Below are positions 1-64,000 of a stretch of 64,000 bases of DNA, piece by piece (within the stretch, counting starts at the first letter, position 1; every line of letters starts with the position of its first letter). The notes below the pieces were generated by a model. That model did no database searches. It worked only from the letters and a program-made list of their open reading frames with translations, and was not told where the DNA came from. The translations under genes were made by a program, and so were the position numbers. The DNA comes from Planctomycetaceae bacterium (GTDB lineage Bacteria; Planctomycetota; Phycisphaerae; Phycisphaerales; SM1A02): positions 2,300-66,299 of the forward strand of contig NYSY01000137.1 of assembly GCA_002683215.1 (NCBI GenBank). Direction: 5' to 3'.

Positions 1-328
1 GCGACATGAGAGTTTGCCCGCGCGTGCGAGATGGGCCGATGCGAACATGTTTCGAAAAAACTTCCTGAAATCAACCCGGTTTAAAGTCGATAGGCGTCGA
101 TTCTCGAATTACGCCGGAATCGCCTCGAACTCCTCGGCGGCCGGGCTCGAATTATCTCCTGTTCCAGGGAACTGGAAGGACTTGAAGGCCGGACCTGCCG
201 GGGGCGGCCTTCAGATCGAAGTTTCCAGTGGAACGAGATGATCGATCGGCGGAGGCGTCGGTCGAGTTCCGGGCGAGCCCTTCCGGCTTAAGGGGGATCC
301 CACGGCAGCGTGGCAGTAGGAGAAGAGC

Positions 329-365
329 GACGAACGGCGTGGCATCGCGTCGTTCGTCCATTTTT
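329..365 (+). terminator. Intrinsic-terminator-like hairpin plus T-run in the non-coding region upstream of the chitinase
   Basis: GACGAACGGCG (329-339) pairs with CGCGTCGTTCGTC (346-358), giving 11 bp with one G-U. The stem is followed by CCATTTTTGG (T-run 361-365). It lies about 140 nt before the chitinase ATG. Confidence 0.5.
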
Positions 366-503
366 GGCAGTATGTCACCGAGGATCCGACCTCGGGATCA
401 TCTGGATCTTTGACGATCTCACGGTCGGATCGGTGCGTATGACTCGACTCGCCGTCCGGTGCAGGTCCGGCCGGCATCCTTCAGGAACACTTGGAGAACG
501 ATC

Positions 504-2423
504 ATGAAGCATCGAATCGACATTGGCCGGCTGGTCGGGATTCCGACGCTCGCGTTCGCGCTCGGCACGGCTGGTGCATCCGCGTCGGACATCACCGTCA
601 CCTTCGAAGTACCCAACGCCTGGAACGGTGGTCACACCGGGGCGATCCTCATTCGGAACACCGGAACCTCCACGGTCGAGGGTTGGCGACTTCGCTACGA
701 GAACGGGCCCGAGATGAGCTCGGTCTGGAACGCGATCTGGAACGTCGAAGGGGTTGTCACGACGCTCGACGACGCCGATTGGAACGCCACGATCGCACCG
801 GGCTCGGAAATCGAACTCGGGTACTCCGGGGTCGGCGCGTTCATCGGCGACATCACGGGCGCGACGCTCAACGGGGCCCCGGTCACCTTGGTGTACGGGG
901 ACGGAACCGGCGGCGGCGGTGACGACGGCGGCGGTGACGACGGCGGCGGTGACGACGGCGGCGGTGATGACGACGGCGGCGGTGATGACGACGGCGGCGG
1001 CGGTGATGACGGGCGCGGCGGTGATGGCGATGGAAGCGGCGATCCGCCGTCCTTCGATCCCTGCCCTGCGGATCTCGATGGGTCCGGTTCCGTGAACGGC
1101 GGCGACCTCGGCATCCTGCTTTCCGCATGGGGCGGTCCCGGTGTGGCGGATCTCGATGGAAGCGGCGTCGTCGACGGCGGCGATCTCGGTTTCTTCCTCG
1201 CGTCCTGGGGCGAATGTCCGGATGTGATCGATGGCCGCGTCGTGGCCTACTACATCGAATGGGGCACCTACGGGCGGAACTTCCAGCCCGCGGACATTCC
1301 CTACGAAAAGATCACGCATCTCAACTACGCCTTCGCGGACATCGGACCGGATGGCCGCATCGCCTTGTTCGACGAGTATGCGGCGATCGACAAGTCCTTC
1401 CCGGGTGACACCTGGGATCAGCCCTATCGAGGTCTGATCAATCAGATCAACAACGTCCACAAGCCGGAACACCCGCACCTCAAGACCATGATCTCGGTGG
1501 GTGGGTGGACGCTCTCCGGTCGATTCAGCGACGTGGCGCTGACCGAGGCCTCGAGGTCGACGTTCGCGGAGAGCTGCGTCGAATTCATGCGGGCGTACAA
1601 CTTCGACGGCGTCGACATCGACTGGGAGTATCCCGTCGAGGGTGGTCTCGCGAGCAACGTCTACCGGCCGGTGGACGGGGTGAACTACACGTTCCTGCTC
1701 CAGGAACTTCGGGATCGACTCGATGTCGCGGGCGCCGAAGACGGCGTCCACTACGAACTCTCGATCGCGGCGCCCGCCGGGTTCGACAAGTACCGTCATC
1801 TCGAACTCGACCGACTCGGGGAGATCCTCGACTTCGTCAACGTGATGACGTACGACCTGCGGGGCGCGTGGGACTTCACGAACACCGGGCATCATTCACC
1901 GCTGTTCTCGAACCCGGATGATCCGGGTGATCCCGAGATCGCCGAGAAGTACACCGTGGATCACGTGATCCAGGCCTACCTCGCGGGTGGTGTCGAGCCG
2001 GCGAAGCTCGTGATGGGCCTGCCAATCTACGGGCGGGCGTGGGGTGGCGTCGCGAACGGCGGAACCGGCGGGCTCTTCCAGCCGGCGTCCTCGGTTCCCG
2101 CGGGGACCTGGGACGACGGGACGAGCGGGGCCACCGGCGTCGACGACTTCGACGCCGCGGGCACCGGTCGGGACGGCATTCTGCAGCTGCTCCAGTCCGG
2201 TGACTACACCCGGTACTGGGACGACGTGTCGAAGGTGCCGTATCTGTACTCACCCAGTCGTTTCGGCGGCCACTTCATCTCCTACGACGATCAGGAGTCG
2301 ACCCAGTACAAGCTCGACTATCTGCGTGAGTTCGGCCTCGGCGGCGTGATGTACTGGGAGATCACGGCAGATCGCGGGCAGGGACTCGTCGATCTGATCG
2401 CCGAGAGCGTGATGGCGAAGTGA
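504..2423 (+). CDS. Secreted chitinase: CBM2-like module, Gly/Asp linker, two dockerin-type Ca-binding repeats, GH18 catalytic domain
   Basis: ORF 459..2423. Internal ATG at 504 (MKHRIDIGRL) is preceded by GGAG and followed by the signal-like LVGIPTLAFALGTAGASA. GH18 signature DGVDIDWEYP is present. Two DLDGSGxVxGGDLGxxLxxWG repeats and a Trp/Asn-rich N-terminal beta module typical of CBM2. Confidence 0.9.
   Translation: MKHRIDIGRLVGIPTLAFALGTAGASASDITVTFEVPNAWNGGHTGAILIRNTGTSTVEGWRLRYENGPEMSSVWNAIWNVEGVVTTLDDADWNATIAPGSEIELGYSGVGAFIGDITGATLNGAPVTLVYGDGTGGGGDDGGGDDGGGDDGGGDDDGGGDDDGGGGDDGRGGDGDGSGDPPSFDPCPADLDGSGSVNGGDLGILLSAWGGPGVADLDGSGVVDGGDLGFFLASWGECPDVIDGRVVAYYIEWGTYGRNFQPADIPYEKITHLNYAFADIGPDGRIALFDEYAAIDKSFPGDTWDQPYRGLINQINNVHKPEHPHLKTMISVGGWTLSGRFSDVALTEASRSTFAESCVEFMRAYNFDGVDIDWEYPVEGGLASNVYRPVDGVNYTFLLQELRDRLDVAGAEDGVHYELSIAAPAGFDKYRHLELDRLGEILDFVNVMTYDLRGAWDFTNTGHHSPLFSNPDDPGDPEIAEKYTVDHVIQAYLAGGVEPAKLVMGLPIYGRAWGGVANGGTGGLFQPASSVPAGTWDDGTSGATGVDDFDAAGTGRDGILQLLQSGDYTRYWDDVSKVPYLYSPSRFGGHFISYDDQESTQYKLDYLREFGLGGVMYWEITADRGQGLVDLIAESVMAK
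908..1035 (+). repeat. In-frame tandem repeat of about 15 nt (ggcggcggtgacgac and gat variants) encoding a (GGGDD)n linker
   Basis: Read directly: about 7 contiguous copies, translating to GGGGDDGGGDDGGGDDGGGDDDGGGDDDGGGGDDGRGGDGDGSGD inside the chitinase ORF. Confidence 0.85.
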
Positions 2424-2450
2424 TACCGGGATGATGCGACCGGTCGATGC

Positions 2451-2486
2451 GAACGGCGGGAGGACGCTCACGTCCTCCCGCCGTTC
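2451..2486. terminator. Bidirectional hairpin terminator between convergent chitinase and PHP-hydrolase genes
   Basis: Perfect 16-bp stem GAACGGCGGGAGGACG / CGTCCTCCCGCCGTTC with loop CTCA, located between stop codons at 2423 (+) and 2515 (-). Confidence 0.7.
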
Positions 2487-2514
2487 ATTCGTACGTGGAT
2501 CGCCCGATCGTGTG

Positions 2515-4914
2515 TCAGTCGTCGATCGACGTCATGACGGTGAGGCGACGGTCGAGCGGTCGAAAGTGGAACCCGAAGTCGCCGCTGCCGTTCTCGACCG
2601 CGATCGTCACCGCGTTCGGGCCACGGCGAAGCGGAACCTCGAGCATCGAACCGAACGGTGAGGCGCCGTGCGTGGTTCGATCGAGGAGAACCGTTTGGCC
2701 GTTGACGATCACCGCGGCGCCGTCGTCGGAACCGAAGGCGACGATCGCGGTGGTGTCGTCGGGAGCCATGATCCAGCCCGATGCGATCGCGATCGAGTTC
2801 TCGGTGGCTGCAGGATCGGCGGCGATCTCGAGGAACGAGAGAAGGCCGTTCGGCCGAGTTCGCTTCCGCTCCCACCCGATGGTGCCGCCGGCCGTCTCCG
2901 GCGGATCCTTCAGCAATGAGAACGTCCGTGCGAAGCCTTCGAGGTCTTCGGTCGCGTCGGTCGTGGGATACGGTCCGGCCACCATCCACGCCCGGGGCCC
3001 GGGGCCCGCGACCTCGTTCAGCCCGGAGTCGCCGAGGTCGCGAAGCGGGGTGACGCCGCGTCGATCGATGAACCGCTGGAGCCGGACCGCGGCGCGGTCC
3101 GGGGCGGGCGCGGCGAGTCCGCGGAGGGCGGCGGCGGCGAGCCGATCGTCCGCCGCTTCGTCGGTCATGAGCCGTTCGAGCTGTTCCGCGAACGCCGGCG
3201 CACCGGTCGCGGCTCGCACCGCCCCGAGTCGGACGACTCGCCACTCGTCGGATTCGTCGGTGAGGCCCGACTCGATCAATCGGCGTCGAACCTCGGGGTC
3301 GAGTTCGTCGTCGGCCCGCGCCGCGGCGATGATCCGCCGTCGTTCCGCGCCGGAGGCGACGTCCCAGGCCGGCGACGCGAGGTCCGCGGTGGTCGTCGCG
3401 ATCTCGCGCTTCACCCGGTCGAGGGGCGGGGTCCACTCGCCGTCGAGATCCGCATCGATTCGGAACGGGTTCACGATGGCCACCGGGATCACGGGGCGTT
3501 TCTTGCCATCGACCACGGGGGCGAGCGAGTCGTCCCCCTCGACGAGCAGCACGATCCAGCCGTCGGTCGCGACGGGGACTTCGATGTCCCCTTCGAAGCG
3601 GATCCGGTCCCGCGAGTCGTCCACGGGAATGCGATCGATCTCGTCGCCGTCCCGGATCACCCGGATCCGATCGACGTCGATCCAGGGCGCGGCCTGGATC
3701 TCCACCGCGATCCGGACCCGGCCGTCCTCGTCGACGGACGCCATCCGTGGATCATCGTGCAGGCCGCGGTCCGGAATCGAAGCGCGGACGATGGGGCCGC
3801 TGGTCACCACGACGTCACCGCTTCGAATCGCCGCGATCATCTCCCGGGGATCGATCTCGCCCGGATCGTCGGTGGAGGAACCCATGTAGTTCCGGGGGAC
3901 GCCGGCGAAGTTGGCCTTGACGGAGTGGCTGTCGGAATTCCCGGTGGCGATCGATCGGTGGCCGGTGTCGAGCAGCGCGTACCAGTCGAGCATCGAGGAA
4001 TGGGTCTGGGAGCCGACGTCGACGCCGCCCGCGTCGGCGGGATCCCGCCATCCCCACAGGGCGTTCTCATTCAGCACCTCGATCGCGTCGAAGTCCGCGC
4101 TCCAGCGTGGATTCGAACTGGTGCCGGTGGTCTCGTCGAGTTCGACCTGACTGAAGTAGTCGATGCCCGCCCAACGTGGATGGTTGACCTGGATCACCGG
4201 GACGACGTCGAGCGAATTCGGTTCGAGCCGGATCATCCGGAACATCGGTGGTGCGGCCGCGAGACGCGCGGGGATGGGGCGCCGCTCGGGGTCGACCGGG
4301 AAGATGTTGAAGTGGCCGATCGGGGTCGAGAGTTCGTTGCCGACCACGGAGGTGATCTGGGAGGAGGCACCCAACGCCGTGATCGTGGGGATGTAGTCGA
4401 TGTTCCGGTTGTGATCGGTCGCGATGGCGAAGTCGACGCCTTCGCCGATGAGGCTCACGATCCGTTCCGGCATGTTGGAGTCGCCGTGGCCGGAATGCGT
4501 GAGCGTGTGCAGATGGAAGTCGCCACCGATCAGGCCGGTGGTGTCCACCGCCGGTCGAATCCGGAGCTCGACCTCCAGCCGTCCGTCGGCCGGAATCTCG
4601 ACCCACGTTCGATCGATGCTCCACTCGATGCCGCGACTGGCGAGCAGTTCGCATCGACCGGCGGGCAGGACCAGTTCACCCGTGCCGTCGAGGGCGTAGC
4701 AGACGTCTTCGCGGACCGCATGGCGATCGCCGAAGGGCCCGCCCAGCGCGACGAGATCCACATCGGGCTCGAGCACGGTGAGACGGGCGGGCACCGGTGC
4801 ATTCTCGGGGCCGAGGATCCGGTAGGCGAGCACGCCCGTCTCCGAACCGGCATCCGGCGTCGCGGTCGAGGCAACGGCGGTGATCAGCACGAGGATGAGG
4901 ATGGGAAGTGTCAT
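2515..4914 (-). CDS. Secreted PHP-domain (CehA/McbA-type) metal-dependent hydrolase with helical-repeat middle region and C-terminal beta-sandwich
   Basis: 799-aa ORF. Signal peptide MTLPILILVLITAVASTATP. PHP-type His cluster GDFHLHTLTHSGHGDS, plus later ATDHN and NSDSH motifs. High third-position GC in this frame. Confidence 0.8.
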   Translation of the reverse strand: MTLPILILVLITAVASTATPDAGSETGVLAYRILGPENAPVPARLTVLEPDVDLVALGGPFGDRHAVREDVCYALDGTGELVLPAGRCELLASRGIEWSIDRTWVEIPADGRLEVELRIRPAVDTTGLIGGDFHLHTLTHSGHGDSNMPERIVSLIGEGVDFAIATDHNRNIDYIPTITALGASSQITSVVGNELSTPIGHFNIFPVDPERRPIPARLAAAPPMFRMIRLEPNSLDVVPVIQVNHPRWAGIDYFSQVELDETTGTSSNPRWSADFDAIEVLNENALWGWRDPADAGGVDVGSQTHSSMLDWYALLDTGHRSIATGNSDSHSVKANFAGVPRNYMGSSTDDPGEIDPREMIAAIRSGDVVVTSGPIVRASIPDRGLHDDPRMASVDEDGRVRIAVEIQAAPWIDVDRIRVIRDGDEIDRIPVDDSRDRIRFEGDIEVPVATDGWIVLLVEGDDSLAPVVDGKKRPVIPVAIVNPFRIDADLDGEWTPPLDRVKREIATTTADLASPAWDVASGAERRRIIAAARADDELDPEVRRRLIESGLTDESDEWRVVRLGAVRAATGAPAFAEQLERLMTDEAADDRLAAAALRGLAAPAPDRAAVRLQRFIDRRGVTPLRDLGDSGLNEVAGPGPRAWMVAGPYPTTDATEDLEGFARTFSLLKDPPETAGGTIGWERKRTRPNGLLSFLEIAADPAATENSIAIASGWIMAPDDTTAIVAFGSDDGAAVIVNGQTVLLDRTTHGASPFGSMLEVPLRRGPNAVTIAVENGSGDFGFHFRPLDRRLTVMTSIDD

Positions 4915-4943
4915 CCGGACACCGTACCACTCGTGAAACGCAA

Positions 4944-4976
4944 GGACGCCCCCGCAGCGAGGCTGCGGGGGCGTCC
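4944..4976 (-). terminator. Hairpin terminator downstream of the His/Tyr-rich lipoprotein gene
   Basis: Perfect 14-bp stem GGACGCCCCCGCAG / CTGCGGGGGCGTCC with loop CGAGG, 26 nt after the stop at 5002. Confidence 0.65.
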
Positions 4977-5001
4977 GATGTCCGTCTGGCGATCGCGGGG
5001 A

Positions 5002-5523
5002 TCACTCGTTGATCGAACCGGTTCCGTTGTTGGCCCACGGGTTGAAGTCGCCGGGTGCCCAGCTGCCACCACGGTGGTAGGGGTTTCCGCCCTGCCAGCC
5101 GCTGGTGTAGGGGTTGGCGGCGTTGCCACCGTTGGGACTGTGGGCGTAGGGGCTGGTGGGGTTCTGCATGGCCGCATGATGCGGGACCATGTACGCGGGA
5201 TGGGCGTACCCGTTGAAGCTCGTGGTCATGTGCGGAGCGCCCGCGATCGAGTACGAGCCACCGGGGTGGTAGTGGTGGTGCGTGTGGTAGTGGTAGTGGA
5301 TCTGGGGGGATCCGACCGCCTGCGACTCCAGGGACTGGGGGTTCACCTCGCCGCCGGGGCCGTTGTAGCCGGCCTGGGCACCGCCACCGGCTTCGGGCTT
5401 GCCCTTGATTTCATAGTTCTCGTCCTGCATGGCGCCGGCCCAGATCATCGGCTCGCTGGTCTGGTTGGTGTTCGCGCATCCGGCGGCGGCGAGGACGGTG
5501 AGGAGGAGCATCGGCGTTCGCAT
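5002..5523 (-). CDS. Small lipoprotein with His/Tyr-rich low-complexity core
   Basis: 173-aa ORF. Lipobox LAAAGC after MRTPMLLLTV. Core QIHYHYHTHHHYHPGG plus scattered H/Y/N/G/P. No family recognised. Confidence 0.7.
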   Translation of the reverse strand: MRTPMLLLTVLAAAGCANTNQTSEPMIWAGAMQDENYEIKGKPEAGGGAQAGYNGPGGEVNPQSLESQAVGSPQIHYHYHTHHHYHPGGSYSIAGAPHMTTSFNGYAHPAYMVPHHAAMQNPTSPYAHSPNGGNAANPYTSGWQGGNPYHRGGSWAPGDFNPWANNGTGSINE

Positions 5524-5713
5524 CGGTTCGGTCCTTCAGTTGACTTCGGATCCGCCTGACGAGACTGGGCGGCTATCCCGATATCGGTCATCTCGGGGGC
5601 CGGACCTCAGTATGAACCCACGTAAGCGGGAGAATCCCGGCTCGGTACCATGAAGCCGGACGGAGTCGGCCGCCGAGGCGCTCCCCACCGAAGACCAGGC
5701 AGGAGAGCCAGGA

Positions 5714-7849
5714 ATGACCACCACGAGTTCCGACCACCCGATCGCCGGTACGCCGGGAGACGTCCCCGCGATCGACGCGCTCGCGATCAACACCATCCGG
5801 ACGCTGTCGATGGACGCGGTGCAGGCCGCCAACAGCGGGCACCCGGGCACCCCGATGGCGCTGGCCCCGGTCGCCTACGCCCTGTGGCAGCACCGCCTGA
5901 GGTACGACCCCGCGGATCCGATCTGGCCCGATCGGGACCGTTTCGTGCTGAGCAACGGGCATGCGTCCATGCTGCTCTATTCGATCCTGCACCTCGCCGG
6001 GGTGAAGGCCGTCAACCCCAAATACGAGATCACCGGCGACCCCGCGGTACGGCTCGAGGACATCGAGCGGTTCCGTCAGCTGGATTCCAAGTGCCCGGGC
6101 CATCCGGAATACCGGTGGACCAGCGGCGTCGAGACCACGACGGGCCCGCTCGGGCAGGGGATCGCGACCAGCGTCGGCATGGCGATGGCGTCGCGGTGGA
6201 AGGCGTCGCGCTACAACCGACCCGGGTTCGATCTCTTCGACTACGCCGTCTTCGCGATCTGCGGCGACGGATGTCTCATGGAAGGGGTCTCCAACGAGGC
6301 CGCGTCGCTCGCCGGCCATCTCGGCCTGAGCAACCTCTGCTGGATCTACGACAACAACAAGATCACGATCGAAGGGCACACCGATCTCGCCTACGGCGAC
6401 GATGTCGCCACCCGGTTCCTTTCCTACGGTTGGAACGTGCTCCGGGTCGGAGATGCCAACGACGTCGATCGGCTGACCCAGTGCTTCGAGACCTTCGACG
6501 CGACCGACGACCGGCCGACGATGATCATCGTCGACAGTCACATCGGCTGGGGTGCGCCGCACAAGCAGGACACCGCCTCGGCCCACGGTGAACCGCTCGG
6601 CGTCGACGAGATCCGGCTGGCGAAGGAGGCCTACGGCTGGCCGCCCGACGCGAAGTTCCTCGTCCCCGACGGCGTGATGGAGCGATTCCAGGAACTGGTC
6701 GGCGCTCGTGGCCGCACCGCTCGCGACGCGTGGTTCGATCTCTACGAGCGGTACCGGGTGGAGCACCCCGATCTCGCGGAGGAGCTGCTCCGGATGCAGC
6801 GTCGGGAACTTCCCGACGACTGGGACGCCGACATCGAGGAATACCCCGCCGATCCGAAGGGCATGGCCACCCGTTCCTCGAACGGGAAGGTCCTCAACGC
6901 GGTGGCGGGACGGGTCCCCTGGCTGATCGGTGGCGCCGCGGACCTCGCGCCCAGCACCAAGACCCTGATCACCGATCCCGAGGCAGGCAGTTTCCAGCGA
7001 CCGGATGCGCTCGGCTCGGCCCCCGGAGACTACGGCGGCCGCAACATCCACTTCGGCATTCGCGAGTTCGCGATGGCGGCGGCATGCAACGGTCTTTCGC
7101 TTTCGAAGGTCCGCTCCTACGGTGCCGGATTCCTGATCTTCAGCGACTACTGTCGGGCGGCGATCCGACTCGCGGCGTTGATGGAGATCCCGGTGATCTT
7201 CGTCTTCACCCACGACTCGATCGGGCTCGGCGAGGACGGTCCGACGCATCAGCCGATCGAGCAGATTGCGTCGCTCCGCGCGATGCCTGGGATCATGATC
7301 TTCCGACCCTGCGACGCCAACGAGGTCGCGGAGTGCTGGCGGGTGTTCATGCCGATGAAGCACGAACCGGTGCTGCTCGCGCTTTCGAGGCAGAACCTGC
7401 CCACGCTCGACCGGACGAAGTACGCCTCGGCCCGGGGCGTGGAGAAGGGGGGCTACACCCTCGCGGACTGCGACGGGACGCCGGAAGTCCTGCTGATCGC
7501 GACCGGGAGCGAGGTTCATCCCTGCCTCGAGGCGCACGACCGGCTCGCGGGCGAGGGCATCCGAAGCCGGGTGGTCAGCCTTCCGTGCTGGACGCTCTTC
7601 GAGCGTCAGTCCGAGGAATATCGGGAATCGGTGCTTCCCCGTTCGGTGCGGGCCCGGGTCTGCGTCGAGCAGGCGGCGACCTTCGGCTGGGAGCGGTACG
7701 CCGGTCTCGAAGGTGAGATCATCGGGATGACCCGCTTCGGCGCCAGTGCGCCGATCGCGGAGCTTCAGAAGGAGTTCGGATTCGAATCCGAAAACGTGGT
7801 CGAGGCGGCGAAACGGACCATGGCCCGGGTCGCGGGAGGTGACGCGTGA
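5714..7849 (+). CDS. tkt: Transketolase
   Basis: 711 aa. AGGAGAG lies upstream of the ATG. Canonical N-terminus [29 protein letters not shown], and the ThDP motif region [13 protein letters not shown]. Confidence 0.97.
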
Positions 7850-8325
7850 AGATCGCGATCGGATCGGATCACGCCGGCTTCGAACTGAAGGAGACCCTTC
7901 GGTCCTTCATCGAATCGCTCGGGCACGAGATCATCGACGTCGGGACCGATTCGACCGAGAGCGTCGACTATCCCGACTTCGCGGAGAAGGTGGCGGTCGA
8001 GATCATCGCGGGACGCGCCGAGCGGGGCGTGATGCTCTGCGGTTCAGGCGTCGGGGCGAGCGTCGCGGCCAACAAGGTGCCGGGCATCCGCGCCGCCAAC
8101 TGCGAGGACTACTACTCGGCGCATCAGGGCGTCGAGCACGATGACATGAACATCCTGGTGCTGGGCGGCCGCATCGTCGGATCCGCACTCGCGGAGGACA
8201 TGGTGCGGGGATATCTCGGTGCGAGCTACACCGGCGAGGAACGACACGCCCGTCGGCTCGCCAAGGTGCGGGCCATGGAGTCCCGGGCCGACGAGTATCG
8301 GGCGATGCGGGCGGATCCGGCCTGA
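7846..8325 (+). CDS. rpiB: Ribose-5-phosphate isomerase B
   Basis: 159 aa, [16 protein letters not shown] and LCGSGVGASVAANK signatures. The GTG start overlaps the tkt stop by 4 nt (GTGA). Confidence 0.95.
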   Translation: MKIAIGSDHAGFELKETLRSFIESLGHEIIDVGTDSTESVDYPDFAEKVAVEIIAGRAERGVMLCGSGVGASVAANKVPGIRAANCEDYYSAHQGVEHDDMNILVLGGRIVGSALAEDMVRGYLGASYTGEERHARRLAKVRAMESRADEYRAMRADPA

Positions 8326-8350
8326 GCGGATCCTCACGCGTTTCAGGCGA

Positions 8351-8399
8351 TTGAAAAGACGACGCGTCGAGCGGGCTGCTCGACGCGTCGTCTTTTCAA
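8351..8399. terminator. Bidirectional hairpin terminator between rpiB and the FKBP gene
   Basis: 22-bp perfect arms TTGAAAAGACGACGCGTCGAGC / GCTCGACGCGTCGTCTTTTCAA. A/T runs on both flanks give a U-tract in either orientation. Confidence 0.8.
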
Positions 8400-8434
8400 T
8401 CGGGATCACCGGTCGCGGCCGAAGCCGCTCGCGC

Positions 8435-9283
8435 TCAATCCACGGATTCGATCAGTTCGACGTCGAAGATCAGGGTCGCCTTCGGGGGGATCGGGCCTCG
8501 GCCCGAAGGTCCGTAGGCGAGATCGAAGGGGATCACGAGCTTCCGCTTGCCGCCCACTCGCATGCTGCCGACCCCTTCGGTCCAGCCCTTGATCACGCCG
8601 TTCAGCGCGAAGTCGATGGGTTGTCCACGATCGACCGAAGAGTCGAACTTGGTGCCGTCGACGAGCCAGCCCGTGTAGTGGACCTTGACCTTCGACATCG
8701 GTCCGGCGGGGCTGTCGCCCGCGCCCTCCTCGAGGTCGAAGTAGCTGAGTCCGCTGGGAAGGACCACCATCTCCCGGTCGCCGACCGCAGCGCCGGGGAA
8801 TCGCGGAACCAGGGTGTCGGAGACCACCGCACCGGAGACCGCATCGACCACGATGTCGTGTCGCTTGCCCTGGTTGTAGATCACGGTGGTGATGGTCGGG
8901 GGCTCGGCGTCGTCGTCCGTGTAGACCGCCTTGACGAGTCCGTCGATCTTCTCGGTCGAAGTGCGGATCGCGTCCGGGATCGAGATCATCGGTGCGGTGA
9001 CCTTGCCGCTGGCCCCGTCGACGATCACCTTGGTGGGCACGCCGTTGCGAGTCACCATCAGCTCGTAGGAGACCGCTTCGCCGTCGAATCGGCAGGTGAG
9101 GCTGCGGACCGTGCCGCCGGTCTTCTGCTCGGCCTGCTTCACGGCTTCCTGGGCGTTGACCGGGGTGGCGGCGAGTCGCTGCTCGACTTCGTAGGGGTCG
9201 GGCGGGATGGTCGTGTAATCGGTGGTTTCGGGGGTCGAAGTCATGAGGATGGCCGAGGCTGCGAGGAGGACGAGGCTGTTCAT
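8435..9283 (-). CDS. Secreted FKBP-type peptidyl-prolyl isomerase preceded by two PepSY-like modules
   Basis: 282 aa. Signal-like [20 protein letters not shown] core [60 protein letters not shown]. Two repeats of the form G(G/A)xVxS...D..SG.V, typical of PepSY. Confidence 0.85.
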
Positions 9284-9418
9284 CGAATCTACTCCGGTGT
9301 TCCGGAAGGGACGAGGTCGTCGCGCGACGACGGGAGGCGAATAATAGTCCCCCGTGGATGCCGGGGATAGTCGGGTATCCTCGGCGGATCGACCACTGGC
9401 CCTGAATGGAGGTGGTTC

Positions 9419-9688
9419 ATGCGGAACATCGAACGTGCATCGGTCATCATCACGATCGCAGGCCTGACCGCGATCCTCGGGTGCGAGGAATCGGTGGACG
9501 ACGGTTTCGAACCGGCCGTCGGCGGCACGCCGAAATCCACTCTCGGCAAGGCGAAGGGATTCGCGGAAGACACGATCGCGGACATGCAGGAACGCCAGAA
9601 GGCGATCGATCGGCAGGCCGACACCGTGTTCGACGACGCCGCGGCTCGCGAACTCGAGGATTCCGGGGACTTCCCCGACGGCGGTTGA
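9419..9688 (+). CDS. Small acidic lipoprotein, unknown function
   Basis: 89 aa. GGAGG lies 7 nt upstream of the ATG. Lipobox LTAILGC. High GC3. Confidence 0.6.
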
Positions 9689-9715
9689 TCGCGTTCCGAA
9701 AGGGCCGTGCCGACC

Positions 9716-10837
9716 TCAGCCGAGCCGGTCGGGATTCAGGTCGAGCAGGTCGTCGGTGACGAAGAGGCCGTCCTTTCGAATGGTCTCGTCGTCGAATCGA
9801 ATCTCGCCGCCACCGAAATCGGGTCGCTGGATGCAGACGAGGTCCCAGTGGATCTCACTTCGATTTCCATTGTCGGCCTCGTCGTAGGCCTGCCCCGGGG
9901 TGAAGTGGAAGCTGCCCGCGATCTTCTCGTCGAAGAGGATGTCCTTCATCGGATGGAGGATGTGCGGGTGGAAACCGATCGCGAACTCGCCGATGAATCG
10001 AGCGCCCTCGTCCGCGTCGAAGATCTCCTCCAGTCGGTCGCCGCCGACGGTCGCCGAGGATTCGACGATCCGCCCCTTCTCGAAGACCAGTCGCACGTTC
10101 TCGAACGGAACGCCGTGATAGATGGTGGCGGTGTTGTAGGCGACCACGCCCTCGATCGAGTCGCGGACCGGCGCGGTGAAGACCTCGCCGTCGGGAATGT
10201 TCATCTCCCCGCAGCAGGCGACCGCGGGGATCCCCTCGATCGAGAATCGGAGATCGGTGTCGCCCGGTCCGACGATGTGGACACGGTCGGTTCGGTTCAT
10301 GCGATCGACCAGCGCGGTGGCCGCGGTCGACATCCGGCCGTAATCGAGGCAGCACACCTGGAAGTAGAAGTCCTCGAACTCGTCGGTGCTCATGCCGGCG
10401 AGCTGGGCCATCGACGGTGTGGGCCACCGGAGCACGCACCATTTGGTGCGCTTGACTCGTTCCTCGAAGTGGACGGGCTTCTGGTAGTTCCGGCCGAAGA
10501 GGCTCATCGACGCCTCGTCGACCGACGCCATCTCGCTCGCGTTTCCGCCGCCTCGGACGCCGATGTACGCGTCCATCGCCTTCATCCGGTGGGCGTCGAT
10601 GTCCGCCCAGACGTCGATCTGGGCCTCGTCGGCGCCATCGACCAGGGTTCGCAGCACCCGGGTGGATCGCAACGCCGCGTGGGGATGCGCGCCTCGGGCC
10701 CGAGCGGCCTTCACCACCGCGGCGACGAACGCATCCGGGGCGTCGAAGGACTCCACCAGCAGATGCTCGCCGGAGGTGAGTCGCGTGGAGTGGGAGACGA
10801 GGAGTTCCGCCAGTCGGTCGAATCGAGGGTCGTGCAT
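9716..10837 (-). CDS. Aminopeptidase, M29 (PepS/AmpS) family
   Basis: Only the last 373 codons of ORF 9716..11170 look real; the start is moved to MHDPRFDRLAELLV. C-terminal GEFAIGFHPHILHPMKDILFDEKIAGSFHFTPGQAY is typical of M29. Confidence 0.85.
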   Translation of the reverse strand: MHDPRFDRLAELLVSHSTRLTSGEHLLVESFDAPDAFVAAVVKAARARGAHPHAALRSTRVLRTLVDGADEAQIDVWADIDAHRMKAMDAYIGVRGGGNASEMASVDEASMSLFGRNYQKPVHFEERVKRTKWCVLRWPTPSMAQLAGMSTDEFEDFYFQVCCLDYGRMSTAATALVDRMNRTDRVHIVGPGDTDLRFSIEGIPAVACCGEMNIPDGEVFTAPVRDSIEGVVAYNTATIYHGVPFENVRLVFEKGRIVESSATVGGDRLEEIFDADEGARFIGEFAIGFHPHILHPMKDILFDEKIAGSFHFTPGQAYDEADNGNRSEIHWDLVCIQRPDFGGGEIRFDDETIRKDGLFVTDDLLDLNPDRLG

Positions 10838-10905
10838 GGGATCTCTGCTGGTTGAAAGGGGACTTCCCCGTGGGCGGGGGAGAGGACTGCAAGTCCTTCG
10901 ATCGG

Positions 10906-11586
10906 TCAGTGACCGTCGAGGAGTCGAAGGAAATCGGCGGGACGAAGCACATCGAATCGATCGACGACCAGATCCGCGTGGGCGAGTTCCGCGTCGGTCC
11001 GACCGGTGGAGACGATCCCGATCGAGGACATGCCGCCGGCCTGTGCCGCGTCGATCCCCGCACCCGCATCCTCCACCACCACGCATCGGTCCGGGGGGAC
11101 GCCGAGGCGTTTCGCGGCCAGCAGGAAGACCTCGGGGTCTGGTTTTCCCAGGGTCACTTCGCCGCCGCACACCGAGGCGTCGATGAGGTCCGCGATTCCG
11201 AGTCGGTCGACCGCGAGTTCGAGGTTCTCGCGGGGGGCGCTGGTACCGATCGCCACCGCGACGCCCCGTTCACGGAGGCCGGCGATGAGTTCGGGGACGC
11301 CGGGCATCGCCGGGAAGGACCGGTCGAGTTCCGTCCGGAAGTCCGTCTCCTTCGCTTCGGCGACGCGTTCCATCGTTCCGTCATCCGGCTCCGCACGGCC
11401 TTCGTCGGCCCAGAACCGGCGGATGATCGCGGGGTTGGTCCGTCCGAAACTCCACGCGAACATCGCCGGCGTGAGCTCGATGCCGTTCGCGGCACACGCG
11501 GTCCGCCATGCGGCGTGATGCGCGTCGTAGGTATCGATCAGGGTTCCGTCGAGGTCGAAGATCGCGGCGGGGGTGGATTCGGCCAT
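10906..11586 (-). CDS. HAD-IA hydrolase (beta-phosphoglucomutase-like)
   Basis: 226 aa. Motif I FDLDGTLIDT, motif III GKPDPEVF, motif IV VEDAGAGIDAA. Confidence 0.85.
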   Translation of the reverse strand: MAESTPAAIFDLDGTLIDTYDAHHAAWRTACAANGIELTPAMFAWSFGRTNPAIIRRFWADEGRAEPDDGTMERVAEAKETDFRTELDRSFPAMPGVPELIAGLRERGVAVAIGTSAPRENLELAVDRLGIADLIDASVCGGEVTLGKPDPEVFLLAAKRLGVPPDRCVVVEDAGAGIDAAQAGGMSSIGIVSTGRTDAELAHADLVVDRFDVLRPADFLRLLDGH

Positions 11587-11605
11587 GGTGTCCTTCGGTG
11601 GGGCG

Positions 11606-12676
11606 TCAGGACCGGAAGCCTGCCGCGATGTCGCCGATCGTCTCGATCGCCTGATGAATGCCGTCGGCCTCCACGTCGAGGTGGGTCACCATGCGGACCC
11701 GCGTCGGATCGAAGGCGTAGGCGGCCACGCCCGCCTCGGTCATGCGAGTGGCGAAGGCCTCGGCGGTCGCGAGATCCGGGTCGATGTCGAAGAAGACGAT
11801 GTTCGTTCGCACGCCGCCGACCGGCTTCTCGCTTTCGAGCCCGTCCACGGCGTCGACGCCTTCGGCCAGCAGCCGGGCGTGTTCGTGATCGATGGCGAGC
11901 CGGTCGAAGTGATGATCGAGGGCGTGGATCGCGGCGGCGGCGAGCATGCCGGACTGCCGCATGCCGCCACCGAACATCTTGCGGAAGCGACGGGCTCGCA
12001 GGATGAGATCCGCCGGTCCCACCAACGCGCTCCCGACCGGAGCGCCGAGGCCCTTGGAGAAGCAGACGTTGATGGTGTCGGCCGATCGGGTGAACTCGGC
12101 GAGCGTGTATCCGCCGGCGACGCAGGCGTTGAAGAGCCTGGCCCCGTCGACATGCACGTGGAGTCCGCGTTCCCGTCCGACCGCGGCGACGGCGTCGAAT
12201 CCGTCGAGCGTCCACACCGATCCACCCCCCCGGTTGTGGCTGTTCTCGATGGCGATCATGCGGGTCCGCGGATGGTGGACGTCCTGGTGGCGGATCGCGT
12301 CGGCGACCGCCGCGGCGTCGTGGATCCCGCAGACGCCGTCGATGCCTCGGACCATGCAGCCGGAGAGCGCTGCCGGCCCGCCGGTCTCGTAGTGGATGAT
12401 GTGGTTGTCGTGGTGGGCGACGATCTCGTCACCACCTTCGCACACGCTCCGGATCGCCAGCTGGTTGGCCATCGTTCCGGACGGGGTGAAGAGCGCGGCT
12501 TCCTTGCCGAGCATCTCGGCGATGCGTTGCTCGAGGCGGATGACCGTCGGTTCGTCGCCGAGCACGTCGTCCCCGAGCGGGGCGGATCGCATGGCATCCC
12601 ACATCGCCGGGGTCGGGCGGGTGACGGTGTCGCTTCGAAGATCGACTTCGTAGGTGCTTGATCCGTGGCTGCTCAA
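11606..12676 (-). CDS. ltaE: Low-specificity L-threonine aldolase
   Basis: 356 aa. VDLRSDTVTRPTPAMWDAM...GDDVLGDEPT N-terminus and the FSKGLGAPVGS PLP-lysine region. TTG start with GGAGG 6 nt upstream, overlapping the upstream stop (TTGA). Confidence 0.9.
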   Translation of the reverse strand: MSSHGSSTYEVDLRSDTVTRPTPAMWDAMRSAPLGDDVLGDEPTVIRLEQRIAEMLGKEAALFTPSGTMANQLAIRSVCEGGDEIVAHHDNHIIHYETGGPAALSGCMVRGIDGVCGIHDAAAVADAIRHQDVHHPRTRMIAIENSHNRGGGSVWTLDGFDAVAAVGRERGLHVHVDGARLFNACVAGGYTLAEFTRSADTINVCFSKGLGAPVGSALVGPADLILRARRFRKMFGGGMRQSGMLAAAAIHALDHHFDRLAIDHEHARLLAEGVDAVDGLESEKPVGGVRTNIVFFDIDPDLATAEAFATRMTEAGVAAYAFDPTRVRMVTHLDVEADGIHQAIETIGDIAAGFRS

Positions 12677-13650
12677 GGTGTGCCTCCATTCCTTGCGGGA
12701 GGCGTTCGAGCACCGCCACTCGACTCGACCGTCTTTTCGATCGCCTGATCACCTGCGGTGGAGGCGGGGTCGGTTTCAGCGGCGTCGGTCCCGGGGGTGG
12801 TCGAGGTGGGTTTCTCCGACTTCGATTGGGGCGACCTGGCATCGACCACCGACGTGGTGCTGGTGCGGGCGAGGTTGGTCGGATTGGCGGCATCCGAGTC
12901 GTCGAGGGTTCCGCTGACGATCGATGCGGAACGGCCGATCGCGAAGTCGCCGACCAGGGTGACGAAGAGGGCGTCCATCGCCGACTGGACCGGTGGCGAG
13001 ATCCCGACCATGTTCTCGGCGGACAGGGAGCACTCCCCGGCGGACTGCCAGGCCATTCCCCGGCTTGGGGCATCCCAGATCTGCAGGGTGCCCTCCATCG
13101 AGATCCATCCGGTTCGGATGAACGTCAGACCGGCGAAGGTGAATCGACCGGCGTTGTCGGTCGAGACGCCGGTGATCTGGGGGAAGATCAGGTACTTCAC
13201 GCCGAGACCGTCCGCGATCTTCGCGGCGAGCTCCGGATCGGGGTAGTTGGTCGTCTGGTGCGTCTGGACCAGCTTTCGAAGGTCCTCCAGCATGCCGTTG
13301 TCGACGCACCAGTCGGCCACCTCGTAGTGTCGGAGCACGTTGATCGGATCGGATTCGGGGGCCGAGGTGAACGAGAATCGCTGCGGTCGGTAACTCCTCG
13401 CGAGCGCCTGATCGATGGCGATGTCCGCGGCGACGCCCCGGCCCGCGTTGGTGCCGATCATGATCGCGGGAAGCACGGCGCAGCGGGGGGGGTCCGCGGT
13501 GAGCAGTTCGAACCGATCGTCGATCGGCAGATAGGTCTCGGCACGGGTCGTCACGCCGATTTCGACCGACCGGCTTGCGCAGCCTCCCGCAGTGATCGCC
13601 GTGATCACCAGAATGGACTTGCATAGGTTTTTCATGATGAAAAGGAGCAT
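12673..13650 (-). CDS. Lipoprotein with LpoB/FlgO-like (TolB-N-like) body and Ser/Thr/Pro-rich tail
   Basis: Start moved to MLLFIMKNLCKSILVITAITAGGCAS (GGAGGGAG lies 5 nt upstream; AT-rich initiation region). The 221-aa upstream part of ORF 12673..14313 is Arg/Gly/Pro shadow sequence. Confidence 0.75.
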   Translation of the reverse strand: MLLFIMKNLCKSILVITAITAGGCASRSVEIGVTTRAETYLPIDDRFELLTADPPRCAVLPAIMIGTNAGRGVAADIAIDQALARSYRPQRFSFTSAPESDPINVLRHYEVADWCVDNGMLEDLRKLVQTHQTTNYPDPELAAKIADGLGVKYLIFPQITGVSTDNAGRFTFAGLTFIRTGWISMEGTLQIWDAPSRGMAWQSAGECSLSAENMVGISPPVQSAMDALFVTLVGDFAIGRSASIVSGTLDDSDAANPTNLARTSTTSVVDARSPQSKSEKPTSTTPGTDAAETDPASTAGDQAIEKTVESSGGARTPPARNGGTP

Positions 13651-13664
13651 ATACGCTCCCTCCG

Positions 13665-14423
13665 TCACGGGTCCCGGTTCATCGCGTTCGCCTGAGCGCG
13701 GACCGGTATCAGGGTCATGCCGCCCGCGGCTTCGACCCGCAGTTCGTAGGACTCGCCCGGTCGCATCGGCTTGTAGACCGCCTCGCCCTGCGCGACCCGG
13801 ATCCCCGCTTCCTCGGCGGCCTCCGGATCCGAGGCGAGGGTCCAGAATCGTTTCCAGATCGCCTGTTCGAAGCGTGCCTCTTCGGAGCCCGCGTATCCGT
13901 CGGGAACGCCGCCGGGCGTGTCGATCGGAATGCCCTCGCGGGGTGGCATCCGGTCGGAATAGATCCTGCGGAGCAGGACCAGCGTTCGATCCCGGAAGGG
14001 ATCGTCCGCGGACGCCACCGATTCCGCGGGGAACCTCGCGGTCCAGGCATCGACGTAGATCACGTCGCCGGGCACGTCCAGCTCGCGGCGGGCGATTTCC
14101 CGGCCTTCGTCGTCGAGTTCGATGAAAAGGAGGCTCGTCCTCGGGCCTTCTCCACCCAGATCCTCGGATCGTTCGACCACCTCCAACCGGGCGATCCGTC
14201 GGTCGCGTCCCAGCCGGGCGATCGCGGCGTCCCGACGGGCGATTTCGGCCACCATTCGGGTCTCGATCGCCGTGATCTCGGCTCGGAGCCGGCGTTCGCG
14301 GTCCGTGGTCCACCAGGTCAATCCGGCGATCAGCATGCCACCGACGATGACCACGATGACGGTGATCCGGACCAAGGCCCCGATCAGGGCCGATGTGAGG
14401 GGGATGTGCGGGGATGACGCCAT
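13665..14423 (-). CDS. Single-pass membrane-anchored protein, unknown function
   Basis: Start moved to MASSPHIPLTSALIGALVRITVIVVIVGGMLIAGLTWW (TM helix), followed by a coiled-coil-like RRLRAEITAIETRMVAEIARR and then a globular domain. No family recognised. Confidence 0.6.
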   Translation of the reverse strand: MASSPHIPLTSALIGALVRITVIVVIVGGMLIAGLTWWTTDRERRLRAEITAIETRMVAEIARRDAAIARLGRDRRIARLEVVERSEDLGGEGPRTSLLFIELDDEGREIARRELDVPGDVIYVDAWTARFPAESVASADDPFRDRTLVLLRRIYSDRMPPREGIPIDTPGGVPDGYAGSEEARFEQAIWKRFWTLASDPEAAEEAGIRVAQGEAVYKPMRPGESYELRVEAAGGMTLIPVRAQANAMNRDP

Positions 14424-14484
14424 GACCTTTCTTCTATCGGCCGTAAAGCTCCAGTCACCCGCAGAAAGTGCCGATATCGGACGC

Positions 14485-17208
14485 ATGGAATGGTTGTTTT
14501 CCTCGGTGCGTCGAGCGGGCCTCCTCGGCTTCCTGACGCTGCTCGCGATGTCGTCCGCGCCGACGACTGCTGTCGCGTCGCCCGCCGGCGGCTCGGACCC
14601 ACCCGCGGTCACGCGGCGTCTGGTCCACCGTTTCGATTTCGAGGACATCCAGAAGGCCGACTGGTCCCACGTCTTCGAGCAGGCGCACGGGCTTCCGCCC
14701 CAGGACCGCTTCTTCACCGCCAACGTCGACGACCTTCGCCGATCCGACGGCGACTGGAGCCTCCGGATCGACATCCTGGGCGGCTCGGTCTCCTACCGCA
14801 CCCGTCCCGAAGTCGTGCTGCCGGCTTCGGTCGATTCCCGGTTCCACTTCGCGGGCGACGTCCGGACCACCGGACTCGACAACGCCGCGGCCCGCCTTGA
14901 AGTCCGCCTCGTCGACGGCGATCTCCTCGATCGGTCGCACGCCGCGGGCATGCCGGACGCCGTGGAATCGGCGACGATCGAAACCTTCGTCTCCGAACCG
15001 GTCCGCACCGCCGATGCCTGGACGAATCTGGTCGTCGACGTCGACACGTCGAGCCCCGACTGTCGCGCGGTGGGCGAGGATCTTCGATTCGTGGTGGCGA
15101 TGCAGGTCGTGCAGCCCGGATTCGACGAGGAATCGGCGGGCCGTCGCCCCACGGGACGCGAGCCGCGCATCGAGGACGTGAGCGGCACGGTCTGGTTCGA
15201 TGGTCTCGCCATCTGGCAGCTCCCCTGGATCGACTTCGGAACCGTCGGTGATGCCGGAATCGTGCGCCTGCCGGCGCCGGTCGACCTTCGAATCGCGATC
15301 GACGATCCGATCGACCCGGTTCCCGCGGTGACGTTGGAGATCCGCGATCTCGACGACACCCTCGTGGAGCGACGTTCCATCCGAGCGCTTTCGAGCGGTC
15401 GGCCGGTGGTGGCCTCGGTCCGGCCGGATCGGCCGGGCTGGTATCGGGCGAGGCTCGTGGTCGAGGGTGGTGGTGGCGTGGCCACCGAACGAACCTCGAA
15501 GTTCCTCGTCCTTCCGGACGCCCGCGAACGTCGCCGCAACGGTTCCCCGCGGCTCGGGTACGCGATGTCCGACTGGCGGGTGGGTGACCTTTCCAGACTC
15601 GCCGACGTCCTCGACGAACTGGATCCCGGCATCGTCGAGTTCTCGATCTGGCCGGTCGGCAACGACGAGATCGGAAGCACGGACGCGATCAACTCGCTCA
15701 AGTCGACCCTCGCCCGACAACGATCGAACTACCGCGAGCCGGTGCTCGCGATCGACCGGATTCATGGCGGGCTCGCCGATGCGGCGCGGATCGCGCCGAC
15801 CGAGGTTCGAGCCGCGGTGCTCGGCGACGACTCGCTCGTCCGGGATTCCCTCGAGTCCTGGTTCGATCGTTTCGGGACCATCGTCGACCGTTGGCGGATC
15901 CCCGGAAGCGTTCGATCCGGCCGTGAACCCGTGGCGTTTCGCGAACTCATGCAGGTCCTCATCGCCGATCCCGTGCTCTCGGTCGACCGGACGCCCGGGG
16001 GATGGTCACCGCCGTGGGCCGACGAACCCTACTTGCTCGCGACCGACGATCTGTCCGCGTCGGCCATGACGGATCTCTTCGACGATGACGGTGCGATGAC
16101 GGGTTCGGTTCGAATCGCGCCGCCGCCGGATGCGTGGCGTCCACGTGATCGCGTCGATGCGATGGCCCGCCGACTTCTGACCGCGTGGCGGGGCGGCGCG
16201 GGCCAGTTGATCCTGCCGTGGAATGCGAACCGCGGGCCCGATCCCGCGATGCTCGCGTCGACCGGACTGGCACCGGCCATCGCGGGGCGTCGATTCGGCG
16301 GCGTGGTTCCGACGACTTCCACCGCGAACTGCTGGATCGCGACCGACGATCGCACCGCGGAGTTCGTGGTCTGGTCCGACCGAGTGGACCAGGTGGAGGC
16401 CCTGCGACTTCCGGTCGGCGTCGACCGCGTCGAACTGGTCGATCTCGACGGCGTCGTCCGGCCGGTGATGACGACCGGCGGCATGCTCGACCTCGAAGTG
16501 GGATCCACCCCGATCCGGGTGCGCGGGATCTCCCGACTCACCGCGAACTTCATCGCCGGCCTGCAATTCGACACGTCGGGTGTCGACCTTGCCGCCGGTC
16601 CCGGGACCGTCGAACTGATCGTCGAGAATCCCGGAGACGTCGCGATGGAAGGGCGTCTCACCATCGAGGCGCCACGTGGTTGGTCGATCGAGCCACGCGA
16701 GCCGAGAATCCGCGCCGCGGCGGGCGGATCAGCCCGGATACCGCTGGAGATCCGTTGGACGACTCCGCCGGTTCCCGGTGAGATCCGACTTCCGATCCGC
16801 ATCGCGGTGGAATCCGAGGAACGGATCGGCGTCGAGGTCGAGGTGCCGCTCCGGATTCGGAACGACGTGCTGGAGATCCGGACCGACTGGGCGCTGACGA
16901 CTTCGGCGGTGGATGGGCGCCAGGGCGTCGTGGTCAGTGCGGAGGTGATCAACCACGGCGACCGCCCGCTCGACCTGCAGCTCGAGGCGGTGGCGTGGCA
17001 TACCGGTCGGGAACGTCGTCCGATCTCCTCGCTGGGGCCCGGCGAACGCGCGGTCCGACGGTTCCATTTCAAGCGAAGTCTCGAACGACTGGCGGGAACC
17101 GACATCCGCGTCGTGATCACGGAGATCGGTGGGCCACTCGGCGTGACGACGTTGATTCCGGTCAGTGGCGGCAGCCGGGGGCTCGACACCGCACTGGTGG
17201 ACGAATGA
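14485..17208 (+). CDS. Large secreted multi-domain protein (CBM-like jelly roll, TIM-barrel-like middle, Ig/NEW3-like C-terminal repeats), unknown function
   Basis: Start moved to MEWLFSSVRRAGLLGFLTLLAMSSAPTTAVASP (signal peptide) within ORF 14122..17208. C-terminal NPGDVAMEGRLTIEAPRGWSIEP and VINHGDRPLDLQLEA resemble CARDB/NEW3-type Ig repeats. Confidence 0.7.
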   Translation: MEWLFSSVRRAGLLGFLTLLAMSSAPTTAVASPAGGSDPPAVTRRLVHRFDFEDIQKADWSHVFEQAHGLPPQDRFFTANVDDLRRSDGDWSLRIDILGGSVSYRTRPEVVLPASVDSRFHFAGDVRTTGLDNAAARLEVRLVDGDLLDRSHAAGMPDAVESATIETFVSEPVRTADAWTNLVVDVDTSSPDCRAVGEDLRFVVAMQVVQPGFDEESAGRRPTGREPRIEDVSGTVWFDGLAIWQLPWIDFGTVGDAGIVRLPAPVDLRIAIDDPIDPVPAVTLEIRDLDDTLVERRSIRALSSGRPVVASVRPDRPGWYRARLVVEGGGGVATERTSKFLVLPDARERRRNGSPRLGYAMSDWRVGDLSRLADVLDELDPGIVEFSIWPVGNDEIGSTDAINSLKSTLARQRSNYREPVLAIDRIHGGLADAARIAPTEVRAAVLGDDSLVRDSLESWFDRFGTIVDRWRIPGSVRSGREPVAFRELMQVLIADPVLSVDRTPGGWSPPWADEPYLLATDDLSASAMTDLFDDDGAMTGSVRIAPPPDAWRPRDRVDAMARRLLTAWRGGAGQLILPWNANRGPDPAMLASTGLAPAIAGRRFGGVVPTTSTANCWIATDDRTAEFVVWSDRVDQVEALRLPVGVDRVELVDLDGVVRPVMTTGGMLDLEVGSTPIRVRGISRLTANFIAGLQFDTSGVDLAAGPGTVELIVENPGDVAMEGRLTIEAPRGWSIEPREPRIRAAAGGSARIPLEIRWTTPPVPGEIRLPIRIAVESEERIGVEVEVPLRIRNDVLEIRTDWALTTSAVDGRQGVVVSAEVINHGDRPLDLQLEAVAWHTGRERRPISSLGPGERAVRRFHFKRSLERLAGTDIRVVITEIGGPLGVTTLIPVSGGSRGLDTALVDE

Positions 17209-17264
17209 ACTTGCCGTCGCCGCTTCAAGATCGATTCGAGCGCACGGGCCGCGATGAAGCGTCC

Positions 17265-17930
17265 TCAGCTTCCCACCCGCAGGACGTCCCGTCCGCCGGG
17301 AACCCGCCCCGCGATCGATGCCGCGGTGATCGATCGGATCACCCAGTCACCGTCGCGCCGTTCCCACTCGAAGATCCAGCGGGAGGGTACGTATCCGAGA
17401 CTGGAACTGGTCCGGGTGAGACAGGCGAGTTCGACCACCGCCGCCCCGCCGCCGGTGGTCACCGCATCGAGCAGGGTGATGGAGTTGCGTTCGATCCGGT
17501 GGACGCCACCGAGGGCGTCCAGCATCGATCGCAGGTCTTCGACCGGAAAGCCGGGATTCTCGATTCTGCCCGGATGCAGGGTCGCCTCCGGATCCAGTCG
17601 AGCGACGAGGAGGTCGACGCGGCCGGACTCGGCATCCTCGACGAATCGTCGCGTCGCCGACGCGGCGGCCTCCGCGGGCGTCTCCACCACGAGGCCGACG
17701 CCGAGCGCGAGCAGGGCGAGTCCCGCGAGGATGCCGGCCACCAGCAGCGGCCGTCGGTCGTCGCGCTGGATCGCGATCCAGCCGATCGTCGCCGCGATCA
17801 GCAGCGTGACGATCGAGAAGGGCCATGGATTCTCGAGGATCCACTGGGAGAAGAGACTGTCGCGGACGTCGTCGGGCACGATGGCATTCCCGTGATTCAA
17901 AGGGGGTCGGACCGGACCGCTCCGAGCCAA
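17265..17930 (-). CDS. Two-TM membrane protein with NTF2/SnoaL-like C-terminal domain
   Basis: 221-aa ORF (TTG start; an in-frame GTG at 17879 is an alternative). TM segments WPFSIVTLLIAATIGWIAI and LLVAGILAGLALLALGVGLVV. C-terminus WIFEWERRDGDWVI is typical of NTF2-like folds. Confidence 0.6.
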   Translation of the reverse strand: MARSGPVRPPLNHGNAIVPDDVRDSLFSQWILENPWPFSIVTLLIAATIGWIAIQRDDRRPLLVAGILAGLALLALGVGLVVETPAEAAASATRRFVEDAESGRVDLLVARLDPEATLHPGRIENPGFPVEDLRSMLDALGGVHRIERNSITLLDAVTTGGGAAVVELACLTRTSSSLGYVPSRWIFEWERRDGDWVIRSITAASIAGRVPGGRDVLRVGS

Positions 17931-17962
17931 GCGTATCCGCTCGACCGGAGGTCGCGACGATC

Positions 17963-20900
17963 ATGATCCCATCCGCCGAATCGAAGCATGCCACGGTCGG
18001 GGCGCAGTCCGCCGACACCCTGGCGGCCAACCTCGAGGCGCTCGGTTCCCTGAACCACGTCGCCCGCGTCGCCATTCAATCGGCCGAGGACCGCGAGATC
18101 GAGATCGAGATCGCCGAGGACGGTCGGCTCACCGGGACGTGGGACGGACGTCGGCTCGCCAGTGCGCATCGGCCCGCCGCGGAGACGACGAGGCTGGTGG
18201 AGGAGGTCGACCTTTCGGAACAGGCGTGCATCGCGATCATCGGGTTCGGCCTCGGCGATCACGTCGAGGCCTTCGTCCGTCGCCTGCGGGGGACCGGGGT
18301 GGTGGTGGTGCTGGAGACCGACGCGGCCCTGCTTCGCGCGGTGTTCTCACGACTCGATCTCTCCGAGTGGCTGGCCGACGAGCGCCTGATCCTGCGGGTC
18401 GACCCCGACGATTCGGTCGGACTCGCCGCGAGCCTCGCCGGAGCGCACTCCCTGATGATGATCGGTACGCGGATCGTCGAACATCCGCCGAGTCGCCCCC
18501 GCATCGGTGCCGCCACCGGTCGCTTTTCGCGCACCCTGGTCGATCTCGCCGCGACCGCCCGGACCTCGACGACCACGCTTCTGGGGCAGAGCGGCACGAC
18601 GATCGAGAACCAGTTGTCGAATCTCGACCACTATGCGATCGGCGCCGGCATCGAGGACCTCGCCGGGATCGCCCGGGGTCGGCTCGGCGTGGTGGTCAGC
18701 GCGGGGCCGAGCCTTCGTCGAAACATCTCGGTCCTCGCCCGTCCCGGCGTCCGGGATCGATGCGCGATCGTCGCGACCCAGACCACGCTGCGGCCGCTGC
18801 TCGACGCCGGGATTGCGCCGCACTTCGTGACGGCCCTCGACTATCACGTCATCTCCAGCCGGTTCTACGAGGGACTGGATCCGGCGTCCCTCGAGGACAC
18901 GGAACTCGTCATCGACTCCCGGGTGAACCGGGCGGTGACCGAAGCCTGGCCCGGCCGGATCCGCTGCATCCCGTCACTCCAGTTGGACGAGTTCCTCGGG
19001 CCGCTCGCCCGAGGGGGCGAGCGGCTGCAGGCGTCGACGACCGTCGCCCATCTCGCCTACACCTTCGCGCGGCATCTCGGTTGCGATCCGGTGGCGCTGA
19101 TCGGGCAGGATCTCGGATTCACCGACGGGCTGTACTACGCGCCGGGGACGGCGATCCACGAGGTCTGGCTCCCCGAACTGAATTCGTTCAACACCGTCGA
19201 GACCATGGAGTGGGAGCGGATCGCCCGACATCGAAACCACCTCTCCGAACGGCACGACGTGAACGGCCGACGCATCTTCACCGACGCCCAGATGCTGAAC
19301 TACCTGCAGTCCTTCGAGGTCCGCTTCGCGGAGGACGTCCGGAACGGACTCCGAATCGTGGATGCGACCGAGGGCGGTGTGAGGAAGCGGAACACCGAGG
19401 TTCGCTCGCTCGCGGAGACCATCGAGGCACATGCGGGCATCCGGACCTCGGCGATCGACTTTCCGCGGTCGACTCGCTCCGAGGCGGGGGATCGTCAGGC
19501 GGTGCTCGAGCGTCTCGGGCTGGTCCGGACCGAGCTGGACGAGATCGCCGAGGCGAGCGACCGCACGCTCGAGATTCTCGAACGGATGCTCGAGGTCCAG
19601 TCCGACGCATCCGAGATGGATCGTCTCTTCCAACGACTCGAGGCGCCTCGGGCGACGGTCAAGCGGCATGCGGCCAGTCGTCGGCTCACCGATTGGTTCA
19701 ATCAGCTCGCGACCTTCCAGCGGCTGCGGGCCGATCGACGGATTCGACTCGCCGACGACCTCCAGCCGATCGATCGCCAGCGGGCCGAACTCGAGCGGGA
19801 TGTCGTGAACGTCCGGTGGACGCGGGACGCCTGCCGGATGCTGGGCGATCTCCTTCAGTCAACGCATCGCCTGTTGACCGATGGCGTGTTCGAATCGAGG
19901 CTGGGGGATTCGGCGGGCATGGCGGAGGCGATGGGTGTGGTCGCCTCCCCGGCCGCCGTGCCGAAGGTCGTCGCCGTGGTGGCCATCGATCCGGATCGCG
20001 GGGGCCTCGGCGTGGATCGCGGGCTCGCCGCGAACCTCGGTGGCAGGTCGATCCTGCAGCGGACGCTCGAACGAATCGACTCGGCGATCGGCATCTCGGC
20101 CATCGCGCTCCTCGTACCGGACGGATTCGACGTCGAATCCGCGGTCGACCGCACCCGGCTCGATCATCCGATCCACGTGCATGAATGCGGTGCCCGGGTC
20201 TTCGGCCCCGAGCATGAAGCCATTCAGGTCGCCCGCGCCGTCGCACCCACGTCCTGGCGCGGCGGCATTCACGGCATGACGTCGTTCGACGAAGTCTTCG
20301 CGCCGGGCCCGACCGCCGCGGTGCTTGCGGACCTCGACGCCGATGCGGCACTGCTGGTCGGGGCGGACTGGCCCTTCGTCTCGGTCGATGAACCGGGTGG
20401 ACTCAACGAGATTCTCGAGCGGCATCGGAAACGTCCGAACGCGACCTGGGTCTTCGGGCAGGGGCCTCCGGGACGGACCGCGATGGTGCTTGGTCGTGCG
20501 GCCGTCGAGATCATGCGACGGAATCGATGCCGCGTGGGGACCATCGGCTACCAGCTCGCCTACCGCCCCGAGATGCCGGAGGGTGATCCGATCGTCGGCG
20601 ATCGCTGTGTCCACGCCGAGCCGGCGGTCCGCAGCGCGATCGCCCGCTTCGCGGTGGACACGCCACGAGAGATCAAGCGGCTCGAACGGGCGATCGGACC
20701 GATGCTGCTCGGCGATGCCTCGCCGGATTCGAGGGAGATCGCGATCCGGCTCGAGCACCGGGCGCTCAGCGGGCCGCTGGCGACGCCCCGATTCCTGCGG
20801 GTCGAATTGAACACCGGCCGGACCGGCCGACGGATCGGGACGCCCGAGGCGATCGAGGTGGAGCGGGCGCCGATGGAGGAATCGATGTTCCGGCGGATCG

Positions 20901-21640
20901 TCGAACCACTCGCGGACGCGGGTGACACGGTGCTCTTCCTCGACGGTGCCGGTGATCCGGTGCTGCATCCCCGATTCGACGACTTCATCGAGATCGCGAT
21001 GGATGCCGGCGTGCGGGTGGTCTCGATCCGAACGGATCTCGCGGGTGATGCCAGCGTGGTCGATCGGCTCCTCGCCACCCGGGTCGGGGTCGTGGAGATC
21101 GACCTCGACGCGGAGACGGGGGAAACCTACCGGCTGATGCACGGTGCGGATCGATTCGAGGAGGTCATCGGAAATGTCGAGCGATTGATCGCCGGCCGAC
21201 GCCGGCTCGACGGCGGCACGCCTGCGGCACTTCCCACGGAGCTCGCGTTCGCGTTGCCATGGATCGTCCCCCGGTTCGAACGACGCGTGGAGAACATCGG
21301 TGAGCTTCCGGAGTTCTTCGAGCGATGGCGTCGCCGGCTCGGGGTCGCGCTGATCGACGGCCCCGCCCGGTGGCCGTCCGCCACCGGCACCGAGGTCGAC
21401 CCCCTCAGCCCGACCTGGCCACCGCCCCGCCACGACGAGATGGTGAATTCGGTGAGAATGACCGTGCTCGCCGACGGATCGGTGCCGATCGCGGAACTGG
21501 ATCTCGCGGGATCGACCAGCGTCGGTCGCGTGGGCGAACGATCGCTTCAGGAGCTCTGGCAGGAGCTGGTCCAACGTCGACGTGATCGATTCGAAGGCCG
21601 CCGCGACGAACCCGCCACCCTCTCACCTCTCCGTCCCTGA
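17963..21640 (+). CDS. Tri-modular protein: Maf/DUF115 (MptE-like) glycosyltransferase, coiled-coil linker, nucleotidyltransferase-like module, Cys-less radical-SAM/SPASM-like module
   Basis: Start moved to MIPSAESKH in ORF 17825..21640 (1225 aa). DUF115 core GVVVSAGPSLRRN...CAIVATQTTLRPLLDAGIAPHFVTALDYH...LIGQDLGF (aa about 215-490). GT-A/NTP-transferase-like KVVAVVAIDPDRGG...GGRSILQRTLERI (aa about 665-855). rSAM-like scaffold LRVELNTGRTGRR...VLFLDGAGDPVLHP...VVSIRTDL...VVEIDLDAETGETYRLMHG...FEEVIGNVERLI...MTVLADGSVPIAEL...GRVGERSLQELW (aa about 940-1210). Confidence 0.8.
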   Translation: MIPSAESKHATVGAQSADTLAANLEALGSLNHVARVAIQSAEDREIEIEIAEDGRLTGTWDGRRLASAHRPAAETTRLVEEVDLSEQACIAIIGFGLGDHVEAFVRRLRGTGVVVVLETDAALLRAVFSRLDLSEWLADERLILRVDPDDSVGLAASLAGAHSLMMIGTRIVEHPPSRPRIGAATGRFSRTLVDLAATARTSTTTLLGQSGTTIENQLSNLDHYAIGAGIEDLAGIARGRLGVVVSAGPSLRRNISVLARPGVRDRCAIVATQTTLRPLLDAGIAPHFVTALDYHVISSRFYEGLDPASLEDTELVIDSRVNRAVTEAWPGRIRCIPSLQLDEFLGPLARGGERLQASTTVAHLAYTFARHLGCDPVALIGQDLGFTDGLYYAPGTAIHEVWLPELNSFNTVETMEWERIARHRNHLSERHDVNGRRIFTDAQMLNYLQSFEVRFAEDVRNGLRIVDATEGGVRKRNTEVRSLAETIEAHAGIRTSAIDFPRSTRSEAGDRQAVLERLGLVRTELDEIAEASDRTLEILERMLEVQSDASEMDRLFQRLEAPRATVKRHAASRRLTDWFNQLATFQRLRADRRIRLADDLQPIDRQRAELERDVVNVRWTRDACRMLGDLLQSTHRLLTDGVFESRLGDSAGMAEAMGVVASPAAVPKVVAVVAIDPDRGGLGVDRGLAANLGGRSILQRTLERIDSAIGISAIALLVPDGFDVESAVDRTRLDHPIHVHECGARVFGPEHEAIQVARAVAPTSWRGGIHGMTSFDEVFAPGPTAAVLADLDADAALLVGADWPFVSVDEPGGLNEILERHRKRPNATWVFGQGPPGRTAMVLGRAAVEIMRRNRCRVGTIGYQLAYRPEMPEGDPIVGDRCVHAEPAVRSAIARFAVDTPREIKRLERAIGPMLLGDASPDSREIAIRLEHRALSGPLATPRFLRVELNTGRTGRRIGTPEAIEVERAPMEESMFRRIVEPLADAGDTVLFLDGAGDPVLHPRFDDFIEIAMDAGVRVVSIRTDLAGDASVVDRLLATRVGVVEIDLDAETGETYRLMHGADRFEEVIGNVERLIAGRRRLDGGTPAALPTELAFALPWIVPRFERRVENIGELPEFFERWRRRLGVALIDGPARWPSATGTEVDPLSPTWPPPRHDEMVNSVRMTVLADGSVPIAELDLAGSTSVGRVGERSLQELWQELVQRRRDRFEGRRDEPATLSPLRP

Positions 21641-21659
21641 ATCCGGACGAATCACGACC

Positions 21660-22418
21660 ATGAAACAGAACACGACCGAGATCGAATCCTCCGCCGCCAC
21701 CGCGGTGGTGATCGGCCGCGCGGGAAGCAAGGGACTTCCACGCAAGCATGTTCGGCTCGTCGACGGCGTACCGATGATCGCGCGAAGCGTCGGTCACGCG
21801 CTCGCGGCCCGCCGGGTGGGGCGGATCCTGTGTTCCACCGACGGTGAGGCGATCGCGAGTGCCGCGGCCTCCGTCGGTGCCGAAGTGTTCCTGCGACCCG
21901 CGGCCCTCGCGGACGATCACGCCACCGTCGATGCGGGCGTGCGGCACGCGATCGAGACGTCCGGCGACGACGCGGAAGTGGTCGTCATCCTCTACGGAAG
22001 CATCCCCATCCGGCCCGACGACCTGATCGACCGTGCCGTCGCACGACTGGTGGACACCGGTGCGGACAGCGTCCAGAGCTACTCGCCGGTCGGAAAGCAC
22101 CATCCGTTCTGGACCTGCCGACTCGACGATGATGGTCGCATCGCCGCCTGGCAGGAGAACGACGTCTTCCGCCGCCAGGACCTGCCGCCGGCCTTCATCC
22201 CCGACGGCGGCGTCATCGCGGTTCGACGCGAGTCCCTCTTTCAGGTCGATCCGGAGCGCCCGCACGCGTTTCTCGGCAGGGACCGCCGGGGCGTTCTCAA
22301 TGAAATGGGAACGGTCATCGACGTGGACGACGAGATCGATCTGCTGGTCGCCGAGGCGATTCTCGAGCGACGTCGGCGTGCTCACGTCGCGTCGGTTCAC
22401 AGCGGGGTCGGTCCGTGA
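21660..22418 (+). CDS. neuA: Acylneuraminate (nonulosonate) cytidylyltransferase
   Basis: Start moved to MKQNTTEIE. AVVIGRAGSKGLPRKHVRLVDGVPMI is the CMP-NulO synthetase P-loop-like motif. 252 aa. Confidence 0.85.
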   Translation: MKQNTTEIESSAATAVVIGRAGSKGLPRKHVRLVDGVPMIARSVGHALAARRVGRILCSTDGEAIASAAASVGAEVFLRPAALADDHATVDAGVRHAIETSGDDAEVVVILYGSIPIRPDDLIDRAVARLVDTGADSVQSYSPVGKHHPFWTCRLDDDGRIAAWQENDVFRRQDLPPAFIPDGGVIAVRRESLFQVDPERPHAFLGRDRRGVLNEMGTVIDVDDEIDLLVAEAILERRRRAHVASVHSGVGP

Positions 22419-23455
22419 CGAGCGCCGATGTCCGCATCGGGACGCGACCGCTCGATGCGGATCAACCGACCTGCGTCATCGCCGAGATCGGGGTCAATCA
22501 CGACGGACGTCTCGATCGAGCGCTCGAACTCGTGGACGCCGCGGCCGGCGCCGGCGCGGATGCGGTGAAATTCCAGTGGTTCGAGGCCGACCGGCTGGTG
22601 GGGGACCCGGACGCCATCGCGGACTATCAGCGGCGGGCGAACGTGGCGAATCAACAGGAGCTGCTTCGAGGGCTGGAACTCGACCGGGACGCGATGGCGC
22701 GGCTCGTCGACGCAGCGCACCGCCGGGGGCTGGGTGCCGTGGTCACGGTCTTCAACGAGGCGTTGATTCCGGTCGCGGCGGACCTTCCGTGGGACGCCTG
22801 GAAGACGGCGTCTCCGGATCTGGTGCATCGTCCGCTCCTGGACCGACTCGCCGGCGACGGACGTCCGATGCTCGTTTCCACCGGTGCCTCGGAGTTCGCG
22901 GAGGTCACGCGAGCGCACGAATGGCTGGGAGACGCCCCGGTGGTGTTCCTGCACTGCGTCAGCGCCTACCCGACGCCGGAGTCATCGGCGGGACTCGGGG
23001 CGATCGGGAGCATCGCGGCGGCGACCGGCCGTCCGACGGGATACAGCGACCACACCGCCGAGGTCACCACCGGCGGATTGGCGGTCGCCGCCGGGGCGGT
23101 GGTGCTCGAGAAGCATCTGACCTGGAATCGAAACGCGGTCGGCCCCGACCATGCGGCGAGTCTCGATCCTGCCGGGCTGGCCGAGTACGTCGATTTCGTG
23201 CGACGAGCCCGCGGCGCGGTCGGTGACGGGATGAAACGATCGAATCCGATCGAAGCGGATGTCCGCCGGGTGGCCCGGCAGTCCCTGCGGGCGGCGCGTT
23301 CCCTGCCGTCCGGGACCCGGCTCTCGGCCACCGACATCGCGGTGAAGCGTCCCGGTGACGGGATCGAACCATGGCGGTTGGAGGAGATCCTCGGACGGGA
23401 ACTCCGGGTCGCCCTCGAACCCGATGCCCCGATTCGCGAAGGAGACCTCGGATGA
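22415..23455 (+). CDS. neuB: N-acetylneuraminate-type (nonulosonic acid) synthase with C-terminal SAF domain
   Basis: 346 aa. CVIAEIGVNHDGRLDRALELVDAAAGAGADAVKFQ, later YSDHT. SAF-like tail IAVKRPGDGIEPW...IREGDL. The GTG start overlaps the neuA stop by 4 nt. Confidence 0.9.
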   Translation: MTSADVRIGTRPLDADQPTCVIAEIGVNHDGRLDRALELVDAAAGAGADAVKFQWFEADRLVGDPDAIADYQRRANVANQQELLRGLELDRDAMARLVDAAHRRGLGAVVTVFNEALIPVAADLPWDAWKTASPDLVHRPLLDRLAGDGRPMLVSTGASEFAEVTRAHEWLGDAPVVFLHCVSAYPTPESSAGLGAIGSIAAATGRPTGYSDHTAEVTTGGLAVAAGAVVLEKHLTWNRNAVGPDHAASLDPAGLAEYVDFVRRARGAVGDGMKRSNPIEADVRRVARQSLRAARSLPSGTRLSATDIAVKRPGDGIEPWRLEEILGRELRVALEPDAPIREGDLG

Positions 23456-24564
23456 GTCGTCGTGTCGCGGTGGTCACCGGTTCCCGCGCAGACTTCGGTC
23501 TGTTGCGATCGACGATGGAGGCGATCTCGGTCACGCCCGGACTCGAGCTGCAGATCATCGCGGCCGGTTCGCATCTGCTTCCACCCGACGAGACGATCAA
23601 CGAGGTCCGCGAGCACTTCCACGTCGACGCGGTCGTGGAGATGCAGCACGCCGGGCGCATCGGGCGGGCGGCGGACGCGACCGCCACGGGCCGTGGAATC
23701 GTGGGATTCACCGCGGCGTTCGAGCGGTTGGATCCGGACGTCGTCCTGGTCCTCGGGGATCGGATCGAGGCCTTCGCGGCCGCGGCGAGCGCGGGCATCG
23801 GTGGAAGACGGGTGGCGCACGTGCACGGCGGCGACCGTGCGGAAGGCGTGGCGGACGAATCGATGCGGCACGCGATCACCAAGTTGTCGCACCTGCACTT
23901 TCCCGCGACGCCGACGAGTGGCGAACGGGTCCGACTTCTCGGCGAGCCGGCGGATTCCGTGCACGTCGTGGGAAGCCCCGCCGCGGACGGCGTCGACGCC
24001 ATGCGGCCGCTGGACGAGGAGATGTTCGATCGACTGGGCCGACCCCGCGTGGCGATTCTCCATCACGGTTCCGGCCTGACCGAGGCGTCCGAACGGGTGT
24101 GGATCGAGACGGCGATCGAAGCGAGCCACCGCCGCGGGCCGGTCGTGGTCATGCGTTCCAATCACGATCCGGGCAGCGATGTCGTGGAGCGGGCCGGGGT
24201 GGCGGCCGCGGATCGGCTCGGCGTCGTCCGGGCGGGTCACCTTCCCCGCGAGGCGTTCATCGGCCTGCTCCGCCGCGTGGAGGTGCTGGTGGGGAATTCC
24301 AGCGCAGGCCTCATCGAAGCGCCCGTGGTCGGATGTCCGACCGTGAATCTCGGGCCCCGTCAGGCGGGGCGGGAGCGCCCCGGGTCGGTGATCGACGTGG
24401 AACGAGCCGACGTCGAGGTGATCGTCGATGCCATCGGGGCCGCGGTCCGCCGTGACGGACCGATCGAGCATCCGTACGGCGAGGGCGGTACCGGCCGACG
24501 GATCGCCGAGGTCCTCGTGGAACTCGTCGATTCGGGGATTCCGCGGAAGCGGAACGCGTTCTGA
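23452..24564 (+). CDS. neuC: UDP-N-acetylglucosamine 2-epimerase (hydrolysing type)
   Basis: Start moved to MSRRVAVVTGSRADFGLL (ATGA overlap with the neuB stop). VAHVHGGDRAEGVADESMRHAITKLSHLHF matches the NeuC/LegG-type HxHGG motif. Confidence 0.85.
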   Translation: MSRRVAVVTGSRADFGLLRSTMEAISVTPGLELQIIAAGSHLLPPDETINEVREHFHVDAVVEMQHAGRIGRAADATATGRGIVGFTAAFERLDPDVVLVLGDRIEAFAAAASAGIGGRRVAHVHGGDRAEGVADESMRHAITKLSHLHFPATPTSGERVRLLGEPADSVHVVGSPAADGVDAMRPLDEEMFDRLGRPRVAILHHGSGLTEASERVWIETAIEASHRRGPVVVMRSNHDPGSDVVERAGVAAADRLGVVRAGHLPREAFIGLLRRVEVLVGNSSAGLIEAPVVGCPTVNLGPRQAGRERPGSVIDVERADVEVIVDAIGAAVRRDGPIEHPYGEGGTGRRIAEVLVELVDSGIPRKRNAF

Positions 24565-24631
24565 ATCGATCGGGTCGGGGAAAGCCTGTCGATGATTCCG
24601 CCGGCGGTGATTCGAGGTGATCATTCTGAAC

Positions 24632-25285
24632 ATGAGCGATCAGAAGCAGACCGGATCCCGCGGCGCCGACGTCCGACTTCCCCTGCGCATCGACACCCCG
24701 GACGACTGGGGGACGAGGGCGCTTCAGGAGACCTGCGCGCTCCTGAACGACCACGCCCACCTCGAGAAGAAGGCGGCGCAGAACGCTCTGGAACTTCTGC
24801 ATCGCTGGCCGGAGCCGACGCCACCGGACAACTGGGTGGTGGCGATGACGGCGGTGGCGCGTGACGAGGTGGAACACCTTGCGCTCGTGGTTCGATTGCT
24901 GTCGCGGCGTGGCGGCCGTCTGACCAAGTCGCATTCCAATCGTTACGCGGCCGCCCTCCGCGGCCTCGTTCGTGGTGGTGGTCTCGAGGCGACGATCGAC
25001 CGCCTGATGATCTCGGCGTTGATCGAGGCCCGATCCTGCGAGCGATTCGAGATTCTCGCCCGGATCGCGGAGGACGAGCCGCTCGCGAAGATCTATCGCG
25101 GTCTCTGGGCCAGCGAGCGGGGACACTACCTGTCCTTCATCGATCTCGCGCGTCAGGTCGCGGCCCTCGAAGGCTCGGCGATGGTCGAGCACGTGGAATC
25201 GCGGTGGGACGAGATGCTCGACGCGGAGGCGGCGGTCATCCAGAAGCAGGCCCCCGGCCCCCGGATGCATGCCTGGGTCGAATGA
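24632..25285 (+). CDS. miaE: tRNA-(ms2io6A37)-hydroxylase MiaE (non-heme di-iron)
   Basis: LNDHAHLEKKAAQNAL, ARDEVEHL, ALIEARSCERF and ASERGHYLSF form the ferritin-like ExxH pairs of MiaE. The ATG at 24632 has GAGG upstream; the ORF-track GTG at 24617 is an alternative. Confidence 0.8.
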   Translation: MSDQKQTGSRGADVRLPLRIDTPDDWGTRALQETCALLNDHAHLEKKAAQNALELLHRWPEPTPPDNWVVAMTAVARDEVEHLALVVRLLSRRGGRLTKSHSNRYAAALRGLVRGGGLEATIDRLMISALIEARSCERFEILARIAEDEPLAKIYRGLWASERGHYLSFIDLARQVAALEGSAMVEHVESRWDEMLDAEAAVIQKQAPGPRMHAWVE

Positions 25286-25485
25286 AGGCGTTCTCGGTCC
25301 TGCGAACCCCGGTTCCATCGGTCCCAGACCGAACAGGCCGATCGAACCGGCATCCATCGCATCGCTTCGGGCCCCTCGGGTGAATGAAGCCCGCTCCGGG
25401 CCCGATGCCTGAGGGACGGGACTGGGCCAGGCCCATCCGATTCGAGGGGATTCCGGGCGCTTCGTCGTCCACGGAGGGTGTGACC

Positions 25486-26361
25486 ATGGACCATGGACAG
25501 GTCGGACAAGAGGGCGGCATTGCGCTGGACGCGGTTCGCAACATCAGCCACATCGCCACCCTTCCCGAAGTCACGGTGAAGATCATCGAACTGGTGGAAG
25601 ATCCCGGTTCGAGCGCCCGAGACCTCCATGCGATGATCTCGACCGATCCGGCGCTCACCGCCCGAATGCTCAAGGTGGTGAATTCGGCGTTCTACGGGCT
25701 GCCCCGGCAGATCGCCTCGATCAACCGCGCCGTCTCCCTGCTCGGTCTCAACGCCGTCAAGAACATCGCGGTGGCCGCGAGTCTCGCGAAGCTCTTTCGC
25801 GGTGGCGACATCGGTCCCGACTTCAACGCACACGAGCTCTGGCTGCACTCCTGCGTGACCGCCAGCACGGCTCGGATCATCGCGCAGGGCAATCGCCGGA
25901 ACGCGGTCGACGAGGCCTTTCTCGCCGGCCTGGTTCACGACGTCGGCATCCTCGTCGAACTCCAGCACGATCGGGCCCGGTTCGCGGAGGCGATCGCCCT
26001 CGCGGCCGCTGGCCGTGACCTGCGGGAATGCGAGCGAGAGGTCCTCGGGGAGGACCACGAAGCGTTCGGTTCGGCGCTCTGTGAACACTGGAAATTCCCG
26101 TCGAGCCTCGTCTGGGTCGCGGGTCACCACCACGATCCGGCCTCGGTGCCCCAGGCGAATTGCGATCTTCCGATGATCGTGCACGTGGCGGACCGGATCG
26201 CGGCGGAGATCGCCGGCGGGTTCTCGTTGGACCTCCAGGACGGCGGAATCTCGCCGGAGGCCCTCGACCATCTGGGAATCGATCAGGTCACCCTCGACGG
26301 GATCCGGGCCGAGGCGAGCATCGCGGCCCGCGATGGTGGAGAACTGCTCGCGGCGGCCTGA
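25486..26361 (+). CDS. HDOD-domain signalling protein
   Basis: Start moved to MDHGQVGQ (GGAGGG upstream). LPEVTVKIIELVEDPGSSARDLHAMISTDPALTARMLKVVNSAFYGLPRQIASINRAVSLLGLNAVKNIA is a textbook HDOD N-terminus. Confidence 0.85.
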   Translation: MDHGQVGQEGGIALDAVRNISHIATLPEVTVKIIELVEDPGSSARDLHAMISTDPALTARMLKVVNSAFYGLPRQIASINRAVSLLGLNAVKNIAVAASLAKLFRGGDIGPDFNAHELWLHSCVTASTARIIAQGNRRNAVDEAFLAGLVHDVGILVELQHDRARFAEAIALAAAGRDLRECEREVLGEDHEAFGSALCEHWKFPSSLVWVAGHHHDPASVPQANCDLPMIVHVADRIAAEIAGGFSLDLQDGGISPEALDHLGIDQVTLDGIRAEASIAARDGGELLAAA

Positions 26362-26410
26362 ATCGGCGGTTGATTCGCGTTCCTCCCTCGACGGGGGATA
26401 CCATCAGGGC

Positions 26411-27124
26411 ATGTCCGCGTATCGCGTGAACTTCGGAAAGCCGGTCGCACTGTTCCCGCTCCCGGGAGTCAGCCTGCTTCCACACGGCGCCCAGCCGCTC
26501 CACATCTTCGAGCCGCGATATCGCCAGATGATCGAAAACTGCCTCGCGTCGGGAAACGGTGACCTCGACCGCGCAGATCCGATCGCGATGGCGGTCGTCG
26601 ACGGGCGACGTGGCGCGGAGGTCCAGGAGGTCTCGCTTCGTGAAGCGGTGTGCGTGGGGCGGATCGCCCGGGTCGAGCGGCTCTCGAGCGGTCGGTTCAA
26701 CATCCTTCTCCACGGATTGTGCCGGGCACGGATCGAAGAGCTTGATCCGCCGGTCGACGGTCGGCTCCACCTCCGGGCCTGGCTTCGGCCCATCGAACCG
26801 GAGGCGAACGAAGCGCCGCCGATGCCCGAGGCACGGAGGCTCATCCGGAGTCTCCTCGGCAACGGGCGCCTGCGTCGGCTCGCTGCGGCGGGCATGGCCG
26901 TCGAGTGGCTCGATCGAGACGATCTTCCGACCAGCGTGGTGCTCGATCTGATCGGGTTCGCGGTGGTGAAGGACGAGGCGATCCGATACCGCCTCCTCGA
27001 GCAGGGGGACTCCCGGCGACGGGCGGAGACGGTCGCGGGTGAGTTGCAGATGCTCGACCGCCTCGTTTCGCAGGTCGATCGGCAGAACTTCGCCGAGTGG
27101 CCCAAGGGCCTGAGCTGGAACTGA
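26411..27124 (+). CDS. LON substrate-binding (LonN) domain-only protein
   Basis: Start moved to MSAYRVNFGKPVALFPLPGVSLLPHGAQPLHIFEPRYRQMIENCL. No AAA or protease module follows. Confidence 0.8.
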   Translation: MSAYRVNFGKPVALFPLPGVSLLPHGAQPLHIFEPRYRQMIENCLASGNGDLDRADPIAMAVVDGRRGAEVQEVSLREAVCVGRIARVERLSSGRFNILLHGLCRARIEELDPPVDGRLHLRAWLRPIEPEANEAPPMPEARRLIRSLLGNGRLRRLAAAGMAVEWLDRDDLPTSVVLDLIGFAVVKDEAIRYRLLEQGDSRRRAETVAGELQMLDRLVSQVDRQNFAEWPKGLSWN

Positions 27125-27134
27125 TTCGGGCGGT

Positions 27135-27833
27135 TCAGCGGCGCGGATCGGGAACGGCGTCGAGGCGTGCATTCCACTGATCGATGAGATCGGCGTGCAC
27201 GGAACGCAGTGGTGTCGCGTCGCCTTCGATGGTGATCGACCGCACGGTCTCGTCGGGTTCGATCGCCAGCACCACCTCCATGCCTTCGACCACCTCGCCG
27301 AAGACCGGGTACTTGAAGGTGAATCGCTCGGACTGGGGTTTCGTGGTCACGAAGAACTCGTTCGGGCGGACCATGGCGGTGGGTTCATCGCCGAGCCGGG
27401 ACATCGCGACGAGTCCACCACGATCGAATCGAAGATCGGCGGCGAATTCGGGCGCGATGGTGTATCCGGGCGTGTAGCGGATGGCGTCGTCGTTGTGCGG
27501 GTTTCCGACCTGTCGGATCACCCGGGAGTGTCGGTAGAAATCGAGGCCGTCGAAGAACCCGCGATCGACGAGGTTGACGAAGTTCGCACAGCTCACGGGA
27601 GCGCGGTCGGGCCGAAGCACGAAGCGAAAGAAGCCGCGGTCGGTCTCGACCCGCGCGAAGATCGGGCCCTGGTCCTCGAGGGTCGGAGGCGCGACCACGC
27701 CGGTGGCCGTCGGGGCCTGCGAGTCGTCGGGGGCGGGTCCGCAGGCGGCGATCCAGCATGCGGCGAACATCGATACCAGCGCGAGCACCGCGGCGGAACG
27801 ACGTCGGAAGAACGAAGCGGGGCGATGTGGCAT
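27135..27833 (-). CDS. Cyclophilin-type peptidyl-prolyl isomerase, lipoprotein
   Basis: Start moved to MPHRPASFFRRRSAAVLALVSMFAACWIAAC (lipobox; GGAAGGA upstream). Cyclophilin core RAPVSCANFVNLVDRGFFDGLDFYRHSRVIRQVGNP...GGLVAMSR...FFVT...YPVFGEVVEGMEVV. Confidence 0.85.
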   Translation of the reverse strand: MPHRPASFFRRRSAAVLALVSMFAACWIAACGPAPDDSQAPTATGVVAPPTLEDQGPIFARVETDRGFFRFVLRPDRAPVSCANFVNLVDRGFFDGLDFYRHSRVIRQVGNPHNDDAIRYTPGYTIAPEFAADLRFDRGGLVAMSRLGDEPTAMVRPNEFFVTTKPQSERFTFKYPVFGEVVEGMEVVLAIEPDETVRSITIEGDATPLRSVHADLIDQWNARLDAVPDPRR

Positions 27834-27912
27834 GGTGGTTCCTTCCGTGGAGTCGACGCGACCGGCGGTTCGGACGACCCACAGGATAGGACCTGGGGCG
27901 GAGACCACACGC

Positions 27913-28280
27913 ATGAGGAATCTCCCGACTCACGAGCTCGTCGCTCCTCCTGCGCCTGTCATCGTCCGTGGCCGCCGGATCGTCGACCGCGACGAATTCC
28001 TGGCCGGAACCGAAGCCCGTGGACATGGGGGTCAAGGTCTACGGCCTTCACGGAACCGGCTCGCCGGAGCCCACCGGAAGTCTCCGGGTCACGATGGCCG
28101 ACCGGGGGCCGACGGATCAGGACGCCTGGTGGAACCTTCGACGTGGTGATGTGTCGGAGCGACCACGAGGGTGAGATCGGACCGGCGTCGGCGAAGGACA
28201 CCGGGATCATCTTCGTTTCGCCGACGCACGGCGCGGTTGCGTCCGTGAACCACCAGAAGGTCTCGGCGATGATCTTCTAC
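27913..28280 (+). pseudogene. Possible decayed/frameshifted small gene in an otherwise unassigned 525-bp gap
   Basis: Three consecutive plus-strand frames each carry a protein-like, high-GC3 stretch. 27913-: MRNLPTHELVAPPAPVIVRGRRIVDRDEFLAGTEA. 28025-28135: MGVKVYGLHGTGSPEPTGSLRVTMADRGPTDQDAWWN. 28137-28280: FDVVMCRSDHEGEIGPASAKDTGIIFVSPTHGAVASVNHQKVSAMIFY. No single intact ORF with a sensible stop exists. Confidence 0.3.
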
Positions 28281-28359
28281 CAACACCGACACGCGTCTCT
28301 CAGTCGCGCTCGCGGGCCGGGTCGATTCCGATTACCAGTCCGATGGCCGGGACTCCGGG

Positions 28360-29514
28360 TCAGGGCTCCAGCATCGCGCCGGTCGATGCGCGGACCACGC
28401 GGGTCGCGGGGCGACGCCCGAATCGCGCGGCGAATGCTTCGACGATCACGTCGCGATTGGCCTCCAGGGTCGGGGTGGACACCAGCACCAGGGCACTGCC
28501 GCCGAACCCGCCGCCGGTCATGCGGGCCCCGAAGCAGCCGGCATCCACCCGCCGCTCGGCGATCTCCACGATGTGATCGATTTCCGGAATCGAGACTTCG
28601 AAGCCGTCCCGCAGCGAACGATGCCCTTCGAAGAGGAGCCGACCGGCCCCCGCGAAGTCCCCGTTCTCCAGGGCCGTCACCATCGCGTCGACGCGGGCGT
28701 TCTCCTCGACGACGTGGAAGGCCCTTCGTCGATCCGTCGTCTCGAGCGTCGCCGCAGCGACGTCTTCGCGCGTCGCATCCCGCAGTGATCCACCAATCGC
28801 CGCTTCGGCTCGCTCGCACGCCGCGCGTCGCTCCGCATAACCGCCGTCGCGAAGTCGATGGGTGACGCCGCTGTCCACCAGCAGGATGACCGCGTGGTCC
28901 TCGGGCGGCATCGGCACCGGACGCCAGGTCACCGAACGACAGTCGATTCGCAGGGCGTTTCCGGCGCGGCCCGCAGCGGAAACCAGCATGTCCATGATCC
29001 CGCACGGGGTCCCCACGAATTCATGTTCGGCCCGCATGGCGAGACGGGCGAGCGTCTTCGGATCCGAGGCACCGTCGGTGAACCCGGCCCAGGCGGTGGC
29101 GAACGCGACTTCGATCGCGGCGCTCGAGGAGAGGCCGCCGCCGGACGGAACGTCACTGGTGACCAGGGCCCGGATCGGCGCGTCGGTTCCACCCGCGGCC
29201 TGGAGGACCCCGAGCAGGTGATTGGCGAATCGACGGGACGGGTCGGTCTCCGGGTGTCGGGGCGGTGGTCCGGGGTGGCTCGTCTCCGCGTCGAGATCGG
29301 GCGCGAGGAAGACGGTCCGGCCGTCCTCCGCCGGCCCGAGGGCGAGCGCAGCGCGGGCATCGATCGCGAACGGGAGCACCAGTCCGCCGGTGTAGTCGAC
29401 GTGCTCGCCGATCAGGTTCACGCGGCCGGGGGCGGACGCGACGATCGCCGGTGGGACGCCGAAGCGCCGGGTGAACGCCGCCCGAGCCCGAGCGGCCGCG
29501 GAGGTCTCGTTCAT
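28360..29514 (-). CDS. galK: Galactokinase
   Basis: 384 aa. GRVNLIGEHVDYTGG (galactokinase signature) and the GHMP motif PSGGGLSSSAA. Confidence 0.95.
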   Translation of the reverse strand: MNETSAAARARAAFTRRFGVPPAIVASAPGRVNLIGEHVDYTGGLVLPFAIDARAALALGPAEDGRTVFLAPDLDAETSHPGPPPRHPETDPSRRFANHLLGVLQAAGGTDAPIRALVTSDVPSGGGLSSSAAIEVAFATAWAGFTDGASDPKTLARLAMRAEHEFVGTPCGIMDMLVSAAGRAGNALRIDCRSVTWRPVPMPPEDHAVILLVDSGVTHRLRDGGYAERRAACERAEAAIGGSLRDATREDVAAATLETTDRRRAFHVVEENARVDAMVTALENGDFAGAGRLLFEGHRSLRDGFEVSIPEIDHIVEIAERRVDAGCFGARMTGGGFGGSALVLVSTPTLEANRDVIVEAFAARFGRRPATRVVRASTGAMLEP

Positions 29515-30929
29515 TCGTCGAATTCCGATTCGGCGTCGAGGTCGACACCTCGATTTCGTTCATCGAGCCGGGTCTCCAGTTCGACGAGTACGTCACGCAG
29601 CCGGTCCCGGCTCCAGCGATCGCGGCGATCGAACGATGCGTTGACCGCTCGATGCCCCTCGACCCGCCGCTCGATGTCGGCACCGAGTCCGGCGAAGGGT
29701 CGGACCAGACGATCGAATTCACGACGCCGCTCCAGCACCGCGTCGAGCAGTGCGATCTCGTCCGCGATCGCATCGATGTCGTCTTCGATCGTGGGGGTTG
29801 CGCCGAGCTCCGCGAGGGGCACCGCATCGGAGACGTGCCGGTATCGGGACGCAAGCGATCGGTCCGCCCGTGTCGCCGCGGCCACGCCCAGTCGGTTCAG
29901 ACGTTCCGCGGTCGCGGCGACCAGGTTCTCGACGTCCTCGCGTCCCCGCTCGTCCAGTTCGTCGGCGGTCAGAATCTCCCGGATCAGCCGCGCCAGCCGA
30001 AGATCCTCGACGAACAACGCGGGATGCGCGAGTTCGTGGTGGCTGCGGACCATCTCGAGGTGGGCGAGCGGCGGCACGCGGAGCCCGAGGGCCCCGATCA
30101 TCTCGGCGTTGATGTTCCGACGTGGAATCTCGGTGGCGACGAGTGCTTCCTCGTACGCGGCGAGTTCCCGATCGGCTCGATCCCGCTCCACGCCGGTCAG
30201 CAACCGACGCCACTCGGGCCCGAGCTCGATCATCGATGCGGCCCGGATCCGTTCGATCGCTTCACTCCGCGACCATCGCGCGACGAGGGCGGCGTCGAGG
30301 TCGGCCTCCCACTCATCGAGCACGGGCAGCACGCCCTCGAGAATCTCCGGGTCCACCGCGACGGTGGTGACGAGCTCCAGCGGCTCGATGGAGGTACCGG
30401 GGAGTCGATCCGGCAGACCGAGCAGTTCGCGTCTTCGCCGCCGGCGTTCCCGAAGCGTCGAGGCCGCCGGATCGATCTTGGACGCCTCGTTCCGATCGGC
30501 GGCGAGCAGCCGGCCGAACAACGCCTCGTCCGCGATGTCGGCGGCGCGAAACGCCTCTCCCCTCGCCTGAAGGAGAAGGAGCAGCTCCGGGGTGTGGCGG
30601 GTGCGCACGTCGCCCTGCTGTCGATCGATCGAGAAGCAGACCGGCCATCGCTCGCGCACGGTCTGGACCGGTCCCTCCTGGATCGGATGCCAGGCGAGTT
30701 CGTAGGCGGCGAGGGCGTCGACGATCGCCACCTCGTCCTCGATCTCCAGGTCCCGGGCGATGGCGCGGATGGATGCCGGATCGATCGGGGACGGTTCGTA
30801 GATCCTGCGGAGCGCCTGTTCGCGCAGTGCCTGCTCCGCCGCGGAGATCTGGGCTTCCGCGGGTTCGACCACGATCGAGATGATCGAAAGGAGGGTGCCG
30901 AGGAGGACCGTCGCGTCGCGGGTTCGCAT
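29511..30929 (-). CDS. Secreted all-helical Glu/Arg/Leu/Ala-rich protein, unknown function
   Basis: 472 aa. Signal-like MRTRDATVLLGTLLSIISIVVEPAEA. The stop overlaps the galK start (ATGA). No family recognised. Confidence 0.65.
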   Translation of the reverse strand: MRTRDATVLLGTLLSIISIVVEPAEAQISAAEQALREQALRRIYEPSPIDPASIRAIARDLEIEDEVAIVDALAAYELAWHPIQEGPVQTVRERWPVCFSIDRQQGDVRTRHTPELLLLLQARGEAFRAADIADEALFGRLLAADRNEASKIDPAASTLRERRRRRRELLGLPDRLPGTSIEPLELVTTVAVDPEILEGVLPVLDEWEADLDAALVARWSRSEAIERIRAASMIELGPEWRRLLTGVERDRADRELAAYEEALVATEIPRRNINAEMIGALGLRVPPLAHLEMVRSHHELAHPALFVEDLRLARLIREILTADELDERGREDVENLVAATAERLNRLGVAAATRADRSLASRYRHVSDAVPLAELGATPTIEDDIDAIADEIALLDAVLERRREFDRLVRPFAGLGADIERRVEGHRAVNASFDRRDRWSRDRLRDVLVELETRLDERNRGVDLDAESEFDE

Positions 30930-31103
30930 CGGAAATTCCTGGAGTCCGGGGCGGTGGGACTTCGAATCGGCCGGGACCGTTCGGCTCGAACCTTAGAATA
31001 CGAGAAGCCGCCGCCTCGAGTTCGCCGGGAGGCTCGAGTCTCTTCGGGAGCTTCGGATCGGCGGGTGGTAGGCTCACGCCGCCGGATTCGCCGGAACCTG
31101 GAG

Positions 31104-31811
31104 ATGATCATGCCTGGAATCGTGGTCTTCGATCTCGACGGAACGCTCGCACGAACCAGCGAGGTCGACGACGCCTGCTGGCTCGAGGCGGCCTCGGACG
31201 TCCTCGGTCTCGATTCGATGGAGACGGATTGGAGCCACTACCCGCACTCCACGGACGAAGCGATCGCGCTGGAACTCATTCGGACCGGCACCGACCTGGC
31301 GCCGAACGACGAGAACGTCCACCGGGTCCGCGACGCCTTCGCCGGACGGATCGAGGCGGCGCGACGCCGGCGACCGGAGTGGTTTCGCCCGGTGCCGGGG
31401 GCGCCGACGATCTTCGCGGCGTTGCGATCCGCCGGCTGGGAGGTCGCGATCGCGACGGGCGGCTGGCGGCGCACCGCCCGCATGAAGCTCGACGCGGCGG
31501 GCGTCCCGCACGAGGGCGTCGCCGCCGCACACGCCGACGATGCGCACCCCCGCGAGGAGATCATCCGGATCGCGATGACGAGGGCGACGGCCTCGTACGG
31601 GTGCGCCTTCGATCGCGGCGTGTACGTGGGTGACGGTCGATGGGACGTGCTCGCCACGGATCGAATGGGACTCGGATTCGTGGGAATCGCGGCGGGGGAC
31701 CGGGCCGACCTGCTTCGATCCGTCGGCGCGGAGACGATCCTGCCCGACTATCTGGACTTTTCCGCGTTTCAGGAGGCGGTGGAACGTCTCGCCACGTCCC
31801 TGAAGCCTTGA
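31104..31811 (+). CDS. HAD-superfamily hydrolase
   Basis: C-terminal 235 codons of ORF 29652..31811. M-I-M start: ATG at 31104 or, with better GGAG spacing, 31110. Motif I VVFDLDGTLA, motif IV VGDGRWD. Confidence 0.8.
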   Translation: MIMPGIVVFDLDGTLARTSEVDDACWLEAASDVLGLDSMETDWSHYPHSTDEAIALELIRTGTDLAPNDENVHRVRDAFAGRIEAARRRRPEWFRPVPGAPTIFAALRSAGWEVAIATGGWRRTARMKLDAAGVPHEGVAAAHADDAHPREEIIRIAMTRATASYGCAFDRGVYVGDGRWDVLATDRMGLGFVGIAAGDRADLLRSVGAETILPDYLDFSAFQEAVERLATSLKP

Positions 31812-31935
31812 GGCGGCCGAATCGGCGTCGGATCGGACATGTCGATCCGCACCGAAGGCACTATGTTCATGCCGAACGATTCTCTTGCCTCACGGCGATG
31901 TACTCACCCGCCGAAGCCCCATTCCGGAGTCGACC

Positions 31936-32517
31936 ATGCTTGGAGCCACCCTTCTGATCCCGATCCTCACCCTGGTCGGGGTCATTCTGCTCATCGCGAT
32001 CATCCTGATCCGCCTCTACAACGCCCTGCAGCGGAAGAAGCTCGCGGCGGAGAATTCCTGGAGTGACATCGACGTTCAGCTGAAACGCCGTCACGATCTG
32101 ATTCCGAACCTCGTCGGTGCGGTGAAGGGATACGCGTCCCACGAATCACAGACCTTCGAAGCGGTGACCCAGGCCCGCGCCGCGGCCACCAGCGCGTCCT
32201 CCGTCGCCGATCAGGCCGGGGCGGAGAACATGCTCACCCAGGCGCTCGGGAAGCTCATGGTCGTCGCGGAGGCGTATCCGGAGCTCAAGGCGAACACGAA
32301 CTTCCTGCAGTTGCAGGAGGAGCTCACCAGCACCGAGAACAAGATCGGCTTCGCCCGTCAGCACTACAACCGGACCGTGAGCACGTTCAACGAGGCGACC
32401 AAGACCTTCCCGTCCAACGTGGTCGCGGGGATGTTCGGATTCTCCGAGCTCGACTTCTTCGAACTCGACGCGGACGAGGCCGCAGCCGTGAAGAAGGCGC
32501 CGAAGGTGGAGTTCTGA
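31936..32517 (+). CDS. LemA family membrane protein (copy 1)
   Basis: Start moved to MLGATLLIPILTLVGVILLIAIILI (TM). YNALQRKKLAAENSWSDIDVQLKRRHDLIPNLVGAVKGYASHE...AEAYPELKAN...ARQHYN are LemA hallmarks. Confidence 0.9.
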   Translation: MLGATLLIPILTLVGVILLIAIILIRLYNALQRKKLAAENSWSDIDVQLKRRHDLIPNLVGAVKGYASHESQTFEAVTQARAAATSASSVADQAGAENMLTQALGKLMVVAEAYPELKANTNFLQLQEELTSTENKIGFARQHYNRTVSTFNEATKTFPSNVVAGMFGFSELDFFELDADEAAAVKKAPKVEF

Positions 32518-32560
32518 TCGCCCTGGCACCGATCGTTTCTCGTTCGACGGGGGATCTCCC

Positions 32561-33262
32561 GTGGAAGTGATCCTCGTCATCCTGGTGGCCGCCCTCGCGG
32601 CGGGTGGGCTCATCTTCGCCCACCTGCAGGCGAAGAAACGTCGGGAGGCGCTTGCGGCGCTGGCGAGCTCACGGGGCTTGGACTTCGATTCATCGTTCGA
32701 CGGGTCACACGACGTCCGGTTCGCCCGGTTCGCGATGTTTCGGAAGGGCCGGTCGCGGGTCGCCTACAACACGATCAGCGGCACCCTCGACCTCGGCGGG
32801 CGTTCGATCTCGGTGCGAACCGGCGACTTTCGCTACAAGGAACGCCGCGGATCCGGGAAGAATCGGCGAACGGTCACCATCCGACTCAGCTACCTGATCG
32901 CCTGGAATCCGTTCGGCTCCGTTCCGGAGACCGTGGTTCGTCGAGAGGGCGTCTTCGATCGCCTGAAAGGCATGCTGGGCTTCGACGACATCGACTTCGA
33001 GAGCGTCGAATTCAGTCGCCGCTTCCACGTGTCCAGCGAAGACAAGCGATTCGCCTACGATCTGATCGATTCCCGGATGATGGAATTCCTGCTTCGAACG
33101 GCGCCGCCCGCGTTCGAACTGGAAGGTGATCTGATCTGCGTTTCGGACGGACGCGGATGCTGGGATCCGGCGTCGTTCGAACGCCGCCTCGACTGGTGCG
33201 GTGCCTTCTTCGACGCCTGGCCCGATCATCTGGTTCGAACGCTTGCCGACGAGTCGGCCTGA
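32561..33262 (+). CDS. N-terminally anchored protein, DUF3137-like
   Basis: 233 aa, GTG start. TM MEVILVILVAALAAGGLIFA. Pattern F.RF.MF.KG....YN.ISG...G and later VEFSRRFHV.S.D..FAYDLI...M.EFLL resembles DUF3137, a family often adjacent to lemA (recalled, not searched). Confidence 0.6.
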   Translation: MEVILVILVAALAAGGLIFAHLQAKKRREALAALASSRGLDFDSSFDGSHDVRFARFAMFRKGRSRVAYNTISGTLDLGGRSISVRTGDFRYKERRGSGKNRRTVTIRLSYLIAWNPFGSVPETVVRREGVFDRLKGMLGFDDIDFESVEFSRRFHVSSEDKRFAYDLIDSRMMEFLLRTAPPAFELEGDLICVSDGRGCWDPASFERRLDWCGAFFDAWPDHLVRTLADESA

Positions 33263-33288
33263 CGGTTTCCACCGAAAGGACCCGGGAC

Positions 33289-33852
33289 ATGCTCTTCTTC
33301 ATCCTGATACCCATCCTGGTCGTGTTGCTGCCGCTCATCTGGTGCGTGGTGATCTACAACCGACTGGTCTCGGTCCGGCAGCATCTTCAGGAGAGCTGGG
33401 CCGACGTCGACGTGGAGTTGAAGCGTCGGTACGACCTGATCCCCAACCTCGTGGCGACCGTGAAGGGATATGCGGCCCACGAACGGGAGACCCTGGAGCG
33501 GGTGGTCGAGCTTCGGAACCGGGCTCGTGAGAACGTCGGCCGGCCGGATCGTCAGAGTGGTGACGAACAGGCGATGGTCGCGGGCGTGGATCGACTGCTC
33601 GCGGTCGCCGAGGCCTATCCGGACCTGAAGGCCGACACGGGATTCCGCGAACTCCAGTCCGAGCTGGCCAACACCGAGGATCGGATCGCCGCCGGCCGGC
33701 GGTTCTACAACGCCAACGTCCGCGAGATGAACCAGCTCTGCACGACGATTCCCTCGAACCTCGTGGCCGGGACCTTCGGATTCGAGACCCAGGGTTTCTT
33801 CGAGACCGATCCGGCGGAGCGGTCCCCGGTGAGCACCGACTTCGGTGATTGA
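33289..33852 (+). CDS. LemA family membrane protein (copy 2)
   Basis: Start moved to MLFFILIPILVVLLPLIWCVVIYNRL. ESWADVDVELKRRYDLIPNLVATVKGYAAHE...AEAYPDLKAD...GRRFYN. Roughly 40-50% identical to copy 1 by eye. Confidence 0.9.
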   Translation: MLFFILIPILVVLLPLIWCVVIYNRLVSVRQHLQESWADVDVELKRRYDLIPNLVATVKGYAAHERETLERVVELRNRARENVGRPDRQSGDEQAMVAGVDRLLAVAEAYPDLKADTGFRELQSELANTEDRIAAGRRFYNANVREMNQLCTTIPSNLVAGTFGFETQGFFETDPAERSPVSTDFGD

Positions 33853-33924
33853 CGCCCGGGCTCCGAGTCGATCGGGGGCGGGCTCCGACTGGCGTTGGAG
33901 CGGCCGAACGTCGATGATGAGGAC

Positions 33925-34938
33925 ATGGCACGAGAGCGCATCGTTTCCGGAGATTCACAGGCCGAGGAGCCGGTGACCACCACCGATGCCGCCGTGCCGA
34001 CGCCCGTGGTCCGGCCCAGGTCGATCTCGGAGTACGTCGGTCAGGCGGCGCTGATCGAGCGGCTCACGATCGCGATCCAGGCGGTGAAGGCGCGGAACGA
34101 GGCGATGGAGCACGTGCTGCTGCACGGCCCGCCGGGACTCGGGAAGACGACCCTCGCACATGTGATCGCCAACGAAATGGGGACGACGGCCTGGGTGACC
34201 AGCGGGCCCGCCCTCAACAAGGCGGCGGATCTGGTCGGCACCCTCACCAAGCTCGGTGAGGGGGACGTCCTCTTCATCGACGAGATCCACCGACTTCCCC
34301 CCGCGGTCGAGGAGTACATCTATCCCGCGATGGAGGATTTCAAGGTCGACTTCACCGTCGACAGCGGGATGCATGCGAAGGTGATCACCCTCACCTTGAA
34401 GCCCTTCACGCTGATCGGTGCGACCACGCGGGCGGGCATGCTGACCCAGCCGCTGCGGGCCCGGTTCGGCATCACCCATCACCTCGAGTACTACCCGGTC
34501 GCCGATCTGGTCGAGATCCTTCATCGGGCGGTGGGGCGAATGGGGATCGAGTCGGTGGAAACCAGCGGCTTCGACGCGATCGCGACCCGCAGTCGTGGTA
34601 CGCCCCGAGTGGCCCTCCGCCTGCTCCGACGGGTGCGGGACTTCGCGCAGGTCCGCGGCACCGGTCGGATCGATGCCGCGGCGGTCACCGCGGCGCTCGA
34701 ACTCGAAGGAGTCGACGCACTCGGGCTCGACGAGATCGATCGCAAGTACCTGACGGTCCTCGCGGACGTCTACGAGGGTGGACCCGCCGGGCTCGAGGCG
34801 ATCGCCGCGACCATGGGCGGCGACGCCGGCACGCTCGAGGACGTGGTGGAGCCGTATCTCCTGCAGATCGGATTCCTGTCGCGGACGCCGCGCGGGCGCA
34901 AACTCACCGGGGCCGGAATGGCACACCTCGGGCGTTGA
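33925..34938 (+). CDS. ruvB: Holliday junction branch-migration helicase RuvB
   Basis: LRPRSISEYVGQ-type N-terminus, Walker A HGPPGLGKTTLA, Walker B LFIDEIHRL, sensor GATTRAG...PLRARFG. Confidence 0.95.
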   Translation: MARERIVSGDSQAEEPVTTTDAAVPTPVVRPRSISEYVGQAALIERLTIAIQAVKARNEAMEHVLLHGPPGLGKTTLAHVIANEMGTTAWVTSGPALNKAADLVGTLTKLGEGDVLFIDEIHRLPPAVEEYIYPAMEDFKVDFTVDSGMHAKVITLTLKPFTLIGATTRAGMLTQPLRARFGITHHLEYYPVADLVEILHRAVGRMGIESVETSGFDAIATRSRGTPRVALRLLRRVRDFAQVRGTGRIDAAAVTAALELEGVDALGLDEIDRKYLTVLADVYEGGPAGLEAIAATMGGDAGTLEDVVEPYLLQIGFLSRTPRGRKLTGAGMAHLGR

Positions 34939-34941
34939 CGA

Positions 34942-34969
34942 CCGCGGCGATTCCTCGGGATCGCCGCGG
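34942..34969. terminator. Hairpin between convergent ruvB and the LptD-like gene
   Basis: 10-bp stem CCGCGGCGAT / ATCGCCGCGG with loop TCCTCGGG, starting 4 nt after the ruvB stop. Confidence 0.55.
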
Positions 34970-34993
34970 GCACCCTCGTCCCTGCTCGTCGGA

Positions 34994-37900
34994 TCAATAC
35001 GCGGGGAAGCCGACGCCCGGCGTCTGAGGCACCGCGAGTCCGACGCCGAAGGTCGTCTCGTCGCGAATGAGGTCGTAGCCGATGGTGAAGGTGAAGTTGA
35101 AGTCCGGCGTCTTGCGGACGATCGACGCGGTCGCGGCTCGGAATTCATCGCGACGGAGGTCGTACTGCGGGGACACCGCGAACTGGTAGAGCCGGCCGAT
35201 CCGGTATTGGAGGCCGACCTGCAGGATCTCGTCGAGCGTCGCGGCGAGATAGCGGTACTCGATGTACGAGCTGGTGTCCGGTGCGTGAGTCATCTCGAGG
35301 CCCACCGATCCCCGGAGGATCCCGTTGATGGTGCGGAACTCGGGTGACGATTCGCCGTTCGTGAGGTCGACGACCTCGCGTGGATCCCACGCGAAGAGTC
35401 CCGAGCCGGCGAGGGCCAGCGAACTGCTGATCTGCCACACCCCGCTCGCGTAGCCGTGGGTTCCCCACTGGCTGAGTTCCGGTTCCCACGAGAAGAACTG
35501 CGGGTAGGGCGACTGCGCCCAGGCGTAGGCGTTGTAGCCGCCGCCCGGTCGGATGAGGTCCTTCCGCTGGAAGTCATCGGTGGCATCGTTGAAGACGGCG
35601 CCGTAGTTCATCGCCAGCAGGTCGACCGATTCGCGGTTGCCGGGGCCGCCGCGTTGCGTCTGGAGGGTGTGCCTCGCGCCGATCTGGGCGACCGTGCCCC
35701 CGGTCGCGCCTTCGATCCGCTGATCGTAGAGCGGGAATGCGCCATCGGGCAGGGAGTCCCAGCCCCACCAGAGCGTGGTGTTCGGCTCGATGATGTGTCG
35801 GAGCCGGTGGACGTCGAAGAAATCACTGCGGGCGGTGTTGTCGACCTCGACGAACTTGGTGCTCGCCCGGGCGCCGCCGCCCAGCATCACCCGATAGTCA
35901 TCGAGATCCGAATCGATCCCGGATTCCGTTCGGTAGTCCTGCCAGTTGCCATCGAGGTACCCGGTGAACCGCCCGAAGACGAATGGCGAGACGTTCCATC
36001 CTTCGCCGGAGATCGGGAGCGCGAATTCCTGACGGGTGTGGAATCGCTGCACGACGTCGTCGTTGTATCCGGCCCCCGCGTAGAGCGAGGCGACCGAAGC
36101 GGTGGAATCGGTCGTGGCGAAGTTCTCCGGATCGACGCCGAGCGTCGCCGCGGAGCCCGCGGTCGGGGTGAGTCGCATGCTCGAGAAGCCGTAGGTGCTC
36201 GACCACGTGACGGTCTCGAGGATGTCGTCACCCTCCCGGTCGTAGAGGATCTCGGGGAGCTTGTCGACCTGATAGGGCTGGCTGGCGATCAGCCAGCCGT
36301 TCGAAAGGAAGTCGTTGATGTTCTTCTTGGCGAGCACCGAAAGCGACGTGTTGTCCGGGCTGTAGTCGAGGTAGAGACTGGTCTCGTACTCCCGACGGCT
36401 GTCGTAGTCGCGTTCTCGCCAGGAGGTCGCCCAGGTTTCGTCCGAGAGATAGGAGAGCTGGGCCTCGAGGAAGAGATCGGCGGAGAGCACCGCTCGATAC
36501 TCGCCGACCGCCTGGCCACGCAGACCCCGGGAGATCTCGACGTCTTCGCCGGCGGCGGTCCGGTCCGTTCCGCCGAAGTCGTAGAGTCCGTAGAGGTCGA
36601 TTTCGCCGTTTCCGCTCACGCCGCCGATGCCGGCGAGGTCGAGGTCGAGCCCCACCGCGGGGCCGCGTTCGAGGAAGCCGTCGATCAGGAGATCCGCGGC
36701 GACCCAGTCCGGCTCGGGGATTCCCAGCATGCGGAAGAGGTCCCAGGTCGTACCCACTTCGAATCCCTTGTCCTTCTCGTAGCCTCCTCGCACGCCTTTC
36801 AACGGCGGCTCGTCCGCGGTGCCTTCGAAGCCGGGCCAGTAGAAGAACGGAATGCCGCCGGCGTTCATGGTGAGCCCGTCACCCTTGACCCAGGTCGTGG
36901 TGCGGCCTTCGGCGTCCGGGCGTTCGGTGACCGTGACGCGCTCGAGGCCGATCGAGAGGTGGGGGGTGAAGAATTCGCTGGTGGAGATCGTCGCCCGGTT
37001 CGCGGTCCATTGATCGGTCGACAGCTGCCGCATCTCCTCGGCCCTTGCGTACACCGGGAGGTTGCGTCCGCGGCGGGAGTAGGTCCGGAGGACGGCGTCC
37101 ATGATCGTCGCGCGGTTCCCCGGAAGGTCGTAGTAGATGCTGGAACCGCGCATCGTGTAGTCGCCGTCGCTGGCGCGGACCGCGCCTTCGAGGAAGATCC
37201 CCGTGATCGACTCCGCCTCGACGGTCGCGGTTCCCTCTCGAAGGCCCTTGATGGTGCCGGGCACGAGGAACACCACGCCTCGGTCCGAGACGAGGGAGAG
37301 TCTGCGGAGATCTTCGCCGGTGTTGGTCCCGTCGTAGTCGATGACCACCGAGCCCAGCACGATGATCGCGTCGCGATTCTCATCCACCACCACCTCGTCG
37401 GCGTTGAAGGAGACGAGGCCGCGCGGATCGAAGATCGGCAGATCACCACCACCCCGGACGGGTAGTTCGATCTCGGTGGGACCGGGTCGGTTGGAGGTGG
37501 GCGTCTCGCGGACGATCCGGCCTCCGGGTTTCAGGATCGGTTTCGGGGGCCCCGGCGGGATCTGCACGTCCAGTCGGGTACCGAGCTTCGGCAGTGGCGG
37601 CGCGGCGAGCGTTCGCAGGTATCGGGCGAGTCGCTGTTCGCCGCGGACCACGGACGTGTTTCGAATGGGGCCGTCCTCGAGCAGGATCGTCCGCAACGCG
37701 ACCTTGCCGTCGATCGTCGCGGTCACCAGCACGTCGCGGCCGCTGGCACCGAGCCCGGCTCGTCGCGTCGGTTCGGAGACTTCGGGGAACCAGAATGCGG
37801 CCTGAGTCACCAGGCCGTCCTTCGTGGGGAGCCGGTTGATCCACACCAGGGCGAGGTCGGCGCGGAACGCATAGGTCCCGAGCACGATCTCGACATCGCC

Positions 37901-38149
37901 TTCGAGGACGAGCCGCTGGGTGTCGTCGGCGGTCCAGTTGGTGGCCTTTTTCGCATCGATCTCGAGGTCGTGCTGGACCGGCAGGATCGGGAGGACGAAT
38001 CCCCCGAGGCTCGAGCCGTCGATCGCGACCCGGCGAGTGTCGGGGCCGGGGGCGTCGTCTCGGGCGATCTCCAGCGCGGCGGCTGCGGAGGCGGATCCGG
38101 CGAACAGGCTCGTGAAGGCGAGCGCCGCGATGGAAAACAGGAAGTTCAT
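34994..38149 (-). CDS. Giant outer-membrane beta-barrel protein, LptD/OstA-like
   Basis: 1051 aa. Signal peptide MNFLFSIAALAFTSLFAGSASA. N-terminal OstA-like strand pattern (LVLEGDVEIVLGTYAFRADLALVWI). Long region of alternating aromatic/Gly beta strands. C-terminal beta-signal ending GVGFPAY. Confidence 0.6.
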   Translation of the reverse strand: MNFLFSIAALAFTSLFAGSASAAAALEIARDDAPGPDTRRVAIDGSSLGGFVLPILPVQHDLEIDAKKATNWTADDTQRLVLEGDVEIVLGTYAFRADLALVWINRLPTKDGLVTQAAFWFPEVSEPTRRAGLGASGRDVLVTATIDGKVALRTILLEDGPIRNTSVVRGEQRLARYLRTLAAPPLPKLGTRLDVQIPPGPPKPILKPGGRIVRETPTSNRPGPTEIELPVRGGGDLPIFDPRGLVSFNADEVVVDENRDAIIVLGSVVIDYDGTNTGEDLRRLSLVSDRGVVFLVPGTIKGLREGTATVEAESITGIFLEGAVRASDGDYTMRGSSIYYDLPGNRATIMDAVLRTYSRRGRNLPVYARAEEMRQLSTDQWTANRATISTSEFFTPHLSIGLERVTVTERPDAEGRTTTWVKGDGLTMNAGGIPFFYWPGFEGTADEPPLKGVRGGYEKDKGFEVGTTWDLFRMLGIPEPDWVAADLLIDGFLERGPAVGLDLDLAGIGGVSGNGEIDLYGLYDFGGTDRTAAGEDVEISRGLRGQAVGEYRAVLSADLFLEAQLSYLSDETWATSWRERDYDSRREYETSLYLDYSPDNTSLSVLAKKNINDFLSNGWLIASQPYQVDKLPEILYDREGDDILETVTWSSTYGFSSMRLTPTAGSAATLGVDPENFATTDSTASVASLYAGAGYNDDVVQRFHTRQEFALPISGEGWNVSPFVFGRFTGYLDGNWQDYRTESGIDSDLDDYRVMLGGGARASTKFVEVDNTARSDFFDVHRLRHIIEPNTTLWWGWDSLPDGAFPLYDQRIEGATGGTVAQIGARHTLQTQRGGPGNRESVDLLAMNYGAVFNDATDDFQRKDLIRPGGGYNAYAWAQSPYPQFFSWEPELSQWGTHGYASGVWQISSSLALAGSGLFAWDPREVVDLTNGESSPEFRTINGILRGSVGLEMTHAPDTSSYIEYRYLAATLDEILQVGLQYRIGRLYQFAVSPQYDLRRDEFRAATASIVRKTPDFNFTFTIGYDLIRDETTFGVGLAVPQTPGVGFPAY

Positions 38150-38195
38150 CTGCCGGAGATGCTACCGATCACGGCGGCATCCGGCTCGATTCGGA

Positions 38196-39203
38196 TCAGA
38201 TGCGATAGCCGATCATGCCGGGTTCCGTGGCCGTGAACTCCTTGAGGAGCGTCATGATCGAGATCCCCACGAACGTGAACACCGCCATGAGCACCGCGGC
38301 CTGCCACATGCCGAGTCCGACGAACCACGCGGTTCCGTAGACGCCATGCCACATCGCGCCGTACCGGCGGAGCTTTTCCGCGGCGAGCGTGCCGTGGATC
38401 GGGCCGGCCTTCCGCCAGGCGACGGCGACGAATCCCACCAGCGCGAGAATCGGCCAGATCACCACGGTGGCGGTTCGGCCGTCGGGAAGGACGCCTCCGT
38501 CGGGATCGCGATTGACGGCGATGCCAAGGAGGACGGCGGACCAGAAGAGCCATCCAAGGGCGATCCCGATCCCTCCCAGCGGGGTCAGACGCGGCCGCTT
38601 GCCTTCGAGGATGTGCCCGAGGATCGAGATGGCGAGCACGTGGGAGAACACCAGCCAGACCGGTAGAAGAAAGGCGAGCTGGTGGTTCGGCACGAGCATG
38701 TGGGCGACGTGGACGAGGCCCGCGACGATCACCCCGACCGCCGGCAGGTGCTTGCCTGCGGCGTTGTAGAAGAGGGCCGCGGTGGCGGCGATCACCGCGA
38801 GGATCAGGCCACCCGTGCCGAACGGGATGGCCGCCGCGATGGCGGCGAGCAGCGCGCCGATGGCGATCACGACGGCCTGCCCCGCCCTGATCCGTCCGGC
38901 GGGGAGCGGGCGATCGGGGCTGAAGGTGGCGTCATGGCGGACGTCGAGGAGGGCGTTCAGCGTGGTGGCGAACGCGAACAGCCCGATCGAGAGGACCGCG
39001 GCCACCACCAGATCGACGACGAGGGGGATGTCGTTGACCGGAAGCGAGGCGTATCGCGGGTCGGATCGCGTGAAGAGCACCACGAACCAGACGTCGGCGA
39101 TCGCGCCGAAGACCAATGAGAGCCTCGTGAGCTGGAAGGCGGTCAGGAGCTTCGCGGCAAGCCTCGGCATCGCGGTCGATGCTACCGATCGGGGCGGGTT
39201 CAC
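38196..39203 (-). CDS. UbiA-superfamily prenyltransferase (polytopic membrane protein)
   Basis: 335-aa ORF from a GTG; an in-frame ATG at 39170 (MPRLAAKLLTAF) is a plausible true start. NxxxDxxxD motif NALLDVRHD. About 8-9 hydrophobic helices. Confidence 0.75.
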   Translation of the reverse strand: MNPPRSVASTAMPRLAAKLLTAFQLTRLSLVFGAIADVWFVVLFTRSDPRYASLPVNDIPLVVDLVVAAVLSIGLFAFATTLNALLDVRHDATFSPDRPLPAGRIRAGQAVVIAIGALLAAIAAAIPFGTGGLILAVIAATAALFYNAAGKHLPAVGVIVAGLVHVAHMLVPNHQLAFLLPVWLVFSHVLAISILGHILEGKRPRLTPLGGIGIALGWLFWSAVLLGIAVNRDPDGGVLPDGRTATVVIWPILALVGFVAVAWRKAGPIHGTLAAEKLRRYGAMWHGVYGTAWFVGLGMWQAAVLMAVFTFVGISIMTLLKEFTATEPGMIGYRI

Positions 39204-39268
39204 GTACGATGGCCGGTCCGGATCCGACTTCCGGACGCTCTCGCACCGTGATCCCAGGAATCGTCCCG

Positions 39269-39751
39269 ATGACCCGTTCCGCCACCATCAGCGCCGACGC
39301 CGCCGGTCTCCGGATCGCGGTACTCGTGAGTCGCTATCACACCGAGATCACCGATGCCCTGGAGAAGGGGGCCCGTTCGGCCTTCGAGGCCGCCGGCGGT
39401 GATCCGGGAATGCTCGAGGTCTTCGACAGCCCGGGCGCCTTCGAACTCGCGGGGCTCGCCTCGGTCGCCCTCGAGACCGGCCGATTCGACGCGGTGGTCT
39501 GCCTCGGCTGCGTGATTCGCGGGGAGACGAGTCACGACGCGTGGATCAACGGTGCGGTCGCGCACGAACTCGCCGCGTCTTCCTCCCGTCACGGACGTCC
39601 CGCGGCCTTCGGCGTGATCACCTGCAACGACATCGATCAGGCGCGGGCCCGCGCGGGTGGTGATCGGGGCGACAAGGGAGTCGAGTCGATGGATGCCGCG
39701 ATCGCCGCGGTTCGAACCGCAGCCAGGATTCGAGCGGGAGCAGACGCATGA
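39269..39751 (+). CDS. ribH: 6,7-dimethyl-8-ribityllumazine synthase
   Basis: Start moved to MTRSATISADAAGLRIAVLVSRYH. VFDSPGAFELAG and CLGCVIRGETSHDAWI are RibH signatures. Confidence 0.9.
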   Translation: MTRSATISADAAGLRIAVLVSRYHTEITDALEKGARSAFEAAGGDPGMLEVFDSPGAFELAGLASVALETGRFDAVVCLGCVIRGETSHDAWINGAVAHELAASSSRHGRPAAFGVITCNDIDQARARAGGDRGDKGVESMDAAIAAVRTAARIRAGADA

Positions 39752-40152
39752 AGTACGACCGTGAAGCCCGTCGATGCGCCCTTCAGGCGATGTACCAGTT
39801 CGATGCGGGCGGCCTCGACGATCTCGACACGGTTCGTGAGACGCTCGAGGGTTCGGGCGCCTCGGAATCGGCGCGGGAGAAGGGCTTCGCACTGGCGACG
39901 CTGGCGTGGGAGTTTCGGGATGAGAGTGACCAGATCATCCTGGGGTTCTCACCCGACTGGCCGATCAACCGCCAGCCGATGGTCGATCGCAATCTGCTCC
40001 GGCTCGCCTTCTACGAGATCCGTCGGGGCGGCACGCCGCCCCGGGCCGCGATCAACGAGGCCGTGGAGCTCGCGAAGGAGTTCGGCGGGGAGAAGTCGCC
40101 CGGCTTCGTGAACGCCCTGCTCGACAAGGTGATGCGGGAGGAGACGCCGTGA
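39748..40152 (+). CDS. nusB: Transcription antitermination factor NusB
   Basis: 134 aa, REARRCALQAMYQFD...NRQPMVDRNLLRLAFYEI...INEAVELAKEFG. ATGA overlap with the ribH stop. The ribH-nusB order is the conserved arrangement. Confidence 0.9.
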   Translation: MKYDREARRCALQAMYQFDAGGLDDLDTVRETLEGSGASESAREKGFALATLAWEFRDESDQIILGFSPDWPINRQPMVDRNLLRLAFYEIRRGGTPPRAAINEAVELAKEFGGEKSPGFVNALLDKVMREETP

Positions 40153-41096
40153 AGTTCTTCCGGAAGGCGGTCGACGCGGTCCGGCAGGGTTTCGCACGGA
40201 CCGCCACGGTCCTCGGCGGCGGGCTTCGCTCGTTGCTTGCGGGGCGACGGCTCGACGACGACGTCATCGACGAGATCGAGGCGTCGCTCATCGGTGCCGA
40301 CGTGGGCGTCGGCGCGGCCACGGAAATCGTCGGGGAGCTTCGAACCGCCGTCCGAGCCGGTGAACTGGAACGCGGCGAGGACGCGATCGAATTCCTGAAA
40401 GACCGCCTCAAGCGACGGTGGGACGACACGCCGATCGACATCGCGGTCGCCGAACCCGGGCCGACCGTGGTCCTGGTCGTGGGTGTGAACGGCGTCGGGA
40501 AGACCACCAGCGTGGCGAAGATCGCGCACACCCTCCGGCAGGAGGGGCGAAGCGTGGTGCTCGCAGCCGCGGACACGTTCCGTGCCGGTGCGGTGGAGCA
40601 GCTGGCGACCTGGGCCGATCGACTCGGTGTCGACCTCGTTCGCGGGGCCGCGGGCGCGGACCCGGCAGCGGTGGTCTTCGACGCCGTGGATGCCGCGATC
40701 GCTCGGAAGGCCGACGTCCTGCTCGTCGACACCGCGGGGCGTCTCCACGTCGAGGCGAATCTGATGCGACAACTCGTGAAGATCCGCGAGGTCATCGAAC
40801 GCAAGATCCCCGGAGCGCCCCACGAGGTCATGCTCGTGCTCGACGCGACCAGCGGACAGAACGGACTTCAGCAGGCCGCGGTCTTCGGCGAAGCGGTCGG
40901 GGTGACGGGCATCTTCCTCGCGAAACTGGACGGGACGGCTCGGGGCGGCATCGTGGTCGCCATTCGCGACGCCCTCGAGGTGCCGGTCAAGCTCGTGGGG
41001 GTGGGGGAGCGGGTCGAGGACGTGCAGCCCTTCGACGCGAACGGCTTCGTCGACGCGATGTTCGAGTCCACGGCCGAATCCGCCGCAAAACCCTGA
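40149..41096 (+). CDS. ftsY: Signal-recognition-particle receptor FtsY
   Basis: 315 aa. G1 VVGVNGVGKTTSVAKIA, DTAGR and LAKLDGTARGG motifs. The GTG overlaps the nusB stop (GTGA). Confidence 0.93.
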   Translation: MKFFRKAVDAVRQGFARTATVLGGGLRSLLAGRRLDDDVIDEIEASLIGADVGVGAATEIVGELRTAVRAGELERGEDAIEFLKDRLKRRWDDTPIDIAVAEPGPTVVLVVGVNGVGKTTSVAKIAHTLRQEGRSVVLAAADTFRAGAVEQLATWADRLGVDLVRGAAGADPAAVVFDAVDAAIARKADVLLVDTAGRLHVEANLMRQLVKIREVIERKIPGAPHEVMLVLDATSGQNGLQQAAVFGEAVGVTGIFLAKLDGTARGGIVVAIRDALEVPVKLVGVGERVEDVQPFDANGFVDAMFESTAESAAKP

Positions 41097-41248
41097 TTTC
41101 GAGGCCGGGGCCCGCCTTGGGGGCCCCCCGCGAGGTGAGCGCTCGAATCCGAGGATCGGGGCGTGGCGAAGCGACTCGGGACTTCCTTCTGGAACCCACG
41201 GGTCGAGGGCCGGTATCCTCGACGTCGTCTGCATCTGAAAGGTGGCCG

Positions 41249-41944
41249 ATGCTTCCGATCTCCGCTGATCGAATCCGACTCGCCGAAACCGGGCTTCGCG
41301 GCCTTCGGCCGGGCTTCACGCTCGTGGAGACCCTCGTGGTACTTGGAATCATCACGCTGCTGGTCGGAATCACCGTCCCGACCCTTCGCGTGATGCGGGA
41401 GGAAGCCAGGTCCACGGAGTGCCGAACCACCCTTCGGGAACTCGGACTGGCGCTCAGCGCCTACCGCGCGAACATGGGCGATCGCATCCCATCGTGCGAA
41501 CCGCTCCCCGCCGTGGTCGGCGCGGGCGAGACCGAAGGTGGACTTCCCGAAGTCCTCGACGGATACATCGATCGAAACTGCACCTGCTGGGTCTGTGGCG
41601 CGGACACGGATCCGGAGAGCACCTCGACGGGGACGAGCTACCTCTACGTCCCCGGCCTGCTGCGATACGCACCGCAGGTGCAGATCGCGGTCGGACAGGC
41701 CCTGATTCCCTACCTCGAGAGCGGTGAGTGGGATCCGGCCCAGCTGGAACGGATCCGTCGCGATCTCGAGTCGAGGGAGCTGATGGGGATCTTCGATCAC
41801 GAAGTCGGCCGTCGTCTGCCGATGTTGATGGACAGTCAGGACCGACACCCCATCGGCGACCTGGTACCCCGAAACGCGCTCTTCAACGACGGCAGCGTCG
41901 CCCAGATGCGTGAGACCTTCGCCGAGATGGAGGACGACGGATGA
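41249..41944 (+). CDS. Prepilin-type N-terminal cleavage/methylation-domain protein (pseudopilin, DUF1559-like tail)
   Basis: C-terminal 231 codons of ORF 40418..41944. 21-aa leader, then G/FTLVETLVVLGIITLLVGI. C-terminal NALFNDGSV resembles the conserved end of planctomycete-type pseudopilins. AGGTGG upstream. Confidence 0.8.
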   Translation: MLPISADRIRLAETGLRGLRPGFTLVETLVVLGIITLLVGITVPTLRVMREEARSTECRTTLRELGLALSAYRANMGDRIPSCEPLPAVVGAGETEGGLPEVLDGYIDRNCTCWVCGADTDPESTSTGTSYLYVPGLLRYAPQVQIAVGQALIPYLESGEWDPAQLERIRRDLESRELMGIFDHEVGRRLPMLMDSQDRHPIGDLVPRNALFNDGSVAQMRETFAEMEDDG

Positions 41945-42678
41945 ACGTGATCACCAGCACCGTCGACGACCTCCACGACCGGTTTCTCGAATTCATCGAC
42001 GGCCGAGAACGTTCCCTCGCGATCACCGCCGGCGGCGGCCTGCTTGCGATCATCCTTCTGATCGCCGGCAGCATGTGGTGGAGCGCGCAGTGGCGGCCGC
42101 CCCCGAGCATCTTCGACTCCCCGGTGGACGACGTCCTCGGGTACCTCGCGCTGGACGATTTCAACGCCATGAGCGTCGAGGAGCGAATGCGTTACCTCGG
42201 TCAGTTCGCCGCCCGTTTCCAGGGCATGGCTCAGGAGGAGTCGGCATCCATGGCGGCGTTCCTCGCAGGCCTGACCGGCCCGACCCGCGAACAGATGCGT
42301 CAGAACGCACGCACCCTCGCGAAGGACGTGCTGCTCGACGGAGCCGAAGGCTACTTCGCGGTCGCCGCGGAGGATCGGACCGCGTACCTCGACGACTGGA
42401 TGGCGGGATGGCAGCGGTCCGCGGAGGAGATGATGGGCCGGGACTCCGGCAAGGACGACGCCGAACGCGCCGAGGACATCCGCGAGGATGCCCGCCGCGA
42501 CATGACTCGAGCGCGGGATCCCTCCCGGATACCCGGCTTCGACGGCCGCGACGCGGAACGGTTCATGGGCTTCTGGCAGAGCGACATCGAAGTCGCGAGC
42601 ACGCCGAGGGAACAGGGGCAGATCATCCGCTTCCTCGACGATCTCCGGGTCCACCTCGCGAAGCCGCCCGGGGCATGA
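41941..42678 (+). CDS. Single-pass membrane protein, helical, acidic; unknown function
   Basis: 245 aa. TM LAITAGGGLLAIILLIAGSMWW. ATGA overlap at both ends (with the pseudopilin stop and the hrpB start). High GC3. Confidence 0.65.
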   Translation: MNVITSTVDDLHDRFLEFIDGRERSLAITAGGGLLAIILLIAGSMWWSAQWRPPPSIFDSPVDDVLGYLALDDFNAMSVEERMRYLGQFAARFQGMAQEESASMAAFLAGLTGPTREQMRQNARTLAKDVLLDGAEGYFAVAAEDRTAYLDDWMAGWQRSAEEMMGRDSGKDDAERAEDIREDARRDMTRARDPSRIPGFDGRDAERFMGFWQSDIEVASTPREQGQIIRFLDDLRVHLAKPPGA

Positions 42679-45146
42679 CGAATCCAGTCGAGCCGCTGCC
42701 CGCGGTCGATGCCGCACCGGGCATCGCCTCGGTGGTCGACACGGGTGGCCGTGCGGTGGTCGTGGCGCCGCCTGGCACTGGGAAGAGCACGGCACTTCCC
42801 TCCGCCCTGCTCGACCGGCTTCCGGGAAGAATCTTCGTCACCCAGCCTCGCCGGCTCGCCGCGCGGATGCTCGCCCGTCGGGTCGCCTCGATCCGGAACG
42901 TGGAGCTGGGCGGGGAGGTCGGGTTCGCGACGCGAACCGAGCGGCGTGAAGGGGGGCGGACCCGGCTCTGCTATCTCACCGAAGGTCTGCTGCTTCGTCG
43001 GATGCTCGGGGCCCACGGGCCCGGGCCGGACGATCTCGTGGTGCTCGATGAGTTTCACGAGCGATCGATCGACGCCGACCTGCTCTTCGGAATCCTGCGT
43101 GAACGGCGGTCTCGCGTGCTCGTCTCGAGCGCAACGCTCGATGCGGCGAGCATCGGTGAGGCGCTCGATGCCGAGATCTTCTCGATCGAAAGTCGGATCC
43201 ACCCCGTCGAGGTCCACCATCGGCGGGCCCCGTCCGCGGAACCGGTCTGGGATCTCGCGGCCGAGGCGGTGCGGGAGACGCTGCGCGACACCTCCGACGA
43301 TGGCGATCTGCTGGTGTTCATGCCCGGCCGCTTCGAGATCGACCGCACCATCGCCGCCTGTCGTCGGATCGCCGAGGGGTGCGAGGTGCTGCCGCTTCAC
43401 GGCGGACTTCCGGCGGCGGCGCAGGATGCGGCGGTCTCCGGCCGCGGCCGGCGGAAGATCGTGGTCGCGACCAACATCGCGGAGACTTCGATCACGATTC
43501 CCCGGGTGACCACGGTGATCGACTCGGGAATCGCGCGGATCGCGCGGTTCGATCGGGAACGAGACCTCGATCGACTCGTCACCGAGCCGGTGTCGCGGGC
43601 GTCGGCGGTCCAGCGGGCGGGTCGGGCGGGCCGGGTGCGGCCCGGGCGATGCCGCCGGCTCTACACCGAATCCGAGTTTCTCCGGCGGGATCCGCACGAA
43701 GCACCGGCGATCCGGCGGGAGGATCTCGCGGGCCCCTTCCTCCGTCTTCGCGTCGCGGGTTTCCAGCCCGATGCGTTCCCGTGGCTGGATCCACCCGAAC
43801 CGCTCGCGGCGACGCACGCGGACGCGGTGCTCGACTCCATCGAGGCGGTGCGCGACGGCGTGACGACCGAGGACGGGCGTCGCATCGCCTCGCTGCCGGT
43901 CCCACCGCGGGTGGGGCGCTTCCTGCTCGATGCGGGGCGTCGAGGCGGCGGGCGGCTCGCCGCCGCCTGCGCCGCGATTCTGGGAGAACGGGACGTCGCG
44001 CCGCGCGCTTCCGCCGCGTCGCTCGCCGGTGTGCTTGCCGGCGGCGATCCTCGAAGCGATCTGGTGGCGCGGGCCCGCTTGATCCTCGCGGGCGAGCGTC
44101 GCGGGCCGGGGATCGACCCCGGCGCGATGTCGGATGCGATCAGCGCCGCCCGGCAGTTGGAGCGGTTGGTGGGACGCGACCACGGGGGCGCCGGCAACGC
44201 GACCGACGAGGTCGTGGCGATCGTGGAAGCCCTGATCGCCGCGTTTCCCGACCGGGTCGCGTATCGGCGTGACCGAACCCGGGACGAGTGCGTGCTCCCC
44301 GGCCGCCGGAACGTGGTGCTCGGACGGGGGAGCATCGTTCGTGGCGAAGGATTCCTGATCGCATCGTCCATCCGCGGCGCCCGGAACCGAGGTCGGGAGA
44401 CGACCATCCTCGAACTCGCGACCGCGATCGACGAGTCGCTCGTCGAGTCGGTGATGGGGGCGCGGTTCGGGGTCGAGGATCGATTCGCATTCGACGTCGA
44501 GCACGGAAGAGTCGAACGCATCGAGGCGCGGACCTTCGACGGTCTGCGGATCGACGAGCGACGATTCGGCATCGGCGACACCGGGCGGGCGGCGGCGGCA
44601 GCCTGCCTTCTCGAGGCGATCGAGGAGGGGCAGACCTCCATTCCGGGCTGGTCCGAGGACGTTGACGGCTTCATCGATCGAGTGGGTCGCGTCGCGGACT
44701 GGTTTCCCGACCGTGGCATCGTCGCCTTCGGGGTGGAGGACCTGCAGGTTCTTCGCGCGGAGATCGTGGGTCGGCGACATCGGATCGCGGATCTTCCGGG
44801 GCCGGCGCGGATTCTCGAGATCGTCCGATCGGCCCTGGACTGGTCGGATCTGCAGTTCGTCGATCGAATGGCGCCGACCCGGCTCCAGCTGCCACGCGGG
44901 CGAACGATGCGAATCGACTGGCGGCGAGGTGAACCTCCGCGAGGGTCGGCGCGGATCGGTGATCTGGTCGATCTCGAGCGGACGCCGACGGTCGCCGGAG
45001 GTCGGGTTCCGATCGTGCTCGAGATTCTCGCACCGAATTCACGGCCGGTTCAGGTGACCGATGATCTCGAAGGATTCTGGACAAACACGTATCCGGAAAT
45101 CCGGAAGGAGCTTCGCCGCCGATATCCGCGTCATCCGTGGCCTTGA
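42675..45146 (+). CDS. hrpB: ATP-dependent DEAH-box RNA helicase HrpB
   Basis: Start moved to MTNPVEPLPAVD within ORF 41910..45146 (823 aa). Motif I APPGTGKST, motif II DEFHER, SAT, TNIAETSITI and QRAGRAGR. HrpB-type C-terminal domain. Confidence 0.92.
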   Translation: MTNPVEPLPAVDAAPGIASVVDTGGRAVVVAPPGTGKSTALPSALLDRLPGRIFVTQPRRLAARMLARRVASIRNVELGGEVGFATRTERREGGRTRLCYLTEGLLLRRMLGAHGPGPDDLVVLDEFHERSIDADLLFGILRERRSRVLVSSATLDAASIGEALDAEIFSIESRIHPVEVHHRRAPSAEPVWDLAAEAVRETLRDTSDDGDLLVFMPGRFEIDRTIAACRRIAEGCEVLPLHGGLPAAAQDAAVSGRGRRKIVVATNIAETSITIPRVTTVIDSGIARIARFDRERDLDRLVTEPVSRASAVQRAGRAGRVRPGRCRRLYTESEFLRRDPHEAPAIRREDLAGPFLRLRVAGFQPDAFPWLDPPEPLAATHADAVLDSIEAVRDGVTTEDGRRIASLPVPPRVGRFLLDAGRRGGGRLAAACAAILGERDVAPRASAASLAGVLAGGDPRSDLVARARLILAGERRGPGIDPGAMSDAISAARQLERLVGRDHGGAGNATDEVVAIVEALIAAFPDRVAYRRDRTRDECVLPGRRNVVLGRGSIVRGEGFLIASSIRGARNRGRETTILELATAIDESLVESVMGARFGVEDRFAFDVEHGRVERIEARTFDGLRIDERRFGIGDTGRAAAAACLLEAIEEGQTSIPGWSEDVDGFIDRVGRVADWFPDRGIVAFGVEDLQVLRAEIVGRRHRIADLPGPARILEIVRSALDWSDLQFVDRMAPTRLQLPRGRTMRIDWRRGEPPRGSARIGDLVDLERTPTVAGGRVPIVLEILAPNSRPVQVTDDLEGFWTNTYPEIRKELRRRYPRHPWP

Positions 45147-45236
45147 GCCCTCGACTCGATTCAGGAGGCACGATCCGGGGACCGCATCCGTTACAATTCG
45201 ACACCCGATTTCCGGTCCTGTGCGAGAAGCGAATCG

Positions 45237-46082
45237 ATGCTCGACTTCCTCAAGTTCGGACGAAAAAACCCGAGTGAGCGCGGACCCTCGAGGTCCAGGA
45301 GCTTCATCCGGGGCACGCCGGACGGCAACGTCACGGTGGTGAATCTCGAACGGACGGGCTGGGCGATCGATCCCGACGGTTCGGGCCGCGGGCCGCTCGA
45401 GATCCGCCCGGCATCCGGCGGCGAGGTCTTCGACGAGAAGGATCACGAGGAAGCGCTTCGCGGCGGCTTTCTCCGGCTCGGCAAGGAGAGCACCGAGTGT
45501 CGACTGCTCCGTTCCGCGATCGATCGAAAGACCCCGGTGATCATGGTCTATCCCGGCGTGTCCCGGATGCGGGGGATCGCGAGCGAGCTGTTCGAGGAGT
45601 TCCTCAAGCGACGTCTGAAGGCGGAAAGCCGGGATCTCGACGCGATCAAGATCTACGCGGCGCCGGTCCGCGCGACGGCCCGCCGCTTCGTACGGAAGTT
45701 TCGCGGACTCGGCGCGGAACAGGTGGTCTGCAATCTGAGCGGTGAAGCGTTCAAGTACCTCCACCTCTACAAGGTGGACAAGGACGTCACGGTCGATGCG
45801 CTCGATCCGCAATGGCCGATCGCGTCGGAGTCCGACGAACAGCGGTACGCCACCCTCGCGGAACAGTCGATCCGGGGGATGGACGTCGAGTATTTCGATC
45901 GACTGCGGCAGGGGATCGCGGCCGGGACCCTGCTGCTCATCCTGCCCGAACTGCGGATGGAACGGATGGCCGTCCTGGGTGCCGCAGGGCGGCTGCTGCT
46001 CAACGCGCCGGGGGGCGAGATCGATCTGGGATCGGGGAATGCGATGCATCTCTACCGGCACCGTCCCGATCGTCGCAGCTGA
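45237..46082 (+). CDS. Hypothetical cytoplasmic protein, no recognisable family
   Basis: 281 aa. Balanced composition (K, F, Y, E present) and very high GC3 on the plus strand. The competing 360-aa minus-strand ORF is Arg/Pro-rich. Confidence 0.65.
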   Translation: MLDFLKFGRKNPSERGPSRSRSFIRGTPDGNVTVVNLERTGWAIDPDGSGRGPLEIRPASGGEVFDEKDHEEALRGGFLRLGKESTECRLLRSAIDRKTPVIMVYPGVSRMRGIASELFEEFLKRRLKAESRDLDAIKIYAAPVRATARRFVRKFRGLGAEQVVCNLSGEAFKYLHLYKVDKDVTVDALDPQWPIASESDEQRYATLAEQSIRGMDVEYFDRLRQGIAAGTLLLILPELRMERMAVLGAAGRLLLNAPGGEIDLGSGNAMHLYRHRPDRRS

Positions 46083-46125
46083 AGCCGCGCAAGTCGTTTC
46101 TTCGCAGTTGTTTACAAGCATCGAT

Positions 46126-46154
46126 TTGATCCTGAACGGCGGTATCGCTACACT
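46126..46154 (+). promoter_or_regulatory. Sigma-70-like promoter for folC, possibly giving a leaderless mRNA
   Basis: TTGATC (46126-46131), a 17-nt spacer, TACACT (46149-46154), then 6 nt (ttggag) and the ATG at 46161. Confidence 0.4.
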
Positions 46155-46160
46155 TTGGAG

Positions 46161-47903
46161 ATGGCAACGAAAAAGACTCGTCGCGGTGGCGGCGAACCCT
46201 CCGGGAAGCAGCCTTCGGGCCGCACCACCCCCTCTGACCGGAAGTCAGGGGATGACGGGGCCAAGATGGCCGATACCGCTTCAGGAACTCCGAAAACCAA
46301 GGCCTCGACCCCGAAGAAGACCGCCGCCCGGAAGACCACGCTGAAGGAGGTCGTCGCCGTGAGCGCGGCCTCGGCGAAGGCATCGGGCAAGAAGTCGCCC
46401 GGCAAGAAGTCCGCGTCCAACAAGAAGTCCGCGTCCAAGAAGTCCGTGACCAAGAACTCCGCGACGGCGAAGCCGGTCGGGTCCGCCACCGAAGCCAAGA
46501 CGGTCTCAGGGGCCAAGGCCGGTGGCGTCGACAAGATCGGCACCTACAACTCGGCGGTCCGGTGGATCCTCGAACTCACCGACGTGGAGCGACAGCGGGT
46601 CGTCAAGTACGACGAGAACGGCGATTTCAAACTCGACCGGATGCGGGCCCTGCTCGCCGCCCTCGGTGATCCACAAGATCAGTTCCGGGCGATCCACGTG
46701 GCGGGGAGCAACGGCAAGGGCTCGACGATCGCGATGATCAGCGCGATGCTCCGCAAGTGCGGGTACGGCGTCGGCGAATTCACGAGTCCGCATCTGGTGG
46801 ACATCCGTGAACGGATCTGCATCAACGGCCAGCGAATCACCAAGAACGACTTCACGGAGTCGATGAAGGCGCTCGCGAAGGCGGCGACGGAGATCGGGGA
46901 ACGGCCGACGTTCTTCGAGGCCATCACCGCGATCTCCTTCATGCACTTCGCGGCGCAGGCCGTCGATGTGGCGATCGTCGAAGTGGGGCTCGGAGGCCGG
47001 CTCGATTCCACGAACGTGATCATGCCGGTACTTTCGATCATCACGGAGATCCAACTGGATCACACCAAGATCCTCGGGGACACCCTCGAAAAGATCGCGA
47101 TCGAGAAGGCGGGGATCATCAAGCCCGGTGTTCCGGTGATCACGCGGGAGCAGCAGGAGGACGTCGATCGCGTGCTTCGCGAGAAGGCGGAGTCCGTCGG
47201 AACGACGATCCGGGTCGTCAACAAGGAAATCGAGTTCAGCAACCGGTTCTGTTCGACCGTGGAGCTCGGTCCCCACAACCGGGTCTGCCTCTACACCGAG
47301 ACCAGTCGACTGGAGCATCTCCCGGTGCCCCTGCCGGGCGAACACCAGGCGTTCAACTGCGGGCTGGCGCTCGCGACCGTGGATCACTTGAAGTCGATCG
47401 GCTTCGAGTGCCCCGAATCGGTGGTCACCGAAGGCCTCGAGGAGACCAAGATCTCCGGTCGCATGCAGCTGGTCTGGGAGCGACCGCGGATTCTCGTCGA
47501 TGGCGCCCACAACCCCGACGCCCTGACCGCGTTGATGCGATGCGTCGGTGCCCACGTGCCCTACGACTCGATGGTCTGCATCTTCGGCTGCGGCCAGGAC
47601 AAGGACGTCGATTCGCTTCTCGACCGGGTCAGCCTCGGGGCGGACAAGGTGATCTTCACCAAGGCCGTCCGAAACACGAGGGCGGTCGAGCCCGAGGAAC
47701 TGCGTCGACGGTTCATGGAACGAAGCGGGAAGATGTGCCAGACCGCGGGCTCCGTGAAGGAGGCCCTGGAGCTGGCGGCTCGTGCCGTCAGCCGCGAAGA
47801 CCTGATCTGCGTCACCGGCAGCTTCTATCTGGTCGGTGAGACGATCAAGCACCTCGAAGCGCTGCGAAAGTCCCGGGAGGACGCGACTTCCGCGGTGGGG
47901 TGA
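46161..47903 (+). CDS. folC: Folylpolyglutamate synthase / dihydrofolate synthase with about 125-aa Lys/Ser/Thr/Ala-rich N-terminal extension
   Basis: The ORF track starts at TTG 46155; the first ATG is at 46161 (MATKKTRRG). Mur-ligase P-loop HVAGSNGKGST. FolC-type body follows from YNSAVRWILEL. The extension keeps high GC3, so it is translated. Confidence 0.9.
   Translation: MATKKTRRGGGEPSGKQPSGRTTPSDRKSGDDGAKMADTASGTPKTKASTPKKTAARKTTLKEVVAVSAASAKASGKKSPGKKSASNKKSASKKSVTKNSATAKPVGSATEAKTVSGAKAGGVDKIGTYNSAVRWILELTDVERQRVVKYDENGDFKLDRMRALLAALGDPQDQFRAIHVAGSNGKGSTIAMISAMLRKCGYGVGEFTSPHLVDIRERICINGQRITKNDFTESMKALAKAATEIGERPTFFEAITAISFMHFAAQAVDVAIVEVGLGGRLDSTNVIMPVLSIITEIQLDHTKILGDTLEKIAIEKAGIIKPGVPVITREQQEDVDRVLREKAESVGTTIRVVNKEIEFSNRFCSTVELGPHNRVCLYTETSRLEHLPVPLPGEHQAFNCGLALATVDHLKSIGFECPESVVTEGLEETKISGRMQLVWERPRILVDGAHNPDALTALMRCVGAHVPYDSMVCIFGCGQDKDVDSLLDRVSLGADKVIFTKAVRNTRAVEPEELRRRFMERSGKMCQTAGSVKEALELAARAVSREDLICVTGSFYLVGETIKHLEALRKSREDATSAVG
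46389..46463 (+). repeat. In-frame degenerate tandem repeat encoding (K)KKS-A/P-S/G units
   Basis: aagaagtcgcccggc / aagaagtccgcgtccaac / aagaagtccgcgtccaag / aagtccgtgaccaag / aactccgcg, translating to KKSPGKKSASNKKSASKKSVTKNSA. Confidence 0.75.
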
Positions 47904-48027
47904 CGCCGCCACGAATTCGAACGAAGTCCCCGGCGCCCGCCCCGATGCTTCGAGGCGGGCGTCCGTATCATGGAGGTGTCGGCGCGGCGGGGACGTCCCG
48001 TGGCCCACGACGACCGGAGAAGCATCG

Positions 48028-50934
48028 ATGACCACGCCCCCCGAACTCGACGGCAACGCCACGGAAGAGAACGCGTCGGTGCGAAGCCGGTACGACGTCG
48101 GGATGGCGATCTCGATCGAGGAGCGATGGCAGGCGGCCTGGGACGAGGCCGACGTCTACCGCACGCCGAATCCCGGGGACGTGGATTTCGATCCGGACCG
48201 CCCCAAGTTCTACTGCCTGGACATGTTTCCGTACCCCTCGGGGGCGGGGCTCCATGTCGGGCATCCCGAGGGTTACACGGCCACGGACATCCTCTGCCGC
48301 TACAAGCGCATGCGGGGATTCAACGTCCTGCATCCGATGGGCTTCGACGCATTCGGGCTTCCCGCGGAGCAGTACGCGGTACAGACCGGGGTGCACCCCC
48401 GGGAGACCACGCAGGCCGCCATGGACAACTTCCGTCGGCAGCTCAAGCGGTTCGGGTTCAGCTACGACTGGTCCCGCGAATTCGCGACCATCGATCCCGA
48501 CTACTACCGGTGGACCCAGTGGATCTGGCTGCGTGCGTACGGATCCTGGTTCGATCCGCGGGTGAACGCCGCCCGGTCGATCGCGGAACTGGAGGCGGGA
48601 CTCGACTCGGGCGAGGTGATTCCCACCGACGACGATGATCGGCCGCTCGACTGGTCGACGATGGATACCGAGGTTCGCCGGCGGTACGTCGACGGTCGTC
48701 GGCTCGCCTACCTCGGCGAGCAGACCGTCAACTGGTGTCCGAAGCTCGGCACGGTGCTCGCGAACGAGGAGGTCATCGACGGCCGCAGTGAACGCGGCGG
48801 GCATCCCGTGGTCCGGAAGCCGCTCCGGCAGTGGATGTTCCGGATCACCGCCTACGCGCAGCGTCTGCTCGACGATCTCGATCTGATTCGCTGGCCCGAT
48901 TCCACCCGGATCATGCAGCGCGAGTGGATCGGGCGGAGCGACGGGGCGCTGGTCCGCTTCGAGGTGGAGGGCGGCGCGGAGACGCTCGACGTCTTCACCA
49001 CTCGTCCCGACACGCTCTTCGGCGCGACCTACATGGTCGTCGCCCCCGAGCATCCGCTGGTCGACGAGATCGTCGCGGCGGCGAATGCGGATCCGGCGAT
49101 CGAGGCCTACGTCACGTCGGCCCGCAATCGCGCCGACGTGGATCGAATGGCCGACTCGAAGGAGAAGACGGGCGTCTTCACCGGTCGGCACGCGATCAAT
49201 CCCGCGACCGGCGAACGTGTTCCGATCTGGACCGCGGACTACGTCCTGATGGGCTACGGGACCGGTGCGATCATGGCGGTGCCGGCCCACGACCAGCGGG
49301 ACTTCGAATTCGCCCGCGCCTTCGATCTCCCGATCCGGCAGGTGGTCGCCGCCTCCGTCGATGCGGTCGGCTCCTGCGACGACTGGGAGGAAGCGATGAC
49401 GGACGGCGGTGTCGCCGTCGCGAGCGTGAACGACTCGGTGTCCCTCGACGGACTCGCCACCGAGGCCGCGAAGGCGGCGATGATCGAGTGGCTCGCGTCC
49501 GAGGGCTGTGGACGTCGTCGGATCAACTTCAAGCTGCGGGACTGGCTCTTCAGCCGTCAGCGGTACTGGGGCGAGCCGTTCCCGGTGGTCTTCGACGACG
49601 ACGGCAACCACCACCCCGTGTCCGATGCCGCGCTGCCGGTCCGCCTTCCCGATCTCGAGGACTACGAACCGATCGAGTCGGACGAGCCGACGCCGCCGCT
49701 CGGCAAGGCCGTGGACTGGGTGCGGACGACCGCCGGCGAGGCGGGCGTGGATCCCGCGGTGCTTCCGCCGGACACGCCGGTCCGTCGTGAGATCAACACG
49801 ATGCCCGGCTGGGCGGGTTCCTGCTGGTACTACCTGCGGTACTGCGATCCGGGCAACGGGGAGCGATTCGCCTCCCGCGATGCGGAGCGATACTGGATGC
49901 TCTCGGAACGCGGCGACGACGCGGGGCCGACGGTCGCCGGCGAGGTCGACTTCGATGCGTCGAGGCATCACGTGGGTGGCGTGGACCTCTACGTCGGGGG
50001 TGCCGAGCATGCGGTGCTGCACCTTCTCTACGCCCGCTTCTGGCACAAGATCCTCTTCGATCTCGGCGAGGTCTCGACGCCCGAGCCCGTGGGGCGGCTC
50101 TTCCATCAGGGCATGATCACGAGCTTCGCGTTCAAGCGGTCGGACGGATCACTGGTGCCGGTCGACGAAGTTCGCGAGTCGGAGGTCGGACCGGCGATCG
50201 AGATCGCGACGGGTGAGACCGTCGAACGCATCGTGGCCAAGATGTCGAAGTCGCTTCGAAACGTGATCAATCCCGACGACGTGATCGCGGATTACGGCGC
50301 GGACACCTTCCGGCTCTACGAGATGGCGATGGGGCCCCTCGACGCCTCGAAGCCCTGGAACACCCGGGACATCGTCGGCGTCCACCGATTCCTGCAGCGG
50401 GCGTGGCGGCTCGCGGTCGACGAGTCGACCGGCGAGCTTCGATTGCGGGACGAGGCCGACGCGGACGTGGAACGCGCCCTGCACCGCACCATCGCGAAGG
50501 TGGGGGACGACATCGAACGGCTCGCGTTCAACACCGCGATCGCGGCGATGATCGAGTTCGTGAACACCGCGACCGGCGTGGGGGTGACCGCGGATCAGCT
50601 CGATCGGTTCAACCGCATCCTCGGTCCGTTCGTGCCGCACTTCGCGGAGGAGATCGACGCGAAGCTCCGGCCCGACGCCGGGCCGGGACGAAGCGTGGTG
50701 CTGGCGGACTGGCCGGCGTTCGATCCGGCGATGCTCCAGGACGATTCGATCGAGGTGCCGGTGCAGGTGCTCGGGAAGGTGCGGAGCCGGATCACGGTTC
50801 CGGCGGACGCTGACGCGGCCACCCTCGAAGCCGCGGCGCTCGCGGACGAGCGGATCCGCGGACTCATCGAAGGCAAGACGATCCGGAAGGTCGTGGTCGT
50901 GCCCGGAAAACTCGTGAACGTGGTGGCGAACTGA
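48028..50934 (+). CDS. leuS: Leucyl-tRNA synthetase
   Basis: Start at MTTPPELD (alternative MAISIEERWQ at 48103). HIGH motif PSGAGLHVGHPEGY, KMSKS motif VAKMSKSLRN, and a CP1 editing domain. Confidence 0.95.
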   Translation: MTTPPELDGNATEENASVRSRYDVGMAISIEERWQAAWDEADVYRTPNPGDVDFDPDRPKFYCLDMFPYPSGAGLHVGHPEGYTATDILCRYKRMRGFNVLHPMGFDAFGLPAEQYAVQTGVHPRETTQAAMDNFRRQLKRFGFSYDWSREFATIDPDYYRWTQWIWLRAYGSWFDPRVNAARSIAELEAGLDSGEVIPTDDDDRPLDWSTMDTEVRRRYVDGRRLAYLGEQTVNWCPKLGTVLANEEVIDGRSERGGHPVVRKPLRQWMFRITAYAQRLLDDLDLIRWPDSTRIMQREWIGRSDGALVRFEVEGGAETLDVFTTRPDTLFGATYMVVAPEHPLVDEIVAAANADPAIEAYVTSARNRADVDRMADSKEKTGVFTGRHAINPATGERVPIWTADYVLMGYGTGAIMAVPAHDQRDFEFARAFDLPIRQVVAASVDAVGSCDDWEEAMTDGGVAVASVNDSVSLDGLATEAAKAAMIEWLASEGCGRRRINFKLRDWLFSRQRYWGEPFPVVFDDDGNHHPVSDAALPVRLPDLEDYEPIESDEPTPPLGKAVDWVRTTAGEAGVDPAVLPPDTPVRREINTMPGWAGSCWYYLRYCDPGNGERFASRDAERYWMLSERGDDAGPTVAGEVDFDASRHHVGGVDLYVGGAEHAVLHLLYARFWHKILFDLGEVSTPEPVGRLFHQGMITSFAFKRSDGSLVPVDEVRESEVGPAIEIATGETVERIVAKMSKSLRNVINPDDVIADYGADTFRLYEMAMGPLDASKPWNTRDIVGVHRFLQRAWRLAVDESTGELRLRDEADADVERALHRTIAKVGDDIERLAFNTAIAAMIEFVNTATGVGVTADQLDRFNRILGPFVPHFAEEIDAKLRPDAGPGRSVVLADWPAFDPAMLQDDSIEVPVQVLGKVRSRITVPADADAATLEAAALADERIRGLIEGKTIRKVVVVPGKLVNVVAN

Positions 50935-52232
50935 TGGATTCAAGCGGAACGCATCCCGCGTGGCGTCCGGAGGAGCCGTGGCCGGTGACCTTCGCGGTGC
51001 CGCTTTCGGTCGACGCGCCGTTCGAGGCCGACGCGTTCCTGGCCGGGCTGGCCGGGGTGCTCGAGGCGTCGGTCGAGGTGCTGGAGTTCCTGCCGTCCGC
51101 GGACGAACGAAACCCGTGGTCGGTCGTGGTCCGGGTGCCGGGCCGCGCGGCCCCCGTGGTGATCTCGCTCGAGCGGGCCAAGCGGATGGACGAGGTGCCG
51201 TCCGCGCTCGCCGGCCGGGTCGCCGCATCCCGATTCACCCTGATCGTCGAATCGCTGCTTGATGCCGAGGATCCGCGAGTCGACTGGGGGAAGCTGGTCG
51301 GCATCGCGACGGCACACGAAGGTTCGATCGCGGCGCTCGATGCCTCGACCGGACAGTGGTTCGACGGGGCGGAGATCGACGGGGAGCTCCTCGACGCCGA
51401 ACTCGGCCCGCCGGATGACGTGCTCTGGCGGGTTCAGGCGGTGTCGACGTCCGAGGATCTCGAACAGGGGACGGTCTGGCTCTTCACCCGGGGCCTGCTC
51501 CGCTGCGGGCTGCCGGAACTGGAACTGCTCGAGGTTCCGGGGGCCCGCGCTTCCGCGGCATCCCGCATGCTCGACGCGGTCGCGGGGCTCCTGCTCGAAG
51601 ACGGTCCGCCGCCGCCGGAGGTTCCTTATTCGATCGGCCCCGGAATCGACGTCGCGTTGATTCCCTGGCGGGAGGCGATCGAGGCCCTCGATCCCGAGAG
51701 CCTCGGTGACGAGGCGGACCGGGCCGCGTTGTCGCAGGAGACACCGAATCCGCTCCTCGCCCGTCGAGCCGCGGTGTGCGACATCGAACCGAAGGGGAGT
51801 TTCAAGAGGATCTGGACGTGGCCCGTGCAGGCGGCCGCACACTTCTCGAGCGCGGATGCCTCCATCTATCGCAGCGACGCGGCGACCGTCAGATCGTCGG
51901 CGATCGCGCGGCGCAGCTGGAGCCGTGCGGTCGAGGCACGCACGTCGACGCCGGAGGGGCTCGTCCTGCTCGCGGGGATTCCGCTCGACCGCGACGTGGA
52001 GGGTCGGATCGAGCACGCGTGGATCCAGGTCGATTCGGTCGGGGACGACGGTGGGACGGGTCGGATCCTCCGGAACACGAGAGACGGCCGCGCCGCGGGG
52101 ACTTCGGTCGATTTCCAGGCCGCGGACATCGATGGTTGGCGACTGGTTCGGGGCGACGTCACGATCGGACCCGAAGACCGGGTCGACCCCATGGACTTCG
52201 CGGCCGGTCGCGAGACCGGGGGGGGAGCATGA
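50934..52232 (+). CDS. Two-domain protein with DUF2314-like C-terminus, unknown function
   Basis: 432 aa. The ATG overlaps the leuS TGA by 1 nt (TGATG). C-terminal EHAWIQVDSVGDDGGTGRILRNT...DFQAADIDGWRL resembles the DUF2314 (YegJ-like) pattern. Confidence 0.65.
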   Translation: MDSSGTHPAWRPEEPWPVTFAVPLSVDAPFEADAFLAGLAGVLEASVEVLEFLPSADERNPWSVVVRVPGRAAPVVISLERAKRMDEVPSALAGRVAASRFTLIVESLLDAEDPRVDWGKLVGIATAHEGSIAALDASTGQWFDGAEIDGELLDAELGPPDDVLWRVQAVSTSEDLEQGTVWLFTRGLLRCGLPELELLEVPGARASAASRMLDAVAGLLLEDGPPPPEVPYSIGPGIDVALIPWREAIEALDPESLGDEADRAALSQETPNPLLARRAAVCDIEPKGSFKRIWTWPVQAAAHFSSADASIYRSDAATVRSSAIARRSWSRAVEARTSTPEGLVLLAGIPLDRDVEGRIEHAWIQVDSVGDDGGTGRILRNTRDGRAAGTSVDFQAADIDGWRLVRGDVTIGPEDRVDPMDFAAGRETGGGA

Positions 52233-52654
52233 GCGACGCCTCCGGCCCGCTTGAGCCGTTCGAGGACGATCCGCTCGCGCATCCACCGGCGGTGCTCGCG
52301 TCCGCCTTCGGGCGGAGCGAACTCGACGCGGTGCGTCTGATTCTCGACGAAGAAGGGATTCCCGCCGTCGTCGAACGACGCCACGACGTCGATCCGCCGG
52401 ACTGGGTGCTGCTGGTGGCCGACGCCGCGGGAGAGGACGCGCGACGCACGCTCGAGAACCGGGCTGCCGTCGCCTCCCACATCGACTGGGACGAGCTGGA
52501 CGTCGGGGCACCGCCCGAAGAGGTTCGAAACGTGCTTGCGGGTGCGGATCGGATCCGGCGGTTCAACGTCGTGGTCCGCGTCGCGGGCACCGTGGTCGGA
52601 CTGCTGATGCTGGCGCTCGCCCTCGTGGCGGTGATCGCGACCGTGATAACCTGA
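52229..52654 (+). CDS. DUF2007-like small protein with C-terminal TM anchor
   Basis: 141 aa, ATGA overlap with the upstream stop. ELDAVRLILDEEGIPAVVE is DUF2007-like. Tail VAGTVVGLLMLALALVAVIATVIT. Confidence 0.6.
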   Translation: MSDASGPLEPFEDDPLAHPPAVLASAFGRSELDAVRLILDEEGIPAVVERRHDVDPPDWVLLVADAAGEDARRTLENRAAVASHIDWDELDVGAPPEEVRNVLAGADRIRRFNVVVRVAGTVVGLLMLALALVAVIATVIT

Positions 52655-52721
52655 GAAAAGGCGTGCCCGGTCTTCGAGATCGTGAACCGCCGCCGAGCGT
52701 TCTGCGAAGAGGAACCCTGTC

Positions 52722-53237
52722 ATGCGAACCCCCGACTCCACCCGCGTCATCTCACCGTTTCCCGTGATCATCCTGTCGGCCTGCGTCATGCTGCTCGGCG
52801 GCTGCGGGAGCTACGTGCTCAAGGGCCGCGCGGTGATCGGCGCGTACAACACCATCGAACTCGTCGACAAGGACGATCCCCGGCTCGCCGACCGCGGCAC
52901 GCCGGGGGTCCGGGTCGAGGCGATTCGCGATCCGCAGTCCCTCGGTCGCAAGATCGTCGCCAGTGCGAGCAGCGGCGGCGACGGAACGATTCGTCTCGCG
53001 ATCAGCGACTTCGGCGCCGGGTTCCTCGAGGAGCAATGGGAATTGAAGGCGGCGATGGGCGGGGCGAACTACACCGCGAACCTCTTCGACCTTCCATTCG
53101 ATTCCGACTCGGTCCGGCTGCTCGTCGTGGTGCAGCCGGGAAGCGGCACGCCCGGTGGGTCGCTGCAGATGGAGGCGGAGCGCGAGCTCGGGAACTTCGA
53201 CATCAGGCTTCCCAAGGATTCGGCGATCTACCGCTGA
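52722..53237 (+). CDS. Lipoprotein, beta-rich, unknown function
   Basis: 171 aa. Lipobox VMLLGGCGS. Confidence 0.6.
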   Translation: MRTPDSTRVISPFPVIILSACVMLLGGCGSYVLKGRAVIGAYNTIELVDKDDPRLADRGTPGVRVEAIRDPQSLGRKIVASASSGGDGTIRLAISDFGAGFLEEQWELKAAMGGANYTANLFDLPFDSDSVRLLVVVQPGSGTPGGSLQMEAERELGNFDIRLPKDSAIYR

Positions 53238-53277
53238 GCACCCGTCGCGTCGTGATTCGATCGGAGGGCCTGCACGC

Positions 53278-54474
53278 ATGCGGTATCGATACCACCTCAA
53301 CCTCGCGGGCGGTCTCTATCTCGGCGTCACGCTGCTCGTGGGATTCGCGTCGACGGTGCGTCCGAACAACCTGCTGGTCTGGATCTTCGGTTTCCTCCTG
53401 TCGCTGGTCGTGATCAGCGGTCTGACCAGCGGGGGCGCGTTGTTCCGGCTCACCATGCGCCGGCTGGATCCGTTGAACGGGCGGGTCGATCGACCACTGG
53501 TGGTCCGCTATTCGGTCCGGAGCGGAAGCCGGTACCTGCCCCTGTTCGACGTGCGCATCACGGAGTCCCGGCGAGGTGCGGATCGATCCGACGGCTGGTG
53601 GACGCACGCCGACCCCGCGTCGGCGTGGGTGATGCATGCCGGGCCCGGGGAGGTCGTCCACGGCGAAGCCGTCTTCGTGCCCCGGCGTCGCGGCCGCATG
53701 CGCTTCGACGCGTTCGAAGCGAGATCGAGCTTTCCCTTCGGTCTGGTCGGGAAGTCGGTCACGGTGCGGCAGGAGATGGAGACCCTGGTGTTTCCCCGGA
53801 CGTTCCCGATCCGCGAGAATGAGATCGATCGATTGCTCGGTGGTGGTGTCGGTGGTGGTCGGGCCGGATCGGGGCTCGGTTCCGCGGGCGAATACGCGGG
53901 GCTCCGCGAGTATCGCCCGGGGGACAGCATCCGCTCCGTGGCCTGGAAGCGATCCCGTGCCGGCGAGAACCCGGTGGTGATCCAGCGGGCGATTCCCGCG
54001 CCGCCGAGGCTCATCGTCCTGCTCGATCTGCGCAGGCCGACCGACCGGCTCCGATTCGAGGCGGGGGTCGATTCGAGGGAGCGGGAGGAGGCCGCGATCA
54101 CCTTCGCGGCGTCGCTCGCGGAATCGTCCATCCGACACGGCGTGGAGGTGGGTCTGCGGATCGCCGGCATCGATCTCCCGGAGATTCCGATCCGCGGCGG
54201 ACGCCGTCACCTCGATCGGATGCTCGCCCATCTCGCGTCGATCGATCTGGACGTGACGCGGAGCGATCGGTCGATCGCGGTTCCCGCCTCGAACGTCGCG
54301 GCGATGGTCGCGATCCACGTGGACCGCGTGGACGTGGCCATCGGCCACGAACGGTGCTGGCATCTCCTTCCCTCGAATCTCGAGGACCTGATGGAGCGAA
54401 GCCCCGGGGCGACCGGGGTGGTCGCCGATCCGGATCAGGTTGATCCATCGACGGGATCGGAGGCCGCCGCATGA
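53278..54474 (+). CDS. DUF58-family protein (vWA-like, two N-terminal TM helices)
   Basis: Start moved to MRYRYHLNLAGGLYLGVTLLVGF. The hallmark EYAGLREYRPGDSIRSVAWKRSRAG is present. Confidence 0.85.
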   Translation: MRYRYHLNLAGGLYLGVTLLVGFASTVRPNNLLVWIFGFLLSLVVISGLTSGGALFRLTMRRLDPLNGRVDRPLVVRYSVRSGSRYLPLFDVRITESRRGADRSDGWWTHADPASAWVMHAGPGEVVHGEAVFVPRRRGRMRFDAFEARSSFPFGLVGKSVTVRQEMETLVFPRTFPIRENEIDRLLGGGVGGGRAGSGLGSAGEYAGLREYRPGDSIRSVAWKRSRAGENPVVIQRAIPAPPRLIVLLDLRRPTDRLRFEAGVDSREREEAAITFAASLAESSIRHGVEVGLRIAGIDLPEIPIRGGRRHLDRMLAHLASIDLDVTRSDRSIAVPASNVAAMVAIHVDRVDVAIGHERCWHLLPSNLEDLMERSPGATGVVADPDQVDPSTGSEAAA

Positions 54475-56723
54475 CGCCGCTCGCCCGCTACCACCGTCAT
54501 CTCCGCATCCAGGTCCTGCTGGGCGTCGCCGCGTTCACGGTGGCGTTGCAGCAGTTCGAACTCCTGTTCGTGCTCGGCGCGGCCGCGGTCGCCAGCGGCT
54601 ACATCAGCGACGGCCCGCGCGGCCGACACTTTCCGCCCTGGTTGATCAACGTGCTGGCGATCGGGGTGTTCGGTTGGTCGGTCCTTGCGTTCTTCGAGAA
54701 TCCCGATCCGAGCACCACGATGGCGATCGTCGGTCGTCTTTCCTGCTGTCTCGCCGTGCTGCGTCTCTTCGGCCGTCGAGGAGCGCGGGAGGATCGGCAG
54801 GCGGTGGTGATGTCGGTGGTCGCGGTGGTGGCCGCCTGCCTCTATTCCTTCCAGCTGCTGCTCGGCGCGATCGTGGTGATCTTCGCGATCGAGACCGTGC
54901 ACGTGGTGATGTTGAACCGGCTCCGCGCGGGTCTCGACCATGCTCGTCACGAACGACGTGATCTCGTGGCGGACGTCGCGGTTCCGCCGGTCGAGCCCGC
55001 GTTCGGGCGGGCGCCGTTGACGCAGTTCCGATTGCTCGTCGGGGCCTGCGTGATCGTGGCGGCCGCCCTGGCCACCGGCGTGTTCCTGATCTTCCCCCGG
55101 CCGAGCGACGCCGGACTGGTGGCGTTGGGGACGCGGACCGGATTCTCACCCACCGTCGATCTGACGCGGAGCGATCAGATCGAGCAGAGCAACCGCGAGG
55201 TGCTGACCGTCCAGTGGTCCGACCCGCAGGGCGTTCCGATTGAGTGGCCGCAGCCGCTTCGGCTTCGTGGGGCGGTGCTCGACCGTTGGAACGCGTCCAA
55301 TCGCCGCTGGATCGCGTCGGAGACCCGGCGTTTCCGCCGAACCGTGACCACCAGCGGCGATCCGGACGACTTCATGCCGCTCGGCGTCGAGCCGGTCGAT
55401 CGAAGTCTTTACACCCAGACCGTCACCATGCGATCCCTCGCGACCTCCCGGGTGTTCGCCCGCTGGGCGCCGGTCGCGATCTCCTGCGACCAGGCCCGGA
55501 CCTTCACGCTCGATCCCGCGAACCTCGAGATCGAGGACAACCTCGGTGGCGGGTTGGATCGCTTCGCGACCTATCGACTCAAGGTCGCGCCGAATCCGGC
55601 ACCGGAGACGATCGCGTCCATCGCGGGTGACGCGATCCCACCGGTCCGCCCACCGCGTTTCGATGTTCCGGGGGTGCGGGAGGAGGCGCTTCGAATCCTC
55701 GCGGAGCGCGCCCCGGAGCTGCTCGAACCCGCCCCGGCCGGCGACGACGAGGCGAAGTGGCGGCGAAATCGACGCATCGCGGAGGTGTTCACGGACCACC
55801 TTCGCGGCGAGGATTTTCGATACGCCCTCGACCTCCGCCGTTTCGTACAGCGCCGTGGCGTGGATCCGATCTACGCGTTTCTGACCGAGTATCGGTTCGG
55901 TCACTGCGAGTTCTTCGCGTCCGGACTCGCGGGGCTCTGCCAGTCGATCGGCATCGAGTGCCGGGTCGTGACGGGATTCGTCGCGGTGGAGTTCGACGAC
56001 CGACTGGCCCGTTACATCGTGCGGGAGTCCAATGCGCACGCCTGGGTCGAGGTGCGGACCGGTCGCTGGTCCTGGCGTGAATTCGACCCGACCAACACCC
56101 GGGTCCTCGAGGAAATGCAGGCGTCGCGTCGAAGCTGGGCCGACGACTGGCGTTGGATCTACGACCGTGCGGACTTTCTCTGGACGAGCCGTTTCGTCAC
56201 CTTCGACGGTACCAGCCAGGCCACCCTCGCGGATCGGCTCGGTGGTCTGGTGGGCGGCGGAGGCCGTGGCCTCGTCGAACGAATCAGCGAGGTGGCGAGA
56301 CAGGTCAACCGATACTTCCAGCTGGGGCCCGCGGGTTACATCTGGATCGGGATCGTGGTCTTCGCGATCGGACTCGCGGTCGTGGCGTCGGTACGTTGGA
56401 TTCGTCGCCGCCGGCTCGTGCGAAGACTTCTGCACGCATCGCCGGAATTCCCGAATCGCCGACTGCGAGAAGCCGAGTTCTATCTCACGCTGCTGGAGGC
56501 CTTCTCCGCCGCGGGATGCCCGAAGCCGGCATGGGCGCCGCCGCGAGCGCACCTCGACGCGGTCTCCTCGGCTCGTCCGGACGTCGCGGCCGCGGCGGCA
56601 CCCCTGGTCGATCTCTTCTACGCGGTGCGCTACGGCGGTCGCCGTCTCGAGTCGGGCGAACGTCGATCGGTGGAAGCGGAAGCGGATCGCATCCGACGGA
56701 TCGCGGAAGGACCTTCCACATGA
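54471..56723 (+). CDS. Transglutaminase-like membrane protein (TgpA-type: polytopic N-terminus, TGase core, TM, DUF4129-like tail)
   Basis: 750 aa, ATGA overlap with DUF58. Catalytic triad context GHCEFFAS (Cys), NAHAWVEV (His), EFDPTN (Asp). Confidence 0.85.
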   Translation: MTPLARYHRHLRIQVLLGVAAFTVALQQFELLFVLGAAAVASGYISDGPRGRHFPPWLINVLAIGVFGWSVLAFFENPDPSTTMAIVGRLSCCLAVLRLFGRRGAREDRQAVVMSVVAVVAACLYSFQLLLGAIVVIFAIETVHVVMLNRLRAGLDHARHERRDLVADVAVPPVEPAFGRAPLTQFRLLVGACVIVAAALATGVFLIFPRPSDAGLVALGTRTGFSPTVDLTRSDQIEQSNREVLTVQWSDPQGVPIEWPQPLRLRGAVLDRWNASNRRWIASETRRFRRTVTTSGDPDDFMPLGVEPVDRSLYTQTVTMRSLATSRVFARWAPVAISCDQARTFTLDPANLEIEDNLGGGLDRFATYRLKVAPNPAPETIASIAGDAIPPVRPPRFDVPGVREEALRILAERAPELLEPAPAGDDEAKWRRNRRIAEVFTDHLRGEDFRYALDLRRFVQRRGVDPIYAFLTEYRFGHCEFFASGLAGLCQSIGIECRVVTGFVAVEFDDRLARYIVRESNAHAWVEVRTGRWSWREFDPTNTRVLEEMQASRRSWADDWRWIYDRADFLWTSRFVTFDGTSQATLADRLGGLVGGGGRGLVERISEVARQVNRYFQLGPAGYIWIGIVVFAIGLAVVASVRWIRRRRLVRRLLHASPEFPNRRLREAEFYLTLLEAFSAAGCPKPAWAPPRAHLDAVSSARPDVAAAAAPLVDLFYAVRYGGRRLESGERRSVEAEADRIRRIAEGPST

Positions 56724-57451
56724 GCGGCCATGCGGATCACGACCAGCGCCCTCACGACGAGGACGAGACGCTGGCGCAGGTGGAAGGGGTCGCCGCCCGT
56801 CTGATCGCGGGACCGGGGCGGGTGCTCGACCTCGGCTGTGGTACCGGTCGGGTCGGCGGGATGCTCGCCGCGGCGGGTCACGACGTGACCGGAGTCGACC
56901 GCGAGTCGGGCCATCGAGACGAGTTCCTCGAGGCGACCGGAGGCCGTGGCCGGTTCGATCATCTCGATTTCACCGAGGCGGCCGGCCTTGCGGGACTGCC
57001 GTCCGGTCCGTTCGACGCGATCCTCCTGCTGGGAAACACCCTGACCACCGTTCGCTCGCCGGCGGTGCTCCGCGAACTGTTCCTGGCCATCGCGATCCGG
57101 CTCGATCCGGAGGGCGTGTTCGTCTACGACGACTTCCCGTTCACGGGATGGTCCGAGCTGACCGCGGGGAACTGGGGCGACGGCATCAGCGAAGACGGCT
57201 CGATGCAGATGCTCTGGATTCCGGGCGAACCGGAATTCGTGATGCGAACCGGTCCGGAGGTCGCCGATCGAGATCTCGAACCACGCCCGGGGGAGCGGGT
57301 GCTCCGGCTCTGGTCGATGTCCGAATTGAACGATGCGGCGGCCGGCGCCGGCCTCGGCCGTGGTGGTCATGATTCCACCGCATCCCTGGTACTCCACGTG
57401 CACCGGGATGAGAACCCCGGTATCGGACTGGAACCCGGGTCCGAAGCCTGA
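56720..57451 (+). CDS. Class I SAM-dependent methyltransferase
   Basis: 243 aa, ATGA overlap with the transglutaminase stop. Motif I VLDLGCGTGR, followed by the acidic-loop residue at VTGVD. Confidence 0.8.
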   Translation: MSGHADHDQRPHDEDETLAQVEGVAARLIAGPGRVLDLGCGTGRVGGMLAAAGHDVTGVDRESGHRDEFLEATGGRGRFDHLDFTEAAGLAGLPSGPFDAILLLGNTLTTVRSPAVLRELFLAIAIRLDPEGVFVYDDFPFTGWSELTAGNWGDGISEDGSMQMLWIPGEPEFVMRTGPEVADRDLEPRPGERVLRLWSMSELNDAAAGAGLGRGGHDSTASLVLHVHRDENPGIGLEPGSEA

Positions 57452-57672
57452 TTTCGATGCGTTCCTGACGCTCGTTCGGATCATGCGGATCGGGAGTGCT
57501 AACCTTCCGATGCGGATCTCGATCCCGCTGGCCCTCGTATCGGTTTCTGGACGATGAAAAGGTCGGCGGAACTCCATCGGAATCCGTTCCGACCGGAAGG
57601 ATCGTCCGTTCCGGGAAGACCCCGTCGCGGGGCATCTGATTCAAGAACAACACGTGAAAGCGAGCGTCCGGC

Positions 57673-58566
57673 GTGCCGGCATCACGAAGCAGAACGCATG
57701 ATTGGCGAAAGCTCCTGCAGCAGATCTACGAGCGTGGCGGCGCGATCGAATTCGCGATCGCGCACCCCGATCGCGGCGAGACCGATCCATCGATCCACGC
57801 GACCGGGCCCGATCTCGTCTGGCGGGTCAAGGTCCAGAAACTGAGCGAAACGGAGATCGGGGTCGAGTTCCCGGTGACGCTCGGTCGTGAAGTCAGGATC
57901 GACGTCGGGACCGAACTCGTCGCCGCGATCGCCATCGGACAGAATCGCTGGACCTTTCGAACGCACAACATGGGTGAAGACGCGGGCCGGCCTGGAAATC
58001 CTCCCGGGCTCCGACTGAAAATGCCCACCGAGGTCAGCCGCTCGAAGCGTCGGCGGGTTCGAGTGGACACGCAGGCGGTCACGCTGCCCAGCGTCGAGAT
58101 CTGGCCGTTGATGGATCCCAAGTCCGTGATTCCCGGCGAGCGTGCGACTGAACTGGCCTTCGAGTCATGGCGCAGGGGCGATCCGGTCGACGGAGACGAA
58201 CTCCTTTCCGACGCCGTCATGCCGCTGATCGGTCCGAAGTTCACCGCCGATCTCGCCAACCTCGGCGGAGGGGGCGTCGGACTCGTGGTGGATCACGAGA
58301 ACGCCGCCGCGGTCGGACGTCATCGGATCTTCTGGCTTCGACTTTCGCTGAAGCCCGACATTCCGGTACCGCTCTGTGCTTCGGGCAAGGTCGTGCACAC
58401 CCACATCGACTCTTCGCAGCGAACCTACGTCGGCATCGCGTTCGACTTCAGCTTCAACCCGGCGCACGAATCGCAGGTCGCCGAGCTGATTCTCGAGTAC
58501 ATCGATCGGCAGCAGGAACTCCAGCGGCAGGCTCGGGACCAGCGCGATGCCGGTCGGATCGGCTGA
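57673..58566 (+). CDS. YcgR-like PilZ-domain (c-di-GMP-binding) protein
   Basis: 297 aa (GTG start, uncertain). RxxxR motif KRRRVRVD and a D/NxSxxG-type motif NLGGGGVGL about 75 residues later. The N-terminal half resembles PilZN. Confidence 0.7.
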   Translation: MPASRSRTHDWRKLLQQIYERGGAIEFAIAHPDRGETDPSIHATGPDLVWRVKVQKLSETEIGVEFPVTLGREVRIDVGTELVAAIAIGQNRWTFRTHNMGEDAGRPGNPPGLRLKMPTEVSRSKRRRVRVDTQAVTLPSVEIWPLMDPKSVIPGERATELAFESWRRGDPVDGDELLSDAVMPLIGPKFTADLANLGGGGVGLVVDHENAAAVGRHRIFWLRLSLKPDIPVPLCASGKVVHTHIDSSQRTYVGIAFDFSFNPAHESQVAELILEYIDRQQELQRQARDQRDAGRIG

Positions 58567-58587
58567 ATCGGGTCGCAATCGGTCCGA

Positions 58588-59934
58588 TCAGTGGTTCGTG
58601 GAGCCGGTGGATGCGTTTTCGATCGCGCGACGGAAGACCTCGGTCTTGTCCAGGCTTTCTCGATATTCCGCTTCGGGGTCCGATTCCGCGACGATGCCGC
58701 ATCCTGCGAAGTAATCGAGACGACCGTCGAGTTCGCCGCATCCGTCCAGCGGCGTTCCGGTGGCGGTGATCGTCCGAATGGCGACGTTGAGCGTGGCGTA
58801 ACCGGAATCGTCGATCCAGCCGACGGCACCGCAGTAGGGCCCCCTTCGCACGGGCTCGAGTTCGTCGATGATCCGCATCGCCTGGACCTTCGGAGCGCCG
58901 GTCACCGACCCGGGCGGGAACGCCGCGAGCACGAGATCCGCGATGCCGAGTTCCGGCCGGAGGATGCCGGTGATCTCGGCCACGCCGTGATGCACCGTGG
59001 GATGCGACTCGATGGTCCGGGGCTGGCTCACCCGCACGGAACCGAGCCGGCAGACCCGTCCGAGATCGTTGCGCATCAGGTCCACGATCATGTGCAGCTC
59101 GGCGGCGTCCTTCTCGCTTCGTTCGAGTTCATCGACCGACCGAGAGGACGGTCGTGTGCCCTTGATGGGTCGCGTCCGCACCGCGACCCCGTCGGTGCCG
59201 GGAGTCGTTTCCAGAAAGAGCTCGGGACTCATCGAGACGATGGCGCGACCGGGCCCGCATTCGAGCATCGCGCCGTATCGCGGCGCCGCGGCCTCGAAGG
59301 CGAGGGCGGCGAGGCTGCGGACCGAGCCCCGAAAGCGGGTGCCGAACCGCTGGGCGAGGTTCACCTGGAAGCAGTCGCCAGCGTGCACGTGCTCGATCAC
59401 CCGGCCCACGTCGCGTCGGTACTCCACATCGGTGGGATCGGGGTGGAGCCCGTCGATGATCGGAGGCGGGAGAACCCGGGGCTCGAGATCGGGGACCAGG
59501 GCGGGATCGCCACGGACTTCGGTCCTGCCCCCGTGATGGAGCAGGCCCCCCTCGCATCGCAGCAGGATCGCGTCGGGCCATTGGCGATCGTCGAGCGGTG
59601 GTGCGGGGCTGGCGGCGGTCGGCTCGAGGTGCCGGAACAGGTCGTAGCCGAGCATCACGAAATGCCCTCGTCCGGTGGGGAGCCGTTCGGCGGCGGGATG
59701 GGGGCCCGACACCGGCCCCGCGAGTTCCCGGCGGAGGATCTCGATGGTCTCCGGACCCCGGAGTTGGCGTTCCGAGACCGGGGATGCGGCGAACGAAAAC
59801 CGTGCGAAGGGGCTGTCGCCATGCGATGCGAGCATCGCGAGCGGACGGTCCCGGGGCCACGCGGCGAGCAGGGCCCCGCTCGCGTCGGGGGCGCCTGGGA
59901 TCGGGGGCGACGGGATGGTGGACGCTCGTGTCAT
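58588..59934 (-). CDS. pabB: Chorismate-utilising enzyme, aminodeoxychorismate synthase component I-like
   Basis: 448 aa. RPIKGTRP, GSVTGAPKVQAMRIIDELE and RGPYCGAVGW motifs of the TrpE/PabB family. The short N-terminal half favours PabB over TrpE. Confidence 0.75.
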   Translation of the reverse strand: MTRASTIPSPPIPGAPDASGALLAAWPRDRPLAMLASHGDSPFARFSFAASPVSERQLRGPETIEILRRELAGPVSGPHPAAERLPTGRGHFVMLGYDLFRHLEPTAASPAPPLDDRQWPDAILLRCEGGLLHHGGRTEVRGDPALVPDLEPRVLPPPIIDGLHPDPTDVEYRRDVGRVIEHVHAGDCFQVNLAQRFGTRFRGSVRSLAALAFEAAAPRYGAMLECGPGRAIVSMSPELFLETTPGTDGVAVRTRPIKGTRPSSRSVDELERSEKDAAELHMIVDLMRNDLGRVCRLGSVRVSQPRTIESHPTVHHGVAEITGILRPELGIADLVLAAFPPGSVTGAPKVQAMRIIDELEPVRRGPYCGAVGWIDDSGYATLNVAIRTITATGTPLDGCGELDGRLDYFAGCGIVAESDPEAEYRESLDKTEVFRRAIENASTGSTNH

Positions 59935-60064
59935 GAATCGACCCTCAGGCTACCCGGTTCCCCCGTGACGGCTTCGTGTTTTTGACGTTGCGACTACACT
60001 TCTCGACTCAATTCCTTGCGGTCCGGCTCTGCGTCGGACCGCGCATCGATGGACCGAACCTCCG

Positions 60065-62803
60065 ATGGCCACGACCAAGAAGACCTCACGCGGTCGCAAG
60101 ACGACCTCCCCCAGCACCTCCTCCCGCAAGAAGGCGACGCCCCGGCGCAAGAGCGCGGCGACCTCGAAGCGGCCCGCGAAGATGGTCTACTTCTTCGGCG
60201 GCACCCGGACCGAAGGCAAGGCGACGCAGAAGGCGCTGCTTGGCGGCAAGGGCGCGAACCTCGCGGACATGACCTCGATCGGACTGCCGGTACCAGCGGG
60301 CTTCACCATCACCACCAACAGCTGCGAGGCCTACTACGACGTTGGTGGTCGCTTCCCCGAAGGGCTCTCCGATCAGATCCGAAGCAACGTGCGGAAGCTC
60401 GAGAAGGAGACCGGCAAGAAGTTCGGTTCGACCTCCGATCCGCTGCTCGTCTCGGTCCGCTCGGGCGCAGCGGTCTCCATGCCCGGCATGATGGACACGG
60501 TGCTCAACCTCGGCCTGAACGACCGGTCGGTCGAAGGCCTCGCGGCGCTCACCGGGAACGAGCGGTTCGCCTGGGACGCCTATCGTCGACTCATCAACAT
60601 GTACGGCGACGTGGTCATGGGAGTCGACCATCATCACTTCGAAGCCGCCTTCGACAAGATCAAGCGGAACCTCGGCGTGACCGAGGACACCGACGTCCCC
60701 GCCGAGGGGCTTCGCGACCTCTGCATCGCCTACAAGGCGGTCTACAAGCGACACGTCGGCGCCGATTTTCCGAGCGACCCGTTCAAGCAGCTCGAGCTCG
60801 CCGTCGAGGCGGTGTTCAAGAGCTGGCACAGCGATCGGGCGATCTCCTACCGCCGGATCAACGAGATCAGCGGCCTGAACGGCACCGCGGTCAACGTGCA
60901 GGCCATGGTCTTCGGCAACATGGGCGAGGACTCGGGAACGGGCGTCGCGTTCACCCGGGATCCCTCGACCGGTAGGAACGTCTTCTACGGTGAATTTCTC
61001 ATCAACGCCCAGGGCGAGGACGTGGTCGCAGGCATCCGGACGCCGGAGCCCCTCGCCCAGATGGCGAAGTGGAACGCCCGCGTTTCGAAGGAGCTCGATC
61101 GCATCCGGATCAAGCTCGAGAAGCACTACAAGGACATGCAGGACATCGAGTTCACCATCGAGCGCGGGAAGCTCTACATGCTGCAGACCCGCAACGGCAA
61201 GCGAACCGGGGCGGCCGCGGTGAAGATGGCGGTCGACATGGTCAAGGAGCGGCTGATCACGCGGAAGGTCGCCCTGAAGCGGATTCCCGCCAACGACCTC
61301 ACGCAGCTCCTTCTCCCCAGTTTCCCCGCCAAGGCCAAGGCCTCCGCGGCCACGATCGCCCGCGGGCTTCCGGCGTCTCCCGGCGCCGCGAGCGGGGCGC
61401 TCGCCTTCACCGCGGAGGAGGCCGTCGAGCGTTCCCGAGAGGGCGAGCAGGTCCTGCTCGTCCGCAAGGAGACCTCGCCGGAGGACGTCGACGGCATGCA
61501 CAGCGCCGCGGGCATCCTGACCTCGACGGGCGGCATGACGAGCCACGCGGCGGTCGTCGCCCGAGGCTGGGGCAAGTGCTGCGTCGCGGGTGCGGGTGAG
61601 ATCTCGATCGATGCGGCGAAGGGTCGCATCACCGTCGGCGGCAAGACCTATGGACGCAAGTCCGTCCTCTCGATCGACGGTTCCACCGGCGAGGTGATGC
61701 TCGGGGAGATCGAGCGGGTCGTGCCCAGCAAGGTCTCCGGTGATCTCGCGACCGTCCTGAAGTGGGCGGACGACGTCTCGCGGATGGGCGTCCGCACCAA
61801 TGCCGACACCCCCAAGGACGCGAAGCGGGCCCGGGAGTTCGGCGCGATCGGAATCGGACTCTGCCGGACCGAGCACATGTTCTTCGAAGGCGACCGGATC
61901 AAGGCGATGCGGGAGATGATTCTCGCGGACACCACGATCGCCCGGGAGAAGGCGCTCAAGAAGCTGTTGCCGTACCAGCGGAAGGACTTCGCGGGCATCT
62001 TCACCGCCATGAAGGGGCTGCCCGTCACGGTCCGCCTGCTCGATCCGCCGCTGCACGAGTTCCTGCCCCACGAGGTCGACGCCCAGAAGGCGATGGCGAA
62101 GGACCTCGGGGTCCCGTTCTCCGAGGTGAAGCGGCGGGTCTCGATGCTCCACGAGATGAACCCGATGCTCGGTCATCGCGGTTGCCGCCTCGCGATCACC
62201 TATCCGGAGATCGCGACGATGCAGGCCCGGGCGATCACCGAAGCGACGATCCAGTGCCTCAAGAAGGGCGTGAAGGCCCGTCCGGAGATCATGGTTCCGC
62301 TGATCGGGACCCGAAAGGAACTCGAGATCCTCCGGGAGCTCATCCTTGAGACGATGGCGACGGTCAAGAAGGAGAAGAAGTACACGGGCAAGCTCGACAT
62401 TCCCGTGGGCACGATGATCGAGATTCCGCGGGCGGCCCTGACCGCCGGCGAGGTGGCGGAAGTCGCCGACTTCTTCAGCTTCGGAACCAACGACCTCACG
62501 CAGATGGCCTTCGGCTACAGCCGGGATGACGCGGGCGTCTTCCTTCCGGATTACGTGAGCAGCGACATCCTCGAGAAGGATCCCTTCCAGTCGATCGATA
62601 CCAACGGCGTCGGACGTCTCGTGGACATGGCCTGCCGAGAAGGCCGCCGTACGGTGCCCTCGCTGAAGCTTGGCATCTGTGGTGAACACGGCGGTGATCC
62701 CGCCTCTATCGCCTTCTGCGAGCAGGTGGGTCTCGACTACGTCAGCTGTTCGCCGTTCCGGGTGCCGGTGGCCCGGCTCGCCGCCGCTCAGGCGGTTCTC
62801 TGA
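60065..62803 (+). CDS. ppdK: Pyruvate, phosphate dikinase with 39-aa basic N-terminal extension
   Basis: 912 aa. LLGGKGANLADM, phospho-His region GGMTSHAAVVARG, C-terminal PEP-utilising TIM barrel GICGEHGGDP. The extension MATTKKTSRGRKTTSPSTSSRKKATPRRKSAATSKRPAK has about 95% GC3. Confidence 0.95.
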   Translation: MATTKKTSRGRKTTSPSTSSRKKATPRRKSAATSKRPAKMVYFFGGTRTEGKATQKALLGGKGANLADMTSIGLPVPAGFTITTNSCEAYYDVGGRFPEGLSDQIRSNVRKLEKETGKKFGSTSDPLLVSVRSGAAVSMPGMMDTVLNLGLNDRSVEGLAALTGNERFAWDAYRRLINMYGDVVMGVDHHHFEAAFDKIKRNLGVTEDTDVPAEGLRDLCIAYKAVYKRHVGADFPSDPFKQLELAVEAVFKSWHSDRAISYRRINEISGLNGTAVNVQAMVFGNMGEDSGTGVAFTRDPSTGRNVFYGEFLINAQGEDVVAGIRTPEPLAQMAKWNARVSKELDRIRIKLEKHYKDMQDIEFTIERGKLYMLQTRNGKRTGAAAVKMAVDMVKERLITRKVALKRIPANDLTQLLLPSFPAKAKASAATIARGLPASPGAASGALAFTAEEAVERSREGEQVLLVRKETSPEDVDGMHSAAGILTSTGGMTSHAAVVARGWGKCCVAGAGEISIDAAKGRITVGGKTYGRKSVLSIDGSTGEVMLGEIERVVPSKVSGDLATVLKWADDVSRMGVRTNADTPKDAKRAREFGAIGIGLCRTEHMFFEGDRIKAMREMILADTTIAREKALKKLLPYQRKDFAGIFTAMKGLPVTVRLLDPPLHEFLPHEVDAQKAMAKDLGVPFSEVKRRVSMLHEMNPMLGHRGCRLAITYPEIATMQARAITEATIQCLKKGVKARPEIMVPLIGTRKELEILRELILETMATVKKEKKYTGKLDIPVGTMIEIPRAALTAGEVAEVADFFSFGTNDLTQMAFGYSRDDAGVFLPDYVSSDILEKDPFQSIDTNGVGRLVDMACREGRRTVPSLKLGICGEHGGDPASIAFCEQVGLDYVSCSPFRVPVARLAAAQAVL

Positions 62804-62842
62804 ACCGAGGTCCGTTCGCGCGAAACCAGACCGAATCGAACT

Positions 62843-62877
62843 CCGCGGAAGGCGACCACGTCGTCTTCCGCGGTTTT
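62843..62877 (+). terminator. Rho-independent terminator of ppdK
   Basis: CCGCGGAAGGCGAC / GTCGTCTTCCGCGG stem (one mismatch) with loop CAC, followed by TTTT (62874-62877). Confidence 0.75.
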
Positions 62878-62909
62878 CCTTGAAGGACGGACCACGGCTC
62901 CGGAAAGGC

Positions 62910-63638
62910 TCAGTTCCGCCGTCGGGATGAACGTCGCAGGCCGGTGAGTGCGAAGAGCCCAAGGGTCGCGGGGGACGGAATCCAGTTGATCAGGAAAGAG
63001 GCGGACTGATCCGGTGTTCCGATGCCCTGATTCCAGCTCGCGGAGATTCGGGATTTGAAGAGTGGCGTGTCCCAGGGATTTCCGACGTAGGCGAAGCGGC
63101 CGACGAATGTTCCGAGGGTGCCTGGCGGCGTATCGCGGACCCTGCCCGCCGGCGTCGATGGGGAATCGTCGTACCAGCCCGCCGCGAACCCCGGATACGG
63201 CGCGTTCGGATCTCCAAAGTCGGGATCGAGTTGCGTACTTGCACCAGCGCCCGGAATCTGCAACGGCATCGATCCATCGTCGCCGAAGCCGCCGATCGTC
63301 ACGAATGAATCGGCCCGCCGCACCGACTCGGTGTCGAAGGGGCCACCGATGTTGCCTGGATTCCATCCGAAGGCGCCGGGCGCCTGGTAGTAGTCGATCT
63401 GCGCCGATGGTTCGAGGAGCAGATCGAAGGCGGCGCGCACCACGTCATTCGGATCGTTTGAAATGAGGTAGAGATCCTGCACGAACACCGCGACCTCGCC
63501 ACCACCGAATTCTTGCGCCATCGCGATGGAGTCGTACGAAAAGGCACCGGTGATGTCGGCGTTTGTCGTTGTCGCGACGATTGCGGCGATGGGAAGGGTG
63601 GCGAGGCCGAATTCTTTCAACGTGGGCTTCCAGGTCAC
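62910..63638 (-). CDS. Secreted protein with PEP-CTERM-like sorting tail
   Basis: ORF 62910..63770. Preferred start is the GTG at 63638 (GGAG 7 nt upstream), giving the signal peptide VTWKPTLKEFGLATLPIAAIVATTTNA. The C-terminus IPSPATLGLFALTGLRRSSRRRN has the Pro-x-Pro motif + TM + Arg cluster. Confidence 0.7.
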   Translation of the reverse strand: MTWKPTLKEFGLATLPIAAIVATTTNADITGAFSYDSIAMAQEFGGGEVAVFVQDLYLISNDPNDVVRAAFDLLLEPSAQIDYYQAPGAFGWNPGNIGGPFDTESVRRADSFVTIGGFGDDGSMPLQIPGAGASTQLDPDFGDPNAPYPGFAAGWYDDSPSTPAGRVRDTPPGTLGTFVGRFAYVGNPWDTPLFKSRISASWNQGIGTPDQSASFLINWIPSPATLGLFALTGLRRSSRRRN

Positions 63639-64000
63639 GTGGAATCTCCGGGCAGGGTGGTGATACGAACACCCTGCGCCGGATTGCCGGTGCGTGAGTG
63701 GCGTCCGCTCCGATCCGGATTTCTGGTCTGAAAACCCCCCTGAGGCGTCCATATCTGTGATTTGAGTCATTCGCGGATCATTCTAAACGCCCTATAACCG
63801 AAACTCGGACGCCAGTTTTCAGCCCATTTTTCATGACCTGCTCATCATTTCCTTGCATTGTCTCCTGAAACGCAGACGATGGGTTCGTCGTTGTTCGCCC
63901 TGATCAGCAAACCACGACATCTGCTTCTGGCAGAAGTGCCCCGATTCGACGAGATGTGCCCTTCTCGTTTGGAGTACTTCGGTCGACTCGATTGGATGCG

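Follow-up and report, generated by a model that had tools for sequence, protein, structure and literature searches.

A Maf glycosyltransferase fused to a partner with a cluster-less radical-SAM barrel in a marine Phycisphaerales bacterium

The window, a 64,000-nt stretch of DNA from a marine Phycisphaerales bacterium, contains a gene that joins a Maf-type protein to a spiro-SPASM-like partner in one open reading frame (ORF), followed by neuA, neuB and neuC and preceded by a divergently transcribed gene for a membrane protein (Table 1). The translation is open from end to end, confirming the single 1225-aa ORF of the original prediction, and its ATG start is preceded by GGAGG 12–16 nt upstream; a longer start at 17825 is disfavoured, since it would run into the divergent gene and since 1225 aa is also the length of the nearest homologs. 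Profile matches and gene order agree with the neuA-neuB-neuC assignment made earlier. The three genes follow the fused gene and are translationally coupled, with a gap of 19 nt (not 20 nt, as first given) between its stop codon at 21638–21640 and the neuA ATG at 21660, and GTGA and ATGA overlaps thereafter. The best NCBIfam matches of NeuA are PseF (E = 7.5e-25) and KdsB, all under their cut-offs, and NeuB reaches 281.5 bits with TIGR03569, under the cut-off of 399.65; since both score below equivalog thresholds, the sugar may not be Neu5Ac. The 204-aa membrane protein, whose SnoaL_2 match is weak (E = 4.5e-4) and for which just 23 homologs were found, is a candidate third component. Its gene keeps its place immediately upstream of Maf in fused loci L001 and L003, and a divergent 200–209-aa gene occupies the corresponding position in split loci L005, L006, L014 and L015, with the BLASTP comparison for homology covering L001, L003, L005 and L006 only.

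Table 1. Genes and protein domains at the fused locus (window coordinates)
Feature	Residues	Coordinates	Strand	Basis
Whole fused gene (Maf + spiro-SPASM-like partner)	1–1225	17963..21640 (incl. stop codon)	+	1225 aa; no internal stops
Maf N-terminal domain	1–214	17963..18604	+	Inside 701-column Foldseek match to Maf 5MU5
Maf catalytic MptE-like/DUF115 domain	215–490	18605..19432	+	PF01973 E = 1.1e-29; PseD E = 1.6e-9
Maf C-terminal helical domain	~509–640	19487..19882	+	Five long helices in AF2 model; inside 5MU5 match
Fusion linker	~648–661	19904..19945	+	Sole internal segment with pLDDT <50 in full-length AF2 model
Partner nucleotidyltransferase-fold domain	~668–935	19964..20767	+	Foldseek 6OEW, IspD, KdsB, GlmU, MobA
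Cluster-less radical-SAM (β/α)6 barrel	~940–1132	20780..21358	+	TIGR04321, PF04055, Foldseek; β/α pattern in AF2 model
Degenerate twitch/half-SPASM tail	~1155–1210	21425..21592	+	β-hairpin then helix in AF2 model
neuA-like CMP-nonulosonate synthetase		21660..22418	+	PF02348 E = 4e-14; start read from sequence
neuB-like nonulosonate synthase		22415..23455	+	PF03102 E = 4.5e-59 and SAF domain; overlaps neuA by GTGA
neuC, hydrolysing UDP-GlcNAc 2-epimerase		23452..24564	+	TIGR03568 282.8 bits, above cut-off 235.9; overlaps neuB by ATGA; start read from sequence
204-aa membrane protein, divergently transcribed		17268..17879	-	LENPWP motif, two hydrophobic helices, NTF2/SnoaL-like domain

Residues 1–645 form a complete three-domain Maf (PF01973; Foldseek 5MU5, E = 2.6e-16 over 701 columns). 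The DUF115/MptE-like core, rightly placed beforehand at about residues 215–490, scores 103.8 bits with PF01973 over residues 215–388 (cut-off 34.6) and matches NF050051 PseD over residues 242–478, and the catalytic motifs SAGPSL, ALDYH, TVAH and GQDLGF are invariant across 57 sequences; the Maf N-terminal domain PF20157 is present in some homologs. What had been read as a 150-aa coiled-coil is Maf's own helical C-terminal domain. Judging from these sequence features, residues 1–645 are probably active as a Maf-type nonulosonic-acid protein O-glycosyltransferase. The three-domain fold and PF01973 core are shared with Magnetospirillum magneticum Maf (PDB 5MU5), Aeromonas Maf1 and Shewanella Maf-1 and Maf-2, as are the link to CMP-nonulosonate biosynthesis genes and the presence of a partner that is fused or lies just downstream, which in those systems is GlfM or a TPR domain. 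However, the ~560-residue nucleotidyltransferase and cluster-less radical-SAM module found here is unrelated to TPR or four-helix GlfM, and the window locus has no nearby flagellar gene. To our knowledge, no Maf has been studied in Planctomycetota.

An AF2 model of residues 641–1225 (pLDDT 89.8, pTM 0.91) bears out the nucleotidyltransferase-like module that had been proposed for this half, with Foldseek matching cytidylyl- and nucleotidyltransferases (6OEW, IspD, KdsB, GlmU and MobA). Profile search gave no HMM match for this domain in the window protein, and PF12804 NTP_transf_3 matches 12/32 sampled relatives (best E = 3.6e-7). The domain has the same fold as the nucleotidyl- and cytidylyltransferases MobA, IspD, KdsB and NeuA and retains their GxDxP-type motif as GADWP, but the glycine-rich phosphate-binding loop is replaced; because the P-loop signature GxGxR is not kept and reads DPDRGGLG, nucleotide binding by this domain is uncertain. 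WRGG, DE and GxDWP are invariant within it, and no similarity to the neighbouring NeuA was detectable.

The same Foldseek search found the predicted radical-SAM fold, matching DesII (E = 1.8e-10), SuiB, BlsE, BtrN, SkfB, MoaA, PqqE and anSME. Among HMM matches of the C-terminal half (C-half), TIGR04321 is the strongest (E = 1.3e-15), with TIGR04317 at E = 4.5e-9 and PF04055 over residues 972–1076 at E = 2.4e-5 when the domain is searched in isolation (25 bits, under the cut-off of 29.5). The order of a (β/α)6 barrel followed by a β-hairpin-helix tail is common to the twitch/SPASM enzymes BtrN (4M7T), DesII (8HZV), BlsE (7VOB), SuiB (5V1T) and anSME (4K39). Unlike in those enzymes, the barrel is joined to a domain of nucleotidyltransferase fold, GGE is changed to GxGD (GAGDP in the window), the former cluster loop reads ELNTGRTGRRIGT, CX3CX2C occurs in the barrel loop of 0/351 family members, and the window copy lacks any Fe-S ligand. 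The tail, previously called SPASM-like, does resemble one as a degenerate twitch or half-SPASM but is not a full SPASM domain (PF13186 E = 0.21 only). The NCBIfam family TIGR04347, 'pseudo-SAM/SPASM protein', shares the concept of a radical-SAM/SPASM scaffold that lacks the radical cluster motif, but is a separate family with no link to Maf or glycosylation; it matches 4/32 relatives weakly (best E = 1.1e-6) and the window protein at E = 0.3.

Cysteines in the 1225-aa protein are confined to positions 89, 267, 335, 374, 624, 742, 856 and 882, so that the last 343 residues are Cys-free, in agreement with the ~340 originally reported. A stretch of this length has a probability of ~0.1 from composition alone, and the weight of the absence therefore rests on motif positions and not on the count. 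The C-terminal Cys of the family profile align to the twitch auxiliary-cluster ligands Cys187, Cys232 and Cys235 of BtrN and are kept by standalone relatives. In a census of 351 family members (182 standalone partners and 169 fused proteins), at least four of the five C-terminal Cys are retained in 157/182 standalone partners (86%), whereas all five are absent in 159/169 fused proteins; occupancy of these positions is 88–91% in standalone partners vs 1–4% in fused proteins. In the window these positions carry T, E, A or gaps, and there is no terminal CxxC. By this census, the auxiliary twitch-type Cys set is lost specifically in the fused clade, window included, and the radical-SAM cluster site is absent family-wide. 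Across sequences of 27–40% identity, R118, W125, R126, G127, D136, E137, F191, G197, D235, R255, E308, L309 and G357 (C-half numbering) are invariant; on this alignment evidence, purifying selection acts on the former ligand-motif positions of the C-half.

The two C-terminal modules are one pre-existing protein, related to the uncharacterised TIGR04321 'spiro-SPASM'. Because this protein is encoded by a separate gene in related Phycisphaerae, the ORF is a two-protein fusion and not a three-module invention. The standalone partner (~550 aa) lies directly downstream of a ~640-aa Maf in 5/5 contexts examined (Maf 628–672 aa; spacing from a 4-nt overlap to a 117-nt gap), neuA and neuC coming next in two of the five, and it begins just past the fusion linker, at C-half residue ~27–30. 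TIGR04321 matches all 32 sampled family members (best E = 6.8e-46), SPASM 25/32 and Radical_SAM 24/32, and JGI annotates one standalone partner as 'spiro-SPASM protein'. Alignment to the profile begins at ~228 of 510, which is compatible with a non-radical-SAM domain at the N-terminus and the barrel after it. Nevertheless, with 57 bits where the curated cut-off is 250, the window protein does not qualify as a TIGR04321 member, and while that family is named for spirochetes, the window protein is planctomycetal and lacks all SPASM/twitch Cys. At least two independent Maf-partner fusions are seen in a crude neighbour-joining tree, one giving the major fused clade and the other, P0205, lying within the standalone clade.

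More than 120 full-length homologs of the ORF (40–97% identity) come from independent Planctomycetota/Phycisphaerae assemblies, showing that the three modules are truly in one frame and that the fusion is not an assembly artefact. These public homologs are common and annotated merely as 'DUF115 domain-containing' or 'MptE-like' protein, and our literature search found no paper describing a Maf of this architecture, as the original prediction had supposed. The full-length AF2 model reaches pLDDT 89.1 and pTM 0.83, and this pTM, together with a low-confidence linker of only 14 residues, favours a fixed arrangement of the two halves in the model.

On balance, and with modest confidence, we favour reading the ORF as a two-protein nonulosonic-acid protein glycosyltransferase that occurs here naturally as one chain, with an accessory half that would act by binding and not by radical chemistry. 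The Maf half would transfer a nonulosonic (sialic-acid-like) acid onto a protein in O-linkage, using as donor a CMP-nonulosonate, most simply CMP-Neu5Ac, which the co-transcribed neuA, neuB and neuC would supply. Residues ~668–1225 would be its dedicated accessory protein, with the nucleotidyltransferase-fold domain packed on the radical-SAM barrel with its twitch tail. Radical chemistry by this half is precluded by the family-wide lack of CX3CX2C and the loss of auxiliary-cluster Cys in the fused clade; the conserved old ligand-motif positions (GxGDP for GGE, the β4 Thr, E-L-x-T-x-R replacing the cluster loop, GxDWP and WRGG) suggest instead a binding subunit, which we infer to be docked on Maf. 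Its most likely ligand would contain a nucleotide (CMP-nonulosonate, CTP or SAM-like), and by recognising it the subunit would control or assist donor use. The original prediction, whose Maf core, nucleotidyltransferase-like module and cluster-less radical-SAM-like barrel are each supported, had likewise suggested that the radical-SAM-like segment may bind a substrate or nucleotide-sugar. As Maf enzymes bind CMP-nonulosonate on their own, it is not evident why a second donor-binding module would be required.

Known Maf accessory factors, GlfM and the TPR domain of Maf-1, lie just downstream and occur in fused and split forms (Unay et al., bioRxiv 10.1101/2023.12.03.569772). The main alternative, possible but in our view doubtful, is that the C-half or standalone partner is an acceptor-specificity adaptor that binds the target protein and presents it to Maf, a functional analogue of GlfM or of the TPR domain of Maf-1 and FlmG that reuses the cleft in which an ancestral radical-SAM/SPASM maturase bound its peptide. 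Its position directly downstream of Maf is that of GlfM, fused and split forms interconvert likewise, the peptide-binding maturases SuiB, SkfB, CteB (5WHY), anSME and PqqE are among the Foldseek neighbours, and Maf-2 cannot bind flagellin without its partner (10.1101/2023.12.03.569772). However, the best structural neighbours, DesII, BlsE and BtrN, act on sugars or nucleotide-sugars, and conservation falls mainly on former small-molecule motif positions and includes numerous invariant Arg, Asp and Glu; such a pattern is seen more typically in small-ligand pockets than on surfaces that bind proteins. Moreover, the Maf half already owns a helical C-terminal domain, and neither flagellin nor any other candidate acceptor was found in the window or related loci.

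We consider it unlikely that one or both C-terminal domains are still catalytic and the ORF bifunctional, for example with the nucleotidyltransferase-fold domain transferring nucleotidyl or phosphoryl groups, or with the barrel running a polar reaction, so as to tailor the nonulosonic acid or the glycoprotein. Heavy derivatisation is common among flagellin nonulosonic acids (10.1101/2023.12.03.569772), GxDWP falls where GT-A/nucleotidyltransferase folds bind metal, and NTP_transf_3 still matches relatives, with DE, WRGG and several Arg invariant. Against this, the phosphate-binding GxGxR loop is replaced in the translation and in the IspD alignment, the window domain has no HMM match, and a canonical NeuA already adjoins the fused gene. 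We are not aware of any cluster-less radical-SAM barrel that catalyses a reaction.

A decaying, non-functional C-half, or a mis-assembly of separate genes, would account for the loss of every Fe-S ligand and for the split versions of Maf and partner, but is very improbable and effectively refuted by fused homologs diverging to as low as 40% identity in independent assemblies, numerous invariant residues, a mean column identity of 48–49%, high-confidence models of both folds and coding-like GC3 across the entire ORF. Read as the accessory half of a single-chain nonulosonic-acid glycosyltransferase, the cluster-less partner suggests that bacterial protein sialylation has a helper of a new kind.

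The fused gene is read through as one 1225-aa protein, which bears out the original prediction of a single ORF joining several modules. Its ATG at 17963 is preceded by GGAGG, GC3 is coding-like along the entire frame in a window of 67% G+C, and a longer start at ATG 17825 is unlikely, as it would overlap the divergent upstream gene. Searching 5.8 billion proteins with the full-length sequence returned 1268 matches, and among the best 120 of these query coverage was 82–100% and identity 40–97%; 119 of the 120 are 1136–1372 aa long, the remaining one being a 1025-aa homolog (P0116) marked partial by NCBI, and the closest homologs are likewise exactly 1225 aa. Many independent assemblies (ENA, NCBI, JGI and Logan) contributed to these best 120, with all named sources in Planctomycetota/Phycisphaerae, and five close loci from a single-protein scan belong to Phycisphaerales/Phycisphaerae MAGs in GTDB. 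Synteny is also kept in fused relatives at 44% and 62% identity (L001 and L003), with a shared order of a ~900-aa unknown gene, a ~200-aa opposite-strand gene, the fused gene, neuA, neuB, neuC, (MiaE), HDOD and a Lon N-terminal domain gene. Conservation of the architecture in independently assembled homologs, combined with this retained gene order, rules out an assembly artefact or frameshift joining separate genes. Fused sequences are abundant in public databases under uninformative labels, which among the best 120 of the 1268 matches are merely ‘DUF115 domain-containing protein’ or ‘MptE-like protein’.

Features of the window and of related split loci (L005, L006, L014, L015), in which Maf and its partner are separate genes
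Feature	Locus	Coordinates	Strand	Remarks
GH18 chitinase, N-terminal CBM2 domain	window	459–2423	+	E=6e-86
Long ORF, 799 aa	window	2515–4914	−	GC3 coding-like, no Pfam match
Large upstream ORF, ~900–1028 aa	window	14122–17208	+	no Pfam/NCBIfam match
Divergent 204-aa gene	window	17268–17879	−	GTG start, 83 nt upstream of Maf gene
Fused Maf–partner gene	window	17963–21640	+	stop-free translation, 1225 aa
neuA	window	21660–22418
neuB	window	22415–23455
MiaE (tRNA hydroxylase)	window	24617–25285	+	after neuC
HDOD/HD-domain protein	window	25384–26361	+	after neuC
Lon N-terminal-domain protein	window	26333–27124	+	after neuC
Long ORF, 472 aa	window	29511–30929	−	GC3 coding-like, no Pfam match
LemA family, first gene	window	31885–32517	+	~640 nt from second
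LemA family, second gene	window	33157–33852	+
Long ORF, 1051 aa	window	34994–38149	−	GC3 coding-like, no Pfam match
Secreted DUF6263 (PF19777) protein	L005	4263–5159	−
Secreted DUF6263 (PF19777) protein	L006	6227–7270	−
Secreted DUF6263 (PF19777) protein	L014	6281–7306	−
Secreted DUF6263 (PF19777) protein	L015	6193–7167	−
SASA (sialate O-acetylesterase-like, PF03629)	L014	740–3037
SASA (sialate O-acetylesterase-like, PF03629)	L014	13021–14583

The protein belongs to the Maf family, and its N-terminal half is, on the predicted structure, a complete Maf. PF01973 matches residues 215–388 (103.8 bits against a cut-off of 34.6, E=1.1e-29) and the PseD model spans residues 242–478, in agreement with the Maf/DUF115 core originally placed there. 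The full-length AlphaFold2 model, which covers residues 19–1218 and was built from an alignment of 57 sequences, has a mean pLDDT of 89.1 and a pTM of 0.83, and its top PDB match in Foldseek is the Maf of Magnetospirillum magneticum (5MU5, E=2.6e-16, 701 aligned columns against a target of 632 residues), with which it shares the three-domain fold of N-terminal domain, GT-A-like core and helical C-terminal domain. Because of this match, we assign the helices at residues ~509–640 to the Maf's own helical C-terminal domain rather than to the coiled coil read there at first. The SAGPSL, ALDYH, TVAH and GQDLGF motifs are invariant in the 57 sequences, which would fit an active enzyme; D275, D365 and D370 (A2 numbering) are also invariant and are candidates for the catalytic acidic residues of the GT-A-type site.

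The C-terminal half was modeled separately (residues 641–1225), with a confidence (pLDDT 89.8, pTM 0.91) from which its two domains are predicted to pack rigidly. Foldseek returned two sets of matches for this model, one of twitch/SPASM-branch radical-SAM enzymes (DesII at 1.8e-10, SuiB, BlsE, BtrN, SkfB, MoaA, PqqE, anSME and viperin-like enzymes) and one of nucleotidyltransferases (Leptospira cytidylyltransferase 6OEW, IspD, KdsB, GlmU and MobA; TM ~0.55–0.68, normalised on the target). In the predicted secondary structure, residues ~944–1132 form a six-fold β/α repeat followed by a β-hairpin and helix, and this pattern and the Foldseek matches define a partial (β/α)6 TIM barrel with a twitch-like tail (E525–528, E533–535, E546–550 and H555–570 in the model). 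Structural comparison thereby upholds both the nucleotidyltransferase-like module and the radical-SAM-like scaffold that had been proposed from motifs. For the isolated barrel domain, the best family was TIGR04321 ‘spiro-SPASM’ (E=1.3e-15), followed by TIGR04317 (E=4.5e-9), PF04055 Radical_SAM (E=2.4e-5, under its gathering score) and PF13186 SPASM (E=0.21). In the window, PF04055 scores 22–25 bits against a gathering threshold of 29.5, and TIGR04321 scores 53–57 bits against a curated cut-off of 250 bits, yet is still the best-scoring family; residues 641–935 match no Pfam or NCBIfam HMM. PDB sequence searches with single halves gave nothing useful, and only a family profile reached IspD and BtrN, matching the BtrN twitch domain at E=1.5e-4. 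In the nucleotidyltransferase-fold domain, the glycine-rich GxGxR phosphate-binding loop is replaced and reads DPDRGGLG. We also considered this domain as a duplicate of the adjacent NeuA and rejected the idea, as similarity between them is undetectable.

The barrel has lost its cluster ligands, which the original prediction had noted as a missing CxxxCxxC site and an absence of cysteines from the last ~340 residues. Cysteines occur only at residues 89, 267, 335, 374, 624, 742, 856 and 882 of the fused protein, leaving the last 343 residues Cys-free, and the barrel cluster loop reads ELNTGRTGRRIGT, with no CX3CX2C motif. In a family-profile alignment of 351 C-halves (182 standalone and 169 fused), this motif is found in the first barrel loop of none (0/351), and the loop is entirely Cys-free in 166/182 standalone proteins; it is conserved instead as E-L-x-T-x-R followed by an invariant Arg. 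A second set of five cysteines lies at the C terminus of the standalone partners, with occupancies of 63–91% and at least four present in 157/182, and all five are missing in 159/169 fused proteins. Those of the partners align in the family profile on BtrN Cys187, Cys232 and Cys235, which we take to be ligands of the BtrN auxiliary [4Fe-4S] cluster. At the five positions the window protein has T, E, A and gaps, the terminal CxxC is absent, and it thus carries no SPASM/twitch auxiliary-cluster cysteines. A cysteine that some homologs carry at position 950 (ELCTGR), examined as a possible CX3CX2C relic, was discarded as such, being present in 51% of fused vs 2% of standalone proteins and lying upstream of the BtrN-aligned cysteines.

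An exhaustive HMMER search with the C-half against 1.84 billion cluster representatives found 1278 proteins at E≤1e-3 and 269 at E≤1e-30. Many of the best 150 of these 1278 are standalone proteins of 540–590 aa that cover the whole C-half at ~30–35% identity, with source names such as ‘radical SAM/SPASM domain-containing protein [Poriferisphaera sp. WC338]’, ‘SPASM domain-containing protein [Phycisphaeraceae bacterium]’, ‘spiro-SPASM protein’ (JGI), or MobA- or SpsF-like. TIGR04321 was matched by 32/32 sampled members (best E=6.8e-46), SPASM by 25/32, Radical_SAM by 24/32 and MobA-like NTP_transf_3 (PF12804) by 12/32, so that both domain assignments are supported by sequence as well; these HMM scores and the one JGI label possibly link the C-half to spirochetes. 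In all five readable split contexts (L005, L006, L007/8, L014 and L015), a Maf gene of 628–672 aa lies directly upstream on the same strand, at a spacing from a 4-nt overlap to 117 nt, and neuA and neuC directly follow the pair in 2/5. The window ORF is therefore a fusion of a conserved Maf–partner gene pair. SASA genes flank the split pair in L014, which hints at O-acetylated sialic-acid metabolism around the module.

To place the fusion, we used a crude neighbour-joining tree of 151 C-halves, which is good for coarse statements only. In it, 70 of the 71 fused proteins form one clade whose sister is a group of 10 standalone proteins with the cysteines kept, and the auxiliary-cluster cysteines appear to have been lost on the stem of this major fused clade. 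The other fused protein, P0205 (1224 aa), nests in a large standalone clade and is the sole fused Maf–partner protein to keep all five C-terminal cysteines, which indicates an independent and probably recent fusion. From these two positions we infer that fusion has occurred at least twice.

In the 1200-residue model, confidence drops only in a 14-residue linker and the pTM reaches 0.83, which favours a fixed packing of the Maf and the C-half. We envisage that the C-half, or the free-standing partner, would be in complex with Maf and would act by binding, not by radical chemistry. As to what it binds, we lean slightly towards the sugar donor, because the most conserved residues occupy ancestral small-molecule motif positions (GxGDP for GGE, the β4 Thr, GxDWP and WRGG) and because the best structural neighbours either act on sugars or nucleotide-sugars (DesII, BlsE and BtrN) or hold CTP/GTP within their barrel (viperin-like enzymes and MoaA). 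Many Arg, Asp and Glu residues are invariant in C-halves at 27–40% identity, and our statements at the level of the pocket are drawn from motif positions. A C-half that works on the acceptor side, binding the protein to be glycosylated, is the competing reading and seems to us the less probable one given those motif positions; Maf-2/GlfM and the Maf-1 TPR domain offer a direct precedent for it, as flagellin is bound there by a factor that is either encoded downstream of the Maf or part of the same chain, in a study whose authors explicitly discuss fused/split interconversion of Maf factors (bioRxiv 10.1101/2023.12.03.569772). We give less weight to a possible hidden catalytic activity of a non-radical kind, as the phosphate-binding loop of the nucleotidyltransferase-fold domain is replaced and a canonical NeuA is already present.

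Directly downstream lie neuA, neuB and neuC, just as first read, at a gap to neuA of 19 rather than 20 nt (stop at 21638–21640, ATG at 21660). neuA and neuB overlap by GTGA and neuB and neuC by ATGA, so that all four genes appear to form a single operon with translational coupling, and L001 and L003 show the same linkage of Maf with CMP-nonulosonate biosynthesis genes. NeuC scores above the equivalog cut-off of the hydrolysing UDP-GlcNAc 2-epimerase (282.8 vs 235.9 bits), the Neu5Ac synthase model is best for NeuB and falls below its cut-off (281 vs 400 bits), and the best models for NeuA, PseF and KdsB, each remain under cut-off. The three-step NeuC–NeuB–NeuA route to CMP-Neu5Ac is an established pathway, and as no dehydratase, aminotransferase or acetyltransferase gene is found in the operon, CMP-Neu5Ac would be its simplest product; given the sub-threshold scores of NeuB and NeuA, the nonulosonic acid may differ from plain Neu5Ac.

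To our knowledge, flagellin is the substrate of every Maf characterised so far, and Phycisphaera mikurensis, at least, has flagella. Flagellin, pilin and S-layer genes are absent from the 64-kb window and from within 10 kb in related loci, and flagellar genes are absent from the window and the ±10-kb flanks of related loci. The secreted DUF6263 protein, whose gene adjoins the 200-aa gene in 4/5 split loci though not in the window, may be an acceptor or a mere syntenic neighbour; the L005 and L006 copies share 37% identity. The large upstream ORF, also considered as an acceptor, is not Ser/Thr-rich at its 1028-aa length and has no family match. Its first ~120 codons are Arg/Ser-rich, overlap a minus-strand ORF (13665–14774) and look over-extended, and the true start is probably near 14485, with a likely signal peptide starting MEWLFSSVRRAGLLGFLTLLAMSSAP; genes of ~900–950 aa with no Pfam match occupy the same position in L001 and L003, matched by position alone. 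In the divergent 204-aa protein, a LENPWP motif at the N terminus is accompanied by two hydrophobic helices and a weakly matched SnoaL/NTF2-like domain; the protein may serve the module as a third component anchored in the membrane. BLASTP finds its homologs in the same position in fused (L001, L003) and split (L005, L006) loci, and a 201-aa gene in L014 and L015 is matched by position alone; the gene is fast-evolving and unannotated, with only 23 database homologs. Farther away, the MiaE/HDOD/Lon order kept in L001 and L003 probably reflects synteny within the lineage and not membership in the system, the chitinase gene suggests chitin use by this marine bacterium, and the corresponding neighbourhood of L001 has a LemA gene with an M48 peptidase gene after it.

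Bacteria attach sialic-acid-like sugars to proteins mainly by way of Maf enzymes, whose substrate choice is only recently beginning to be resolved through TPR domains and GlfM. By functional analogy only, the C-half resembles these factors in being encoded directly downstream of Maf (5/5 split loci) or fused C-terminally, but unlike the four-helix bundle of GlfM or a TPR domain it combines a nucleotidyltransferase fold with a radical-SAM barrel. Built on the radical-SAM/twitch scaffold, it lacks the cluster ligands by which those enzymes are defined, and it falls far below the threshold of its closest family, the uncharacterised TIGR04321. Pseudo-radical-SAM families such as TIGR04347 are already catalogued, so a cluster-less radical-SAM scaffold is not a new concept. 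As originally suspected, we found no paper in the literature describing a Maf of this architecture, nor any in which such a protein is obligately paired with or fused to a Maf, or in which Fe-S sites are lost by degrees across a family; searches on spiro-SPASM/TIGR04321 gave nothing relevant, and papers on Leptospira nonulosonic acids and the Tannerella transferase were uninformative on the family.

The locus adds to Maf a third accessory module that is structurally unrelated to TPR and GlfM, and conserved adjacency together with at least two independent fusions makes the Rosetta-stone evidence that it works with Maf unusually clean. The family, currently mis- or under-annotated as “MptE-like pterin kinase”, “DUF115” or “radical SAM/SPASM domain protein”, offers a natural series of Fe-S loss, with the radical cluster gone in all members and the auxiliary one kept in free-standing and lost in fused proteins, and so a useful model of how a radical-SAM scaffold becomes a pseudo-enzyme. 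For the uncharacterised spiro-SPASM-like family, it is also a first lead on function. Tentatively, and with considerable reserve, we speculate that spiro-SPASM-like proteins, possibly including spirochete TIGR04321, might be a general and hitherto unrecognised class of obligate cofactors for a subset of Mafs, in which an ex-radical scaffold was turned into a reader of nucleotide-sugar or acceptor and the auxiliary Fe-S cluster, perhaps redox-sensing or structural, was kept when free-standing and dropped upon fusion. If true, an orphan family would gain a function, and a third mechanistic type of Maf would stand alongside the TPR-fused and GlfM-dependent types. Finally, the locus suggests that proteins are sialylated in marine Phycisphaerae, a lineage in which this modification is unstudied.
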